Positions 1 to 64,000 are shown, counted from the stretch's first letter. The stretch is DNA of 64,000 nt from Spirochaetales bacterium (GCA_037142615.1 JBAXAI010000001.1:140432-204431), one strand, 5' to 3'. Numbers and translations are program-made. Notes: generated from the sequence alone by a model not told the origin.

Positions 1-1014
<1,014 letters not shown>

Positions 1015-1091
1015 GGCAACACTGTAAAGAAACGTTCCACAGCGGTCAAGGTTCATTGACCGTCAGGGTGTCGCTTGGTATCCTCAGGCCC

Positions 1092-2324
1092 ATGAAGGCC
1101 TTTGCCCCCGCGTTCCTGCTGGCTTTGCTGGTTTCGTGCGCCCCTGCGGTACCCCCGTTGATGCCCAAGCAGTCCTTGTTCAAGCTCGAGTTGGGCACTC
1201 TCGACGATCAGATTGACCTTTTTGCGCGCGCCGGGCTCCCCTCTCCCTTGCGGAACAACTTTTCGTTCTATGATGGCTTGGTGCTGGTGGCCAACGGCAA
1301 TTCCCGCAAGGTCATGGAGTTCTCTTCCTATGGAGACCTCCTGACGCTGTACTACAACCCCGAAACCAACCCAGTTCCTTCCCTGCTGGGGACCTCGGAC
1401 CAAAGCGGAAACCTGGCCTTGAATCCGGTCAAGAACCGACGGGCTTTTCCGTATTCCTTCAATGAGATCGGTACGATCGGATTGAGCTCGACCAACCAGC
1501 TCTACGTCGAAGACAAGGTACCGGTGGAGCGTCGCGTGTACGATCCGGGACAAAGCGTCGTGTGGGAAAGCCGAATCCTCCGGTTCAGCAAGGACGGTCA
1601 ATTTCTCGATTTTCTGGGGCAGGAAGGCATCGGGGGCACACCTTTTCCGGCCGTTGAACGCCTGACCATCACGTTGAACGGCGATATCGTCGTGCTCAGC
1701 CGCACCGGCAAGGGCTGGAGTCTGTGGTGGTTCAACAACCTCGGTGCGCCAACCGGTCACCTTGAGGTCGATCGCACCCACCTGCCCGTTCCTGATTCCC
1801 CCGGGGTCACCCTGTTGCCTCAATTGGAGACGCTCTACGCGGACTGGAAACGCCAGGAGGTCCAGCTGAAGATTGACTATTTTCAGGAGACTTTGGACTC
1901 AACCACCAAGACTCCCTCCGGAATCCAGGTGCTCCATTCGCTGGTCTGGATTTATGACCTGGCAAAACAGTCCTACATCGGCCAATACGAGATACCCCAA
2001 CTCAAGCGCGAGCGGGCCAAAGGTGCCGCCGAGGACCCCTTGGGCGACCGTCCCTACCAGTTCCTGGGCCTGAATGACGCCGGCTCGGCGTTCTTCCTGT
2101 CGAGTCCAGAAAGCCAGAGTCAACGGTTTCTCGTTCTTAGCCGTACCGGCGATGTTCAGCTCGAACGGAACATCCAGTTGGCTGGTTCCGACATCTTGTT
2201 TGCCCAGTACGCCGTATCCCCCCAAGGAATTCTGACGGGTTTTCTCAGTGACGGGACGAGCGCCGAGATCGCTTGGTGGCGAAGTGACAAATTGCTGGGG
2301 AGCTATGTACAGACTGGTTTCTGA
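1092..2324 (+). CDS. Hypothetical lipoprotein
   Basis: The ATG at 1092 gives MKAFAPAFLLALLVSC, a signal peptide plus LVSC lipobox. It is a 410-aa ORF with no recognisable catalytic motif. Confidence 0.5.
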   Translation: MKAFAPAFLLALLVSCAPAVPPLMPKQSLFKLELGTLDDQIDLFARAGLPSPLRNNFSFYDGLVLVANGNSRKVMEFSSYGDLLTLYYNPETNPVPSLLGTSDQSGNLALNPVKNRRAFPYSFNEIGTIGLSSTNQLYVEDKVPVERRVYDPGQSVVWESRILRFSKDGQFLDFLGQEGIGGTPFPAVERLTITLNGDIVVLSRTGKGWSLWWFNNLGAPTGHLEVDRTHLPVPDSPGVTLLPQLETLYADWKRQEVQLKIDYFQETLDSTTKTPSGIQVLHSLVWIYDLAKQSYIGQYEIPQLKRERAKGAAEDPLGDRPYQFLGLNDAGSAFFLSSPESQSQRFLVLSRTGDVQLERNIQLAGSDILFAQYAVSPQGILTGFLSDGTSAEIAWWRSDKLLGSYVQTGF

Positions 2325-3786
2325 GGCCCAGCAACTGGCTGCCGACCGCGAAGCGGAAGTCCGCTTTGGCTTTCCATCGCTGTTGCTGATGGAGCAGGCA
2401 GCGGCGGCCCTGTTTGCCGAGTTGGCGGGCTGGACCAAGCGGCGGGGCATCACGGGCCCCTGGGTTATTCTGGCTGGAAAGGGCAATAACGGCGGCGATG
2501 GCTGGGCACTGGCTCGGTACGCGTTTCTTGCCGGCCAAGCCGTACAGGTCGTCCAATGGGAACCGCCGACCGCGACCAATGCGGTGAGCATGGCCGACAT
2601 TGCTGGTCGTCTGGGAATCCCCGTGTGCTCCTGGGGCACCCCGGAAGCGTTGGCCCTTGTCACGCATGCTGGGGTTCGCATTGATGCTTTGTGGGGTGCT
2701 GGGTTCCGGGGACCCTGGCGTCAGGAGGATCGCTCCCGGATGGCTGAACTGCTGAGCCTTTGTAACCTTTACCCCGCGCCCGCTGTGGCCGTCGATCTCC
2801 CCAGCGGCCTCTGGTCTGGTCACCGACAGGACGACCCGGTGCTTCCTGCCGAGCTCACCTTGGCACTCGGGTGGCCCAAGCTGACCTGCTTTCTGCCGGG
2901 ACTGCGATCGTGGTGCGGTACCATAAAGTCGCTGGCGCTGGGCTATCCGGCCGACGCCAAAGCGGTCGCCCAGGGGCTGGAGGTTGGCGACTTTACCACG
3001 TTGGTGCCCCGAATGCCGTCCGGTTCTCACAAGGGCACCCGTGGCGCTGTGGCCTTGGCAGGCGGCGCGCCCGGCATGAGTGGAGCTCTGCTCCTCGCCG
3101 CACGGAGCGCTGCAGCAGGCGGGGCCGGCGTCGTGAGCCTGTACACCGACGACGAACTGGTTCCCACTTTGGCCCTGGCGGAGGCTTCGTTTCAGGTCAG
3201 GCCGACTTCGAGAGTTACGTTGGCGAAAGCTAAGGCCTGGGTGGCAGGTCCGGGCTGGGGCAGGGCCCCTGAGCGCGCCAAGCAGCTCGAAACGATCCTG
3301 GGCTTGTCCTGTCCGACCGTGATCGATGCCGATGGACTGGTCGCCTGGAAAGTTCTCGTGGAGCAGGGCTTTCGTCACGGGGGGCAGCCGCTGGTGCTGA
3401 CTCCGCACCCCGGCGAGTGGGCCCGCCTGGTAGGGAGTGACGAGCGCAGCCTCGAGCTGGCACAAAGGCTGGCCGGCGACTGGAACTGTATCCTTGTGCT
3501 CAAGGATTCGGCCACTTGGCTCGTAAGTGCCGATCAACTTGCGGTGTGGGACGGTCAGGAACCCGGACTCGGAACCGGCGGAAGCGGGGATTGCCTGGCC
3601 GGCCTGATCGGTGCCTACCTGGCCCGCGGACTTCCGGCTTGGCAAGCGGCTGCGGCGGGGGTAATTGCTCACGGATGTGTTGGCAGCCGACTCGCTCGCA
3701 GTTCGGGTTGGTTCACAGCAAGCGACCTTCCCGGGGCCCTGGCCCGCTTCGAAAACGAACAACGTCAAAACGGAAACAAGGGGTAA
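2305..3786 (+). CDS. nnr: Bifunctional NAD(P)H-hydrate epimerase / ADP-dependent NAD(P)H-hydrate dehydratase (YjeF_N + YjeF_C)
   Basis: AGKGNNGGDGWALAR is the YjeF-N motif. The C-terminal HKGTRGAVALAGGAPGMSGALLLAARSA belongs to the carbohydrate-kinase-like YjeF-C domain. The start at ATG 2305 overlaps the upstream stop by 20 bp. Confidence 0.8.
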   Translation: MYRLVSEAQQLAADREAEVRFGFPSLLLMEQAAAALFAELAGWTKRRGITGPWVILAGKGNNGGDGWALARYAFLAGQAVQVVQWEPPTATNAVSMADIAGRLGIPVCSWGTPEALALVTHAGVRIDALWGAGFRGPWRQEDRSRMAELLSLCNLYPAPAVAVDLPSGLWSGHRQDDPVLPAELTLALGWPKLTCFLPGLRSWCGTIKSLALGYPADAKAVAQGLEVGDFTTLVPRMPSGSHKGTRGAVALAGGAPGMSGALLLAARSAAAGGAGVVSLYTDDELVPTLALAEASFQVRPTSRVTLAKAKAWVAGPGWGRAPERAKQLETILGLSCPTVIDADGLVAWKVLVEQGFRHGGQPLVLTPHPGEWARLVGSDERSLELAQRLAGDWNCILVLKDSATWLVSADQLAVWDGQEPGLGTGGSGDCLAGLIGAYLARGLPAWQAAAAGVIAHGCVGSRLARSSGWFTASDLPGALARFENEQRQNGNKG

Positions 3787-3789
3787 CGC

Positions 3790-4236
3790 ATGGTTCAAGT
3801 CTATTTGCTGCTCGTGGTTCTCAACGCGGTTTCGGGACTGGTTCTCGCTCGAGCCGGGCTCAAAGTGGCGCTTCCCGTCTGGGACGGTGTCTTCGCCGCC
3901 TTCGAGTCCAAGGTTGTCCGGGGAATCCTCGGCGCAGGGACTTTCCTCACGGGGTTCGTTGGTCTGATCTTTGTCCTTCCGGGTGATCAGCTTTTCGTCG
4001 GGGATTTATTTCCGTCGGTGAGCGCCCTGCTCGCGGGAACCACGCTCATGCTTGACTTCTATGCCCCTTCCGAACGCTCCGCAATAGAACCGAATCCTGA
4101 CGAATCGGGCAACGCCGAACCGACACGACCAAGGCCAATAGACGATCTGCTGGTCAAAAACCGCGTACTGGTCGGGTTCGTGGCCCTCACGTTCGCTCTC
4201 GTGCATTTCTTGGTTCCCGGGATCATCCTTCTGTGA
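3790..4236 (+). CDS. Hypothetical small integral membrane protein
   Basis: The 148-aa ORF has 3-4 hydrophobic segments and is tightly packed between nnr and the NUDIX gene. Confidence 0.4.
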   Translation: MVQVYLLLVVLNAVSGLVLARAGLKVALPVWDGVFAAFESKVVRGILGAGTFLTGFVGLIFVLPGDQLFVGDLFPSVSALLAGTTLMLDFYAPSERSAIEPNPDESGNAEPTRPRPIDDLLVKNRVLVGFVALTFALVHFLVPGIILL

Positions 4237-4622
4237 GTTCACGGGTTTCGGTGTGCGGCTTGGCCCAGAAAAATGGAGCTTTCCTCATCGTTCAACGCCA
4301 GGCGGGAGGAAGTCAGGGCCTCAAGTGGGAGTTTCCCGGGGGCAAGGTCGAACCCGGCGAGTCCCCTCAAGAGGCTTTGGCCCGCGAATGGAACGAAGAA
4401 TTGGGGCTGACCGTCACTGTCGGTGCATTGCACCACAAAACCACCTTCTCCAACGGCCCCAAGGACTACGAATTGCAGGCGTGGGAGGTTGAACTCGGGC
4501 CCGGGTCGCTGGAACTCCGCGACCATCTTCAAGCCACCTGGGTTCCTGTGTCGGAATTGCTGTCCTACGATCTTTCGGACTCCGACCGCAAGATCGCGCA
4601 ATTTCTTGTCGCATCGGATTGA
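4233..4622 (+). CDS. NUDIX hydrolase (MutT-like)
   Basis: The Nudix box is [23 protein letters not shown]. The GTG start overlaps the upstream stop (GTGA). Confidence 0.7.
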
Positions 4623-4672
4623 ACCAATACATTGAGGCGGGTAAACTGAGCCCGAAACAAAAGGAGATTTCC

Positions 4673-5419
4673 ATGTATAAACTTGTGCTGATCCGTCATG
4701 GCGAAAGCGAATGGAACGTCAAGAACCTGTTTACCGGTTGGGTCGACGTCGATCTGGCCGCGAGTGGCATGCAGGAAGCCCTTGAGGCTGGCGAGGTGCT
4801 CAAGAGCGAAGGCTTCACCTTCGACCTCGGCTACAGTTCGATGCTGCGCAGGGCCAACAAGACCCTCAACACGGTGCTCGACAAGCTGGATCTGCTCTGG
4901 ATTCCGGTGAAGAAGACCTGGCGCCTGAACGAGCGCCACTACGGTGCGCTTCAGGGCCTGGACAAAGCCGAAACTCTCGAAAAGTACGGCGATGAGAAGT
5001 TCAAGCAGTGGCGCCGAAGCTATGATGTCCCGCCGCCGCCACTCCCTGCCGGCAGCAAGATGGCTCCCGCCCTGGATCCCCGCTATGGCAATGTCGCGCC
5101 CGAGGAACTTCCCGCCACCGAGTGCCTCAAGGACTGCGTCGCACGGGTGCTGCCGTATTGGTTCGTTGAAATCGTTCCCCAGCTTCTGGAAGGCCGGAAA
5201 ATCATCATCGGCGCCCACGGCAACTCGTTGCGCGCCTTGCTCAAACATCTCAAGGGCATCAGCGAGAAAGACATCGCCGAACTCAACATTCCCACGGCGA
5301 TCCCGCTGGTCATCGAGCTCGATAAAGACCTGAAGTACATTCGAGACTACTACGTTGGTGACCAGGCCAAGATTCAGGCCAAGATTGCTGGAGTTGCCGC
5401 CCAGGGCCAAAAGAAGTAG
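4673..5419 (+). CDS. gpmA: 2,3-bisphosphoglycerate-dependent phosphoglycerate mutase
   Basis: The [12 protein letters not shown] histidine-phosphatase motif and a C-terminal [10 protein letters not shown] are present. AAGGAG lies 6 nt upstream of ATG 4673. Confidence 0.9.
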
Positions 5420-6026
5420 ACCACGGCACGGTTTGGGATTACCACCCGGTTCGGGTGTACCCTTTGCGGCGACTGCTGCACTGGCGACCAGACCGTGTTC
5501 CTCGGGCCTGACGATTGGGCCCTCCTCGCGAAGTTCCAGCAATTTGAGGGTCTGACGGCCCTCAAGGACGAAGGGCTTGTGCGGCTCGCGAGTTTTTTCG
5601 TGGGCGCCACCGAGAGCGTCTTGAGGCCCGCGATTGCCTTCCGAACCTGGTACTGGAAGGGCCCTCATCACCAGTGTCCGTTCTTGGTGAACGATTTGAC
5701 CCAGGGGTCGCTTCGTGGTCTGTGCTCCCTGCATCCCCAGTTCAAGCCTTTGGTTTGCCGCCTTTCCCCGTTAAGCCGAACAGTCGAAGGACCGCCGGGT
5801 ACGGCCCTGGAAACGTGGTCCCTCGTTGCTCCCGTGGAAGGGTGTCCCGGCATGGGTCGCGGCGAGGTTCTCGAGCCAGTCAGGCCACCCGCGTTTTCCG
5901 TCGCGCTTGACCGCGAGGCGAAATGGGTGCTTCAATTAGTCGGCGACAGAGAGCAGTTGCAATCGGAAGATTCGGCTTGGAATTACTACTTGCACTCTGC
6001 GCCAGCTTTCGATCGCTGAGGTTATT

Positions 6027-7373
6027 ATGAAAAGTTTCCCTGCCACCGCCACAGCGTGGCTTCTCGCTTTGCTGGTTCTGGTGTCCTGCCAAACGACGCC
6101 ACAATCGACTGCAGGTCCGACTGGTCCTTCCAATTTTGAGAAAGGGAGCGGCGTGTTCGGTGGCAAGCGTATTTCAGCCTATTACAGCAGTTCCAACGTC
6201 TACAAGAAAGACTATCAGGTGGCCGACATTCCGGCCGCCAACCTGACCCACATTTTCTACGCGTTCATGAAGATTGACCCAGCGACCAAGACCATCGCCT
6301 TGTACGACGAGAATGCCGACATCGTGAAGAAGACCGGAAACGAGCCTGCCGGCCTGGGCTACCGGGGGAGTTTTGCCCAACTGTACCTGCTCAAACAGAA
6401 GAACCCCCAATTGCACCTCATTGCTTCGGTCGGCGGTGGCACACAGTCCGACCAGTTTTCGGACATGGCGGCCTCGGCAAAGACGCGAAAGGCATTCGCC
6501 GACTCCGTTGTCGTATTTCTCAAGAAGTACAGCTTCGACGGTGTGGATCTGGACTGGGAGTTTCCGGTAGAGGGCGGGGGCGCTAACGTCGTCCATAGCC
6601 CCAAGGACAAGGCCAACCTCACGCTGCTGCTTTCGGCATTGCGCACCGCTCTTGATGCCTCTTCGAAGGCCGACTCCCGCACTCCCTACGAGCTTGGTTT
6701 GACCGTTTCGCCCAACCCGGCCTACGGCAAGAACCTCGAAATAGGCGCTATCGCCAAGTTGGTAGATTTCCTGAACTTGATGACGTACGACTACCACGGA
6801 GCTTGGGACGACACAACCAACCACTTGGCTCCGCTCTACGCCGACCCCGAGTCTCCCGAATATCGCTGGCCCTCTGGACGCAAACTCAACGTCGACGGAG
6901 CCGTCCAGTACTATCTTGAGAACGGAGTTCCGGCGGCAAAGCTCAACGTCGGCATCCCGATGTACGGTGTAGCTTGGCAGGTGCCTGCGGCTTCGCCCAA
7001 AGGCCTTTTTGTCAAGGAAGCCGCCGGCGCCCAAATCGACAAGTCGGTGAAGACCGGAATTGTTGACTACGCCTCGGTTCAACAACTCGTCGCCAAGGGT
7101 TTGCATCCGTTTTGGGACGAAGCCTCACACGCTTCCTACCTATGGGACAAGGACTCCGGCCTGTTCGTCAGCTATGACGACAACCGGTCTACGCTCGACA
7201 AGCTGGACTACGTGATCGAACGAAAACTGGGCGGGGTGATGTTCTGGGAACTTTCCCAAGACCGTGGCGGTGACTTGCTGAACCTGACGGCCTGGTCGCT
7301 GAAGCGCCAGGTGCTCAAGGCGTTGGGGCCGGACGTGAACCCGGCCCCCACCGTCACGACCCCAAAACCCTAA
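6027..7373 (+). CDS. Glycoside hydrolase family 18 (chitinase-like) lipoprotein
   Basis: The signal peptide carries an LVSC lipobox. The GH18 catalytic motif is DGVDLDWEFP (DxxDxDxE). Confidence 0.8.
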   Translation: MKSFPATATAWLLALLVLVSCQTTPQSTAGPTGPSNFEKGSGVFGGKRISAYYSSSNVYKKDYQVADIPAANLTHIFYAFMKIDPATKTIALYDENADIVKKTGNEPAGLGYRGSFAQLYLLKQKNPQLHLIASVGGGTQSDQFSDMAASAKTRKAFADSVVVFLKKYSFDGVDLDWEFPVEGGGANVVHSPKDKANLTLLLSALRTALDASSKADSRTPYELGLTVSPNPAYGKNLEIGAIAKLVDFLNLMTYDYHGAWDDTTNHLAPLYADPESPEYRWPSGRKLNVDGAVQYYLENGVPAAKLNVGIPMYGVAWQVPAASPKGLFVKEAAGAQIDKSVKTGIVDYASVQQLVAKGLHPFWDEASHASYLWDKDSGLFVSYDDNRSTLDKLDYVIERKLGGVMFWELSQDRGGDLLNLTAWSLKRQVLKALGPDVNPAPTVTTPKP

Positions 7374-7385
7374 TCTTGCAGGCTC

Positions 7386-8969
7386 CTAGACCCCGAGTAG
7401 CTGGGCAAACGCCTTCAGCGCGGGGTCCATGTTGCCCTTCGACAGCACGGCCTTCGTCAGCACCTTGCCCAACTGCACGCCTTCCTGATCAAACGAGTTG
7501 ATGTTCCACAAAAGGCCCTGGAACATGACCTTATTCTCAAAGTGGGCCAAGAGCGCCCCGAGAGTCTCCGGGGTCAGTCGGTCGGCCAAGAGCAGGCTCG
7601 AAGGTCGGTTTCCGGCGAAGTTTTTGTTGGGTTCGGCGGCGTTCGGCGAGCCCTTGGCAAAGGCCACAATCTGAGCGGCAAGGTTGGCTTTGAGCTTAAC
7701 CTGGCTCGTCGAACCTTCGCTGACAACATCGCTTGCGGCCTGCGAATCCCGGAAGGCAATGAACTGGAGCGGCACGCGGTCCGTGCCTTGGTGGAGTTCT
7801 TGGTAAAAGCTGTGCTGTCCGTTGGTTCCCGGTTCGCCGAACAGTACGGGCCCCGTGGCGTACTTGACGGGCAGATTGGCCCTGTTGACACTCTTGCCGT
7901 TGGATTCCATGTCAAGCTGTTGCAGGTGGGCTGGAAAACGGCTCAGGGCCTGCGAGTAGGGCAGAACCGCAGTGTAGGGCATCTTGAGTGCGTTGCGTTC
8001 CCAAACACCGATCAGTGCGTCGAGCAAGGCCGCGTTCTTGCGGAAATCGGGTTCCAGCGCAGCCTTGTCGGCTTCATGGGCGCCGGCCAGAAACCTGGCA
8101 AACACGTCAGCCCCCAAAGCCAGCGTCAGGATGGCCCCGCCTACCGCCGAGGTAGAAGAATACCTGCCGCCGATGAAGTCATCGATGTAGAAGCTGGCAA
8201 GGTATTTCGGGTTCCTTGCCAAGGGACTGGTTTCACTGGTCACGGCAATCATATGCTTGTCGCCGTCGAGGCCGGCCTTCTTGAGCGTTTCGCGAACGAA
8301 GTTCTCATTGGCCAGAGTCTCCTGCGTGGTACCCGACTTGGAGACCAGAATGAAGAGAGTACTCTCGAGCCTTACCGAGGCCAGCACGGCCGCCGCATCA
8401 TCAGGATCGACGTTGGAGATGAAGTGGGCTTTCATGGCGAGGGACTTCTTTTCTTGGAGCACCCACTGTTCCAGGGCGAGCACCATGGCCCTGGGGCCAA
8501 GGTCCGAGCCCCCAATGCCTACCTGCACGACCGTGTCGAAACGTTTGCCGGTGCTGCCCTTGAGGCTTCCTGCATGAACACGGGCCGCAAAGGCAGCGAT
8601 CTTTCTGGTCTGTTCGGCGTAGAACTTACCGATGTCCTTGCGGTTCAGCCGGACTGTCTTCCCCAAAACTCCCCGCGTCAAATGGTGAAGCACCATTCTG
8701 TTTTCGCCCGGATTCATCCAGGCGCCATCGAAGAGGGCTTGATACTTTCCCAGTACCTGCTGTTCTTCGGCGAGTTGCCCCAAGAGTGCCAAAGCGGAAT
8801 CGTCCACGGCCTTGGCGGCATAGTTGTACACCCAACCAGCCGCACCGGCGACTTGGTAGCGCTTGACCCGCTCGGCGGTCAGCAAAGATTCCAGCGAAGG
8901 AACCTGGGAACCTTTGAGCAGAACTTTGCCTGCCTTCGTTTTGTCTAGATTCCGATAACTCAGTCTCAT
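7386..8969 (-). CDS. pgi: Glucose-6-phosphate isomerase
   Basis: PGI signatures GIGGSDLGP, QQLDMESNGKS and GEPGTNGQHSFYQELHQG are all present. Confidence 0.9.
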   Translation of the reverse strand: MRLSYRNLDKTKAGKVLLKGSQVPSLESLLTAERVKRYQVAGAAGWVYNYAAKAVDDSALALLGQLAEEQQVLGKYQALFDGAWMNPGENRMVLHHLTRGVLGKTVRLNRKDIGKFYAEQTRKIAAFAARVHAGSLKGSTGKRFDTVVQVGIGGSDLGPRAMVLALEQWVLQEKKSLAMKAHFISNVDPDDAAAVLASVRLESTLFILVSKSGTTQETLANENFVRETLKKAGLDGDKHMIAVTSETSPLARNPKYLASFYIDDFIGGRYSSTSAVGGAILTLALGADVFARFLAGAHEADKAALEPDFRKNAALLDALIGVWERNALKMPYTAVLPYSQALSRFPAHLQQLDMESNGKSVNRANLPVKYATGPVLFGEPGTNGQHSFYQELHQGTDRVPLQFIAFRDSQAASDVVSEGSTSQVKLKANLAAQIVAFAKGSPNAAEPNKNFAGNRPSSLLLADRLTPETLGALLAHFENKVMFQGLLWNINSFDQEGVQLGKVLTKAVLSKGNMDPALKAFAQLLGV

Positions 8970-8981
8970 GGGACACTCCTT

Positions 8982-9323
8982 TCAATGGATCAGTGACAAT
9001 CCCTTCTCCAGGAATTGCCGGACTTCTTCTTTTGTCTTGCGACGCTCGTTCACCAGACGGTAAACCTCGCGGCCAGCGTGGAACAGGATGAAGCTGGGGA
9101 TACCCGTCACTTCCTGTTCCTGGGCGACCGCTGGCAGTTCATCGATGTCCACCTGGAGGAAAGTGACCTTTCCTGAAAACTGGGTCTCCAACTCGGGTAG
9201 ACTCGGCTTCAGATAGTGGCAATCCCCGCACCAAGAGGCCGTAAAACTCACCAACAGCGGCGTGTCGGAGGCCATGGCGCGCGACAGATCCTGGGCGGAG
9301 GCAACGCTATTCATGTGTTCCAT
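8982..9323 (-). CDS. Thioredoxin-family protein (WCGDC active site)
   Basis: FTASWCGDCHYLKP fits the thioredoxin fold. It sits upstream of pgi on the same strand. Confidence 0.75.
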   Translation of the reverse strand: MEHMNSVASAQDLSRAMASDTPLLVSFTASWCGDCHYLKPSLPELETQFSGKVTFLQVDIDELPAVAQEQEVTGIPSFILFHAGREVYRLVNERRKTKEEVRQFLEKGLSLIH

Positions 9324-9414
9324 TGTCTGACATTTTGCCTGTTTGGCAAGGGCGGAGGCCGGGTATTTTGATTTTTGGACGCGATTGGGTTACTGTGGAG
9401 GCTGGGGTGATACC

Positions 9415-11112
9415 ATGGCACGAGCGGCGAAACAGACCTTCCCTTCCTCCGAGAAACGGCATGTCATCCTCCGCACCGGCGAGATCCTCGGTTTGGTTGT
9501 ATCCCACGGGTTCGGCTACCTCTTGGCAAAGCCCGAACGTCGACGCGGTGAAGCGAAACTGCGCGGCAAGAAAGGTACTTCCGGGGTCCTGGCCCTCCCT
9601 CCCAGTCGCTGGGTGCGTATCCGTCTGCTACTGGAAGCTCTTGGTCCGACCTTTATCAAGATGGGCCAGATGTTCTCCAACCGCCCCGATCTGCTCCCCG
9701 AGGAGCTTCTGATCGAACTGAGGAAACTCCAGGACGGGGTTCCAGGTTTTGCCTTTGCGCAGGTGAAGCAAATGCTCGAGTCCGACTACGGTCAGGCCCT
9801 CGATGCGATGTTCCTCCGGTTTGAAGAGGTCCCCCTGGCCAGTGCCAGCATCGCCCAGGTGCATACCGCAGTCCTCAGCTCGGGGCAGCGTGTGGCCGTC
9901 AAGGTTCTCCGGCCAGGCATCGAGAGCCAGGTCGCCACAGACCTCGAGATTCTGTCGCGGATCGGCCTTTGGTTCGAAAAGATCATCCTGCGCTCCGACG
10001 TCATCGATACTCAGGGCATCCTTCGCGAGTTTACCCGGACGATGGAACGCGAAATGGACTTCCAGAACGAAGCGCTCTACCTCGAGAAGTTTGCCGCGAA
10101 CTTTCGCGGGGACCCGGATGTGCTGGTTCCCAAGGTCTACCGGTCCCACAGCGCCAAACGCGTGCTCGTCATGGACTTCATCGACGGCTTGCACCCCCTC
10201 GACTGGGATGGCTACCGCCAGCACGGACTTGACCGCAGGAACATCGCCCGCAAAGGAGCCCAAGCGCTCCTCAAGCAGGTGTTCGTGCACGGGTTCTTCC
10301 ACGCCGACCCTCATACCGGCAATCTGCTGATTCTGCCCGATGGCCGCATCTGTTTCCTGGACTTCGGCATGATGGGCATCATTTTCGAGCGTTACCGAAT
10401 CGCGCTGGCCCACATGCTGCTGGCTGTCGCACAAACGGATGCCCCCGCGCTGACGGCGGCGCTTCTGAGCTTGTCGACCAACCCGGATCCTGGCGACAGT
10501 ACCGCCCTTGAAGAAGATGTCTTCGTTCTTCTGGAAACGTTTTCGCACGTGCCGCTGGCCAAACTCGATCTGACCGCCTTTCTCGAAAAGACTGTCACCA
10601 TCATCCTCCAGCACCGGCTTTCCATGCCCCCTTCGTTGTACCTTCTGCTCAAGGCCCTGCTCACCATCGAGGGTTTTGGACGGCAGCTCGATCCGGATTT
10701 CGACCTGGTTTCAGAAGTGGAACCCTTTGTCAGGGAAGTATTTGCCAAGAAGCTCGACCTGGGCAAGGCAGGCGGTAGGAGCGCGGAGTCGGCCCTTGAC
10801 TACCTGTCGCTGGCGGCCGACCTCCCGGGCGAGTTGCGTCAGGCGTTGACTCAACTCAAGCGGGGTAGACTCAAACTCGAGATCGACAAGGAAACGCTGG
10901 ACCCTATTCTCCACAAGGCCGACAAGATTTCCAACAGACTCGCCTTTGCGCTCATTGTGACCGGGGGTGTCATGGCGTCGGCGACAGCGTTGCAGTCGAA
11001 GATTCCGCCGTTGTGGAACGACATCCCCATCATTGCCATCATCGGATTCACCGGAAGCTTCGTGCTGGGCTTTGCCCTGGCGATTTCCATCTGGCGCTCA
11101 GGGAGGTTCTAG
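9415..11112 (+). CDS. ubiB: ABC1/UbiB-family atypical kinase with C-terminal TM anchor
   Basis: ASASIAQVHTAVLSSGQRVAVKVLRPGI matches the ABC1 kinase core, and there is a C-terminal hydrophobic segment. The ATG at 9415 is chosen over the ORF-track start at 9343. Confidence 0.8.
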   Translation: MARAAKQTFPSSEKRHVILRTGEILGLVVSHGFGYLLAKPERRRGEAKLRGKKGTSGVLALPPSRWVRIRLLLEALGPTFIKMGQMFSNRPDLLPEELLIELRKLQDGVPGFAFAQVKQMLESDYGQALDAMFLRFEEVPLASASIAQVHTAVLSSGQRVAVKVLRPGIESQVATDLEILSRIGLWFEKIILRSDVIDTQGILREFTRTMEREMDFQNEALYLEKFAANFRGDPDVLVPKVYRSHSAKRVLVMDFIDGLHPLDWDGYRQHGLDRRNIARKGAQALLKQVFVHGFFHADPHTGNLLILPDGRICFLDFGMMGIIFERYRIALAHMLLAVAQTDAPALTAALLSLSTNPDPGDSTALEEDVFVLLETFSHVPLAKLDLTAFLEKTVTIILQHRLSMPPSLYLLLKALLTIEGFGRQLDPDFDLVSEVEPFVREVFAKKLDLGKAGGRSAESALDYLSLAADLPGELRQALTQLKRGRLKLEIDKETLDPILHKADKISNRLAFALIVTGGVMASATALQSKIPPLWNDIPIIAIIGFTGSFVLGFALAISIWRSGRF

Positions 11113-11114
11113 CT

Positions 11115-11648
11115 TTGGCAGAACTCGAAGCATTGAAGACCAAAACAACGGAATTGCTCACCGAAGGCTGGCGAAGCGGCCTGCTTACCGAAGAGGAGTA
11201 CACGTGGCGCTCCGGACATGTGACGGGCGCCCGTGACGTCGGCGAGCTCGAAGCGCTGGTCTCGGACCTGCTGGAAGACAGGCCCGTTGCCTCTTCCAAA
11301 GCCCTTGCCTCACGGGCGGCTCCCCATTTGTCGGTGCTCGGGAGCCGGCGCGTGGCCGCGAGTCAGCTTGCCCTTGCCGATACGGCGTTGTCAGTCCTAG
11401 GGAACTTGGAACTCGACTACCGAGGCTTTCCCTTCGCGAGCCGTCAGTCGCTCCAACTTGTTTCCGTACTGGGCGAAGCCCTTGTGATCATCCCTCCGGG
11501 TATCAGGGTGAAATCGAATCTTCTCCCCGTGCTGGGAGAAGTCAGTCTGGCTCCGTCGCCAAAGGTTCTCGGTCCCGAAGCCCCGGTCCTGGAAATCATG
11601 GCCGTTGCTGTTCTCGGATCGCTGCGCGTCGTCTACAGAGAGTCCTGA
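11115..11648 (+). CDS. Hypothetical protein with DUF1707/SHOCT-like N-terminal motif
   Basis: The TTG start at 11115 is preceded by GGGAGG 8 nt upstream. The motif LLTEEEYTWRSGHVTGARDVGELEALVSDLL resembles DUF1707. Confidence 0.35.
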   Translation: MAELEALKTKTTELLTEGWRSGLLTEEEYTWRSGHVTGARDVGELEALVSDLLEDRPVASSKALASRAAPHLSVLGSRRVAASQLALADTALSVLGNLELDYRGFPFASRQSLQLVSVLGEALVIIPPGIRVKSNLLPVLGEVSLAPSPKVLGPEAPVLEIMAVAVLGSLRVVYRES

Positions 11649-11714
11649 AAGGGATTGAAGACCTTCGGGAATCTTGCTAGTATTTTGACGTCAAGCAAAA
11701 TAAAGGAGAACTCT

Positions 11715-11882
11715 ATGGCCCACAAAATCAGTGATGCCTGCGTCGCCTGCGGCGCTTGCCTCGATTCCTGCCCCGTCGATGCGATTTCGGAAGGCGATAT
11801 TTACCTGATCAACGCCGACACCTGCACGGATTGCGGTGCGTGTGCGAGCGAATGTCCCACGGAAGCCATCTCTCCGGCCTGA
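11715..11882 (+). CDS. 2x[4Fe-4S] ferredoxin
   Basis: Two CxxCxxCxxxCP motifs are present: CVACGACLDSCP and CTDCGACASECP. AAAGGAG lies 6 nt upstream of the ATG. Confidence 0.85.
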   Translation: MAHKISDACVACGACLDSCPVDAISEGDIYLINADTCTDCGACASECPTEAISPA

Positions 11883-11917
11883 TTTGTGCCGATACTTAGG
11901 CCAGGAGTACTGTTCCC

Positions 11918-13321
11918 ATGGCAGAAGAGGGTTCTGAGGTCTTCCTGACGATCGGTGGTGACGAAGGCGGCGCGCGAGTGGACGTCTTCGTCGCACCCGA
12001 TGGCATGAAGTGCTGGGGTGTTTTTTCTCCCCCCACCGAAGCGGAAGGCAAATTGTTGGTGTTTTCGGACATTGTGGACGCCTTGCAGAACGGTGGTATC
12101 ACGCACGGACTTCAGGACCGCGCCGTCCAGGAAGCGATTTTCCATTGCAACATGGAAAAAATGCGACTCCCCGAGGTTCCTTTGGCGATCGGCACCACGA
12201 TGCTCAAGGAGCGCCCCGCCTTCCTTAAGTTGGAAACCCACATCTATTCCCACCACTTTGACAAAGAAAAGGCCGTTCAGGTCGATTTCAAGGAATACAC
12301 TCCCTTTGTCATCGTCAAGAAAGGCGAACTTCTGGCACGGGCTGTACTTCCCCAGGGCGGGCGACAGGGAACGACGGTTTTTGGTGTCGAGATTCCCGCA
12401 GGAAAGAAAGAAATAAAAATGCTCAAGCCGGGTCCGAACACCTTTTTCGCCCACGGCAAGGTGTTTGCACGGTTGGCTGGCCGGTTTGTTCTCGAGAACG
12501 AAAACTTCGACGTCTCCGATTTGCTCGAGATTGCGGGTGGTGTCGACTACTCGACGGGGAACCTCGTCTTCCCGGGTTCCATTATCGTGAAAGGCGTCGT
12601 TCAGGATGGCTTCAAAATCGTGGCCGGCGGCAGCATCACCGTGCACGAAACCTTGGACGCTTCGGAAGTCATGTGCCGCACCGACCTGAGCTGCAACGGC
12701 GGCATCATCGGAAAGAAACCGGGTCTGGTCCGTGTCGGGGGTAACGTCAAGGCGCTCTTTGTGGAAAACTGCCAGATGGATGTGCTGGGCAATGCCCATT
12801 TCTCGAAGTCTCTGCTGCACACCCGACTTTCGGTCAACGGGAATCTCACGTTCGACGACGGCGGAAGGATTGTATCGAGCTCGATTACGGTCAAGGGAAA
12901 CCTCTTCTGTACCCAGTTGGGCAACGAAAATGGACCGTGTCATGTGATCGCCGGAACCGATTTTGTGGTCTTGCGAAAGATGGAAGGGATTCGGGCCAAG
13001 TACAAAGATGTGGAAGAAGAACTCTTCAAGCTCAAGGCCCGATTGGCAGAGTTGGGAAAAGAGAAGTTCGCCGACGCTGAAAAAGACCTCAAAAAGGCGA
13101 TGGAAACGCTGGTCTCCGAGATGAATCAGCTCACGCCCCAGTTGTTCAATCCCCAAGAAACGAGTGTCAGGGTCAGCGGCCTCGTCCACGAAGGCACGGT
13201 GATCGAGATGGGCTACGCGCGCCTCCAGATCGATGACAAAATCAAGGGGAAGACCTTCCGGCTTTCCCCTGATCAAAAATCGATCCTGGTTGAGAAGTTC
13301 GAGAAGGTCGAAAAGGCCTGA
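11918..13321 (+). CDS. FapA/DUF342-family protein (beta-helix core plus C-terminal coiled coil)
   Basis: A glycine/valine-rich repetitive beta-helix segment (GNLVFPGSIIVKGVVQDGFKIVAGGSITV...) is followed by a coiled coil (EEELFKLKARLAELGKEKF). Confidence 0.7.
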   Translation: MAEEGSEVFLTIGGDEGGARVDVFVAPDGMKCWGVFSPPTEAEGKLLVFSDIVDALQNGGITHGLQDRAVQEAIFHCNMEKMRLPEVPLAIGTTMLKERPAFLKLETHIYSHHFDKEKAVQVDFKEYTPFVIVKKGELLARAVLPQGGRQGTTVFGVEIPAGKKEIKMLKPGPNTFFAHGKVFARLAGRFVLENENFDVSDLLEIAGGVDYSTGNLVFPGSIIVKGVVQDGFKIVAGGSITVHETLDASEVMCRTDLSCNGGIIGKKPGLVRVGGNVKALFVENCQMDVLGNAHFSKSLLHTRLSVNGNLTFDDGGRIVSSSITVKGNLFCTQLGNENGPCHVIAGTDFVVLRKMEGIRAKYKDVEEELFKLKARLAELGKEKFADAEKDLKKAMETLVSEMNQLTPQLFNPQETSVRVSGLVHEGTVIEMGYARLQIDDKIKGKTFRLSPDQKSILVEKFEKVEKA

Positions 13322-13336
13322 CGGCTTAACTCAGCT

Positions 13337-14335
13337 TCAGGTCCAAGCCTTCATCACTTCCAGATACAAACGGTCGCTAGCATTCTTGTCGACCTCGCTC
13401 ACCAGAGCCTTGCCTGTGTCCAGATACCGGAACACGGCCGTGTACTTGGAGGTGCCAACTCCTTCGGCGACGGCAAAACCTTGCTTTGAGTCCTTCAGTA
13501 CGCAGGTTTCACCCTTGGAAGTCACAAAGGTCAGTTCAAACCCGTGTTCCAGAGTGCCCGGATCGCTGTGCTTGAGAAACACCTTTCGCTGGCCTGAGGT
13601 CAGTTCCCACGTTTGTCCGGTACTGCCCGACTTGCCCTGCCATTCCAGCTTCACTTTAAGCCACTGAAAGAACAATTCCACTTCGCTCCGGTGGCCACCT
13701 TTGAACTCAACGGACACCAGATCGTGGAGTTTCTCGCGCATTTCTGCGGGGTTGAAGAAGTTGGCCGTCAGCTTGAGCAGAGGGCCGATCCGCACCCAGG
13801 AAAAGTCGCTCACCGCGGTGTTCAGCGAGGGAAACTTGCGCGAAAAGTCAGCGTAAAACAGATGAGCGTCGGGAACACCACGGGTATCGACAAAGCATCG
13901 GTCTGCGATCCCGTCGAAAAGTTCCGGAACCGGGGCGTCCTTGAGCGGCGATAGCCACCAGACGAAGACGGGAATGTCGCGGATCAACAACGGAGTCCAG
14001 AACTCGGGACTCGCGCCAGCCCTGTCGTCACCCGAGTAGATGACGATTTCCTGGATGCACATCACCTTGTCGTTGGCATCGGCCATGCAGCGGGCCGAGA
14101 CGTCGGTTCGGGTCTCGCCACCCGCATGGCGCCGAACGACCACCACGCGTGACGGGCGCTTGCCGTGTAGGTAGTTCAACGCTTCGATTAGGCGCACATC
14201 GTCGAAGTTCTCGGTGTATACCACCAGGTTGAAGAGGTTGGTCCGCGCCTCGTTGGGCGAAAACTCCTGCTGATTCTTGCGCAGTTCGGCCTCGACGGCC
14301 ACTGGGTCGGCGTAGCGGTTCATAGTTTTCTCCAC
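13337..14335 (-). CDS. opcA: Glucose-6-phosphate dehydrogenase assembly protein OpcA
   Basis: It lies immediately downstream of zwf and overlaps it. RTNLFNLVVY...PSRVVVV...LLIRDIPVFVWW parallels known OpcA sequences. Confidence 0.75.
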   Translation of the reverse strand: MEKTMNRYADPVAVEAELRKNQQEFSPNEARTNLFNLVVYTENFDDVRLIEALNYLHGKRPSRVVVVRRHAGGETRTDVSARCMADANDKVMCIQEIVIYSGDDRAGASPEFWTPLLIRDIPVFVWWLSPLKDAPVPELFDGIADRCFVDTRGVPDAHLFYADFSRKFPSLNTAVSDFSWVRIGPLLKLTANFFNPAEMREKLHDLVSVEFKGGHRSEVELFFQWLKVKLEWQGKSGSTGQTWELTSGQRKVFLKHSDPGTLEHGFELTFVTSKGETCVLKDSKQGFAVAEGVGTSKYTAVFRYLDTGKALVSEVDKNASDRLYLEVMKAWT

Positions 14336-15813
14336 TTGACGCCGGAAGACGCGGCGAGTTCTTTGGCCTCTTCCGGACCGGCGCTACCGGCCTTGTACTG
14401 GGGCAGGGGTGACGGGTCATCGGCCCAGCCCTGAAGGATTCGGGTGATGAAAGTCCAGCTGGCCTCAATTTCATCACGTCGGGTATAGAGCGTGGAGTCA
14501 CCGACCAGACAGTCGAGGATAAGTCGCTCGTACGCCTCGGGAGTGGATTCGCCAAAGGTATTGCCGTAAGCGAAGTCCATGTTCACTGGGCGAACTTGCG
14601 TCAGGTAGCCGGGAATCTTTGCGTTGATGCTGAAGGTCACTCCTTCGTCGGGCTGGATGTGGATGACCAACTGATTGCTTCCACCGTCGGTGGCCTGATT
14701 CTTGAAGATCTGCAACGGGGGTTGCTTGAACGTGACCGCGACTTCGCTCATTCGGCGGGTCATGCTCTTGCCCACGCGGATAAACACCGGGACACCTTCC
14801 CAGCGCCAGGTATCCAGGAACAACTTGAGCGCGACGAACGTCTCGGTCTGCGATTTTGGAGAAACCCCGTCTTCCTGGAGGTAACCCTTGACCGCCTTTC
14901 CTTGGGTTATGCCTGGGGCGTACTGGCCTCGTACGGTGAAGTCCCGAACATTTTTGTGGGTAATGGGCCGCAGGCTCTTGAGCACCTTGACCTTCTCGGT
15001 CCGAATGGTGTCGGGGCTCAGGTCATTGGGCGGCTCCATGAGCAGCAGGGTCATGATTTGAAAGATGTGGTTCTGCACCATGTCTCGCAACGTACCGGAT
15101 TTTTCGTAGTAGTTGCCACGCGTGCCCACACCAATAGATTCGGAAACCGTGATCTGGATGTTCTCAATGTAGCGGTTGTTCCAAAGCGGCTCGAAAATGC
15201 CGTTGGCGAAGCGCAACACGAGAATGTTTTGCACCGTTTCCTTTCCGATGTAGTGGTCGATTCGGTAAATCTGGTTTTCTTCCAACTGACTCGAAAGGAT
15301 ATCGTTGAGCTCGCGCGCCGTGGCCAGATCGCGACCAAACGGTTTTTCGACAATGACTCGGCTATAGCCGCCGGGTGACTTGTTGAGACCGGCGGCCCCT
15401 AGGTTGCGTACGATGTTCTCGTAGTCATCCGGAGGGGTCGACAGGTAGTAGACCTTGTTGTCCCAAACGTTGACAACCTTGGCCAGACGCGAATAGCCGT
15501 CGGCATCGTCGAAGTTCGAACTCACAAAGTCGAGCTTGTCGAGAAAAGCGCGCTTCTGGGCCTCGGGGACATGGGCATAGTGGCCGATGGCCAGCATGCT
15601 CGCGGCTTCGGTCTGGAAGGTTTCTTTGGTCCACGGTCGCCGTGCAAAGCCTACCACCTGAAACTGGGAAATATTGCCCTTAAGGAACAACGAAAACAGC
15701 GCGGGGATGAGCTTTTTGCGGGTCAAATCACCGGTCGCACCGAAAATCGTGATAACGAAGGGAGAGGGTTCTTTGGCGAACTGCAGGCCGTCCAGCAATG
15801 GGTTGGAAAACAT
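14320..15813 (-). CDS. zwf: Glucose-6-phosphate 1-dehydrogenase
   Basis: The NADP-binding motif is TIFGATGDLTRKKL and the active-site motif is RIDHYIGKE. Confidence 0.9.
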   Translation of the reverse strand: MFSNPLLDGLQFAKEPSPFVITIFGATGDLTRKKLIPALFSLFLKGNISQFQVVGFARRPWTKETFQTEAASMLAIGHYAHVPEAQKRAFLDKLDFVSSNFDDADGYSRLAKVVNVWDNKVYYLSTPPDDYENIVRNLGAAGLNKSPGGYSRVIVEKPFGRDLATARELNDILSSQLEENQIYRIDHYIGKETVQNILVLRFANGIFEPLWNNRYIENIQITVSESIGVGTRGNYYEKSGTLRDMVQNHIFQIMTLLLMEPPNDLSPDTIRTEKVKVLKSLRPITHKNVRDFTVRGQYAPGITQGKAVKGYLQEDGVSPKSQTETFVALKLFLDTWRWEGVPVFIRVGKSMTRRMSEVAVTFKQPPLQIFKNQATDGGSNQLVIHIQPDEGVTFSINAKIPGYLTQVRPVNMDFAYGNTFGESTPEAYERLILDCLVGDSTLYTRRDEIEASWTFITRILQGWADDPSPLPQYKAGSAGPEEAKELAASSGVKWRKL

Positions 15814-15837
15814 ACCTCCAATTTAAGGGCAAGGCCG

Positions 15838-15878
15838 GGCTTTTACAAGCAAAAAAAAAACCGTAGAATGGGCCCATG
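15838..15878 (+). promoter_or_regulatory. Putative sigma70-type promoter for murI (TTTACA-16-TAGAAT) in the zwf/murI divergent region
   Basis: TTTACA is at 15842-15847 and TAGAAT at 15864-15869. The murI ATG at 15876 is only 7 nt downstream, which would make the transcript leaderless. Confidence 0.35.
15851..15860. repeat. A10 homopolymer tract inside the promoter spacer
   Basis: The run is read directly from the sequence: caagc-AAAAAAAAAA-ccg. Confidence 0.9.
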
Positions 15879-16703
15879 GATCGTCGTCCCGTAGCGGTTA
15901 TTGACTCTGGAATCGGTGGCCTGCCGTATCTTGACTGGTTGCAGGAACACCTTCCCCTGGAGCGCTTTGTTTATGTCGCTGACCGACGCAATTTCCCCTA
16001 CGGAGAGAAAACGCCCCAAAGGGTCCGTGAGGCCGTCGCTCAGCTTTCGCGCGACCTGTTGGAACATTACCAGCCCAAGCTCATGGTGGTGGCCTGCAAC
16101 ACCGCCTCGGTTCTGGCACTCGATCATCTTCGCTCTGTGTTTCCCGGCCCAGTGGTAGGGGTGGTGCCGGCCGTGAAGACCGCGGCAGGGCGAACTCGCA
16201 ACGGGCGTATCGGCGTGCTGGCTACCCAGCGGACCATCGAAGGCGGCTATCTGGAACGGTTGGTCGCGGAGTTCTGCCCAGGTCGCCAGGTTTCCTGCTG
16301 GGCCGCCGGTGACATCGTGACGCTGGTCGAAGATGACCCGCTCAAGCCCGATCCCGAGGCGCGCGAGCGCATTCTGAGTCATTGGGCCTCGGTGGTGCGT
16401 GAGTTCGGTGCCGACACGTTGGTCCTCGGCTGCACCCACTTTTTGCATGTGACCCGGGAACTCCAAGTCCACTTGGGTCCCGAGGTGGTTCTGCTCGACA
16501 GCCGTGAAGGCGTGGGCCGCCGCGTAGAAACTCTGCTCGATCAAGGTGGCTTGCAGAGCGTGGCCCGAAGTGCCCGATCGGTGTTGCACTTTACCGCAGA
16601 CCCGGCGTGGCCTGAGGCTGAACTTGCCGCGCACGAGGGCAAGTACCGGCACTTCGCGGCCCAATTCGGTCTGGAATACGGCGGACCCTGGAGTCGCGCT
16701 TGA
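15876..16703 (+). CDS. murI: Glutamate racemase
   Basis: VIDSGIGGL, VVACNTAS and LGCTHF motifs are present. Confidence 0.9.
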   Translation: MDRRPVAVIDSGIGGLPYLDWLQEHLPLERFVYVADRRNFPYGEKTPQRVREAVAQLSRDLLEHYQPKLMVVACNTASVLALDHLRSVFPGPVVGVVPAVKTAAGRTRNGRIGVLATQRTIEGGYLERLVAEFCPGRQVSCWAAGDIVTLVEDDPLKPDPEARERILSHWASVVREFGADTLVLGCTHFLHVTRELQVHLGPEVVLLDSREGVGRRVETLLDQGGLQSVARSARSVLHFTADPAWPEAELAAHEGKYRHFAAQFGLEYGGPWSRA

Positions 16704-17647
16704 CCGGCACGATCCATTGGGGCATCAACAACATCTTCGCGGTCCGGGGCAATGACGACGGGGTGGGTCAGGACCTTTGGGAGTGCCGGTTGAAGGGTAA
16801 AGTCCTCAAGGACGCCGAAGACGAGTACAACCCCCTTTCTCCGGGTGACCGTGTGGACTTTGAACCCGACCCCGACCACGCCGGCAAGGGCATGATCAGC
16901 GCCCGCCAGCCTCGCACCAACGCCTATTCGCGATGGAACAAAAAACGCAACTGCCCCCAAACGCTGGCCGCCAACCTCGACCTGCTGGTGCTGGTCACCT
17001 CGCCGGTGTCTCCCCCGTTTCGTCCGCGGTTTCTCGACCGTGCTCTCCTGATGGCCGGGCGCGAGGACCTCGAGGTTCTCATCGTGGTGAATAAATGCGA
17101 CCAGGGAGTCCCGGACGACGTGGAAGACCGCCTGGCCGAGTACCAGGACCTCGGCTTTGACGTACATTTGTGTTCGTCCCAGACCGGGGAAGGCATCACG
17201 GAACTCCAGGAACATCTGAAGGGGCTCACCAGCGCGCTCGTCGGCCAGTCCGGGGTAGGTAAGTCGAGCCTTCTCAATGTTCTCCATGTGGGTTCCCGGC
17301 AAAAAGTCGGTGAACTTTCGGCCAAGCACAACCGGGGCAATCACACGACCAACTTCAGTCTCTACTACCCGTGGGATGTGGGCAGCCCGGCAGCCGGGGG
17401 ACTCATCGACACTCCGGGCGTGAGAGAACTCGAAGTCTTCGGCATCGAAGCGGCGCAGTTGGCGTTTGCCTGGCCTGAGTTTGCGCCGTTCTTGGGCCAA
17501 TGTGGCTTCAATCTGTGTTCGCACACCAAAGAACCCGGCTGCGCGGTGCTCAAGGCCCTCGAAAGTGGCGATATTCATCCCGACCGTTGGGACAACTACC
17601 AGAAACTGTACTTAGAGTTGCAGGAAGCCGAGCGCCGATGGACCTGA
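16700..17647 (+). CDS. rsgA: Ribosome small-subunit-dependent GTPase A
   Basis: The P-loop is GQSGVGKSSLLN and the G-motifs are circularly permuted (VNKCDQ before it). There is a C-terminal Zn-finger, CGFNLCSHTKEPGC. The TTG start overlaps the murI stop. Confidence 0.9.
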   Translation: MTGTIHWGINNIFAVRGNDDGVGQDLWECRLKGKVLKDAEDEYNPLSPGDRVDFEPDPDHAGKGMISARQPRTNAYSRWNKKRNCPQTLAANLDLLVLVTSPVSPPFRPRFLDRALLMAGREDLEVLIVVNKCDQGVPDDVEDRLAEYQDLGFDVHLCSSQTGEGITELQEHLKGLTSALVGQSGVGKSSLLNVLHVGSRQKVGELSAKHNRGNHTTNFSLYYPWDVGSPAAGGLIDTPGVRELEVFGIEAAQLAFAWPEFAPFLGQCGFNLCSHTKEPGCAVLKALESGDIHPDRWDNYQKLYLELQEAERRWT

Positions 17648-20019
17648 CCACTTTCGAGACCCTCGAGTTTCCACGGATCCTTGCCCAGGTGGCCGACTGC
17701 TGCATGACCGCCGAAGCCGCCCGCGAGCTGCCGCTGCAGCCTGTGCTGACAAACCGACAGGAGCTTCAGTCGCTTCAGGCCGAGGTGAAGCCGCTGCTGA
17801 CCCTTTTGATCCGGGTCGCCGAACTCCCGGCGGCCGATTTTCCCGAAGTGGAAGGAGCCCTCGAGCGTTGCGGGCCGGAGGGAAGCGTGCTCGACGGTCA
17901 ACAGCTGAAAGCAATCGCCCGCTACCTCAGCTCTGCCTCGGTGTGGAAACGTTTTTTGGCGGCCCGGGAAGAAGAATCACTCAAGGTCTGGGCGCTGCGT
18001 TTGGGCGACCATAGCGCCGTGGCCCAAGCTGTCCACCAGGTTCTCGATGCTACCGGTCAAGTGATGGAGGAGGCCGTGCCGGCTCTGATGCACCTCCGGG
18101 GTGAAATCCAGCGTACACGAATGGACATCGACACCACCGCGCGGGGTTTCTTGAAAGACGTCGGCACCCACGACCTGTGGCAGGATTCTCCCCCAATTCA
18201 GCGGGATGGCCGGACAGTTCTTTCACTCAAGAGCAACTTCAAGGGGCGGATCGCCGCCGTCGTTCACGAGGCCTCGGCTTCGGGGGCGACGCTGTTTGTG
18301 GAGCCCTATGAGCTGGTCGAAAAGAACAACCGTCTGGCCGAAAACCATTCCGCTTGGAAGGCCGAGCTCGCACGGCTGTTTCGTGAACTGACGGCCCAGA
18401 TTCGAGAGCACCGCGAGGCAATCCTCACCACCGTGGCTAACTTGACCTGGCTCGACAGCCGCTTGGCCCGTGCCCGTTGGGGGCTGCGTTTCCGTTGTGA
18501 GTTTCCTTCGCTGGCCGTGGCCGGGGAAGGTTGGCAACTCCTCCAGGCCCGGCACCCTTTACTGGGAAACTCGGCTGTGCCTGTCGATCTGGTGATGCCA
18601 CCCCATACCTCGATCCTCTTGCTTTCGGGGCCCAATACTGGCGGCAAGACGGTCAGCCTCAAGACGGTGGGCCTGCTGAGCCTTCTCCATCAGTTCGGAC
18701 TTCCGGTTCCCGCTGCGGCCGAAAGCCGGTTGCCACTTTGGGACGCGGTGTTCACCGACGTGGGTGACCATCAGTCGCTCGACCAAGCTCTTTCGACGTT
18801 CTCGAGCCACATGGACCGCATGGCTCAGGTATTTCGCGGTACTTCGGCCCAATCGCTTGTCCTGCTCGACGAGATGGCCAGCGGCACCGATCCCCAGGAA
18901 GGTGGGGCCCTTGGGATGAGCTTCCTGGAGCACTTTCTGGGAACCGGAGCAACAGTGCTCGGGACTACCCACCACGGTGCGCTCAAGAACTTTGCCTTCA
19001 CTCGCGCTGGGGTCAAGAATGCTTCGGTCGAGTTTGACGCCGCCTCGGGCAAGCCCACCTACCGGATCGTTCCCGATGTGCCGGGCACTTCGTACGCGCT
19101 CGAGACGGCTCAGCGGGTGGGGATTCCTCAGGCTCTGGTTGACCGGGCCCGGCAGATCCTCGAAGGCGGTGAAACCGACGTGGCGAAGGTGATCACCACG
19201 CTCCGCGACAAGCAGCGGGAACTGGCGGAAAGGGAAAAAGAGCTGGCCCTGCGCGAAGCGGGGTTTCAAGACACCCGACGCAAAACCGACCTGCTGGCGC
19301 TGCGCCTCAAACAACGGGAGAACGAGCTCAAGGAGTCTGGCCTCGGTGAGGTGAACCGCTTCCTTTCCGACAGTCGAAAGGCCTTCGAGAAGTTCGTCAA
19401 GGACATTCGCGAGGGCGAAAGCTTGACGACCGAGAAGATCAAGCAGGTGCGGGGCTTTTTGGCCGAAACCGCCGAAACGCTGGCCGCGCAAAAGCAGCAG
19501 CTCGAGCAGGAGCGAGTCGACTCTCCTGCCGAAAGACCAGATCCTACTACAATCGATCCCACGCCCGCTGACGAATGGCAACCCGGCCAATTGGTGGCGG
19601 TTGATCCCGGCAATCAGCGCGGGACCCTTCTGCGCCGGGCCGGACGCGACCGCTACGTCGTGGCCATCGGGTCGGTGAACCTCACGGTGAAGTTGACCCA
19701 ATTGAGGGCCATCCGTCAAACCACCAAGCCCCCGCGCAAAGTGGAGATTTCGACCTCGGGCCTCGGCACCGGCAGTTCGGCTGTCTTTTCGCTTGACCTG
19801 CGCGGGCAACGCCTTTCCGAGGCTGTAGAACGGCTCGAGAAGCAGGTCGACGCCGCTCTCTTGTCGGGCCTGGGCGAGTTCTCGATCATCCATGGACTCG
19901 GGGAAGGGGTGCTGCAAAAGGGAGTCCAGGACTATTTGAAGGGGCGTCGTGAAGTTCGCAAGTTCTTTTTTTCGCATCCCGAGGAGGGCGGTTACGGCAA
20001 AACCATCGTTCAGCTTTAG
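17638..20019 (+). CDS. mutS2: Endonuclease MutS2 (MutS domain III-V plus Smr)
   Basis: The Walker A is LLLSGPNTGGKTV and the Walker B is LVLLDEMASGTDP. A C-terminal Smr domain is present (LDLRGQRLSEA...IIHGLGEGVL). The start overlaps the rsgA stop by 10 bp. Confidence 0.9.
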   Translation: MDLTTFETLEFPRILAQVADCCMTAEAARELPLQPVLTNRQELQSLQAEVKPLLTLLIRVAELPAADFPEVEGALERCGPEGSVLDGQQLKAIARYLSSASVWKRFLAAREEESLKVWALRLGDHSAVAQAVHQVLDATGQVMEEAVPALMHLRGEIQRTRMDIDTTARGFLKDVGTHDLWQDSPPIQRDGRTVLSLKSNFKGRIAAVVHEASASGATLFVEPYELVEKNNRLAENHSAWKAELARLFRELTAQIREHREAILTTVANLTWLDSRLARARWGLRFRCEFPSLAVAGEGWQLLQARHPLLGNSAVPVDLVMPPHTSILLLSGPNTGGKTVSLKTVGLLSLLHQFGLPVPAAAESRLPLWDAVFTDVGDHQSLDQALSTFSSHMDRMAQVFRGTSAQSLVLLDEMASGTDPQEGGALGMSFLEHFLGTGATVLGTTHHGALKNFAFTRAGVKNASVEFDAASGKPTYRIVPDVPGTSYALETAQRVGIPQALVDRARQILEGGETDVAKVITTLRDKQRELAEREKELALREAGFQDTRRKTDLLALRLKQRENELKESGLGEVNRFLSDSRKAFEKFVKDIREGESLTTEKIKQVRGFLAETAETLAAQKQQLEQERVDSPAERPDPTTIDPTPADEWQPGQLVAVDPGNQRGTLLRRAGRDRYVVAIGSVNLTVKLTQLRAIRQTTKPPRKVEISTSGLGTGSSAVFSLDLRGQRLSEAVERLEKQVDAALLSGLGEFSIIHGLGEGVLQKGVQDYLKGRREVRKFFFSHPEEGGYGKTIVQL

Positions 20020-20584
20020 CGCTTCAGTTTGGCAGGTCCTACTTCTCGGTGGTTGTCTGTTGCTCTCCGGTTGCCTTGAACTCAAGGTCACCGTCACGTT
20101 CAAGACGGGCTCGACGGGTACCGTGGAAATCGAAGGTGTGAAAGATCACCTGTCCGATGGGCTGGACTGGCAGGGGTTGGTCTTTCCCAGCAGCCGCGTC
20201 GAGTGGGCGGCCATTGTCGCACAAAGCCCGGGATCCTCGTTCACGAGCTTTGAGGCCGTTGCTGACGATCTGGGCACCCACACCAAGACCGTGCTCGGGT
20301 TCTCCACTTCTCGAGGGCTGGAAAGTCTGTTCGTCAGTTTCAAACAGAAACTGACTTTGCTGCAGGATGCCCAGGGAAAGACGACCCTGACGTATGCTCC
20401 GCTGGTCCCGAAGCTTTCGGCTGCTGCCGCCGAAACCCGCAAGTTGTGGATCGACCTGTGGGGCGACACCCAATGGTCCCTCAAGATTCTGCCTCCCAAC
20501 AACGCGTCGGCTGCGGTCTATGCGGTTGCACTTCGCGATTTTGCCTCAGAGAAAGCCCCGGCCGAGTGGAAGCTCAACTGGTGA
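19949..20584 (+). CDS. Hypothetical lipoprotein
   Basis: The GTG start at 19949 overlaps the mutS2 3' end. An LSGC lipobox follows a long n-region. The start assignment is uncertain. Confidence 0.4.
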   Translation: MKFASSFFRIPRRAVTAKPSFSFSASVWQVLLLGGCLLLSGCLELKVTVTFKTGSTGTVEIEGVKDHLSDGLDWQGLVFPSSRVEWAAIVAQSPGSSFTSFEAVADDLGTHTKTVLGFSTSRGLESLFVSFKQKLTLLQDAQGKTTLTYAPLVPKLSAAAAETRKLWIDLWGDTQWSLKILPPNNASAAVYAVALRDFASEKAPAEWKLNW

Positions 20585-20649
20585 GCGCCACCGGGGCCTT
20601 TTTCCAAAGCTTGACCTCCCGGGTTCTTGTGTCTATCGTCAGACTTGCC

Positions 20650-21693
20650 ATGAACGGTTTCCGCTGGTCCTCGTTAGCAATGCTCCTCGCCTTGGGCGGC
20701 TTCGGTTACTCGCAAGTTCCCTCGGAGCCAGCTAGCCTGCCTTCCTGGGTGTTGCTGGGTTTGGGTAAACGGTCAGCCGAGCAACACCAGTACGGTGACG
20801 CCGTGGTTTCGCTCCGGAAGGCTGTCGACCGGCGCGGACTGTACCCCGAGGCCGAGATCCAGCTGGCCACGATTGCGGGCCTCAACGGCAATCCGGCGCT
20901 GCAGGAATCTCTGCTCGAAAAGGCGTTGGCCGAATCCGGCCTGCTTCAGGTTCCGGAAGACCGGTATACGATTCTATACGCTTTGGCCGACTTGCGACTC
21001 AAAACCGAAATCCCCGGCGGCATTCTCAAGGGGGAAAAAGCCCTCGAAACCTGGCGAGAAATTCTGCGCGACGACACTGTGTACCAAGCCGCTCAGGAAT
21101 CCGGCGGACTCGAAGGCTATTATCGAGCCCTGCTCGTGCCCAACAGTCCCATTGTCCTCAAGACCTCGACCGGTCCCGGCCTGAACGAGAGCTTTGTCGG
21201 GCTCAACCGTGTGCTCTACCTGTATAGGCATCCTTTGTCCTTCTCGTTGGTGGCCCATGAAAAGATCGCCGCGCTTTCGCTGGAAAACCGGGCCTACAAG
21301 GCGGCGGCGGCGCAGGCCTTGTTCGCGTTGACGGCCATTTTCAGCACCGTACTCGACGAAGTTCGGGTTTTTCAGCCCGACTACGTGTTCCGCGATCTGA
21401 AAGAACTGTTTGTCGATTCCACCTCGCCTGTTTTTCTGGGGAGGTCCACGTTGGCAGACACTTCGACCCCAGGCGGTCCCAACCCCGGCTGGTTGGTCCG
21501 CTATCAGCCGATCTGGGACTACCTACGCGACTCGGGAACCAAGCAGACCCTCGACACCTTGGCCAAGGCCCTGGACGGGTTGGCGGCCCAGGAAAAAACC
21601 GGCGACCGGGACAAGACTCTGAGGCCCGCGGCCGAAGTGGCGGCCGAAATCCGGCAGTGGCAGAAAATCCTCTTTTCCCCGGGAGCTCGCTAG
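20650..21693 (+). CDS. Hypothetical secreted protein
   Basis: The signal peptide from ATG 20650 is [22 protein letters not shown]. No catalytic motif was recognised. Confidence 0.4.
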
Positions 21694-21696
21694 GCC

Positions 21697-24531
21697 ATGG
21701 ACAAACTGATCATCAAGGGTGCGCGCGAGCACAATCTCAAGAACATCGACTTGGAACTTCCGCGCGACAAGCTCATTGTCATCTCGGGAAAGAGCGGTTC
21801 CGGCAAGTCCTCGCTGGCATTCGACACGATTTTTGCCGAAGGGCAGCGTCGGTACGTCGAGAGCCTTTCGGCCTACGCGCGCCAGTTCTTGGGACGTCTC
21901 GACAAGCCCGACGTCGATTATATCGAAGGCCTTTCGCCGGCAATTTCGATCGAGCAGAAGACGACCCACAGAAACCCCCGGTCCACGGTGGGAACCGTCA
22001 CCGAAATTTACGACTACTACCGCCTGTTCTACGCCCGCATCGGAAAACCCCAATGTCCGGAATGCGGTCGCCCCATCGAGAAGAAGACCGTCGACCAGAT
22101 CATCGACGCGGTGGCTTCGCTGGGCGAGGGCGCAAAGCTTACGCTGCTTTCGCCGGTGATCCGGGGCAAGAAAGGCGAGCACCTCAAGGTGTTGGAAGAC
22201 GCCAAGCGACTGGGTTATCAGCGGGCCAGGGTCGATGGCGAACTTCGCACCCTCGAAGAAGAGATTCTCCTCGACAAGAAAAAAAAGCACACCGTCGAAG
22301 TCGTCGTCGATCGTCTGGTTTATTCCCCTGAGCAACGCGGACGCCTGGCCGAGGCCGTCGAGGCGGCCCTTTCGATGTCGGAGGGCCAGGTTCTGGTGCT
22401 CGAAAAGACCGAAACCGCCGAAAACGAGCATTTCTACTCCGAAAAAGGCAGTTGCCCGGTCCACACCGAGGTCGGTTTTCCCGATCTGGAACCCCGGTTG
22501 TTCAGTTTCAACAACCCCTTCGGCGCCTGCCCGGCGTGCAGCGGTCTCGGCGTGACGATGGAGTTTTCTCCCGAGCTGATCATGCCCGACAAGAGGCTGT
22601 CGTTCAACGAAGGAGGAATCGTACCGTACAACCCCGAGGCCAACTGGCACCGTTCCTGGTTCGAGGCTCTGTCGCGCAACTTGAACTTCAGTCTCGATAC
22701 ACCGCTGGAAGATCTTCCCCCATCGGTGCTCGACTCGATGATTCATGGTACCGACAAAGCGATTGACGTGGTGTACCAAAACACCTCGGGAACGGGAAAG
22801 TTCGAGTATACAAGCCAGTTCAAGGGAATCCTCAAGGATCTTCGCCGGCGCTACCACGAGACGACCAGCGAGGGCATCAAGAGCTGGCTCGAAAAGTTCC
22901 AGGTGCAGAAACCCTGTGAAGAGTGCCAGGGGCGCCGTCTGAAAAAAGAGGCCCTTTCGGTGTACGTGGGCGGTACCAACATCCACGACCTGAGCCAGAT
23001 GACCGTTGCAGACACGATTTCGTTCTTGAAGGGGCTCAAGCTGAACGTCAATGAAACCAAGATCGTTGACCAGGTGTTCAAGGAGATCCAAGCCCGTTTA
23101 GGTTTCCTCGCCAGTGTCGGCTTGGACTATCTCAGCCTCGAGCGCAAGGCCGGCACCCTTTCCGGAGGCGAAGCGCAGCGCATCCGGCTCGCCACCCAAA
23201 TCGGGAGCCAGTTGGTCGGCGTGCTCTACATTCTTGACGAACCGACGATCGGCCTTCACCAGCGCGACAACGAACGTCTGATCGACACCCTCAAGCACCT
23301 GCGTGATATCGGCAACACTCTGATCGTGGTTGAGCACGACGAGCAGACCATCCGCACAGCCGACTACGTCGTCGACCTGGGGCCGGGGAGCGGAATCCAC
23401 GGCGGTTACATCATTGCCCAGGGTACGGTGGCTGAAATCCTTGCTAACCCTAACTCCATCACAGGTCAGTATTTGACTGGGGCAATCCAGATTGAAGACC
23501 GTGATGAGCGGCGCTCTGGAACCGGTCAGTGGCTCGAGCTTGAGGGTGCCACCGAGCACAACCTCAAAGGCATCAACGTCAAGTTTCCGGTAGGAACACT
23601 CAGCGTGATCACGGGGGTTTCGGGGTCGGGTAAGTCCACCCTGATGAGCGATATCCTGTACCCTGCGCTGGTCAACAACCTGACCCGCGAGTCGCCGATC
23701 CCGGTCGGTGCCCACACCAAGCTCAAGGGCATCATGAACTTCGACAAGGTCATTTCGATCGACCAGAGCGCTATCGGTCGCACCCCGCGGTCTAACCCGG
23801 CCACCTACATCGGTGTGTTCGGCGCCATCCGTGACCTCTACGCCACCCTGCCTGAATCCAAGGCGCGCGGGTACAAACCGGGCCGCTTCAGTTTCAACGT
23901 CAAGGGTGGCCGCTGCGAAAACTGCGAGGGCGACGGCTCGATACAAATCGAAATGCACTTCTTGCCCGACGTTTACGTAACCTGCGACGTCTGCCATGGA
24001 AAACGCTTCAACCGCGAGACTCTGGAGGTTCGCTACAAAGGCAGGAACATCCACGAAGTGCTCGAAATGCCTGTCGACGAGGCGGCCGACTTTTTTACCG
24101 GGATCACGCCGATCGCCCATAAACTCCGGACCCTGCAGTCCGTCGGCCTCGGTTACATCAAGCTCGGCCAGTCGGCGCTGACGCTGTCCGGAGGCGAGGC
24201 CCAGCGGGTCAAGCTTTCGCTCGAGCTTTCCAAGCGGAGCACGGGCAAAACGGTGTACGTGATCGACGAGCCGACCACCGGTCTGCACTTCGCCGACGTC
24301 AAGCAGCTCATCGAAGTGCTCCAGAGATTGGTTGACCTTGGCAACACCGTCATCCTCATTGAGCACAACCTCGACGTGATCAAACAGTCGGACTGGATCG
24401 TGGATCTGGGCCCCGAGGGCGGCGCTCGCGGCGGCCAGGTGATGGTGATGGGCACCCCGGAAGACGTAGCCGCGCACCAAAGCTCGCACACCGGGCGCTT
24501 CCTGAGGGAACTGCTCAAGACTCGGTCCTGA
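21697..24531 (+). CDS. uvrA: Excinuclease ABC subunit A
   Basis: There are two ABC ATPase modules ([12 protein letters not shown]; [10 protein letters not shown]; LSGGEAQR x2) and Zn-finger CxxC pairs. The length is 944 aa. Confidence 0.95.
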
Positions 24532-24538
24532 GCGCACC

Positions 24539-27500
24539 GTGGCCAAGCGACCGCTTCTGCTGGCGTGTCTTCTTCTCATCTTCGGGGTGCCTCTGTCGGG
24601 GCAGGCTGACGACCCTGGCGGCGAAGATCCCCAGGTGCTGGAACTCCGGACGTCGGGCTATTATGAATTGGTCGCGCGGGCTCGAGCCTTGGGCCTGCCC
24701 GAAACCGGCGGGGTGAGCGAGCTGCGGCAAAGCATCGCGACCAAACTTGGCTTGGTCCTCCCTTCTGTCGAAAAGAACGCGGGCAAAACCCTCACCATCG
24801 ACTCGGCCCAGGAGGCGGGCGTGATGAACGTCGATGTGACCGGGGGTGGCAAGCTCATTCACCTCAGCGGAGATCTCCAGGTGACTCTGGAAGACCTCGA
24901 CAAGAAGGTGACCCACATCATCGAGGCCGACGAGCTGTGGTATGACCAGGATTCTGGAGAGATGACCGCCCGCGGCAACGTCAAATACACCATGATCCGC
25001 GAGAGCTCGCGGGAAACCTTTCGAGGTGAGAGCCTGACCTTTCGCCTGTCCGATGCCCAGGGAGTCTTCTATGGCGGGAGTTCCGACCGTTCCCGCAGCG
25101 TGGCCGACCAGAATCTGGTCTTTCGTTACCAGGGTGACGCCATTCGGCGCTCCGCCGGTGATGTGGTTGTTCTCGACTCGGGAACGATCACTTCGAGCCT
25201 TGGCGAGGACCCGTACTACCACGTTCAGGCCCGCAAGATCTGGGTACTCCGTCCCGGCGAGTGGGGCCTTCAAGACGCGGTGCTGTACCTCGGGCACATC
25301 CCTGTCTTCTGGTTTCCGTTCTATTTCCAGCCCAGCGACGAAATGGTGTTCAACCCGGTTTTGACGTTTTCGGACGCAACCGGTCGCCGCGGAACTTCAC
25401 TGCAGACAACGACCTATGTCTTTGGGCAAAAGAAGAAGGACGCGGCGCCGCTGAGCTTCCTCCAGGTCGACGACTCTTCCACCGTCGATAAGGGGAAAGT
25501 CCTGCGCGGCTTGTACTTGACCCGAGGCAAGCCTGCCGCGACCACCGTTCCCTCTTCCTGGTCGCTCAAAGTGTTGGCAGACTTCTACTCCCGGCTCGGC
25601 ATGCTGGTCGGGGTCGATGCCAATCTTCCCGGTTTGGGGTCGCTAAAGACTTTCCAAGTCACCATGGGAATGGGAATTACCAGGAACGTCACCTCCGACG
25701 GAGCCACTTATTCGGCGAGCCCTTTTGATTCGCTTTTAGCTCCTGGCGAGCAGTCGCACTGGAACAGCAGCGCCGTTCTCGGCGTGACGGTGCCGTTTCG
25801 GTGGGGAGGGACGCTGGAACTTTCAGACTCCTGGTGGAACCTCAGCGGACAGTTCGACTCCGACCCCGTTTTCTGGGGTGACCTGACTTCGGGTCGTTCA
25901 GAAAACTTCAGCATGCTCGCCCTGCTGGGTCTTGGGCCGGCGACAAAGACGGCGGCCCGGTCCAACCTGGGGAGTTTGGTCTGGAAGATGAGTGCTACAC
26001 TTCCGTCAACCCTTCCGGGACTGCAAGCGAGTGCCCAAGGAACTTGGAACTGGGATGTAAAGAAATCCGTCCCCGCAAAACTCGCCGAAGATCCTCAGTC
26101 GTCGTTCTTTGTGCCGGGCCAGCTCTTTCTCCCCAGCCTGAGCCTTCAGTGGGGCGGTGACCTGCTCAAGGTGGAGGCGACCAAGGTTTCCCTCGCAGAA
26201 AGCCAACTTCCCGACCTGCTTCCCCTCAGTCCAAGCCCGCAGTCCCCCGAAAGCGTGGCTGAGGCTGCGCCGCCGGGTGCGTCGAGTGACCTTCCCGAAC
26301 TGCTGAGCTCAGCGCTCCTTGCCTCGCTGACGGTTCCTGGGGCCCCCGCTACTTGGACCCAGTCGCTCACCTGGAACGTCAACCCGCTGTTCCGTCTCGA
26401 CACGCGCTTTGACAACAGTCGGGTTCTGCAAGCCCAGGATTCCAACAGCGAGATTCAGAGTTCCCGCTGGACTGGCTCTTGGGACGGGCGAATGGCCTAC
26501 AACGGGAGCTTGAGCAACTCAGGTTTCACCGTGGGCAGTACGGTCTCCCTGCATCAGCAGATGCAGCAGGCCTGGTATCTTTCGCCTTCGACGGCACCGG
26601 CCCAAAAGACGGCTTCCGACCTCCAAGATTCCCAGCAGACCAACAGTCTGGCTCAAGCGACGATCACGGCGGCCTGGAAGCCCCTGGGCGGGTTACACGC
26701 CTGGCAAGACTCTTCGTTGGGCTACACACTGGGCACGCGTCTGTGGGAAAACAAGGATGGAAAGGACTCGTTCTTCGACCTTTCTACGGCGTCTATCCTC
26801 GCGAATCAGTTTACCGCCCAGGCCAACTGGCAGGCCCTCGACACCCTCAAGTTGGGTTTTAGCTGGCGCAACGTTCTTCCTCCGCAGACCACCAACTTGT
26901 CGGGAGGGGCTTCACTTGACTACCAGATTCCTCTGGGGCACCTGACAACGAGGACCCAATGGAAAAATACCGGGGCCGACTGGAAGTCCGATCCTTGGGA
27001 ATCGAGTCTTGAGGTGACACCGCTTGAGGGCCTTACTTTCAAAGAGTCGTTCGTGTACGACCTGGTGAAGTACCAACCGCAGAGTTCAACAACTCAGGTG
27101 ACTTGGGCCGGACTGGCGCTTCAATATCGGCAACTGCAGACCCTCGGGTACCACTTTGACCCCGTCACCCGACGCTGGGTCGCTACAGGAGTCACCGATT
27201 TTCTGCCCCAGGAACTCAACACGACCTACAGCCTCACCGTGCCTCTGCAGCAGAGCTGGGAAAACCGCCAGTCGGTTTCGGGCAACTTCAGCTTTTCGTG
27301 GCCGATCAACCTTCAGCAGATTTCTCAGATGCCGGTGAGTTTCAACTATGGCCTGCAGTACAAACTCTACCGGTTTGTCGATTTGCAGATCAGCCAGAGC
27401 GTTGTCAACCGAACCGTGTTCCTCTACTTCCCTTGGCTCATCGACTCGTTGGGGGTGAGCAACATCCAGTCGGTTAACTTCCTCACCGACGTCTGGGACT

Positions 27501-27763
27501 CCCTGTCGTTCTGGGACGACGTGGCCCGGCATCGGGCCGGGTTCAAGATGAGCTCGCTGAGTGTTTCGCTGGTCCACTACCTGGAAGACTGGCAGCTCAA
27601 GATCGCCTACTCCGGATCACCGCAGTTGGCCGGTACCAAGCCGCAGTTTCAATGGACAGGCACGCTGAGCGTGACCGCTCAGTGGCTCCCCGTCCCCGAG
27701 CTCAAGACTCAGCTTCAGTGGGACAAAGACGGAAAGCTCTCCATTCCCCGCAATTCGCCCTGA
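24539..27763 (+). CDS. LptD/OstA-like outer-membrane protein (N-terminal OstA-like beta-jellyroll plus large beta-barrel)
   Basis: After the signal peptide, the N-terminal segment (IEADELWYDQDSGEMTARGNVKYT...) resembles the OstA_N fold of LptD. The 900-aa C-terminal region has alternating amphipathic beta-strand character. Confidence 0.5.
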   Translation: MAKRPLLLACLLLIFGVPLSGQADDPGGEDPQVLELRTSGYYELVARARALGLPETGGVSELRQSIATKLGLVLPSVEKNAGKTLTIDSAQEAGVMNVDVTGGGKLIHLSGDLQVTLEDLDKKVTHIIEADELWYDQDSGEMTARGNVKYTMIRESSRETFRGESLTFRLSDAQGVFYGGSSDRSRSVADQNLVFRYQGDAIRRSAGDVVVLDSGTITSSLGEDPYYHVQARKIWVLRPGEWGLQDAVLYLGHIPVFWFPFYFQPSDEMVFNPVLTFSDATGRRGTSLQTTTYVFGQKKKDAAPLSFLQVDDSSTVDKGKVLRGLYLTRGKPAATTVPSSWSLKVLADFYSRLGMLVGVDANLPGLGSLKTFQVTMGMGITRNVTSDGATYSASPFDSLLAPGEQSHWNSSAVLGVTVPFRWGGTLELSDSWWNLSGQFDSDPVFWGDLTSGRSENFSMLALLGLGPATKTAARSNLGSLVWKMSATLPSTLPGLQASAQGTWNWDVKKSVPAKLAEDPQSSFFVPGQLFLPSLSLQWGGDLLKVEATKVSLAESQLPDLLPLSPSPQSPESVAEAAPPGASSDLPELLSSALLASLTVPGAPATWTQSLTWNVNPLFRLDTRFDNSRVLQAQDSNSEIQSSRWTGSWDGRMAYNGSLSNSGFTVGSTVSLHQQMQQAWYLSPSTAPAQKTASDLQDSQQTNSLAQATITAAWKPLGGLHAWQDSSLGYTLGTRLWENKDGKDSFFDLSTASILANQFTAQANWQALDTLKLGFSWRNVLPPQTTNLSGGASLDYQIPLGHLTTRTQWKNTGADWKSDPWESSLEVTPLEGLTFKESFVYDLVKYQPQSSTTQVTWAGLALQYRQLQTLGYHFDPVTRRWVATGVTDFLPQELNTTYSLTVPLQQSWENRQSVSGNFSFSWPINLQQISQMPVSFNYGLQYKLYRFVDLQISQSVVNRTVFLYFPWLIDSLGVSNIQSVNFLTDVWDSLSFWDDVARHRAGFKMSSLSVSLVHYLEDWQLKIAYSGSPQLAGTKPQFQWTGTLSVTAQWLPVPELKTQLQWDKDGKLSIPRNSP

Positions 27764-27873
27764 CACCAGTTCTTGACCGAGACCGGGGGTGCGACTAGAC
27801 TCTGGACTTCAAGGGGGATGGCCTGACCGCTACAACGAAGTTCGTCATCGACGACGAAGATTTTCTCGGGCAG

Positions 27874-28782
27874 TTGTGCACAGCGGGCAATCAGAACCTG
27901 CTGGAACTGGAAGTTGTGCTCGGTTCACCCGTTTTCTCACTTGGCAATGAAGTGCATTTACGTACCGAGGACGAACCCGTCAAAGAGCGCTTCGACCTCC
28001 TGCTGCGTACCCTCCAGAAGCATCACAACCTAGGGCATACCGTCAGCCCGGACCTGATCCAGTCGCTGTCAGAGACCCTCAGCGGCGACGACCCGACGAG
28101 GTTGCAGACCTTTCAAGACTCGGCCGTGCTGATCCCCGGCGGGTTGGTCAAGGTGTTTCCCCGGGGCTGGCACCAGGCCCGCTACATCGATGCGATCCGA
28201 CGCTCCGACGTCACGTTCGGCATCGGCCCCGCCGGCACTGGAAAAACTTACCTCGCCATTGCTCAGGCGCTCCTCGAGGTGCTCACGAAGAAGCGCCGCA
28301 AGCTCGTGCTGACCAGACCGGTGGTCGAAGCCGGTGAGAATCTCGGATTTCTTCCCGGTGACTTGTCCCAGAAAATCAGCCCGTACCTTCGGCCACTCTA
28401 CGACGCCATGGAAGACTTGGTTCCAGCCGAGATTCTCAATCGCCTGGAGGAGAACCGCGTCATCGAGATTGCCCCCCTGGCCTACATGCGTGGTCGCAGC
28501 CTCAAGAACTGCTTCGTCATCCTCGACGAGGCGCAAAACACGACGCGAACACAGATGAAGATGTTCCTCACCAGGCTCGGCGAGGGGGCCAAGGCCGTCA
28601 TCACCGGCGACCTGACGCAGGTCGATCTGCCCCGGGCTCAGGAATCCGGACTGTTGCACGCCCGCCGTATTCTGGAAGGCATGCCTGAGGTCCAATTTGT
28701 CGAGTTCGAAAAGAAGGACGTGGTCCGAAGCACCCTCGTCCGCCGCATCATCGAGGCCTACGAGACCCATGAAGGTTCCTGA
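27874..28782 (+). CDS. phoH: PhoH-like ATPase (YbeZ)
   Basis: The Walker A is GIGPAGTGKTYLA and the Walker B is ILDEAQNTT. The homologous N-terminus (KFVIDDEDFLGQLC) continues upstream of the track start, in an open frame from 27799 that has no ATG or GTG. Confidence 0.85.
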   Translation: MCTAGNQNLLELEVVLGSPVFSLGNEVHLRTEDEPVKERFDLLLRTLQKHHNLGHTVSPDLIQSLSETLSGDDPTRLQTFQDSAVLIPGGLVKVFPRGWHQARYIDAIRRSDVTFGIGPAGTGKTYLAIAQALLEVLTKKRRKLVLTRPVVEAGENLGFLPGDLSQKISPYLRPLYDAMEDLVPAEILNRLEENRVIEIAPLAYMRGRSLKNCFVILDEAQNTTRTQMKMFLTRLGEGAKAVITGDLTQVDLPRAQESGLLHARRILEGMPEVQFVEFEKKDVVRSTLVRRIIEAYETHEGS

Positions 28783-29245
28783 ACTCGAAGTGTTTCTCGA
28801 CGGTGTCGAAGCTCCCTGGATCGAGGCCTACCACCAGTTTCTTCTCCAGGCTCTGGAAGCCGTTGGAGCTCGCGACCACGAAGTTTCGGTGACACTTTGC
28901 ACCGACCCGGTCATCCGAGCGCTCAATCGTCAATGGCGGGGAAAAGACGAGGCCACCGACGTGCTCAGTTTCGAGGCCGATCCCGAAGTCGACCCGTTGG
29001 CATTGTCACCGGAGTCCCGGGCACCGCGGAGCCAAGGATGCTATGGCGACCTGGTGATCAGCATGGACACATTGCACGCCAACAGTGCATACTTCTCGGT
29101 GAATTGGGAAGAAGAGCTCAAGCGGGTCTCCGTGCATGGCTTTCTCCATCTCATGGGCTGGGACCATGCTTCCAACGAGGAGTCCGAGCCAATGTTGCGA
29201 CTTCAGGAGCGGCTCCTGCTCGATTTCAAGGAACGGAAATTTTGA
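28769..29245 (+). CDS. ybeY: Endoribonuclease YbeY
   Basis: The metal-binding motif is HGFLHLMGWDH. It overlaps the phoH stop. Confidence 0.85.
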   Translation: MKVPELEVFLDGVEAPWIEAYHQFLLQALEAVGARDHEVSVTLCTDPVIRALNRQWRGKDEATDVLSFEADPEVDPLALSPESRAPRSQGCYGDLVISMDTLHANSAYFSVNWEEELKRVSVHGFLHLMGWDHASNEESEPMLRLQERLLLDFKERKF

Positions 29246-30048
29246 AGAACAAGAACCTGTTCAGCCGGTTTTTCGGGTTGGGTCGCCGCGGGCCCGCCGA
29301 GCCTCAACTGGACGAGCTCAACAGCGAAGAAAAAGAGATGATCCAGGGGGTCGTCGAACTCGGCGATACCACGGTCAAGGAAGTTATCGTTCCCCGGATC
29401 GATGTGATTTTTCTCAACGAAGAAATTGCGTTCCCGGAAATGATGGAACGGATCACTGAGAGCGGTCATTCCCGGTTTCCCGTGTACCGCGACACCATCG
29501 ATAACGTGGTCGGCATCCTGTACGTCAAGGACCTTCTCCGTCATTTGGCCAAGAACGCGATGCAGATTCCTTCCACGATGCACTTGGGAACGCTCGTGCG
29601 CAAACCCTACTTTGTGCCCGAGAGCAAGAAGCTCGACAGTCTTCTCAAAGAGTTCAAGCGCCGCCGTGTGCACATCGCCGTCGCTGTTGATGAATATGGT
29701 GGTGTGTCGGGTATCGTGTGCATGGAAGACATCATCGAAGAGATCGTCGGTGACATCCAGGACGAGTTTGACACCTCGGTAGAAGACATTCTGGAAATCG
29801 GCGACAAGACCTACCTCTGCGACGCGCGGGTTTCCATCCTCGACCTCAACGAGGTGCTCGGAACCAGCCTGCCCAACGACGACTTTGATACCCTTGGCGG
29901 CTTTGTGTTCGATCTTTTCGGCAAGATCCCGGTCCGGTACGAGAAAGTGAGTTTCCAAGGGGCCGATTTTATTGTTCAGAACATGGACGGCTACAAGATC
30001 CGGACGGTGAAGATCCAGTTCAGTTCCTCACCGGAGGCCCACGAATGA
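29242..30048 (+). CDS. corC: HlyC/CorC-family protein (CBS pair plus CorC_HlyC domain)
   Basis: The TTG start overlaps the ybeY stop. The N-terminal EMIQGVVELGDTTVKEVIVPRIDV is typical of CorC/YbeX. The phoH-ybeY-corC gene order is the conserved one. Confidence 0.8.
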   Translation: MKNKNLFSRFFGLGRRGPAEPQLDELNSEEKEMIQGVVELGDTTVKEVIVPRIDVIFLNEEIAFPEMMERITESGHSRFPVYRDTIDNVVGILYVKDLLRHLAKNAMQIPSTMHLGTLVRKPYFVPESKKLDSLLKEFKRRRVHIAVAVDEYGGVSGIVCMEDIIEEIVGDIQDEFDTSVEDILEIGDKTYLCDARVSILDLNEVLGTSLPNDDFDTLGGFVFDLFGKIPVRYEKVSFQGADFIVQNMDGYKIRTVKIQFSSSPEAHE

Positions 30049-32081
30049 TACGCCCCGTTTGGGCTCTGTTGCTGTTGCTGACGGGTGCCGTTCTGGGCGC
30101 GCAAACCGCGCTCGAGTCGTATACCAAGGGTCAGCAGTCCTTCCAGCGCGACGACTACTGGGGTGCCGTCGACCAGTACCGGCAAGCGCTCAAGGTGAAT
30201 CCACGCTATCTCGATGCTTTTCAAGGACTTGCAGAAAGCTTCTTTGCTCTCGGCGAATACGATGAGGCCGGATTGCAGATTCAGGAGGCCCTCAAGCTGG
30301 GTAAGCTCAGCGCCAGCGTCAACAACCTCCAGGGGCGCATCCTGCTCGGACAAATGAAACTCGAAGAGGCCCTGGCGGTCTTTCAGGGCGTCCTGACCCG
30401 GGAGCCCAAAAACCAGGGGGCACAGTTCGGTCTGGCAGAATATCAGGTGATGAAAGGCCGTCTGGAACTGGCAACGAGTCAGTTCGAGGTCTTGCGCCGT
30501 GGAGATCCTGCGAGTCTGAGGGCTCTTTTGTCGCTGATGTATGTTGCCTCGGCCCGTGGCGACCGAACGACCTTCGACCGGGTTTCCTCTGACGCGTTGC
30601 GCCAGTATTCCTCGGATCCGAGGGTGCATTTCGCGATAGCCACCGAGGCCTGGAAGCGTAAGGACAGGGCCGGTGCACGGGTGGCCCTCGACCGCTTTCT
30701 GCTCCTTTCCGGTAAAGATGACTTGCGCGGCTGGCTTTTCCAGACCGAGTTGCTGCTGGACGAAGGCAGGGACCAAGACGCGCTGTCGACACTCGACGAG
30801 AATGTCATCAAGGGGCCCGCTGTCATGCGGGCTGCCAAAGACCCACGCGTTTGGTACCTCCGCGCCGTGGCGCTGACGCGCTTGGGGCAGAACACCGAAG
30901 CCTCGAACTCCTACCGGATGGCGATCAGCTTCGAGCCCGACAACGAGACGTGGAACCTGGGCTACGAGGCCTGGTTGTTGCGCCAGACGTTGCCCGAGGA
31001 TCCCTTGCGGGCGGCCCCTGCTCAACGGCACTTCGACCGTGCCCTGGAATTGACGAAAAAAAACTCACTGTCTCTGGCGCTCGACGAGTGGCGCCGGGGC
31101 CTGGCCCTCAATCCGTTGTCCATCCCCGGGCGTCTGGGGCGGGCCGACATCTGGAAACGCCAAGGCTACAGGACTTCATCCCTCGAAGAACTCGAGGCAA
31201 TCAACGCCTTGCAGCCCACCTTCAAGGATGTCGCCTACCTCGATGACCTGGAGATCCAGCGCAGCCAGTATTCCGACTCGCTGGCCGCCGGGTGGGGCTT
31301 TACCCTCAAAGATCTCGACGGCCTCAACAGTGTCGGCACCAGTCGCTTTTTCCGCCCCTTTGAGGTCGGCCTCTTTCAAAGTGCTGACGCCTCTTCCACT
31401 CAGGAGTATCAGGCTGGCGTAGCCTTCGCCGAGGTCTTTTCCGACGAATGGGAAGCCAGTCGGCAGTTGCACCTCAATCGTGCCTCGGACTCGAACAAGG
31501 CTTGGTCCGTGCAAGGTTTCAACGAGGCGTTTCTTCTGGCTCGAAAGGCCGGGCTGGAGTACTTTGCGCTTCTGGAAGTCCATCAAGGGCCCCGCGATTT
31601 TCAAGCTGACCTCAAGCTCTATCTGGGCCGCACCGGGAGGCTCATCCAAACTTTTTCGGTGTACAAAAAGGGCCTTCAACCGGTGACTCTCGGGTTGCGT
31701 GAACTTGCGGCCACGAGCGCGCAAGCCTTTCCCCTCAGGGGGAGCGTGCTCAAGCGTCAAAACAACGACTTTCTGGTCAATCTCGGCAGGAGGGACGGTG
31801 TCGCGGCGAACCAGAAGTTCTCGATCATCCGTTCTGGCACCTCGGTGCTTACCGGCGACAAGTCGTGGTACAGTTGGAACCCCAGCGATCTCTTCGGCAC
31901 TTGGACCGTCGCCAGTGTCGACGATTGGACCTCGGCCGGCAAGATGGAAAAGTCCGGCTTTTTCGACACGGTTGCCGTCGGGGACGAAGTCCTCTTCGTC
32001 AAAGATGTACCGCCGACGCTGGCTTATATACCGCTTCCTGTAACTGCTGTGCTTCAGCGGGATTTATTGAGCCTTCGGTAA
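30045..32081 (+). CDS. Secreted TPR-repeat protein
   Basis: A signal peptide is followed by multiple TPR-like helices (YWGAVDQYRQALKVNPRYLDAFQGLAESFFALGEYDEA...). Confidence 0.6.
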   Translation: MIRPVWALLLLLTGAVLGAQTALESYTKGQQSFQRDDYWGAVDQYRQALKVNPRYLDAFQGLAESFFALGEYDEAGLQIQEALKLGKLSASVNNLQGRILLGQMKLEEALAVFQGVLTREPKNQGAQFGLAEYQVMKGRLELATSQFEVLRRGDPASLRALLSLMYVASARGDRTTFDRVSSDALRQYSSDPRVHFAIATEAWKRKDRAGARVALDRFLLLSGKDDLRGWLFQTELLLDEGRDQDALSTLDENVIKGPAVMRAAKDPRVWYLRAVALTRLGQNTEASNSYRMAISFEPDNETWNLGYEAWLLRQTLPEDPLRAAPAQRHFDRALELTKKNSLSLALDEWRRGLALNPLSIPGRLGRADIWKRQGYRTSSLEELEAINALQPTFKDVAYLDDLEIQRSQYSDSLAAGWGFTLKDLDGLNSVGTSRFFRPFEVGLFQSADASSTQEYQAGVAFAEVFSDEWEASRQLHLNRASDSNKAWSVQGFNEAFLLARKAGLEYFALLEVHQGPRDFQADLKLYLGRTGRLIQTFSVYKKGLQPVTLGLRELAATSAQAFPLRGSVLKRQNNDFLVNLGRRDGVAANQKFSIIRSGTSVLTGDKSWYSWNPSDLFGTWTVASVDDWTSAGKMEKSGFFDTVAVGDEVLFVKDVPPTLAYIPLPVTAVLQRDLLSLR

Positions 32082-32087
32082 CAATAA

Positions 32088-33164
<1,077 letters not shown>

Positions 33165-33181
33165 ATCGATCTGACACAACG

Positions 33182-33208
33182 AAAAGGCCTCCTCACGGGG
33201 GCCTTTTT
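33182..33208 (+). terminator. Intrinsic-terminator-like hairpin between gap and pgk (likely partial terminator/attenuator)
   Basis: AAAAGGCCTCC-tcac-GGGGGCCTTTT forms an 11-bp stem with a U-tail. It lies 17 nt after the gap stop and 18 nt before the pgk ATG. Confidence 0.6.
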
Positions 33209-33225
33209 CACATAAGGAGCCTGCA

Positions 33226-34485
33226 ATGATCAAGACCATCAAAGATATCGATGTGAAGGGCAAGCGCATCGCCATGCGCGTCGACTTCAACGTTCCCATG
33301 AAGGAAGGCAAGGTCCAGGACGATACCCGCATCACCGCGGCCATTCCCTCCATCCAATACCTGCTCGAGAAGGGCGCCAAGACCATCACCTTGTTTAGTC
33401 ATCTCGGCGACCCGAAGAAAGACGCCAAGAAGGCCAGGGAAAAGGCTGAGAAGGACGGAAAGACCTTCGACGAGGCCAAGTACATCGCCGGCAAGCACCG
33501 CCTGGCCCCCGTCGCTGAGTACCTGGCCGGCAAGCTCGGCAAACCCGTCGTCTTCGGCGGCGAAGATGGCTGCTTCGGCAAGAAGGCGTTCATCGAAGGC
33601 CAGAAGGACGGCACCGTCATCCTGCTCGAGAACACCCGCTTCCACAAAGAAGAAACCAGCGAAGACGCCAGCGAGCGCGACAAGCTGGCCAAGGAACTGG
33701 CCACCTACGGCGAGATCTTCGTCAACGACGCGTTCGGTACCGCCCACCGCGACCACGCGTCAACGGCGTCTATCGCCAAGTTTCTCAAGGTAAGTGTCGG
33801 CGGCTTCCTCATGGAAAAAGAAGTGGCCTACCTCGAGCCCATCGTTGTCGCCCCGGCAAAGCCCTTGGTGGCCATCATTGGCGGCGCGAAGGTCAGTTCC
33901 AAGATCGCTGTACTCGAAAGCCTGCTCAAGAACGCCTCGGCCCTTGTCATCGGGGGGGGCATGGCCTACACCTTCCTCAAAGCTCAGGGCCACACGGTCG
34001 GCAAGTCCCTGGTGGAAGACGATCAGCTTGATACTGCCAAGTCGATCCTTGCGGCTGCCAAAAAGCTGGGCGCCGAGATTGTACTGCCCGTTGACCACGT
34101 GTGCTCCGACAAGTTCGACGCGGCCGCCGTAGCCGTCAAGACCGACTCAGTTGACATTTCAGCCGACCTGATGGGCATGGATGTCGGTCCCAAAACAGTT
34201 GCCAAGTACAAAGAAGTGTTGGCAAAGGCCAAGACCATCGTCTGGAACGGTCCCGTTGGGGTATTTGAGTTCGCCAATTTCGCTGCCGGTACGGAAGCGG
34301 TGGCCAAACTGGTTGCTGAAGCCACCGGTCGGGGCGCCATCACGGTGGTGGGGGGCGGCGACTCCGTGGCTGCCGTCAACCAGTTCAAGCTGGCCGACAA
34401 GATGAGCCATGTGTCTACCGGCGGCGGTGCATCGCTGGAGCTCCTCGAGGGCAAGAAATTGCCTGGCATCGAAGTTTGTAGGTAG
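33226..34485 (+). CDS. pgk: Phosphoglycerate kinase
   Basis: The N-terminus RVDFNVP, the FSHLGDPK motif and the C-terminal GGGDS and GGGAS motifs are present. The 419-aa length reflects a lysine-rich insertion after the HLGxPK motif. Confidence 0.95.
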   Translation: MIKTIKDIDVKGKRIAMRVDFNVPMKEGKVQDDTRITAAIPSIQYLLEKGAKTITLFSHLGDPKKDAKKAREKAEKDGKTFDEAKYIAGKHRLAPVAEYLAGKLGKPVVFGGEDGCFGKKAFIEGQKDGTVILLENTRFHKEETSEDASERDKLAKELATYGEIFVNDAFGTAHRDHASTASIAKFLKVSVGGFLMEKEVAYLEPIVVAPAKPLVAIIGGAKVSSKIAVLESLLKNASALVIGGGMAYTFLKAQGHTVGKSLVEDDQLDTAKSILAAAKKLGAEIVLPVDHVCSDKFDAAAVAVKTDSVDISADLMGMDVGPKTVAKYKEVLAKAKTIVWNGPVGVFEFANFAAGTEAVAKLVAEATGRGAITVVGGGDSVAAVNQFKLADKMSHVSTGGGASLELLEGKKLPGIEVCR

Positions 34486-34543
34486 GCTCACAACGCGGCA
34501 TCACCTCGTTCGCCGCTAATATACGACAATAGAAGGAATTAAC

Positions 34544-35299
34544 ATGGCACGACAGAAATTTTTGGCAGGGAACTGGAAACTTTGGGGGACGCAGATGGAG
34601 GCCAAGGCCTTGGTGGCTGCGCTTGTAGCTGGAGTCAAGGGCACGAAGAACCGCGTCTTGGTAGCGCCCCCGTATACGGCGATCGCGACTGTCAAGGAAA
34701 TGGTGAAGGGCAGTCCTATTCTCGTGGGCGCCCAAGACTGTTCGGCCCTCGAAACGGGGGCCCGCACGGGCGAGATTTCGGTGGGCATGCTCAAGGAACT
34801 TGGGGTCGACGTGATCATCCTTGGCCACTCGGAGCGCCGGCAGTTCCACAACGAAACCGACAAACTGGTCAACGACAAGATCAAACTCGCGCTCAAACAC
34901 GGCTTCGAGGTGATCTACTGCAACGGTGAAACTCTGTCAGAACGCGAAGCCGGCAAAGCCGCCGAAGTGGTGATCCGCCAGACGACCGAAGCGTTTGCCG
35001 GGTTGACCGAGGCCGACCTGGCTAAGGTGACGATTGCCTATGAACCTGTATGGGCAATCGGCACCGGCAAGACCGCTACACCGCAGGACGCCAATGCCAT
35101 CCACGTTGTCATCCGCGACACCGTCGCCAAACTCTATACAAAGCGCACCGCCGATGCTATGATCATCCAGTACGGTGGGTCTGTGAAGCCTGACAACGTC
35201 AAGGAACTGATGGCCATGCCCGACATTGACGGTGCGTTGGTCGGGGGCGCTGCGCTGAAAGCGGAGACGTTCCTTCCCATCTGTACGTTCGACAAATAA
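34544..35299 (+). CDS. tpiA: Triosephosphate isomerase
   Basis: AGNWKLW, AYEPVWAIGTGKTAT and GGSVKP motifs are present. Confidence 0.95.
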   Translation: MARQKFLAGNWKLWGTQMEAKALVAALVAGVKGTKNRVLVAPPYTAIATVKEMVKGSPILVGAQDCSALETGARTGEISVGMLKELGVDVIILGHSERRQFHNETDKLVNDKIKLALKHGFEVIYCNGETLSEREAGKAAEVVIRQTTEAFAGLTEADLAKVTIAYEPVWAIGTGKTATPQDANAIHVVIRDTVAKLYTKRTADAMIIQYGGSVKPDNVKELMAMPDIDGALVGGAALKAETFLPICTFDK

Positions 35300-35315
35300 A
35301 TCCCGGGAGACTTTC

Positions 35316-35681
35316 GTGGACATTCTTCTGTATGTGTTGCTTGGATTCTTCATTCTTATGGCTGTGTTGCTAGTCTTGATGGTCTTGATACAAGACGAGC
35401 AGGGCGACGGTTTGGCTGGCATGTTCGGCGGCGGAAGCGCCTCGACTTTCGGCTCACGCGCCGGTAACGTGCTCACCCGCACGACCTCAATCCTTGGCGC
35501 GCTGTTCCTCATTTCGGCCTTCTTCCTGGCTTTCCTGTTCAAAACCCCGACGACGGGTGATGTGGCCGCCGCGGCACGTCAGGCTGGCGCGGGCAAGACG
35601 GAGTGGTGGAACGCCCAGCCGTCGGCACCGGCCGTCGAAACCCCCGTACCGGCACCTGCCGAAACCACGGGCACGAAGTAG
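35316..35681 (+). CDS. secG: Preprotein translocase subunit SecG
   Basis: There are two TM segments flanking FGGGSASTFGSRAG. GGGAGA lies 5 nt upstream of the GTG start. It is the last gene of the gap-pgk-tpiA-secG unit. Confidence 0.75.
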   Translation: MDILLYVLLGFFILMAVLLVLMVLIQDEQGDGLAGMFGGGSASTFGSRAGNVLTRTTSILGALFLISAFFLAFLFKTPTTGDVAAAARQAGAGKTEWWNAQPSAPAVETPVPAPAETTGTK

Positions 35682-35699
35682 TTCTTCACGTAACCGGCT

Positions 35700-35736
35700 G
35701 ACTTCTCCGGAGTTACTCTGGAGAAGTCTTTTTTTT
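35700..35736 (+). terminator. Rho-independent terminator after secG
   Basis: GACTTCTCC-(11 nt loop)-GGAGAAGTC forms a 9-bp stem, followed by T8. Confidence 0.7.
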
Positions 35737-35746
35737 GGGGGGCTCC

Positions 35747-36184
35747 ATGGCGATGGTTCGAGTGGCAGTTGTGTATTTCAGCAAGTCGAAGTCTTCGCGC
35801 GTAAACGCCACGGCGACGGCGCTTGCAAAGGCGCTCGAGGCCCGAGGGGCACAGGTCGACCTTGTCAACGGCTCTCAGACTCGAGATGCCAAGCTTACCG
35901 GTCATCATTTCCTTGCGATTGGGTGCGACGTCCTTGCTGCTTTTGGCGGCAAACTCCCCCCGGAACTCAAGGTGTTTCTGGCCAATTCGGGGCTGATTGC
36001 CGGTAAGAGAGCGCTGGCTTGGGTCACCTCGGCCCCTCTGGGCGCCAACAAGACTCTTTTGCAGCTTATGAGGGCAATGGAGGCCGAGGGCTTGCTTCTT
36101 CGGACCTCCGAAATCTTCACCAAAGCCGATGAGGCTTCTCGGGTTGCTTCCCAGCTGAAAATCGACGGATTGACCGTTTCTTGA
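35747..36184 (+). CDS. Hypothetical flavodoxin-like-fold protein
   Basis: The N-terminal MVRVAVVYFSKSKSS...ALAKAL resembles the flavodoxin-like beta-alpha start. The assignment is weak. Confidence 0.35.
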   Translation: MAMVRVAVVYFSKSKSSRVNATATALAKALEARGAQVDLVNGSQTRDAKLTGHHFLAIGCDVLAAFGGKLPPELKVFLANSGLIAGKRALAWVTSAPLGANKTLLQLMRAMEAEGLLLRTSEIFTKADEASRVASQLKIDGLTVS

Positions 36185-36227
36185 CAGGGCCGTGAGGCCC
36201 TGATACTGTTTTTTGAAAGGCTGTTTC

Positions 36228-37265
36228 ATGAAGAAATCACTTCTGTCCGTTGCTGTTTTTCTGTTGGCGCTGGGACTCGGGGCTCAAGGGCTCGATCAGG
36301 CGGTCGCCAAAGTCACTCTCTACAAGACGACGGTGATTTCCCAGAAGACCTTTCGGGAACAGGTGGCCGCGTTGGAGTCTACCACCAAGTCAACTTTGAC
36401 CGCCGACGACAAGGTGAAACTGCTCAACTCTTTGGTTCTCAACGAATTGATCAATCAGGATTCGGACAAAAAGGGGCTCAAGGCGAGCGACGAGGAAGTC
36501 TTGGCCCAGTTCCGATCGTCCAACCCCGGGGCCACCGACGCCCAGATCAAACAGGCGCTCGAGCAACAATCCGGCGTGACCTGGGACAAAGCGGTTGTGT
36601 CGCTGAAGAAACAGATCGTCTTCTTGAAGTACCTTGGGGTCCTTTCCAAGGACAAACCCACGCCCAAACTCGATGTGTCGGCCCAGGAAATCTCCGATTT
36701 TTACACCTCGAACAAGGCGCTGTTCGTCAGCCCCGACTACGTGCGGGTCTCGCACATTTTTTTCGACACCAAGGTCAATCCCAAAGGTAGCCTGACAGAT
36801 ATCAAGAAGCGTGCCGACGACTCGTTGGCGAAGATCACTGCTGGCCAGTCAACCTTCGAGGAACTTGCCAACACGGTGTCGGAAGATGAGGGCTCGTCCA
36901 AGCTCAACGGTGACATGGGCTACATTCCCAGAACGCTGGAATCAGCCCTCGGCCAACAGTTAACCAACCTGTTTGGCAACGATTTCCTGAACGCGATCTT
37001 TGCTCTGAAGAAGGGCGAGGTTTCCAAGGTGCTGACGAGCAACTCAGGTTTGCACATCGTTCGGGTCACCCAGAAGCTTGATCAGCACTTTCTGACCTTG
37101 GACGAGGCCGTCTACCCAGGCAAAAAGACCCCGACCGTCAAGGATACGATTTTGCAGACGCTTCAGCAGCGAAAAGTTTCGGCCTACCAGCAGCAACTCG
37201 TTACCGACGCGGGCGACGCCCTGAAGAAGCAGGCCAAAATCGATTTGTTCAAGCAGAATCTCTAG
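36228..37265 (+). CDS. SurA/PrsA-like periplasmic chaperone with parvulin-type PPIase domain
   Basis: There is a signal peptide. The PpiC-type domain is VSHIFFDT...GDMGYIPRT...SNSGLHIVRV. Confidence 0.65.
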   Translation: MKKSLLSVAVFLLALGLGAQGLDQAVAKVTLYKTTVISQKTFREQVAALESTTKSTLTADDKVKLLNSLVLNELINQDSDKKGLKASDEEVLAQFRSSNPGATDAQIKQALEQQSGVTWDKAVVSLKKQIVFLKYLGVLSKDKPTPKLDVSAQEISDFYTSNKALFVSPDYVRVSHIFFDTKVNPKGSLTDIKKRADDSLAKITAGQSTFEELANTVSEDEGSSKLNGDMGYIPRTLESALGQQLTNLFGNDFLNAIFALKKGEVSKVLTSNSGLHIVRVTQKLDQHFLTLDEAVYPGKKTPTVKDTILQTLQQRKVSAYQQQLVTDAGDALKKQAKIDLFKQNL

Positions 37266-37266
37266 C

Positions 37267-37686
37267 ATGGGATCGCGTCGTCAAGCCCGGATTCTGGCTT
37301 TCCAGAGCCTGTTTAGCCAGGACTTGAACCCTCAGTCGATCGAGAAGCTCCTGACGCTGGACTGGATGGAAGCGCAGGAGCGTCAGGATCTGGAGCCCGA
37401 TGTGTTGTTCTTCACGAGGTTCTTGATTTCGGGCACCATCGAGCACTGGGACGAGCTCAACGTTGCGATCGAAGGGCAACTCCGCAACTGGGACTTCAAC
37501 CGGGTCGGCAAGGTTGATCTCGGCATCCTGCGGATTTCTGCCTTTCAGATGCTGTTCGTGAAGGATATTCCTGTGAAGGTCGTCATTGACGAGGCGATCG
37601 ATATCGCAAAGCGTTTTGCCTCCGACGACTCCTACCGTTTCATCAATGGAGTGCTCGATGGCCTCCGGAAGGAAAAGGGCCTCTAG
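37267..37686 (+). CDS. nusB: Transcription antitermination factor NusB
   Basis: RRQARILAFQSLF and the ...RFINGVLDG ending are typical of NusB. Confidence 0.85.
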   Translation: MGSRRQARILAFQSLFSQDLNPQSIEKLLTLDWMEAQERQDLEPDVLFFTRFLISGTIEHWDELNVAIEGQLRNWDFNRVGKVDLGILRISAFQMLFVKDIPVKVVIDEAIDIAKRFASDDSYRFINGVLDGLRKEKGL

Positions 37687-37692
37687 CATCCA

Positions 37693-39459
37693 ATGAAAGG
37701 TTTCCTGCGGGTATCAGCCTGGTTCCTCCTGCTTTCGTCCCTCGGGGCGGCAGGTTGGTGGGCTTGGCCGCTCGTCTTCCCCCCGGAGCGTCCGGGCCTC
37801 CTGTCCCGACTGGCAAAGGCGGATTCTGCCCTCCAGCAGGGCCGCGCTGACCTCGCACGCAAGGCCCTCGAACCGTGGCCCGAGGGTCTTTCCGCAGGCC
37901 AGTGGCTCCAGTGGGAAAAGCGGATTCACAGTATTGTCGTCAAGACCAAGGAGTGGGGTTGGGCCGCGTCCGCGGCGCATCTGGCCACCGCCCAGTTCCC
38001 TGGGAACACCGAACTGGCGGCATTTGAGACTTGGGTCTTGCTCAAGGCTGGTCGGGCGGGCGAGGCGCTAGGGGTGAGCGAAAAGTTGTTGGCAAAGACC
38101 GTTTGGGCACCGCTTCTCGGTCAGGCGCGCTTGGAGGCGGGATTGTTTGCCGCCAAACCAGGCGAACCGAGAGACTCGTCAAGCGACTGGCTGGCGTTGC
38201 GTCAGGCTCTGGCTACTTCCGAGGCCGCCGACCCAGAGTTGTATGGGAGGGTCTTGGAACTGGCTCCGGACGACTTGCTCCGCAAGAACGCTCTTCTTGT
38301 GGCTCTCGCGCAGGGAAGGCTGGACCTCGCCCAGGGGTTTCTCGGGGCCCTGAGCCCGAGCGAGCGTGGTGTGCCTCCGTTTGACAAGTTGCAGGCCCTG
38401 ATGGCCTATGACCAGGAAGACTGGGCTCGTTCGGCGGCCCTGCTACGCAACTTGGCCGTGAGCGACCCGACTACCCATCAAGTTCTCGCCGACGTCTACC
38501 TGCACCTGGGTGAACTGGAACAAGCGCGCCTGATTTATGACCAGGTCCTTGCCGATTCGTCCCCCAGCGAAATTTTGCCGCCGTCTTTGTACCTCAATCG
38601 TGCGACCATCGCCCTGATTCAGAGTGACCCTGGCCTGGCTCTGGCGCTGCTCAACCGGGCACTCGTGACGCGCAGTTCTGAGTCTGGGACCCCGCTCAAC
38701 GCCATCCGGTTGCTTCTCCTCGAGGCCCGTCGTGATCTGGGCGAGGAGTCTGAGGTCCGAGCCCAACTCGACAAGGTGTTAGGCGATGGGCAAGAAACGC
38801 CATTCCAGCTGGAGGCCGAACTCCTCAAGTACCGTTTGTTCCCCGAAATGGAATCAGTGCCTCGGCTCTGGTCGCTCATGCATCGTCATCCCGACACGCC
38901 ACCGCTCGTCGAGCGGCTTGTTTGGTCCCAGTTGATTGTCAAGGACTACCCGGCAGCACAGAAGGCACTCGACTTGTACCGGCAAAAGTCCAAGCCAGTC
39001 ACGGAACTGCCTTGGTGGTGGTCGAGTTACCAGGGCCTTCTTCTGGCTCTCGACGGAGACCTTCAAGGGGCCGAGAAAACCTGGGAGGAAGTTCCCGCCG
39101 CGTGGAGGGACACGAGCTTCCATGCCAATTTGGCCCAAGTCCAAACCAGCCTTTCAAGGCGAGCCCCGGAGGATCAACGACAAGTGCTCCTCGAAAGGGC
39201 GCTCGACAATGACACCAAAGCTCTCGACCTCCTTCCCACCGGGAACGGCCGGCAGGATCTCATTCTCCGGTCCCAGCTCTTGGCTCACCGGGGGACGGTT
39301 TCCTGGTCGTTAGTCGCCTTCCAGAAACCTTCGCTTCGCCAGCGCTGGAAGGATCTCGCCCTTGACGACCTGCGCAAGGCCTCGCAACTCGATGCCAACA
39401 ATCTCCGCGCGGCCTTTCTGCTCAGACAGTCAGCTTCCGCCCTTCAGGAAGTTCCATGA
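37693..39459 (+). CDS. Hypothetical secreted helical (TPR-like) protein
   Basis: A signal peptide or TM anchor is followed by leucine/alanine-rich helical repeats. No catalytic motif was recognised. Confidence 0.4.
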   Translation: MKGFLRVSAWFLLLSSLGAAGWWAWPLVFPPERPGLLSRLAKADSALQQGRADLARKALEPWPEGLSAGQWLQWEKRIHSIVVKTKEWGWAASAAHLATAQFPGNTELAAFETWVLLKAGRAGEALGVSEKLLAKTVWAPLLGQARLEAGLFAAKPGEPRDSSSDWLALRQALATSEAADPELYGRVLELAPDDLLRKNALLVALAQGRLDLAQGFLGALSPSERGVPPFDKLQALMAYDQEDWARSAALLRNLAVSDPTTHQVLADVYLHLGELEQARLIYDQVLADSSPSEILPPSLYLNRATIALIQSDPGLALALLNRALVTRSSESGTPLNAIRLLLLEARRDLGEESEVRAQLDKVLGDGQETPFQLEAELLKYRLFPEMESVPRLWSLMHRHPDTPPLVERLVWSQLIVKDYPAAQKALDLYRQKSKPVTELPWWWSSYQGLLLALDGDLQGAEKTWEEVPAAWRDTSFHANLAQVQTSLSRRAPEDQRQVLLERALDNDTKALDLLPTGNGRQDLILRSQLLAHRGTVSWSLVAFQKPSLRQRWKDLALDDLRKASQLDANNLRAAFLLRQSASALQEVP

Positions 39460-40205
39460 TCAAGCTCAAGAACAAGGATCAGATCGAACGCATCCGTGAA
39501 TCCTGCCGTCTTCTCGCACGGATGTTCCGTGAGATCCGGCCGCTGGTGGTGGAGGGTGTGACCACGCTGGAACTAGACCGCTGGGCCGAGAACTACATTC
39601 GTCAGGCCGGCGGCAAGCCCGCCTTCAAGGGCTATATGGGTTTCCCGGGGACGCTCTGCACATCAATCAACGAGGAAGTCATCCACGGTATTCCCAAGGA
39701 CCGCAAGCTGAGAACCGGCGATCTGGTGAGCCTCGACTGCGGCATCGACCTCAGGGGCTACTTTAGCGACATGGCGTTTACGATGCCTATTGGAGCCATC
39801 ACCGAGGCAGAAAACGTTCTGCTTCAGGCGACACAGGCAAGTCTCGACGCTGCCGTTCGAGCCGTCCGCCACGGAGGGCGAATCCGCGACGTTGCCACCG
39901 CCGTGACCGAAATCATCAAGCCTCACCGTTTCGGGATCGTGCACCAATACTGCGGGCACGGCGTGGGTTTCAGTCAGCACGAAGAGCCGCAGGTGCCCAA
40001 TGCCGTCTCGTTGGGAGCCAACCCCCGAATCGCGGCCGGAATGGTCTTGGCCATTGAACCAATGATCAACCTGGGGAAGGCCGAGGTTCGCGTACTCAGC
40101 GACGACTGGACTGTGGTGACCGCTGACAAGAAAAAGTCGGCTCATTTTGAGCATACGGTGGCCGTCTGGGAAGACCGAATCGAAATCCTTACGCTCTCTG
40201 ACTGA
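39456..40205 (+). CDS. map: Methionine aminopeptidase type I
   Basis: Pita-bread-fold metal ligands sit in DLVSLDCGIDLRGYFSDMAFT, with HGVGFSQHEEP and a C-terminal AHFEHTV. Confidence 0.9.
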   Translation: MIKLKNKDQIERIRESCRLLARMFREIRPLVVEGVTTLELDRWAENYIRQAGGKPAFKGYMGFPGTLCTSINEEVIHGIPKDRKLRTGDLVSLDCGIDLRGYFSDMAFTMPIGAITEAENVLLQATQASLDAAVRAVRHGGRIRDVATAVTEIIKPHRFGIVHQYCGHGVGFSQHEEPQVPNAVSLGANPRIAAGMVLAIEPMINLGKAEVRVLSDDWTVVTADKKKSAHFEHTVAVWEDRIEILTLSD

Positions 40206-40268
40206 AAGACCTGTAACCATCCACCTCGTGCGCGTTTTTTCTAGCAGACATTTTCAAGGAGATGCGCC

Positions 40269-41822
40269 ATGAGCATGAAGTCATTTTGGAGTTCCCGCAA
40301 GGTTCTCGTTTTCAATCTTGTCCTGGTCGGTATGACGGCCGGGTTTGCCCTCGCTGTGGGGGTCCTGGCGTTCAACGGAAGCTGGACACCCCAGAAGACC
40401 GTGTACGCCGAAGACAAGCCCATTGTCGTCCCCGCCAGCCTGTTCGACATGCAGAACACCTTCCGGTCGATCGCCAAGAACGTTCTTCCCGGAGTGGTCG
40501 AGATCAAGACCGAAGCTGATGTGGTGAACAATCAGGTCAGCCCCCTTAACCCGAACAGCCAGCCGTTTGACTTCTTTTTCGGTCCCAACGCCCCGGATCA
40601 GACGACTCCCCAAACACCGAGCCCATCGACACCAAATCAACCGGCCCCAAAGACCCAAAAGGCGCCCAAAGCGCAGAAATCGGAGGGCCTCGGCTCCGGC
40701 ATCATGGTGGAACGTCAGGGTGACAAGATTTTCATTTTGACCAACAACCACGTGGTCGAAGGCGCCACCAAGATCATCGTCAAGCTTTCGGACCAGCGCG
40801 AGTACGACGCGACACTGGTGGGCACGGATGTCCGCCGTGACTTGGCCATGGTTTCCATCACCACCAAAGAAACCAACCTGACTTTGGTGAAACTCGGCGA
40901 CTCGAGCGAGCTTCAGGTGGGCGACTGGGTGTTGGCGATCGGCAATCCCCTCGGTCTTGAGTTCACGCTGACCTCTGGAATCGTCAGCGCCCTGGGCCGT
41001 CAGGGTGGACCCGACGATACGGTCAACATCAACAACTACATCCAGACGGACGCCTCGATCAACCGCGGAAACTCCGGCGGCGCGTTGGTGAACCTGAAGG
41101 GTGAACTGGTCGGGATCAACACCTGGATCGCGTCCCCGAACGGTGCCAGCGTCGGGTTGGGCTTTGCGATTCCCGTCAACAACGCCAAGAAGCCCATCAA
41201 GGACTTCATTTCGAAGGGTACAGTCCAATACGGTTGGCTCGGTGCGTCGGTGACCGATATCGACAAAGACCAACTCAAGGACATGAAGATTCCCGTCTCC
41301 AAGGGCTCATTCATACCCCACGTGTTCCGCAGTTCGCCGGCCGACAAGTCGGGCATTCTACCCGGCGACTTTGTTACCGCCATCAATGGCAAGGAAATCG
41401 CCGATACCAACGCGCTTGTCCAAACGGTGGGCGACCTGCCGGCCGGCCAGAGCGCCGAGTTCTCGATCATCCGCGACGGTGTCGCCATCAAGAAGACCGT
41501 GACCATCGATCCCCGACCGAAGGAAGCCGACGTCAAGAACCTGCGCCTGTGGCCCGGTTTTGTCGTGTCGGTGCTGACGCCCGACCTTCGGGACCAGCTT
41601 GATATTGCTCCTGCCGCCGAGGGTTTGCTGGTGTCGCAGGTGGAAACCCGCTCGACCGCGGATATCGCTGGACTCAAGGCCGGTGACCTGCTCAAGGCCG
41701 TGAACGGAAAAACGGTGAAGTCTATCGGCGAGTTTTATCGTGCTATCAATGCGCAGAGCGGCGAGATCAAGCTGAATTTCTCCCGCGAAGGGGTTGAGTT
41801 AAGTATCGGCGTCTCCCGATAA
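40269..41822 (+). CDS. htrA: HtrA/DegP-family serine protease with two PDZ domains
   Basis: The catalytic triad context is TNNHVV...D...GNSGGALVN. Two C-terminal PDZ-like segments are present. Confidence 0.9.
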   Translation: MSMKSFWSSRKVLVFNLVLVGMTAGFALAVGVLAFNGSWTPQKTVYAEDKPIVVPASLFDMQNTFRSIAKNVLPGVVEIKTEADVVNNQVSPLNPNSQPFDFFFGPNAPDQTTPQTPSPSTPNQPAPKTQKAPKAQKSEGLGSGIMVERQGDKIFILTNNHVVEGATKIIVKLSDQREYDATLVGTDVRRDLAMVSITTKETNLTLVKLGDSSELQVGDWVLAIGNPLGLEFTLTSGIVSALGRQGGPDDTVNINNYIQTDASINRGNSGGALVNLKGELVGINTWIASPNGASVGLGFAIPVNNAKKPIKDFISKGTVQYGWLGASVTDIDKDQLKDMKIPVSKGSFIPHVFRSSPADKSGILPGDFVTAINGKEIADTNALVQTVGDLPAGQSAEFSIIRDGVAIKKTVTIDPRPKEADVKNLRLWPGFVVSVLTPDLRDQLDIAPAAEGLLVSQVETRSTADIAGLKAGDLLKAVNGKTVKSIGEFYRAINAQSGEIKLNFSREGVELSIGVSR

Positions 41823-41830
41823 TAGGGGGT

Positions 41831-42433
41831 ATGAAGAAAGAGTTCATTCCCTACGAAGCTGTCCGAGACAACGCGCTCAAGCTGGGCCGGGAAATCGCCC
41901 GGTCTGGCTTTGTGCCCGATGTCATCTACGTGTCGCTTCGCGGGGGCGCCTACTTGGGGAATATCCTTTCTGAGTACTTCAAGGTCCTGAGGAAGGGCCA
42001 GCGGCCGGTATTCTACGCGGCCGTGGTCGCTCATTCGTACACTGACATCCAACAACAGTCGTCGGTTCGAGTGGACGGCTGGACCTACGCTCCCGAGTAC
42101 CTGCGTTCGGGAGACAAGGTACTTTTTGTCGATGACATTTTCGACAGCGGCCGAACGATCAATGCGCTGGTCAACATTATTCTGGAGCGCGGACTTCCCC
42201 GAAAGGATATCAAAGTGGCCGTGCACGACTTTAAGGAGTTTCGGGACTCGCCGAGTTTGCCGATTGTGCCTGACTTCTACTGCCGAAAGCATGACCTGCC
42301 GGATCGGGCCCACGATCTGTGGATCCATTACCTGAGTCACGAACTTGTCGGCCTGAGTGCCCAAGAGCGCCAAACCTACTACATCAAGGACGATCCGGAG
42401 ATGGCTGAGGTCATGTCCGTATTCGACGTATGA
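41831..42433 (+). CDS. Phosphoribosyltransferase-family protein (purine PRTase-like)
   Basis: The PRPP-binding motif is VLFVDDIFDSGRT. Confidence 0.6.
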   Translation: MKKEFIPYEAVRDNALKLGREIARSGFVPDVIYVSLRGGAYLGNILSEYFKVLRKGQRPVFYAAVVAHSYTDIQQQSSVRVDGWTYAPEYLRSGDKVLFVDDIFDSGRTINALVNIILERGLPRKDIKVAVHDFKEFRDSPSLPIVPDFYCRKHDLPDRAHDLWIHYLSHELVGLSAQERQTYYIKDDPEMAEVMSVFDV

Positions 42434-45400
42434 AACCCCTCCCTGAGTTGATCCTCCTAGGGGTGGCAACCTTGCTCGTCGGCCCCTTGTTCGGCGTGAC
42501 GGCCGATTTGGCGCTTTCACCCGAGCCTGCTCCAGGGGTCTTCGCCGAACCGGTCACCATTGTCTTGCCCCAGGTTCCTGGACTCACCGTCGAGTACCGT
42601 TTCCTCGACGCCGAGGAACGTTTTTTGCCGTGGACCGATCCGCTGCTGCTTTCCGCGCTCCCCGGCGAGAGCCGCGATTACACCCTTCGTCTCCAGACGA
42701 GCAATTCGGCCGGAGAACGCCTGATAAAGGACTTCCGCTACCGAATTGTGCGACCCGCCCCCGCGCTTCCGTCGGTCCGACCGTCTCCGGGGCTGTGGGA
42801 ACATCCGGTTCTCATCGAAGCGACCCTGCCCGAAGGGACACGCGCTTCCCTCGATGGCCGATCCGCCAGTTTCCCTTTGACACTCGAAGGTGTTCCCGGG
42901 GAGCGGACCACCTACCGTTTCGATATTCAGCCCGCTTCTGCCAAGGATCCGGCCTATCCACCGTGGGTTTATGTGGTAGACAGGCGGGGCCAGACCGTGG
43001 TTTCACTGGACGTTCTCAGCCCGGTGGCCGGTTCCTGGGCCAACAAACAATTGCTGGCCGTGCATCTGGAAGGTCTTGAACAAGTGTTCTGGTCCTGGGG
43101 CGAGGCTCCCGATGTGGCCCATGCCTCTTTGTATCAGGCGCCCGTCCTCCTCGAAAAAAGTGGCCCGCTAAGCGTCACCGTTTGGGGAAAGCCCAAGGCC
43201 GGCGGTTCTGACGTCGTCAAGACGGTCCGCTGGACGTCAGCCGACAAGACTCTCGGCGCTTCGGGACTTCCGGAAGCGGGAGTTTGGCGCCAAGACCTCA
43301 CGCTTCCGGTGAAGTCGGGCTGGCAACTGAGTCTTGACGATGGAAAGACTTGGAGGACGCAGGAAAAAGAGCGTTTGGAGCCGCTCGTAGCCAGTAGCAC
43401 CAAGCTTCTGGTTCTTCAGTGGCGAACGCTCACCGATCCGACTGCTTGGCGCGGTCTGTACTGGATGGACAACCGCGAGCCCGTACCTCCCGTGGCAGAT
43501 TATTGGGGCGGCTGGAATCCACGCTTGTCGTTCTCCGGGGCGCCGGACGGTTGGTCGATGGTCGAATGGACGGCGGCTAACGGCAGCGTTACGCTGTCGG
43601 ACGGGCTGTGGGGGCCCTCCGGTTCATGGAAGATCCCTGACGGCGTTGTCGCCGCCACCATTGTGACCCGTCTGGTCAACGGAAAGCAGTCCAGGTCGGT
43701 AGCGAAGTCGTTTCCCGAAAGCGGTTGGATCCGTCCCGAATGGGAACCCTGGGACGCCAAGGGCGTGCTTGCCGACAAGAAACAGCTGCCGCTCGGCGGA
43801 CGGGTTCTCCCTCGCGCGGGTTTTCAAGCGGTCTACGAGATCGGAGCGAGCCGCGAAGTTCCCGAACCCGGGCGCGCGTCACCGCTCTTGGCTGGACCTC
43901 TGTTGCCCCAAGTTCCGCTCGGTTCCGACAGAACCACCTATGTTCGCTTTGCCTGGCGGGACGAATCCGGTACGGTCGGCCCCCCCACTGCGGCCATTCC
44001 TCTGAGAATCGACCATCTTCCACCGGCGACACCCACGGTTACTCTCGGCGCAACGCAGGTGCAGATTCAAGGAGCCGAAGAAGGGCTCGAGTTTCTCTAC
44101 GCCGTGTCGGCCAAACCCGCTCGTCCAGGTGATTCCTTGGATTTCCTGCCCGGCAAGGGAACTCTCGACCGAGCGAAGTTGGTTGGCGGTGGGGCAACTC
44201 CTTGGTTGCACGTCCAGGCCAAAGATGCTTCTGGCAACCTCAGCGCTCCGCTGCTCAACGTCTTGGTCGACTCAGGATCCGCCGGCCAGGACTGGGGCGG
44301 CCTCAGGTTGATCGATGCCAGTTTGCCCGGTGGAGGGGCGCCGCTTGCCAGCGACGCGGTACTTCCCGTGAACCGTGTGACGTTGGTAGCTGCCAACCCG
44401 GACCGCGTGCCGGACCTCTACTGGACCGAAGCGGCCGAGTTGCCGTCGAACTGGGCGGTGGCTTTGGTTCCGGCGGGTCGCAGCACGGTTCTGGGGATTG
44501 CCCCCGGCGAGCGGAAAACCTTTTCGACCTGGTGGAACTCCAAGACCGCTACGGGTTGGTTGTGGGATACCCCCCGCCACGTCGTTTTCACTCTTGACCA
44601 GGCGGCACCCCAGCTTCCGCGCGTAACGCTGTCGACCCAGGGCAAAGTCGTTCGGGATACCTGGACGGCGACTGCTGCGATAGGGCAGGCCGGTGACAGG
44701 CTGACCTATACTTTGACCAAGGATGGCACCCCGGCAGAGGACCCCACGAGTTGGAGGGCCCTCCCTTGGCCCGGCACGCTGACCCTTGATGTTCCCGATG
44801 GCCAACGGGCCACCTTTCGCTGGCGGTTGGCTGCTACCTCGGTGTCTGGATTGAGTCGCGAGTGGCCAACCGGTGAACCAGTTGTCATTGACCGGACAAC
44901 GCCTCCTACCGTAACCCCTTCTCTGGATTTCTTTACTTATCAGACCGCACCTCTCAGGGTTGAACTCCCGCATCCAGCCTCGCTCTTGCGAATGACCACC
45001 ACATTGGATGGGTCTGTTCCGTCGCTGCCGGACTCCTCGTCGCCACTCGTGGGGAACGCAGCCGATTTCAACGGTGTCGCCGGCCAGCAGACCCTTTACC
45101 GTTTTCGTGTGAGGCCTTTCTCCCAATCGGGAACTCCCGGTTCCAGCAGCGACGTCTACACGGTTCTTGTGGACCTCAGTCAGGCCCCTGTGAGCACCGC
45201 TTTGGCAGGCGAGGCGAATGCCACCTTTACGCTGACGGGAGTGCCCGAGGGGGGGCTGAGTTCGGCGCCGCTCCAACTGAGCCTCTCTGCCGCCTGGGGA
45301 ACGCTCCACTACGAGTTGGCTGAAGGGGGTCCGAGTCCTCACGGCGTCGAGGCCTTCTCTCCCGTATTTCCTGGAAAGCTCGAATTGACTGGTTCCGAAG

Positions 45401-46956
45401 GTGCGGACCGCCGTTACGTGCTGGCGGTACGGAGTTTCTCGACCGACGGGCGTCCCTTGACGCCGGAAGCCCGCTGGCAGTTCCGGATTGACCGGAGCCC
45501 ACCGGAGCCGGCCGAGTTCACGCTGAAGGCTGATTCCCGTCGACCCGAGGCGCTCGTTGTCCTTCCTGTCGAGGAGCGAGCTTCCGACGAGACCGTTTTG
45601 TACCGTTGGCAGTGGAAGTCCTTTCCCCAGGGTGAAGGCCAAACCGACTGGAAGCCTGTCAACAAGGACGAGCTCCGCTTTGTCAGCCCCGACGACAAAC
45701 TGACCACTCTGACCGTCGAAACCTCTGTCAAGGATCTGGCGGGAAACACAAGCGAGCTTCGGCGTCGCACGGTCATTATCGACCGGAATGTGGCCTACGT
45801 TGACCCGGCTGCGCCAACGACGGGAGATGGCAGCCGCGAGAAACCCGCCGCGAGTTTGGCCATCGCTGTGGCGAAAATGCGTCGGGAGGGTCGCCGTGTG
45901 CTTCTTCTGGCGACAGGGAGTACCCTCGTCGCCTCGCCCCAGGATGTCTCCGGCTTCTCTATTTGGGGTGGACTTCAAAGTGGTGTCTGGGAAACCACAG
46001 CTCAACCGGGGCATTCTACCTTGACTGTCGCCAGGGGTTTTGCCGGCAAGACGCTCCTGGAAAGCTACGCTGGCGCGCTCGACTTGCATCGTCTGGATTT
46101 CTCCAATCCGAGTGAGCCGCTGGAGACTCTTGTCAACAGTCAGAACAGCCGGGTGATCCTGGATCAGGCTTCCTGGCAGTCGAGCTCGGCCTCGATCGGC
46201 TGGCGGCAGACCGGAGGCAGTTTGCAGGTCTCAGGGATGACAGCCTTGCTGGACGGTTCCAAACAGGGCGGTCTCTTTCACCTGACCGATGTCGATGCCA
46301 GCATCCGCGATGTCCGCTGGACAAGTCAGGGGAGCCTGGACAGCCGGTTTGTTTCGTTGCTGCGTTCGAAATTGCTGCTGACCGGAGTTTCCGCCGTAAC
46401 CCGCAAGAACGAGGGCATGGAAACTTTTCTCTGGGCACAGGATAGCGAGGTGACAGCCACCGCGCTCAAGATCCTCGCCGGTGACGGTAGCGCCTGGTGT
46501 ACCGGCTTTGTGCTCAATCATACGACGGCAACGCTGGCAAACTTGGCCATGAACCTCTACGCCTCGCGGGGCAATACTGGTTTCCAGTTGGCCAACAGCC
46601 AGGTCGACCTGCAAAAAGTAACGCTGGAAGTTCAAAGTGGCCAAGAGTTCAACCAAGGGCTCCGTCTGCAGGACTCGCGCCTTTCGATGTGGGAAAGCAG
46701 CATCCAGATTGATGCAGGAAGCTATCAGGGGGGCCTGAGCCTCAACGGTGGGCAGTTGGAACTCGGTGCATCCCGCGTTGCCTTGACCGGCGGAGGACAA
46801 CAAGCCTTCGGGTTGCAGACCTTGGCCGATTGTCTGGTAAAGCTCACCGGCGTGACCTGGGCCCTCGAAAAGAAGACCGCAGGGAAAGGCATCCTCAAGG
46901 AACGCGAGTGGGCAACCGGATCGCAGGACCTTGACAGCCGCGTCAGCGGCTGGTAG
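42430..46956 (+). CDS. Giant (1508 aa) secreted surface protein: Ig-like N-terminal repeats plus right-handed parallel beta-helix (pectate-lyase-fold) C-terminal domains
   Basis: A signal peptide is present. The segment DRNVAYVDPAAPTTGDGSREKPAASLAIAVAK is a typical beta-helix N-cap. It is followed by repetitive G/S/T/N-rich turns of about 22 residues. Confidence 0.55.
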   Translation: MKPLPELILLGVATLLVGPLFGVTADLALSPEPAPGVFAEPVTIVLPQVPGLTVEYRFLDAEERFLPWTDPLLLSALPGESRDYTLRLQTSNSAGERLIKDFRYRIVRPAPALPSVRPSPGLWEHPVLIEATLPEGTRASLDGRSASFPLTLEGVPGERTTYRFDIQPASAKDPAYPPWVYVVDRRGQTVVSLDVLSPVAGSWANKQLLAVHLEGLEQVFWSWGEAPDVAHASLYQAPVLLEKSGPLSVTVWGKPKAGGSDVVKTVRWTSADKTLGASGLPEAGVWRQDLTLPVKSGWQLSLDDGKTWRTQEKERLEPLVASSTKLLVLQWRTLTDPTAWRGLYWMDNREPVPPVADYWGGWNPRLSFSGAPDGWSMVEWTAANGSVTLSDGLWGPSGSWKIPDGVVAATIVTRLVNGKQSRSVAKSFPESGWIRPEWEPWDAKGVLADKKQLPLGGRVLPRAGFQAVYEIGASREVPEPGRASPLLAGPLLPQVPLGSDRTTYVRFAWRDESGTVGPPTAAIPLRIDHLPPATPTVTLGATQVQIQGAEEGLEFLYAVSAKPARPGDSLDFLPGKGTLDRAKLVGGGATPWLHVQAKDASGNLSAPLLNVLVDSGSAGQDWGGLRLIDASLPGGGAPLASDAVLPVNRVTLVAANPDRVPDLYWTEAAELPSNWAVALVPAGRSTVLGIAPGERKTFSTWWNSKTATGWLWDTPRHVVFTLDQAAPQLPRVTLSTQGKVVRDTWTATAAIGQAGDRLTYTLTKDGTPAEDPTSWRALPWPGTLTLDVPDGQRATFRWRLAATSVSGLSREWPTGEPVVIDRTTPPTVTPSLDFFTYQTAPLRVELPHPASLLRMTTTLDGSVPSLPDSSSPLVGNAADFNGVAGQQTLYRFRVRPFSQSGTPGSSSDVYTVLVDLSQAPVSTALAGEANATFTLTGVPEGGLSSAPLQLSLSAAWGTLHYELAEGGPSPHGVEAFSPVFPGKLELTGSEGADRRYVLAVRSFSTDGRPLTPEARWQFRIDRSPPEPAEFTLKADSRRPEALVVLPVEERASDETVLYRWQWKSFPQGEGQTDWKPVNKDELRFVSPDDKLTTLTVETSVKDLAGNTSELRRRTVIIDRNVAYVDPAAPTTGDGSREKPAASLAIAVAKMRREGRRVLLLATGSTLVASPQDVSGFSIWGGLQSGVWETTAQPGHSTLTVARGFAGKTLLESYAGALDLHRLDFSNPSEPLETLVNSQNSRVILDQASWQSSSASIGWRQTGGSLQVSGMTALLDGSKQGGLFHLTDVDASIRDVRWTSQGSLDSRFVSLLRSKLLLTGVSAVTRKNEGMETFLWAQDSEVTATALKILAGDGSAWCTGFVLNHTTATLANLAMNLYASRGNTGFQLANSQVDLQKVTLEVQSGQEFNQGLRLQDSRLSMWESSIQIDAGSYQGGLSLNGGQLELGASRVALTGGGQQAFGLQTLADCLVKLTGVTWALEKKTAGKGILKEREWATGSQDLDSRVSGW

Positions 46957-46960
46957 CAAC

Positions 46961-47692
46961 TCAGGCCTTGTTGAAGAGTTTTTCGCCCTCGACCAGAATG
47001 CCGAGAACTTCTTGCTTTTTGGCGTTGGTCAGGCGCGTGACAAATTCGCCTTCCCGAAGAATCTGGTTGAGCTTGGCCAACACGCGCAGGTGCACTACCT
47101 CGCTGTCCGATACTAGCAGGAAGAAGAGGTGTGTCAGCTTTCCGTCCATGGCCTCATAGTCGGTACCGGCCTTGCAGATTCCGATCACCATGCGTGGAAC
47201 TCCACCGGGGTTCTCTTTGGGGTGCCGAAGGTGAGGGATAGCGACGCCACGGCCTATCCCCGTGGTCACCATCTTTTCGCGGGTGAGAAGCTTGCGCAAG
47301 AACTCATCCGAGTCCTCGATGAGCTCCTGTTCCACCAGGGGAACGATGAGCTGGGCCAGGATTTCTTTTTTGGTGCCAGGCTTGACGTTGTCGACGATGA
47401 ACTCTTCGGTGGTGATGCGAGTGAAGGGGATCAGTCCTTCCGGGTTCTCGAGCACCTTGGCAAGATCATTTTGCGGGACAACATTCATCCGTGAAATCAG
47501 CCAGTCGTCGATCATTGACTTCATAAAACGCCACTGGCTAGCAACCTTGGTGCAGGGGATCTCTCCCCGGGTAATCATGCGGGAGACGGTCTTTTCGGCA
47601 ATCTTCAGGTAGTTTGCTACTTCCGACAAAGTCATGATCTCATTGTCTACCGAGTCACTCATGATCCACCTCGTCTGTCTATTATAGTCCAA
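46961..47692 (-). CDS. HTH (excisionase/MerR-type) DNA-binding domain fused to PTS EIIA(Ntr)-type domain
   Basis: The N-terminal MTLSEVANYLKIAEKTVSRMITRGEIPCTKV is an HTH_17-like motif. The C-terminal PTS_EIIA_2 domain has the phosphorylatable His in GIGRGVAIPHLRH. Confidence 0.8.
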   Translation of the reverse strand: MDYNRQTRWIMSDSVDNEIMTLSEVANYLKIAEKTVSRMITRGEIPCTKVASQWRFMKSMIDDWLISRMNVVPQNDLAKVLENPEGLIPFTRITTEEFIVDNVKPGTKKEILAQLIVPLVEQELIEDSDEFLRKLLTREKMVTTGIGRGVAIPHLRHPKENPGGVPRMVIGICKAGTDYEAMDGKLTHLFFLLVSDSEVVHLRVLAKLNQILREGEFVTRLTNAKKQEVLGILVEGEKLFNKA

Positions 47693-47704
47693 GCCGTTCT
47701 GTTG

Positions 47705-48208
47705 TCAACCGCTGATGGGGGTCATAGGCCGTTCGTGTACGCGCACATCGGCTTCGAGCATTGCGTCCTCGTTGAACACAAAATGGGCCTCGACGCGCTT
47801 TCCAGCCAAGCAAGGCGGCAGCCAAAGCGCGTCATCCTTCCACATGTTCTGCCAAGGAATCGAGTCCACTGGACACCAGAAGGGTGCAGCCTCTTCGGTT
47901 TCCATCGGGTCACCAAGAGGCTCACCGGCAAAGTAGGCCTTCACCTCAAGTTCGTAGCCGTCGAGAAACCGGAAGCTCAGATCGGCGACTTCCACAAGAG
48001 TTTCGGCTGAGACCAACGTACCGGTTTCTTCCTTGAGCTCCCTCGCCGCAGCGTCGGGCCAGCTTTCTCCGGTCTCCAGCCTTCCCCCGGGGGCGTTGAC
48101 CTTGCCCACGCCGAGTCCACGCTTCTTATGGATCAGCAGAATCTCGGGAGGTCGACCGTCCTGCTGGCGGAAAGCCCACACGAGTGAGGCCTTCTCGGTC
48201 ACTTCCAA
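47705..48208 (-). CDS. NUDIX hydrolase
   Basis: The Nudix box is GGRLETGESWPDAAARELKEETG. Confidence 0.7.
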   Translation of the reverse strand: MEVTEKASLVWAFRQQDGRPPEILLIHKKRGLGVGKVNAPGGRLETGESWPDAAARELKEETGTLVSAETLVEVADLSFRFLDGYELEVKAYFAGEPLGDPMETEEAAPFWCPVDSIPWQNMWKDDALWLPPCLAGKRVEAHFVFNEDAMLEADVRVHERPMTPISG

Positions 48209-49407
48209 GACTCCAGCGTCAGGACGGGGTGGGGCGGGCTTGCCGCCGGCCAGGAAAATACCTCGGACTCAAACTCCGTGGCCGGCTGAAGGGCCACGTG
48301 GCCTCCCGAGGGCAACTCGGCCCTGTATTCGGAAAGCACAGGAAGCGAAAGCGTCTTGAGGCGTCTGCCGTCGGCATCGTACCAGTCCAGCCTCAGCTTG
48401 AGCGCCTGGAAACTCTTCAGCCCGGTGTTACGAAACTCCAGCGAAAGCAGATTGACCTGGCTAGCGAAGCGCTGCTTCCATTCGGACGAAACCTGATAGA
48501 CTTGAAACTCGTGGCCCCCCGTGAGCGACTGTTTTCCGGCGACCGGCAGCTGAATCAGGGTCTTGGGATCGGTATTGGCTGCCTCCATCGCGACAGTCTG
48601 GATAAGAATGGAATCGGCGCGCTCCCCCCACGAAACCGCATCGAACTGACGATCGTACTGCCAGCCTTGCCCAGCTTCGAGAGGGGCTTCCCGCTTCGCA
48701 CGGAGTTCCAGATCCTCCTGGTGAACAACGGCCCCGGTCGTGTCCATCACGATGAACTTGGCCGACCAAGCTTGAACGCGCGAGTTCGGAAACTCCAGCA
48801 AAACGTGCAACCCGAGAACTTCTGACTCCGCGTAGACTTGCAGCTGGGCCTCCAAACGGGTCGTTTGGAACTTCACCCCTTGGGTATCGAGGGTTACTTT
48901 GAGGTCGCGGTTGCTTTGACTGACAACCGGCGGCGCGGTAAGCCCAGCCGGGGCAGACCAAGGGGACCACCAAAACAGCGCCAGCACCGAGAGAACAACC
49001 AGCAGCGCGCCACCAAGGAGTGCGAGCCAAAGCCAAGGAACCTTCGTTTGCGACTTGGCACGACCCAGGGCAGTGAGCCGCTCGCGCAGGGCGGCAAGGT
49101 CATCGGCAATCCAAGGCCGACTGTTCAGGTGCTTGTCAACGGCGGCGCGAAACTCCAAATCGAAGGGCGCCAGCAGCAGTGCTTGGAGGGCTTCAAAGAC
49201 GAACTCGTCGTCCAGTTTAGCCTCGGCGGCCCTCAACGCGCGGGCCTTGTGACCTGCAACCTGCTTTTGGTACAGCGCTAGATCATCCGGAGTCAATTCG
49301 GCGGCTTCGAGCAACGCCTCCCAATCGGCGGGTTTGGGAACCTCACCAGGGGGCGTCTCTTTCCGTTCGCGGAGGAAATCCCTCAGGCGGTCACCCTTGG
49401 CAGACAT
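48199..49407 (-). CDS. Hypothetical bitopic membrane protein (cytoplasmic N-domain, one TM, periplasmic C-domain)
   Basis: The TM segment is WLWLALLGGALLVVLSVLALFWW. The architecture is anti-sigma-factor-like, but no sigma factor is adjacent. Confidence 0.4.
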   Translation of the reverse strand: MSAKGDRLRDFLRERKETPPGEVPKPADWEALLEAAELTPDDLALYQKQVAGHKARALRAAEAKLDDEFVFEALQALLLAPFDLEFRAAVDKHLNSRPWIADDLAALRERLTALGRAKSQTKVPWLWLALLGGALLVVLSVLALFWWSPWSAPAGLTAPPVVSQSNRDLKVTLDTQGVKFQTTRLEAQLQVYAESEVLGLHVLLEFPNSRVQAWSAKFIVMDTTGAVVHQEDLELRAKREAPLEAGQGWQYDRQFDAVSWGERADSILIQTVAMEAANTDPKTLIQLPVAGKQSLTGGHEFQVYQVSSEWKQRFASQVNLLSLEFRNTGLKSFQALKLRLDWYDADGRRLKTLSLPVLSEYRAELPSGGHVALQPATEFESEVFSWPAASPPHPVLTLESWK

Positions 49408-49409
49408 GT

Positions 49410-49748
49410 TCAGGTGCCCTTGGGTTCAGGTTCGCCGGTCTCTTTTTTGCGTTGCTGGCCAACCTTTTCGAGGAGCCAACGGCCAAAGTTCTCGGCATTT
49501 TCGGCCGTCATGACCACACCGAACAGTGCCTCGCGGGTGATCGGCGACGTGGCCGGTGATCGGCTCGTTTCAGGGCCCAGACCATCGGGGGTAGCCATAT
49601 AGGTAATCTCTTCGGGCATGTCAACATGCTCAAAGAACAGATCAAACTTGAGTTCACCACGAGGAGTCATGCCACCCCAAGCACCGTTCGCCAGCACGAG
49701 CCGATAGTCGGGACTCTTTTCAAAACGGAAAGTAATTTCCTTATCCAC
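49410..49748 (-). CDS. Small hypothetical protein (DUF3467-like)
   Basis: This 112-aa ORF is translationally coupled to the downstream membrane protein. It weakly resembles DUF3467 (FDLFFEHVDMPEEI...LFGVVMTAENAENFGRWL). Confidence 0.35.
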   Translation of the reverse strand: MDKEITFRFEKSPDYRLVLANGAWGGMTPRGELKFDLFFEHVDMPEEITYMATPDGLGPETSRSPATSPITREALFGVVMTAENAENFGRWLLEKVGQQRKKETGEPEPKGT

Positions 49749-49796
49749 CGTTTTAGGTTAACATTAAACCGGATTCCCTTCAAGGAGGCAGAAGGT

Positions 49797-50708
49797 TTGG
49801 ACCTGCTTGTGCTGTACACGGACCGTCGGACCGACGACTTTCAGCAACTTGAGCGCCGTTTGTCGTCATTGGAAATCACCAGTCACGGCCTTCCTGTTGC
49901 TTCACATTGGTCGGTGAACGATTCAGAGGATGTGTTGTTCCAGCTCAAGGAGCATAGCCACTACCTTTTTCTGCTGGGAGAGGACGAACTCGCCCACCCG
50001 ATGTTTATTTTTGCATCGGGGTACTTTCTGGCCTTGGGCGAGCGCTCGTTTATCTGGGAATCCGGAAAGGCGTCTTTCCCCGGGTTCTGGGGCAATACCA
50101 TCTTCATCAGCAGAGCCCTGGACGATTTACTGGCCCGTCTGATCGCAGAGAAACAGCGGTGGAAGGACTTCCTGGAGCGCCTGGAAGCCAAGGGGCAGTT
50201 GCTTGAGCGGGGCTTTGAAGTCACTCCCTCGGCCCTGTTTGAGACCGTCGAAAAGGGCGACACGACCTCGGTCGAGTTGTTCCTCAAGGCGGGGTTCACT
50301 CCGGACCAGACAAACAAGAAGGGCGTCTCCTTGTTGGGACTCGCCATCCGTTTCAGCCACTTGTCGGTTTTGAGGCTACTCTTGCAATGGGGTGCAGACA
50401 TCAACCTCCGCAGCCGCGATCGCGACAATACCCCCGTAATGGATGCCGCCGCCGAGGGCCATCTGGAAATGCTGCAGGAACTCATCCAGAAGGGGGCCGA
50501 TTTGGCGGGTCAAAGCCGCAACGGACAGAATGCGCTCGTCTTGGCCATCGGGAAGGGTGCAGACGCGGTCTCCCGCGTCCTGCTCGAAGCGGGTGCAGAT
50601 CCGTTTGTCGATGACAAACTTGGCATGAGCGCTCTCAAATACGCCCAAATGTTTGGTCGCAAAGAGATCGTCGAAATGGTCTCCACCATGTATCCCGGAC
50701 GAATGTAG
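49797..50708 (+). CDS. Ankyrin-repeat protein (N-terminal unknown domain plus about 5 ANK repeats)
   Basis: The TTG start has AGGAGG 8 nt upstream. The ANK repeats are ...GVSLLGLAIRFSHLSVLRLLLQWGADINLR..., ...TPVMDAAAEGHLEMLQELIQKGADL... and ...NALVLAIGKGADAVSRVLLEAGADP... Confidence 0.7.
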   Translation: MDLLVLYTDRRTDDFQQLERRLSSLEITSHGLPVASHWSVNDSEDVLFQLKEHSHYLFLLGEDELAHPMFIFASGYFLALGERSFIWESGKASFPGFWGNTIFISRALDDLLARLIAEKQRWKDFLERLEAKGQLLERGFEVTPSALFETVEKGDTTSVELFLKAGFTPDQTNKKGVSLLGLAIRFSHLSVLRLLLQWGADINLRSRDRDNTPVMDAAAEGHLEMLQELIQKGADLAGQSRNGQNALVLAIGKGADAVSRVLLEAGADPFVDDKLGMSALKYAQMFGRKEIVEMVSTMYPGRM

Positions 50709-50718
50709 AGCCCGGACG

Positions 50719-51978
50719 CTATTGCAGTTTCTGGCTGGCTTCCATCTGGGCCTGCAACTCGAGAGCCTTGGCCGCCGTATCGCGCATTTCTTTGGCAGGC
50801 AAAAAGTTGGGTAAAACCTGTAGGGCTTTGTCCCACTGGAAAATTGCCTGGTCAAGGTTGCCCTTGGCGTAAAACTCCAAGCCGGCCAGGTAGTATTCCC
50901 TGGCAGAGGTTTCGCGGTCCTGACGTCCCAGGTCACCGAGGTTCATCTTGACCTCGATGCTGACCCGGTCGAAGGGGGTAAGCGTTGTCATCAAGTCGAC
51001 GGTGTAGTTGAAGTTCATCGTCAAGGAGTCGATCAGGATGGTTGCTCCCGCCGACAGCCGGGGACTGCCGGAACGGAAGTTCAGACCCGCCTGGACACCA
51101 AGGTTTTCCAAGAGTGCCCAATTGAAGCCGACCGCCTCCGAAATAGCCTCGGCGTTGTTGAAATCCAGCCCAATCGGCCAGGTAAAGTAAAACGGCAGGT
51201 TGGTATCGAAAGAGAAGGTCATCGGCTTGATGGGACTGTAGGCCAGTCCGACCACCAGAGAAGTTGGTAGGGGGTCCCCGCCAACTGGCAAACCGAGGTT
51301 CTTCATGGTGAGAGCCAGCGCCAGATTATTTTCGCGCGAGTAGTAGAACTTGAGGAAGTTGACCTTGGTAACCGCGCCGAGATCGAAAAGCAAGGTGCTG
51401 GCGGACTGTCCCTGCGCAATGCTTTCGGGAACGCTCCGCGAGGCAAACTTGACGTTGCCGCCGACGGTCACTCCGTTGAAATAAAACGTGTGCAGAAGGT
51501 TGTAGGCGAGGTTGGCCGTACCGATAAACTCCGTATAGTAGCCTTTGGCGGTTTCTGTCGACCACGAGTTTTTGTACCGGGTTCCCCAGGTGTCGATGGC
51601 TGTAAAAGGGAGGTAGAGGAGTTTCGCGCCTAAACCGATGCCCAGATCGGTATCGCGGATCGTGAAGACGGCGGCCTCGAGCCGCGATTCGCCAATCCAG
51701 TCATTGTGATAAATCGAGATTTCGGTGTCTTTGAGCAGGGCGCTGCCGGCGGGGTTGGCCTCCATGTACCCCGAGTCCCTCAGGACGGCGGAATAGGCGG
51801 TTCCCATGGCTTGGTACATGCCACCAGGCGGAATAACCAACGTCCAGAAGGCGGCCTTTCCAGCGTGCGGATCGATGCCAGCGATGTCGGCAAGGGCCTT
51901 GTACCAGTCTTCAAGACCCTGCGACGAGGCCGAGCTTGCCAGAAAAAGGAAAAGGAGGGCCGCCGCGAATCTTTTCAT
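50719..51978 (-). CDS. Hypothetical outer-membrane beta-barrel-like protein with C-terminal TPR-like helix pair
   Basis: The signal peptide is MKRFAAALLFLFLASSASSQ. It is rich in aromatic residues and has alternating beta-strand patterns. The C-terminus is YYLAGLEFYAKGNLDQAIFQWDKALQV. Confidence 0.4.
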   Translation of the reverse strand: MKRFAAALLFLFLASSASSQGLEDWYKALADIAGIDPHAGKAAFWTLVIPPGGMYQAMGTAYSAVLRDSGYMEANPAGSALLKDTEISIYHNDWIGESRLEAAVFTIRDTDLGIGLGAKLLYLPFTAIDTWGTRYKNSWSTETAKGYYTEFIGTANLAYNLLHTFYFNGVTVGGNVKFASRSVPESIAQGQSASTLLFDLGAVTKVNFLKFYYSRENNLALALTMKNLGLPVGGDPLPTSLVVGLAYSPIKPMTFSFDTNLPFYFTWPIGLDFNNAEAISEAVGFNWALLENLGVQAGLNFRSGSPRLSAGATILIDSLTMNFNYTVDLMTTLTPFDRVSIEVKMNLGDLGRQDRETSAREYYLAGLEFYAKGNLDQAIFQWDKALQVLPNFLPAKEMRDTAAKALELQAQMEASQKLQ

Positions 51979-52091
51979 GAAGTTGTCCACATTATACCAT
52001 AAAAGGGTATGATAGCCAAACCTGACGGGTCCTGGATGACCCCGGAGCCAGTGAACTGAAGCCCGCCGTAGCACGCCTTGGAATCTCCCTC

Positions 52092-55000
52092 TTGTTCCTC
52101 CTCGTCGTCGTTCCGGTGTTGCCGGCTCAGCAGACCGACTTCTTCACCTCGATTCTCAAGGGTTTGGGACTTGTCAAGGAAAATCAGGTCACCATTACCG
52201 ACGCCACGTCGTTGATCGAGGCCAAGGATTACGACGGCGCCCTCAAGGTCGCCCTTTCACTGATCGAGCAGCAGAACTACAACGATGCCATGGCCATCGC
52301 CAAGCAGTTGGTTCCTCTCAAGCAACTCGCGCCGGCCGTTAACATTACCTCCAAGCTCATCGCGCTCAACCCACATCCCGAGCAGCAGATCGTGTTCGAC
52401 GGGTACGGAGACTTTCTGGCGATTGCCGACCTGTTGATCAAGGAGCAGGACTACAATGACGCTCTCGTCGTTCTGGCAGGCGTTATCCGCCGTCCCGACT
52501 ACCTCGATGACGCTCAGGTCCTGATCAACAAGGTTCGCGACTTGCGCAACCGCTACAACAGCCTGGGCGACGAACTGGTGGCTGCCCTCAAAGTTGGCGA
52601 CGCCGAGAAAGCCAAGGGGATCATCGTGACCATGGAGTCGGTCGACAAGAACCCCAACGACAAGACTCTGGTTCAGATCAAGCTCGCCAAACGCTCGGTC
52701 AACAAGATCGTGTTTGAGAAGCAAGTCAATGCCATCATGGACGCCGCAGCCCTCCTGTTGAAGAACCGCGAGTACGGCGCAGCCATCCTGAAGTATCTGG
52801 AGGCTGAACCCGTGGCCAAGGCCGAGTTCGCCGAAAACCAATACGGCAACATCACCGAGAACCTCGTGAACCGTTCGTGGGACGACCTGAAGGCAGCGAC
52901 GGCGCTGCTCACACCCCAAGAAGCCGCCCTCAAGACTTCGGCCACGACGGGGACCCGCTTGCTTGGCGGTCCCTTGGCTGATCTCACGGCCGGGCTGGCG
53001 GGCCTGACTGACACCTGGAAGAGCTTCTTTTCGTGGCGAAAGCGGGTGTGGGCAAGCAATCAGCAATTCCAGACTCAGGCCAGCCTGATCTTGAAAAGCC
53101 GCACCCAGGATGACTTCTACCTGACGTATTCGTTGTGGCTTGACCAGGGGCGGCCCACCGCGAAGGCCCCAGAGGGAATCCTGTATGCGATGGACCAACT
53201 CTGGACCGAGGCCATCACCCCGTGGAGTCAACAGATTCGAACCAGGGTCGAAACCCAGTACCAGCAGGCCAAGACAACGTTCGAAGCCGGTCAGTATGAC
53301 GCTTCCCTGACGGCCTTTCAGAGTCTGAAAGTGCTAACCCGTTCTTCGGTGGACCTGCTGGCCTTGAACAACCTGCAAGCCTACGTTCTCGACGACGGTT
53401 CGCTTGACAGGGCCTACACGGCACGCTTGAAGGACACCCTTCCTCTGGCCGTTCAAGTTCAAAGCCGCCTGCTTCTGGCCAACCAGGGTGCTCAGGCCAG
53501 CCTGGACTTGAAGGCGCTCGCTGTTGCGTCTTCGGACCGGAACCTCGACCGACCGGGGCTCGAAGCAGCCCGAGCGAATGTTCGTACCATGCGCGAGAAC
53601 TTCATTGCCGATGCCGAAAAAACGACGTCGGGAATCCGCCGGGAAACTTCGCTGGCCCAGGACGGGTGGAAGCTCCTCGACCCCCTCGCGGTGTTGAACG
53701 GTTGGCTGGCCCAGTGGAATACTTTCCGGCAGAAGGCGGCCGGGCAGGAAGCCGTCTTTGTAGACCGCCGGGGCAAGCTTGACTACGACCTGCTTGACGG
53801 CAGGAACGCCCAGTTGGTGGCCTCGTTGGCCGCAGCCCAGACCCAGGTCCAGGGTGTCGTCTCGGTGGTCGCAGGAAATACCCAGACTAAGCGGCTGCCC
53901 CTGCAAGCATCCGTGGCTCTCGAGGCGCTCCGGCCGTTGCAGGATGTTCTACAAAAAGACATCGCCGCTTTCATCGGCCTTTACGACGGCGAAACCCCCG
54001 AGGTCAAAACGGCCGCTGTTCTGGCTTGGCCACCCAAGGGCCGCACTTTGCTGGCTGCGCTTGCCCAGAGCCAGGCATTGCAGACCCAATTGTTAGCCAC
54101 CGCCAGGGCGAACTACGCCCAGTCCCAGACGCTCAAGAAGCAGGGGCAAGACCTCGGGCCTCAGGTCGAAGCCGCGATTGGGGCCGAAAACTTCCCGCAA
54201 GCGAAGACGCTTCTGACGCAGATGTCAGGCCTTTATACCCAGTCGCTCGCCGCGCAAGATGACCCGGTGTTCGCCGCTTCGGCCGAAAAAGAAAACGCCC
54301 GCCTGAATGACCTCTATAACAAGGGCTTTCAGAATCTGGTGGTAAAGGATGTGCGAAAGTACATCACCGACGGTAGCCAGGCCTACCTGAACGCGCAATT
54401 TGCCGCCGCCGAGCAGGTTCTCACCAAGGCTAAGTCGCGCTGGGCCGAGGCGTACGGCGACGCCAACGAGGAAGTTGCCCGTTGGCTCAACCTGGCGACT
54501 ATCGCCCAAGGTGCGTCGACCGGCCGCGAGGTGAACGCGATCGACCCGTTGTACAACGAGGTTCAGCAGTTGCTGAACTTTGCCCGCCGCGACTACAACG
54601 ACGCGCAGGCCCTGCTCAAAGCGGGCAAGACCAAGGACTCCGACGCTCTGTTCGACCGCGCCATCGGAGTCTTGAGCAAGATTCTGCTCATTTATCCGTT
54701 CAATCAAGAAATGGGTCTGCTCAAGTTGCAGATCGAAAAGGACCGCAACCCCGATGGGTTCTCGGCCTTGTTCAAGACCAAGCTCGACACGGCCGTGGCC
54801 CAGATTGCCAAGAACCCGGCTCAGGCCTACACCGACCTCCAGGACCTCGACAAGATTCAGCCTGGAGACGCATCGTTGGCTGCAGCCATCAAGCGGGTAC
54901 GCACGGTGCTCGGACTGGAAAAACAGCCCCTGGATCCCGCCAAGAAGATCCAGGCCGACAAACTCTACGCGCAAGCCAAGGCGGCTTACGACAGTGGTAA

Positions 55001-55301
55001 CATCAACCGTTTTGCTCAGGCCAGGGTCGACGTTGACAGCGCGCTTTCGCTGATCCAGCCCACCAGTGACGCCCGCTATACGGCACTCAAGGACTTGCTG
55101 TCGCAGTCCACAAACACCTCCGTGACGTTCTCGTTGGCTCAGCAGGCAGAGTGGGAATCCATCCTCGGCGCGGTCAACCAAGGCTCCTTCGTGATCGCTT
55201 CTGGCTTGCTAGACGGGTTCAAGAGAAAGTACCCTAACACCGTGAGAGACTCCCGCGTCGTGCAATACACCGACAAGATTTCCAACGGACTCAATCGATG
55301 A
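52092..55301 (+). CDS. Large (1069 aa) secreted all-helical hypothetical protein
   Basis: It has a TTG start and a hydrophobic N-terminus. It contains long A/L/Q-rich predicted helices with repeated NYNDA(M/L) and DYNDAQ segments. Its stop overlaps the next start (ATGA). Confidence 0.45.
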   Translation: MFLLVVVPVLPAQQTDFFTSILKGLGLVKENQVTITDATSLIEAKDYDGALKVALSLIEQQNYNDAMAIAKQLVPLKQLAPAVNITSKLIALNPHPEQQIVFDGYGDFLAIADLLIKEQDYNDALVVLAGVIRRPDYLDDAQVLINKVRDLRNRYNSLGDELVAALKVGDAEKAKGIIVTMESVDKNPNDKTLVQIKLAKRSVNKIVFEKQVNAIMDAAALLLKNREYGAAILKYLEAEPVAKAEFAENQYGNITENLVNRSWDDLKAATALLTPQEAALKTSATTGTRLLGGPLADLTAGLAGLTDTWKSFFSWRKRVWASNQQFQTQASLILKSRTQDDFYLTYSLWLDQGRPTAKAPEGILYAMDQLWTEAITPWSQQIRTRVETQYQQAKTTFEAGQYDASLTAFQSLKVLTRSSVDLLALNNLQAYVLDDGSLDRAYTARLKDTLPLAVQVQSRLLLANQGAQASLDLKALAVASSDRNLDRPGLEAARANVRTMRENFIADAEKTTSGIRRETSLAQDGWKLLDPLAVLNGWLAQWNTFRQKAAGQEAVFVDRRGKLDYDLLDGRNAQLVASLAAAQTQVQGVVSVVAGNTQTKRLPLQASVALEALRPLQDVLQKDIAAFIGLYDGETPEVKTAAVLAWPPKGRTLLAALAQSQALQTQLLATARANYAQSQTLKKQGQDLGPQVEAAIGAENFPQAKTLLTQMSGLYTQSLAAQDDPVFAASAEKENARLNDLYNKGFQNLVVKDVRKYITDGSQAYLNAQFAAAEQVLTKAKSRWAEAYGDANEEVARWLNLATIAQGASTGREVNAIDPLYNEVQQLLNFARRDYNDAQALLKAGKTKDSDALFDRAIGVLSKILLIYPFNQEMGLLKLQIEKDRNPDGFSALFKTKLDTAVAQIAKNPAQAYTDLQDLDKIQPGDASLAAAIKRVRTVLGLEKQPLDPAKKIQADKLYAQAKAAYDSGNINRFAQARVDVDSALSLIQPTSDARYTALKDLLSQSTNTSVTFSLAQQAEWESILGAVNQGSFVIASGLLDGFKRKYPNTVRDSRVVQYTDKISNGLNR

Positions 55302-58300
55302 CAGGTGTCAAACGGTGGATGCTCACCGTGCTGCTGGCGGGTATGAGTTCCCTTCTTGGGGCCCAAACCACCTTCTGGGACGATCCGGAAACCTTGGGCT
55401 TCAAAGCCTCCGCCTTTCCCGTCACCGTGGGGAACGCCCAGGAGGCCGGCGCTTTCTGGCAGGTGAAGGCTGGCGTGGAGGGAGGCTGGCCACAGTATTA
55501 CCTGGCTTTCGTCCACCGTCATCTGGGTGACCAGACATGGTCGGCTCCCCGAAATGTGCTCGGGCCCTTCACGCTGACCGGCGGCGATTCCCAGTTCTAT
55601 TCGGCGCTTTGGACCGCCTCGGGCGATCTCTGGGTGGCGGCGCTGGACAAAGAGGGCCAGGTTACTATTTTTCGGTCGAAAGACCAGGGGAACACCTTTG
55701 CTTCCGAAGACGTGCTGACCAGCCCGCGAACACAAACCCTTCTGGTTCCTCGGTTGTTTCTCAACGCCGCCGATGAACCCCTTCTTGTTGTCAACGAGGC
55801 CGACGACGTGAGTATCCGCCTTTCCTCGGCCCTTTTTCACGGGGGAGTCTGGAGCGACTTGAAGCCGTTGGCCCCGGCCAGCGAAACGCTCAGCAGTTAT
55901 CAGATTTCGGTCTCGGCTCACGGAAGCGTGCTCACGGCCGTCTACCAGAGCCCCAACAGCCGCAACAACTACCAGATCTACCGGCGGGACTCGCTCGACG
56001 GGGGTCTGAGCTGGGGACCCTCGGTGCTGCTTTCCGACTTTGACCCGACGGTGAATCCGGACCTTTACGACAACCAGCGGCCGAACGCCCTTTGGTACAA
56101 GGACCGCCTCTACGTCGTTTGGGAGCGCAAGACCGCCGGTACGCAGACCCTGCTGCAGTGGCTGGCCTTCGACAATGCCGGCAAAGTCGTTCCCGGTTCG
56201 GCGCGCGAACTCACCACGAACGACTATTCTTCGCGCAATCCCCAGTTGTTCAGTTTTGGCGGCCGCCTGCAAATGACCTGGTTTGAGAACCAGAGCCGCG
56301 CCTACAATCAAACGCTGGCAACCTGGAACGCCGAGGTTGCCAGCTTCACCTCGAAAGTGCTTTCTGACAGCCCCGGCAACAACTACCTCGGTCAGGCTAT
56401 CGGCCTTGGTAGCGATCTTTACGTGTTCTGGCAGTCAGTTTTTGGCTCAGGAACAGCGGCGACTTCTCAGGTAGTGGTGAGGGGACCAGACCTCCGCGTC
56501 GCCGCGCCAACCATTGTGCCGGTAAACTTCCTCGCCGGCCGGGCTTCCAGTAACGCCGACTTCCGGGTCCAGATTTTGTACCCGCGCGATATCTCGGGAA
56601 TCACCGGAGCCAGTTGGTCATTTGGCAAGGATTCTGCTCAGGTTCCGGAACCCGTCGTGACTCTGACCGGGAAGGACCCGACTCTGGTCGTCCATGACAG
56701 CTTGGAGGGCGAAACGTGGCTGGCTGTGCGCGTACGGGACTTGGCCGGCAACTGGTCAGCTCCCGCCCTTCAGAAACTGGTGCTCGATTTGACTCCCCCT
56801 GGTTCGGTGCTTTTCCGCCTTCCGGCGGTGGATACCGAAGGCTACCTGACCTCGAACACGTTTGACCTGTCTTGGGACACCTCGACCGGCGAGACTTCGG
56901 CCTGGTCCTGGCGTTTGGACCGCATCGGCGATTTTGCTGTACCGGCGACCCTCCAGAAACTGAAACTCGACCGGGCTCCGCTCACCCCGACGGGAGCGGT
57001 TGCCCAGTTCTCGAGAACCAACCTGGAAGACGGCGTGTGGAGCCTGACGGTTGCGGCCTTCGACGAAGCGGGAAACCAGGGGCCTTCCTCCAGCTTCTTT
57101 TTCCGCCTCAACAAGTACAAGCCCTTCACGCTGATCAACCGGGTCGTGATCTCCGAGGACGACTTCCAGCGCTTCACCCTCGAGCTCCAGGGCCTCGGCT
57201 TCACCGCTGGGGGGCGAGTGACCACCGTGGTTCTGGACCGCGACGGCAAAGCTCCCTGGGACTATCAGCTTGCGCCGGCGACACTTACCAACACGGTCAT
57301 CACGGCCCGGGCGGCAGATCTGCAACAGGGGGTCTACCGCATCGGAGTGCTGCACAGCGTCCGCGGTCCCACGTTCGCCACCAAGACGCTGCAAGTCGGT
57401 CAGAACGGCACCGTGAAGCTCGGGGACTTCCGAAACCTGGATGAGACGGTCTGGGAGTTCTTCCGCGGAGTTGCAGTCTACTTCTCGGTCAATACCGCGT
57501 TCTTCTGGGTCGTAGTCGCCTTCCTTGCGCTGGCGATTGCCTTCTCGGCGAGGCAATTGGGCCGGGTATGGACCGAGATGCGCCGGGTTGACCGTCAGGC
57601 AAACGACCTGTTTACCGATACCTATAGCAAGAGAGCCGAACTGAGCAAGATCGCCTCACTTGGCAGGAGAGTTTCCATGCAACGCAGAGGCCTTGGCCTG
57701 ACCATCAAGTTCGCAGCCTCGATTCTCGCCTTGACCATCGCCGTCATCCTCATGCTGGCGCTCGTCCTTGGCTTCGTGATCACCGAGAACTCGCGGACCA
57801 GCCTGGGGAACGCGCTTCAGCAGCGGGCCGATGTGCTCCTCGAAGGAATGGTTTCGGGGGCGAGGTCCAACCTGCCTACGGCCGAAAACAACCTGTCGGA
57901 GCTCATCCTGCTGCCCTCGCAGATCGCGTCGATGCGCAAGGATGACCGTCATTTGGACGCGATTTTTGCTACCATTACAGGACGAATCAACCGTGAGCCA
58001 GGCAAGAAACCGGGGTATTCGTACCTCTGGTCGACAAACGATCCCGACTATCTCAAAAAGATTGATACCCCGCAACTCAATCGTGGCGTGTCGACCTGGA
58101 AGTCGACCGACGCAGTCGAAAAGGCCTACCGCGAACTGCAGACTTCGCTCAATCAACGGGCCCGCCAACAGGTCGGCGACTTGACAACGCAGGTCGATGC
58201 GCTCAACAAGCAGATTGTCGACTACAAGGGTTCTGTCACCGACGCCAAGTACCTCGACCTCACAGCCAGTGTCGGCGATCTCAAGACACAGATCGCCACC

Positions 58301-60037
58301 CAGCTCGCTACGGTCGGAAAAGAGAGCTACACGGAGCCGAAGTACGACACTGCGACGTTGCTCACCAACCCGATAACCCGCTTTGACTTCTACAAACCAG
58401 TTCTCTATTACTCCGAGGGCGACAACGAGAACTTCGTCAAGGGTCTTGTCCGGCTGGAAGTCTCTACCGAGTCGATTGTCCGCGACATCACGACCGCACA
58501 GCAGAACCTCGTGGTGACCACGTTGATCATCGCTTTGGTGGCCCTTTTCCTCGGCCTTATCGGTGCATTGGTGCTGTCACGCATTACGGTCGGTCCGATC
58601 CGACTCCTCGCTGATGGCGTGAAGGTGATCCGCGACACCGAAGACAAAACCCTGCTCGAAGGCCACGTGATCCGCGTGAACACTCGCGACGAGCTGTCGG
58701 AACTGGCCCAAGCGATTAACCAGATGACGCGCGGGCTGGTCGATGGTGCCAACAAGACCCAGGACCTCACCAAAGGAAAAGTCGAGCAGAAGACCCTTTT
58801 CATCCCGCTCGACAAGGACGACGACGACCAGAAACTCACAACGTTCCACCGGGATCTACCGGACATCGAGGTGTTCGCGTACTACGAGGGCGCCAAGCTT
58901 GTCTCGGGGGACCTCTACGAGTTCCGTCAGCTTGACACCCGGGACGGTAGGAACCTGAACTCCCCGTGGTACGGAATCATGAAGGGTGACGTGTCGGGCA
59001 AGGGCGTCGAAGCGGGCATGATCATGGCCATCGCCGCCATGTTCGTCACGACCTTCTTCCGCAAATGGACCGAGTCCCGCGACGCGAAAGACACCAAAAT
59101 TGACAGCCTGCTCTACCAGGTCAACGATACCCTCGAGCCTATCCTTGCCGAGGCTGGGCGTGGTCTTTTCGTGGCGCTGAACATTGGCGTGCTCAACACC
59201 AAAACCGGACACCTTCGTTATGGTCAGGCCGGTGACAACATTCTGCACGTTTGGCGTGGAAGAGAAGGGCGCTACGAAACCGTACCGCTTCCCAACACCA
59301 TTTCGGTCGGCGCCATGCCGACCTCCATGCATCGCAACGACTTGAAGTACGCCAACCGCGACCTGGCAATCGAGGTCGGCGACACACTGCTGTATTTCAC
59401 CGACGGTATCGAAGAAAGTCAGAGCCACTACCGCGATGCCAACTGGCACGAGGTCGCCTACTACAACCCTGAGGATCCCACCACGGTTGCCCCCCCCGGT
59501 TCACGGCGGGAAGTGCAGGTAGAAGGGGCACCAGAAGGGGTGAGGCGGACCGTTCAGGCCCAAGGGACCGAAGACTTCAGCCCCGAACGCATGCAGGCCG
59601 TGATCGAAGCCTTCTACCGGCGTGAGGTTTACGAACTCCGCAAGAAGAACAGCCCGGACCCGAACCTCGTCTACCATTTTGACTTCACCGGTTGCGACGG
59701 TTCGGCCAAGCAGCTCGTGACGGCGCTGATTTCGATCGACCGGATTTTCCGTCTGGTCCCCGACCCGAAGGCAACCGAAGAGGACCGCATTCAACTCGAC
59801 CTTGTCGAAGACGCGTTCCTGAGAACTCATTTCGCGGAATACGAGCGATACTTCCGCGACGGTTACCAGACCTACGAGAAGGCCGACAAAGCGAAAGGGG
59901 ATCTCGCCGACGCCGAAGGCAACAAACTCGTCGGTGGCAAGCGCGTCATTCAGGACCCCGCCTACATCTGGTATAACCACCTCAAGGAAGACCATCAGTT
60001 CGACGACCTGACGCTGCTGGCGATTCGGCGCAAATGA
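55298..60037 (+). CDS. Membrane-bound sensor serine phosphatase: extracytoplasmic BNR/Asp-box beta-propeller plus Ig-like repeats, 2 TM, HAMP, SpoIIE/PP2C (RsbU-like) domain
   Basis: A signal peptide is present. The Asp-box motifs are SKDQGNTF and SLDGGLSW. The TM segments are VYFSVNTAFFWVVVAFLALAIAF and LTIKFAASILALTIAVILMLALVLGFVI. A HAMP-like segment follows the TMs. The PP2C motifs are GDVSGKGVEAGMIMA, RYGQAGDNILHVWR, LLYFTDGIEES and DDLTLLAIRR. Confidence 0.75.
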   Translation: MTGVKRWMLTVLLAGMSSLLGAQTTFWDDPETLGFKASAFPVTVGNAQEAGAFWQVKAGVEGGWPQYYLAFVHRHLGDQTWSAPRNVLGPFTLTGGDSQFYSALWTASGDLWVAALDKEGQVTIFRSKDQGNTFASEDVLTSPRTQTLLVPRLFLNAADEPLLVVNEADDVSIRLSSALFHGGVWSDLKPLAPASETLSSYQISVSAHGSVLTAVYQSPNSRNNYQIYRRDSLDGGLSWGPSVLLSDFDPTVNPDLYDNQRPNALWYKDRLYVVWERKTAGTQTLLQWLAFDNAGKVVPGSARELTTNDYSSRNPQLFSFGGRLQMTWFENQSRAYNQTLATWNAEVASFTSKVLSDSPGNNYLGQAIGLGSDLYVFWQSVFGSGTAATSQVVVRGPDLRVAAPTIVPVNFLAGRASSNADFRVQILYPRDISGITGASWSFGKDSAQVPEPVVTLTGKDPTLVVHDSLEGETWLAVRVRDLAGNWSAPALQKLVLDLTPPGSVLFRLPAVDTEGYLTSNTFDLSWDTSTGETSAWSWRLDRIGDFAVPATLQKLKLDRAPLTPTGAVAQFSRTNLEDGVWSLTVAAFDEAGNQGPSSSFFFRLNKYKPFTLINRVVISEDDFQRFTLELQGLGFTAGGRVTTVVLDRDGKAPWDYQLAPATLTNTVITARAADLQQGVYRIGVLHSVRGPTFATKTLQVGQNGTVKLGDFRNLDETVWEFFRGVAVYFSVNTAFFWVVVAFLALAIAFSARQLGRVWTEMRRVDRQANDLFTDTYSKRAELSKIASLGRRVSMQRRGLGLTIKFAASILALTIAVILMLALVLGFVITENSRTSLGNALQQRADVLLEGMVSGARSNLPTAENNLSELILLPSQIASMRKDDRHLDAIFATITGRINREPGKKPGYSYLWSTNDPDYLKKIDTPQLNRGVSTWKSTDAVEKAYRELQTSLNQRARQQVGDLTTQVDALNKQIVDYKGSVTDAKYLDLTASVGDLKTQIATQLATVGKESYTEPKYDTATLLTNPITRFDFYKPVLYYSEGDNENFVKGLVRLEVSTESIVRDITTAQQNLVVTTLIIALVALFLGLIGALVLSRITVGPIRLLADGVKVIRDTEDKTLLEGHVIRVNTRDELSELAQAINQMTRGLVDGANKTQDLTKGKVEQKTLFIPLDKDDDDQKLTTFHRDLPDIEVFAYYEGAKLVSGDLYEFRQLDTRDGRNLNSPWYGIMKGDVSGKGVEAGMIMAIAAMFVTTFFRKWTESRDAKDTKIDSLLYQVNDTLEPILAEAGRGLFVALNIGVLNTKTGHLRYGQAGDNILHVWRGREGRYETVPLPNTISVGAMPTSMHRNDLKYANRDLAIEVGDTLLYFTDGIEESQSHYRDANWHEVAYYNPEDPTTVAPPGSRREVQVEGAPEGVRRTVQAQGTEDFSPERMQAVIEAFYRREVYELRKKNSPDPNLVYHFDFTGCDGSAKQLVTALISIDRIFRLVPDPKATEEDRIQLDLVEDAFLRTHFAEYERYFRDGYQTYEKADKAKGDLADAEGNKLVGGKRVIQDPAYIWYNHLKEDHQFDDLTLLAIRRK

Positions 60038-60903
60038 GCCGTGCCCTGCTGCTGGGGTTGTCACTTTTTCTGTCATCGCTGGCGAGTGGCCAGGACTCGG
60101 CACACCAATTTCAGCTGAGAAATGGAGATACCGACCAGCTTCTCCTCTATTGGCTCTTGGATTCGTCGCCGGTGACGCAGACGACCCTGCAAAGTCGGCT
60201 CGACAGCGCCCCCGTAGCGCAGCGTCCTCTGGCGCACGGTGAAACCAGTCTGTTGGAGTACCGCGCTGACGAAACCCTTTTGCTTTGTTTTGTTCCTTGG
60301 AATCAGTCTCCAGGTTACCAGGATGAGCTGATCGGGGCCGCCGTGAGGGTCAAGACCCTGACTCCTGGCAAGCAGATTTCGTTCAACCACCAGGCCTGGG
60401 ACTCAACACCCAGTGTGCAACTTCGTGCCAGCCTTCAGGACTGGGGTCTCACCACGGGGACCTTGGCCCTTGACGGCAAACCGGGGGACTGGGCCGGCCT
60501 CCCCACCATGGCACGCTTCGGTGGAGGATTCCCTGAAGGAAGCCCGGCTTCGGTTCAGTTTGCTGTTACTGACCAGGCACTCTGGTTCCATTTTGTTGAT
60601 CGAGCCAAGCCGGTTGCTGTCACCTGGGTTCTCAAGGCAGGCAACCGCTGGTGGGAAATCGCTTCCGCCGGAGCAGAGGGCCGGGTCTGGCTGTTTGGCC
60701 CCGAGCTCCCCAAGGGCCTTGCCGTGGGAACCCGCTTGCGCGCTGGAAACGATCTCGAGGGGTGGATTGTCTTGGATCGCCTGCCCGAGGCGGACCGTAC
60801 GGCTCTGCTTGGCTCAACCCTTGAGTTCCGTCGCCTTGTCGAAAACGGCGCATCTGCCGATAATGCCCTCATGACAGAGTTTTCGTTGGCAGAGCTTCCA
60901 TGA
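60034..60903 (+). CDS. Hypothetical secreted protein
   Basis: The signal peptide is MSRALLLGLSLFLSSLASGQ. Both ends overlap the flanking genes (ATGA). Confidence 0.4.
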   Translation: MSRALLLGLSLFLSSLASGQDSAHQFQLRNGDTDQLLLYWLLDSSPVTQTTLQSRLDSAPVAQRPLAHGETSLLEYRADETLLLCFVPWNQSPGYQDELIGAAVRVKTLTPGKQISFNHQAWDSTPSVQLRASLQDWGLTTGTLALDGKPGDWAGLPTMARFGGGFPEGSPASVQFAVTDQALWFHFVDRAKPVAVTWVLKAGNRWWEIASAGAEGRVWLFGPELPKGLAVGTRLRAGNDLEGWIVLDRLPEADRTALLGSTLEFRRLVENGASADNALMTEFSLAELP

Positions 60904-61181
60904 GTCGTGGCCGTTTCTTTTGTGAACATTGCGGCGCTCAGGTTCCTCTGGAAGTTTCGACCTGCCCCAAGTGTCATCGCGGTTTCGGCGATGTTCTGTG
61001 TCCGCGGTGCCAACATAGCGGACCTTCACCGACCTTTGTCAACGGCTGTCCGTCATGTGGTTATCTTTCCGTGGCCCCCGAAAGGGCCAGTGCTCGTTCC
61101 TCACGCTTTGTTCCTGCCATGACGGTGCTGTTGATTTTGCTCGCAGCTGCGGCCGTGGTCGCTTGGGTGGTTCGCCGATGA
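60900..61181 (+). CDS. Double zinc-ribbon protein with C-terminal TM anchor
   Basis: Three CxxC pairs are present: CEHCGAQ...CPKCHRGF...CPRCQH...CPSCGY. The C-terminal segment VLLILLAAAAVVAWVV is a TM anchor. Confidence 0.5.
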   Translation: MSRGRFFCEHCGAQVPLEVSTCPKCHRGFGDVLCPRCQHSGPSPTFVNGCPSCGYLSVAPERASARSSRFVPAMTVLLILLAAAAVVAWVVRR

Positions 61182-61723
61182 AAAAGACTTGTGCCCGGGG
61201 GCTTTGGATCTTCGCGCTGGGGCTTTCGTTGGCCTGCGTGGCACCAGCCCAGACCAAGGTTCCCTTGGTAGCGGGCTTTGACGTGTTCAAGCTGGGCATG
61301 CCTCTGACCGAGCTCAAGGCAGCGCTGAAGAACAACTCTTTTTTTCTGTACGAGGGAGATCCCGACGTGACATTGCTGTCGCGGCCTAACACCAGCCTGA
61401 TCGATGTGCCGGGCATCACGTATTTTTCCCGTGGGGTATTTCAACTGCTTGACGGCACTTTGTACAGCATCACGCTGGAACTGAATCCGGTGCAGCTCGA
61501 CTACTTCGCCATGTACACGACGTTGAGCAAAAAATACGGGGATCCGGTTGCTCTCGACCCCTCGATCGCGCGGTGGGAAACTCCGGCGGTGCGCCTGACC
61601 TTGGAGCGCCCATTGACGGTGAAGTACCTCGATATGCCCCGCTTTGTCGCCTTGCAGAAGAGTGGGACTGCCCAGAAAGCCCTTCAGAACCTGACCCGGG
61701 AGAAATTTCTTGAAAACTTTTAG
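61178..61723 (+). CDS. Hypothetical lipoprotein
   Basis: MKKTCARGLWIFALGLSLAC carries an LAC lipobox. It overlaps both neighbouring genes. Confidence 0.4.
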   Translation: MKKTCARGLWIFALGLSLACVAPAQTKVPLVAGFDVFKLGMPLTELKAALKNNSFFLYEGDPDVTLLSRPNTSLIDVPGITYFSRGVFQLLDGTLYSITLELNPVQLDYFAMYTTLSKKYGDPVALDPSIARWETPAVRLTLERPLTVKYLDMPRFVALQKSGTAQKALQNLTREKFLENF

Positions 61724-62156
61724 TGTCCTGCTGGCCTCCTTGAGCCTGCTCCTGACGGCGTGCAACGCCTCTTCGTTGCCGGTACGTGACTTGACCGTAG
61801 GAAAGGTGGTTTTTCGCACCGAAATCGCTTCGAACCCCGCCGAACGCGAGCGCGGACTCATGCAAAGGGCAACGCTGCCCGAAACGAGCGCCATGCTTTT
61901 CGTGTTTCCGGAAGAAAGCCAACGGGTTTTTTGGATGAAGGATACGCCCCTCCCGCTCTCTATCGCCTACATCAGCAAGCAAGGGGTTGTCAAAGAGATC
62001 CTCGACATGGCGCCCTTTTCGCTGGCAGCGGTACCGTCACTTCACGCGGTGATGTACGCTCTCGAGGTGAATCAAGGTGCGTTCACGCGCCTGGGCGTCC
62101 ACGTTGGCGACCAAATGAACCTCGACGGTCTCAAGGGGCTTTCGGAAGCTCGCTGA
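61710..62156 (+). CDS. DUF192 (COG1430) family protein, lipoprotein
   Basis: The TTG start is followed by an LTAC lipobox. The DUF192 core is RERGLMQRATLPETSAMLFVF...FWMKDTPLPLSIAYI. Confidence 0.6.
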   Translation: MKTFSVLLASLSLLLTACNASSLPVRDLTVGKVVFRTEIASNPAERERGLMQRATLPETSAMLFVFPEESQRVFWMKDTPLPLSIAYISKQGVVKEILDMAPFSLAAVPSLHAVMYALEVNQGAFTRLGVHVGDQMNLDGLKGLSEAR

Positions 62157-62388
62157 AGAGGTCGAAGGTCGGGTCAGCCAAGTTCCCACCTAGCGCCAAG
62201 TTCCCCGGGTTCAGCAGGATTTCGACCTTCTTTTCCATCTTGTCGAGTTCTTTCTCCAGACCCTGTGCCAGCTGGATGCCTTCCTCAAACTGTGCCAGCG
62301 CCGCATCCAAGGGCGTGGCAGGCGACTTGATCGAGGCAGTCAGTTGCTCGAGCCGAGTCAGTCGTTCCTCAAAGCTTTTCATCTTCAA
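62131..62388 (-). CDS. xseB: Exodeoxyribonuclease VII small subunit
   Basis: SFEERLTRLEQLTASIKSPATPLDAALAQFEEGIQLAQGLEKEL is the typical XseB helical hairpin. Confidence 0.8.
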   Translation of the reverse strand: MKMKSFEERLTRLEQLTASIKSPATPLDAALAQFEEGIQLAQGLEKELDKMEKKVEILLNPGNLALGGNLADPTFDLFSELPKAP

Positions 62389-63580
62389 TCTCCTTGACCT
62401 GGACCAAGGCCCGGCCGCGATGGAATCTTATCGTCAACGGGTCGCCGGCTGTCAGGCGGTCAACGCCTGAAACGGGCGTGCCCTGCCGATCCGTAACCAG
62501 GGCGTAGCCTCGCTCAAGAACCGCGAGCGGGCTCAGAGCTTCCAGCGTGGCCTTCTGATGGTTGACCTGCACCCGTACTTCGGCCAGTCGCTGCGCCAAA
62601 GCGCCAAGCAGGTCTTCTTTGGCGTCGTCAAAGCGCTGATAGGTTGGCTGCAAGACCCGGCGAAGGGTTTCTTCCAGCCGCTCCGGCCGATAGTCGGTCA
62701 GGGCCAGTCGCGTTCGCTCCAGTCGGGACCTGATCAACTGCGCCAGATCCGTTCGGGTTGAGGCCAACGCAGGCCTTAACACCGACCAAGTCCGAGCCAA
62801 GGTTTCGGCTGCTGCCGTGGGGGTCGGGCACCGGAGGTCGGCCGCCAGGTCGCTCAGCGGATTGTCGATCTCATGACCTACGGCAGAAATAACGGGCAAC
62901 CGGCAAGCGGCAATACTCCGGACCACCGCTTCGTCAGAAAACGGCAAAAGATCTTCGACGGCGCCACCACCCCGACCCACAACCAGGACGTCTGCCAAGG
63001 CCTGCACCGAGACGTAGTCGATCATCGTGGCAATCTGTCTGCCCGCCTCGGCCCCCTGGACGAGCACTGGAAACACCCGGATCTTGGCGGTGACACGGTG
63101 ATGCTGAAAGATGCGGAGCATGTCTTGCAGGGCTGCGCCTCCGGGGCTGGTGACGAGCCCTATCACGGCCGGAGCGAGGGGAATGGGCCGCTTCCGTTCG
63201 GCGGCAAACAGCCCCTCGGCATCCAGGCTCCGCTTGAGGCGTTCCAGCCTGGCCAGCAGGTCCCCGAGCCCCAAGGGCTCAATCGTGGCGACCACCAGTT
63301 GGTACGAACCTTGGGGCTCGTAGACCGACAGCCGGCCCGAAATGCGTACCTTTTGGCCATCTTCCGGGACGAAGGGGGTCCCTCGTGCATTCCAAGCGAA
63401 CCATACGACTTTGACAACGGCCTTTTCGTCTTTCAGTGAAAAATACAGGTGTTTGCCGGCCGTGGTCCTCAGGCCGGTGATCTCGCCCTCGACGACAAGG
63501 CTGGTCAAGCCGGTTTCTAGCAGGTCTTTGATCAGCGCAGTCAGACCAGAAACCGAGAGCACTCCAGTGGGGGCGGGCAT
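62369..63580 (-). CDS. xseA: Exodeoxyribonuclease VII large subunit
   Basis: An N-terminal OB-fold (LVVEGEITGLRTTAGKHLYFSLKDEKA) is followed by a catalytic domain (GRGGGAVEDLLPFSDE). It overlaps xseB. Confidence 0.9.
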   Translation of the reverse strand: MPAPTGVLSVSGLTALIKDLLETGLTSLVVEGEITGLRTTAGKHLYFSLKDEKAVVKVVWFAWNARGTPFVPEDGQKVRISGRLSVYEPQGSYQLVVATIEPLGLGDLLARLERLKRSLDAEGLFAAERKRPIPLAPAVIGLVTSPGGAALQDMLRIFQHHRVTAKIRVFPVLVQGAEAGRQIATMIDYVSVQALADVLVVGRGGGAVEDLLPFSDEAVVRSIAACRLPVISAVGHEIDNPLSDLAADLRCPTPTAAAETLARTWSVLRPALASTRTDLAQLIRSRLERTRLALTDYRPERLEETLRRVLQPTYQRFDDAKEDLLGALAQRLAEVRVQVNHQKATLEALSPLAVLERGYALVTDRQGTPVSGVDRLTAGDPLTIRFHRGRALVQVKEIEDEKL

Positions 63581-63639
63581 GGGCTCAGCTTAGCGTTTTT
63601 TCTTGCCAAACGCAACAAATCTGACGATGATAGGGGTGC

Positions 63640-64000
63640 ATGAAAACGCTGGTCCTGCTCGCCCATTTTCACCGATCCCCGTTCCTGAACCACCTGTGGG
63701 ATGGGCTGACTTCCACGAACAGGATCCGCCATTCGCTGCAGAACGTACTTCCCGACTCTCCGTGCGTAGAAGTCGGTCCCTTTGCAACCCTTGTGGAGTA
63801 CTTCCGGGCCCTCGCAACCGCCGCAGCAGGCTTCGAGGAAGTTGTGCTCGCGAGCGCCGATACGCCTTTCCTACGTGGCGATACCGGACTGGAGTTGTTG
63901 GAACTTCACCGGCGTTACCAGGCCGACTACACCTTTGCTGACGGCTTTCCCATTGGTCTCACCCCCGAGATCTTTCACCCTCGCATCCTTGCCGTTTTGA
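63640..64000 (+). CDS. Hypothetical protein, N-terminal portion. It is open to the right window edge and is not in the ORF track.
   Basis: I translated from ATG 63640: MKTLVLLAHFHRSPFLNH...DGFPIGLTPEIFHPRILAVL. There is no stop before position 64000. It lies divergent from xseA. Confidence 0.35.
   Translation, partial: MKTLVLLAHFHRSPFLNHLWDGLTSTNRIRHSLQNVLPDSPCVEVGPFATLVEYFRALATAAAGFEEVVLASADTPFLRGDTGLELLELHRRYQADYTFADGFPIGLTPEIFHPRILAVL

Follow-up and report, generated by a model that had tools for sequence, protein, structure and literature searches.

A predicted three-pass SpoIIE/RsbU-type receptor phosphatase with two periplasmic domains in the Spirochaetales

The gene at positions 55,298 to 60,037 of the window, that is, of the whole 64-kb stretch of Spirochaetales DNA that was analysed, most probably encodes a three-pass receptor phosphatase of the inner membrane, with a dual periplasmic input, which belongs to an envelope module and acts on a substrate encoded elsewhere; the probability of this reading is put at about 70%. 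The preliminary description of the sequence had taken the frame for a sensor PP2C phosphatase, and this assignment holds, the frame being real and its catalytic domain falling within the SpoIIE/RsbU clade of PP2C enzymes. In fact, NCBI holds an identical protein (P0001), entered as 'SpoIIE family protein phosphatase [Spirochaetales bacterium]'. The features of the gene are as follows, with residues counted from its start.

55298..60037, +, sensor PP2C phosphatase ORF; ATG start, 1579 aa plus stop, complete
55298..55363, +, signal peptide, read from the sequence; residues 1-22, ending SLLGA and followed by QTT
55388..56482, +, seven-bladed Asp-box beta-propeller (predicted model); residues about 31-395
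55676..55699, +, Asp-box 1, SKDQGNTF; residues 127-134
55991..56014, +, Asp-box 2, SLDGGLSW; residues 232-239
56489..56791, +, Ig-like beta-sandwich domain 1 (model); residues about 398-498, motif DLAGNWS (481-487)
56804..57106, +, Ig-like beta-sandwich domain 2 (model); residues about 503-603, motif DEAGNQG (589-595)
57119..57406, +, third beta-sandwich domain (model); residues about 608-703
57467..57562, +, TM helix 1, out to in (hydropathy); residues 724-755
57563..57688, +, short K/R-rich cytoplasmic loop (positive-inside rule); 11 K/R in residues 753-803 (51 aa)
57689..57796, +, TM helix 2, in to out (hydropathy); residues 798-833
57797..58492, +, second periplasmic sensor domain, roughly 230 aa; residues about 834-1065
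58493..58570, +, TM helix 3, out to in (hydropathy and model); residues 1066-1091 (1066-1105 by hydropathy)
58571..58738, +, HAMP, directly after TM helix 3 (Pfam HAMP); residues 1092-1147
58841..60031, +, SpoIIE/RsbU-type PP2C catalytic domain (Pfam SpoIIE); residues about 1182-1578
59417..59986, +, family-specific insertion in the PP2C domain; residues about 1374-1563
59894..59947, +, single copy of the tandem repeat KGDxxDxEGxKLVxGxRV; residues 1533-1550

Family and gene neighbourhood

The sensor phosphatase is no oddity, but one of an uncharacterised family kept across Treponema and related spirochaetes. Its ectodomain is common to more than 300 cluster representatives (304 at E <= 1e-30), most of the best 150 of these 304 being about 1500-1650 aa long, and the 80 genome loci are spread over Treponema, Breznakiella, Alkalispirochaeta and MAGs of Spirochaetales, with the relatives annotated as "SpoIIE family protein phosphatase". 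T. pallidum is absent among the loci and proteins listed as matches; judged by synteny, size, TM layout and annotation rather than by sequence alignment, TP0854 is apparently its counterpart of the present protein. TP_0854 is a 173 kDa protein with a predicted SPase I cleavage site at A25-Q26 and TM helices at 753-775, 816-838 and 1085-1107 (PMC5015957 supplement), it adjoins TP_0855 and TP_0856 (PMC5015957 supplement; PMC11668736), and TPASS_20854, annotated as 'SpoIIE family protein phosphatase', has been detected by MS (PMC11668736).

The genes surrounding the sensor gene are the following.

50719..51978, -, divergent UPF0164 gene (TP0856/TP0858 family) with C-terminal TPR; Pfam UPF0164, E 3.5e-39
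51979..52091, no strand, AT-rich divergent intergenic region; sigma-70-like hexamers on both strands (consensus matches only)
52092..55301, +, upstream, translationally coupled gene of a TP0855-like exported helical protein, 1069 aa
60034..60903, +, gene of an exported 289-aa protein, function not assigned; overlaps the sensor gene downstream
60900..61181, +, gene of a small double-zinc-ribbon protein with a C-terminal TM anchor; Pfam DZR

The start ATG of the sensor gene shares 4 bp with the stop of the TP0855-like gene, whose homologues at two other loci (L001 and L002) bear the Pfam domains TP_0855_helical and TP_0855_C. This arrangement recurs in the family: of the 68 loci with sufficient flank, 59 have a TP0855-like gene as the immediate upstream neighbour in the same orientation, a stop/start overlap is present in 46 of the 60 loci that have this gene, and a UPF0164 gene, for which the ATG at 51978 is the likely start here, lies upstream of the sensor gene in 44 of 54 loci. 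Downstream, the neighbours differ by clade. The 289-aa protein is homologous to a protein of roughly 330 aa encoded downstream in other clades (hhalign 97.4%), a gene like its own being present in 13 loci in total; homologues of the double-zinc-ribbon protein, whose gene is possibly the last of the operon, are likewise encoded downstream of the sensor gene in 13 loci. At 24 loci of the Treponema clade, the sensor gene is followed after about 16 nt by the gene of a helical, cytoplasmic protein of 107 aa.

Membrane layout and periplasmic domains

Hydropathy and the positive-inside rule give a self-consistent predicted topology, in which the ectodomain would lie outside, TM1 would lead to a basic loop inside, TM2 to a further domain outside, and TM3 to HAMP and PP2C inside. 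The propeller region thereby falls outside and not in the cytoplasm, in keeping with the preliminary description of an exported N-terminal part, and the first 700 residues or so comprise the Asp-box propeller and the Ig-like domains; the A-Q junction at the end of the signal peptide is kept in relatives. The same description had counted two TM segments, whereas hydropathy gives three TM helices plus the signal peptide, and it had omitted the extracytoplasmic domain between TM2 and TM3. The HAMP-like linker it had proposed is borne out by a Pfam HAMP match above the cut-off (26.5 bits versus 25), which is shared by 28 of 31 relatives, and is followed in the model by a 37-residue linker helix (model positions 304-340) reaching to about residue 1168.

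The second periplasmic domain is predicted by AF2 (pLDDT about 90-96) to begin with a long helix, followed by about five strands, and to carry a helical hairpin as an insertion, an order of strands and helices which fits PDC/Cache, and it is therefore described as PDC/Cache-like. The assignment of the fold is based on the predicted model, because no Pfam Cache HMM matches the domain; the search of the PDB by sequence gave no significant match to it either. The NCBIfam model of the WalK sensor region matches this domain weakly, and a Foldseek match to the WalK-YycH model 9a5d probably lands here as well.

Both Asp-boxes named earlier, of the S-x-D-x-G-x-T-W type, are present and conserved among 62 genome orthologues, the first with S in 58 and D in 53, the second with D in 52 and W in 61. 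The comparison with sialidases fared less well. The model shows seven blades and not the six of a sialidase, and BNR_2 remains below the cut-off in this protein (12.6 bits versus 31.4, E 0.087), reaching significance only across the family (19 of 31 relatives at E <= 1e-3, best 3e-9). By structure, the nearest relatives of the propeller are PL42/GH145 enzymes and lectins of the PLL type, and sialidases are among the top matches; sequence identity to these matches is 8-14%. The enzymes and lectins concerned, namely the PL42 L-Rha-alpha-1,4-GlcA lyase FoRham1, BT3686 and BACINT_00347 (both GH145) and the PLL-type lectins, show 8-13% identity and are soluble, unlike the present protein. Profile-to-PDB searches gave no significant sequence match of the propeller to sialidases (all E >= 0.017), and short stretches among these non-significant matches fall on Asp-box 2. 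The sialidase-like RIP/RFP motif reads AFP here, with Ala in place of the Arg that is kept in 67 of 124 representatives. On the other hand, the polar residues N259, E276 and R277 are more than 90% conserved among the 124 representatives, as are Q260, R261 and P262 among 31 diverse relatives, and the conserved polar residues could form a defined binding site.

As to the Ig-like part, two repeats with a DxAGN motif had been described. The motifs stand, D481, A483 and N485 as well as D589, G592 and N593 being invariant in the 31 diverse relatives, and D481, A483, G484, N485 and W486 of the first domain being invariant in relatives; the count does not, as the model contains three beta-sandwich domains. 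The Big_13 match to the second Ig-like domain is sub-threshold in this protein, and Big_13 matches 10 of the 31 relatives.

Two other roles have to be weighed for this ectodomain. The propeller and Ig-like domains might be structural, docking onto the TP0855-like protein or an outer-membrane UPF0164 protein, with the Cache-like domain as the sole small-molecule sensor; this is possible, though on balance doubtful. The translational coupling with the TP0855-like gene and the UPF0164 synteny speak for it, as do the apparent lack of conservation of sialidase-type catalytic and binding residues and the fact that TM2, the Cache-like domain, TM3, HAMP and PP2C would by themselves suffice as a sensor of the RsbU type, in the manner of Chlamydia RsbU or SiaA; nevertheless, the nearest structural relatives of the propeller bind or cleave sugars, and its conserved polar residues could mark a defined site. 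Conversely, the ectodomain might be an active glycoside hydrolase or lyase (a sialidase, or GH145- or PL42-like), which would make the protein a bifunctional enzyme-sensor. Such an activity agrees with the top structural matches, with the Asp-boxes and with the BNR_2 matches in the family, but it is rendered very unlikely by the low identity to those same matches, by the lack of a significant match in the sequence-profile search and by the RIP-like Arg, kept in little more than half of the representatives and replaced here. For the receptor with dual periplasmic input, a carbohydrate remains a plausible signal for the ectodomain.

The PP2C domain and its target

The SpoIIE/RsbU-type PP2C domain of the earlier description is firmly supported: Pfam SpoIIE (PF07228) scores 68.7 bits versus a cut-off of 25 (E 8e-19) and matches 31 of 31 relatives, and the motifs GD, DxxG(K/H)G, TDG and DDxT are all present with a complete set of metal-binding Asp residues. 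Residues D1205, D1231, G1234, G1236, D1369, G1370, D1569, D1570 and T1572 do not vary in any of the 62 orthologues, and position 1235 is K or H. The model of the C-terminal part (pLDDT 88.8) comprises the PDC-like domain, HAMP, the linker helix and the PP2C domain with its insertion. Foldseek places the PP2C domain with RssB, Rv1364c, SiaA, RsbX and SpoIIE (E 1e-9 to 1e-6, TM-score normalized to the target about 0.65), and profile matches to PDB 3ke6, 3t91 and 5ucg were obtained.

The large insertion reported ahead of the terminal DDLTLL motif is also real, and family-wide. From TDG to DDxT, the present protein has 202 aa; in 103 family members this spacing has a median of 161 aa and never falls below 146 aa; the profile match to the solved structures of B. 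subtilis RsbU/SpoIIE and of Rv1364c stops at TDG, where the insertion (roughly 100-150 aa) starts, and the matched chains of solved SpoIIE reach only about 50 residues past TDG. In the model, the insertion forms an alpha/beta subdomain (pLDDT >90, model positions 545-690), followed by the repeat stretch (pLDDT <60, 690-725). The copy number of the repeat is 1 here, 3-4 in eight relatives (P0004-P0011), 9 in another (P0002) and 0 in the Treponema clade.

It had been noticed that no gene for a STAS protein, a kinase or a sigma factor is nearby, and the searches agree: none was found in the 64-kb window, either by Pfam scans, which covered almost every greedily called ORF of 70 aa or more (with 3790-4236 (+) scanned in the wrong frame), or by jackhmmer on the six-frame translation. 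Moreover, in 80 other genomes the roughly 10 kb around the sensor gene contain no gene for a STAS protein, an RsbW-like kinase or a sigma factor. The step from this absence to a non-canonical substrate was overstated, since a missing STAS neighbour is weak evidence. Chlamydia rsbV2 is reported to share a putative operon with miaA and not with rsbU (PMC11619594), and the anti-sigma-factor antagonist of Treponema is encoded elsewhere, at TP0220 (PMC3105029). By analogy, remote partner genes are plausible for the sensor phosphatase.

A non-canonical output nevertheless deserves consideration, the target being some other phosphoprotein, such as a substrate of a Hanks kinase or the adjacent lineage-specific small cytoplasmic protein, with the insertion serving as docking surface. 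The absence of STAS genes around the sensor gene in all 80 genomes would fit this, as would the insertion, confidently modelled and about 95 aa or longer in every family member, the 107-aa helical protein of the 24 Treponema-clade loci and the tail-anchored double-zinc-ribbon protein of the present clade. We consider it unlikely: the small downstream genes are not family-wide (24 and 13 of about 80 loci), STAS antagonists do exist in Treponema genomes, and the PP2C domain is closest to enzymes of the RsbU/SpoIIE/SiaA type, the known substrates of which are STAS or STAS-like proteins. It is also conceivable that the domain has become a pseudo-phosphatase acting as an adaptor, as is the PP2C-type domain of E. 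coli RssB. The C-terminal domains of RssB are in fact among the best Foldseek matches, and the large insertion could serve protein-protein contacts; with the metal-coordinating Asp residues, DxxG(K/H)G and TDG invariant in the 62 orthologues, a pattern which suggests selection for catalysis, this is extremely unlikely.

Under the preferred reading of a receptor phosphatase with a remote substrate, the signal peptide would be cleaved and the propeller and three Ig-like domains would stand in the periplasm, held by TM1. Binding of a periplasmic ligand or partner, which could be a glycan, an envelope component or the TP0855-like protein itself, would be relayed by TM3, HAMP and the linker helix to the metal site of the PP2C domain, a path which is taken from other RsbU-type phosphatases and presumed to apply here. 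Such binding would switch the removal of phosphate from a phospho-Ser/Thr protein whose gene lies elsewhere in the genome; as with Chlamydia RsbU, this substrate is most probably a partner-switching protein of the STAS type.

Comparison with known systems

The RsbU of Chlamydia trachomatis, in which a sensor domain is flanked by TM helices and followed by HAMP, is likewise an RsbU-type PP2C driven by a periplasmic sensor domain. To our knowledge, it has no N-terminal propeller-Ig ectodomain, third TM helix or large PP2C insertion; it also differs in lacking the TP0855/UPF0164 synteny and in having known substrates, RsbV1 and RsbV2. It has been described as responding to a periplasmic signal (PMC11619594).

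A similar likeness in the catalytic part is found with SiaA of the Pseudomonas aeruginosa SiaABCD module (structural match 6k4e, E 5e-7), a membrane-anchored HAMP-PP2C protein. The partner, kinase and output genes of SiaA share its operon, whereas none adjoins the sensor gene here, and the ectodomains are unrelated. B. subtilis RsbU and SpoIIE and M. tuberculosis Rv1364c share with the present protein the Pfam SpoIIE domain, the metal-binding motifs and the profile or fold matches; RsbU and Rv1364c are cytoplasmic, and SpoIIE crosses the membrane several times in its N-terminal region but is not known to have large periplasmic domains.

Finally, Foldseek matches the periplasmic sensor of Bacteroides BT4663 for heparin/heparan sulphate (4a2m), with low TM-scores of 0.12-0.16. 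The sensor domain of BT4663 combines two beta-propellers with an Ig-like (Y_Y_Y) module, and BT4663 signals through a histidine kinase, a response regulator and an AraC domain, not through a PP2C; the Y_Y_Y HMM matches 2 of 31 relatives of the sensor phosphatase.

Architecture and membrane topology

The sensor phosphatase is encoded on the + strand by an ORF that opens with ATG at 55298 and closes with the stop codon at 60037, exactly as in the preliminary description, and its 1579 residues are identical to the NCBI entry 'MAG: SpoIIE family protein phosphatase [Spirochaetales bacterium]' (P0001), the G+C content of the window being about 59%. Pfam assigns a SpoIIE domain to residues 1225-1378 (68.7 bits, cut-off 25), which upholds the proposed PP2C domain, and a HAMP domain to residues 1092-1147 (26.5 bits, cut-off 25); Big_13 was sub-threshold (21.3 bits) and BNR_2 fell under its cut-off of 31.4 (12.6 bits, E 0.087). 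When 31 diverse relatives were scanned singly, SpoIIE was matched in all 31, HAMP in 28, BNR_2 in 19 (best E 3e-9), Big_13 in 10 and Y_Y_Y in 2, and thus the BNR assignment proposed earlier, although not significant in the sensor phosphatase itself, holds at family level. Hydropathy indicates an N-terminal signal peptide and three TM helices (724-755, 798-833 and 1066-1105) rather than the two TM segments originally described. The stretch between TM1 and TM2 (residues 753-803) contains 11 K/R in 51 aa and can therefore be assigned to a cytoplasmic loop, which in turn places the 700-residue N-terminal part outside, the location already expected for the BNR region. Residues 834-1065 (about 230 aa) also lie outside, constituting a second extracytoplasmic region that had been overlooked, with HAMP and PP2C inside.

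Relatives conserve the two Asp-boxes (127-134 and 232-239) as well as the two DxAGN motifs of the Ig-like repeats. The AF2 model of residues 24-722 (12 sequences, mean pLDDT 81) is all-beta and consists of a propeller followed by three beta-sandwich domains, one Ig-like domain more than had been noticed. When four strands are counted to a blade and the Asp-boxes are placed between strands 3 and 4, the propeller has seven blades, the last one being completed by an N-terminal strand. In Foldseek searches against the PDB the first matches were GH145 BT3686 and PL42 FoRham1 (E ~1e-11, TM-score on target 0.65-0.68), followed by sialidases with similar E-values and poor superposition; the BT4663 glycan-sensor ectodomain was also among the matches. 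Moreover, the sialidase matches of the ectodomain profile to PDB sequences were all non-significant (E of at least 0.017), the short ones sitting on the second Asp-box, and the RIP-like motif reads AFP in the window protein, its Arg being kept in 67/124 representatives. Given this Foldseek ranking, the non-significant profile matches and the AFP motif, the propeller domain is, as judged from model and profiles, an Asp-box propeller which is not of sialidase type and is probably not catalytic; 'sialidase-type' was too specific a label.

The C-terminal model (residues 829-1579, 62 sequences, mean pLDDT 88.8) starts with a long helix and about five strands broken by a helical hairpin, the order of a PDC/Cache-like domain, and continues with TM3, HAMP, a 37-residue helix and PP2C. 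Foldseek matched it to a WalK-YycH model, probably across the sensor-TM-HAMP part, and its PP2C to P. aeruginosa RssB, Rv1364c, SiaA, RsbX, SpoIIE and MtX. The profile of the second periplasmic domain gave, against PDB sequences, only matches due to coiled-coil composition, apolipoproteins among them, all of which were set aside as uninformative, and the PP2C profile recovered Rv1364c, SpoIIE and RssB in alignments ending at or before the TDG motif. Since D1205, D1231, D1369, D1569 and D1570 are invariant across 62 genome orthologues, the sequence suggests that the PP2C domain is an active enzyme. The large insertion reported ahead of DDLTLL is indeed present, the TDG-to-DDxT spacing being 202 aa; in 103 relatives this spacing never falls below 146 aa (median 161), and the insertion is therefore a family trait. 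In the model it is an alpha/beta element folded with pLDDT >90 and followed by a low-confidence stretch. Variation is confined to its last part, where a tandem repeat, KGDxxDxEGxKLVxGxRV (window 59894-59947), is found once in the window protein, 3-4 times in the homologues P0004-P0011, nine times in the homologue P0002 and not at all in the Treponema clade; its copy number differs even between close relatives, and the repeat stretch is modelled with low confidence. On the whole, the preliminary description was largely right; what it lacked was one of the three TM helices, the sensor domain between TM2 and TM3, and one of the three Ig-like domains.

Distribution and gene neighbourhood

A homologue search with the ectodomain alone was empty and one with the full-length protein worked, a difference that probably stems from the word index and not from biology, and an exhaustive profile search was used. 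At E <= 1e-3 this found 6927 cluster representatives, of which 304 reached E <= 1e-30. Most of the best 150 are proteins of 1450-1700 aa whose match spans the full ectodomain, and about a third are shorter or match only part of the profile. A scan of one genome per species yielded 80 loci from Treponema (T. parvum, T. primitia, a MAG labelled T. denticola, JC4 and C6A8), Breznakiella, Alkalispirochaeta and many Spirochaetales MAGs, and only three matches, weak and to the Ig domains, outside spirochaetes. The sensor phosphatase is one member of a populous family annotated generically in databases, with names such as 'PP2C family serine/threonine-protein phosphatase [Treponema parvum]', 'SpoIIE family protein phosphatase [Treponema brennaborense]' and 'serine phosphatase RsbU'. 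Under such a generic name lies a new architectural form of the known membrane-bound RsbU-type sensor phosphatases: compared with Chlamydia RsbU and Pseudomonas SiaA, which are likewise membrane-bound sensors of this type, members of the family have in addition an ectodomain of 700 residues, made up of propeller and Ig-like domains and carried by an extra TM helix, as well as a second, Cache-like sensor and a catalytic domain with a conserved insertion.

The gene lies among the following features of the window:
50719-51978 (-): UPF0164 gene (Pfam)
51979-52091: divergent intergenic region, ~112 bp, AT-rich
52092-55301 (+): TP0855-like gene, sharing 4 bp with the start of the sensor phosphatase gene
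60034-60903 (+): gene for a 289-aa protein
60900-61181 (+): gene for a 93-aa protein, with a double zinc ribbon at the N-terminus and a TM anchor at the C-terminus, overlapping the stop of the 289-aa gene

Of the 68 loci with enough flank, 59 have a TP0855-like homologue immediately upstream and in the same orientation; the stop/start overlap is present in 46 of the 60 loci having this gene, and 44/54 loci have a divergent UPF0164 gene farther upstream. The UPF0164 family is regarded as restricted to Treponema. Homologues of the TP0855-like protein carry the Pfam domains TP_0855_helical and TP_0855_C; lenient-threshold Pfam gave nothing meaningful for the TP0855-like protein of the window, for the 289-aa protein or for a 107-aa neighbour found in the Treponema clade. 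The longest UPF0164 ORF (GTG 52074) is probably over-extended; ATG 51978 gives a proper signal peptide, and the earliest possible start of the TP0855-like ORF, TTG 52092, gives a signal peptide devoid of a basic n-region. The region between both genes contains sigma-70-like hexamer pairs on both strands, as consensus matches only. Terminator sites were no commoner than in shuffled sequence and thus mark no operon ends.

Downstream, the genes are lineage-specific. In the window clade, 13 loci encode an exported protein of about 300 aa (two clusters joined by hhalign, 97.4%), which is followed by the double zinc-ribbon protein, itself with homologues at 13 loci. The Treponema clade has instead, about 16 nt downstream at 24 loci, a helical protein of about 107 aa (for instance 10204-10524 in locus L002 and 14561-14938 in locus L054), probably cytoplasmic. 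It matches no Pfam family significantly and does not occur in the clade of the window. In one distant relative, the phosphatase and the small helical protein are followed by an ECF sigma factor (Sigma70_r2/r4_2) and a VWA/YfbK_C protein (L002 10925-13367; L003 7592-10034), a pair not present in the window.

Probable correspondence with a Treponema pallidum gene

By synteny, size, TM layout and annotation, rather than by sequence alignment, we infer that the window gene corresponds to T. pallidum TP0854. TPASS_20854, annotated as 'SpoIIE family protein phosphatase', has been detected by MS and listed as potentially related to pathogenesis; TPASS_20855 is a hypothetical protein of high abundance, and TPASS_20856 belongs to UPF0164 (PMC11668736). 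TP0855 has been regarded as a putative envelope protein of high abundance, and UPF0164 members are counted among the known or putative outer-membrane proteins of T. pallidum. For TP_0854, a layout matching that of the window protein has been predicted, with SPase I cleavage at A25-Q26 and TM segments at 753-775, 816-838, 858-877 and 1085-1107 (supplement of PMC5015957), that at 858-877 having no counterpart among the three helices of the window protein. The published N-terminal fingerprint (I18-C19, A25-Q26) matched none of the homologous proteins listed, and T. pallidum was not among the 120 Treponema proteins listed in a T. parvum-seeded search. Literature on TP0854, TP0855 and Treponema SpoIIE/PP2C was searched and yielded no functional study, nor was a published function found for TP0854, TP0855 or TP0856.

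No existing concept is overturned by these results. Architecture and neighbours are both fixed across Treponema and related spirochaetes, and the main weight falls on the conserved TP0856-TP0855-TP0854 module, which apparently reaches the syphilis spirochaete. T. pallidum has few recognisable signal-transduction systems, and therefore a domain map and a testable module hypothesis should be useful to spirochaete biologists.

Signal, substrate and other genes of the window

In the sensor phosphatase, periplasmic input would be received by the propeller-Ig module, the Cache-like domain or both, and would travel through TM3, HAMP and the linker helix to the PP2C metal site, the mode of regulation proposed for other RsbU-type phosphatases. 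The enzyme would then dephosphorylate a phosphoprotein encoded elsewhere. As the proteins closest to the propeller in structure are sugar-binding or sugar-cleaving, a glycan is a plausible ligand; equally plausible as periplasmic signal is a protein partner, considering how tightly the gene is coupled to its TP0855-like neighbour.

As regards the substrate, the earlier statement that no STAS, kinase or sigma gene is nearby was borne out: Pfam scans of nearly all called ORFs of at least 70 aa found none in the 64-kb window, and none is among the recurrent neighbours of the gene in the genome loci. Likewise, jackhmmer with three STAS seed sequences gave no match in the window and none among 860 neighbouring ORFs, a negative that agrees with Pfam and is only as good as these seeds. 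The non-canonical substrate suggested on these grounds is possible, but the mere absence of neighbouring STAS genes does not favour it. The most economical guess is a remote STAS protein, given that the PP2C is of RsbU/SpoIIE/SiaA type, that Treponema has an anti-sigma antagonist, TP0220 (PMC3105029), and that in Chlamydia a transmembrane RsbU can work with partners of which at least one is encoded in another putative operon (PMC11619594). A more far-reaching proposal, improbable as a whole, is a spirochaete-specific trans-envelope signalling device with three components, namely the TP0856-like UPF0164 protein as candidate outer-membrane channel, the abundant helical TP0855-like protein of the periplasm and the TP0854-like receptor phosphatase. 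The seven-bladed propeller/Ig stalk of the phosphatase would extend toward the outer membrane and report on a glycan or lipid, on its uptake or its status in the envelope, into cytoplasmic Ser/Thr phospho-signalling, via a non-STAS substrate docked by the PP2C insertion.

Elsewhere in the window, a GH18 chitinase-like gene (6027-7373, +; Pfam E 6e-88), about 48 kb from the sensor gene, is the only carbohydrate-active enzyme seen. Two very large ORFs have no Pfam match, one of 1074 aa (24539-27763, +) and one of 1508 aa (42430-46956, +), the latter with a counterpart of 1493 aa in the same relative position of locus L001. Finally, a fusion of an HTH_17 DNA-binding domain and PTS EIIA-2 (46961-47692, -) recurs near the sensor gene in 12 loci.
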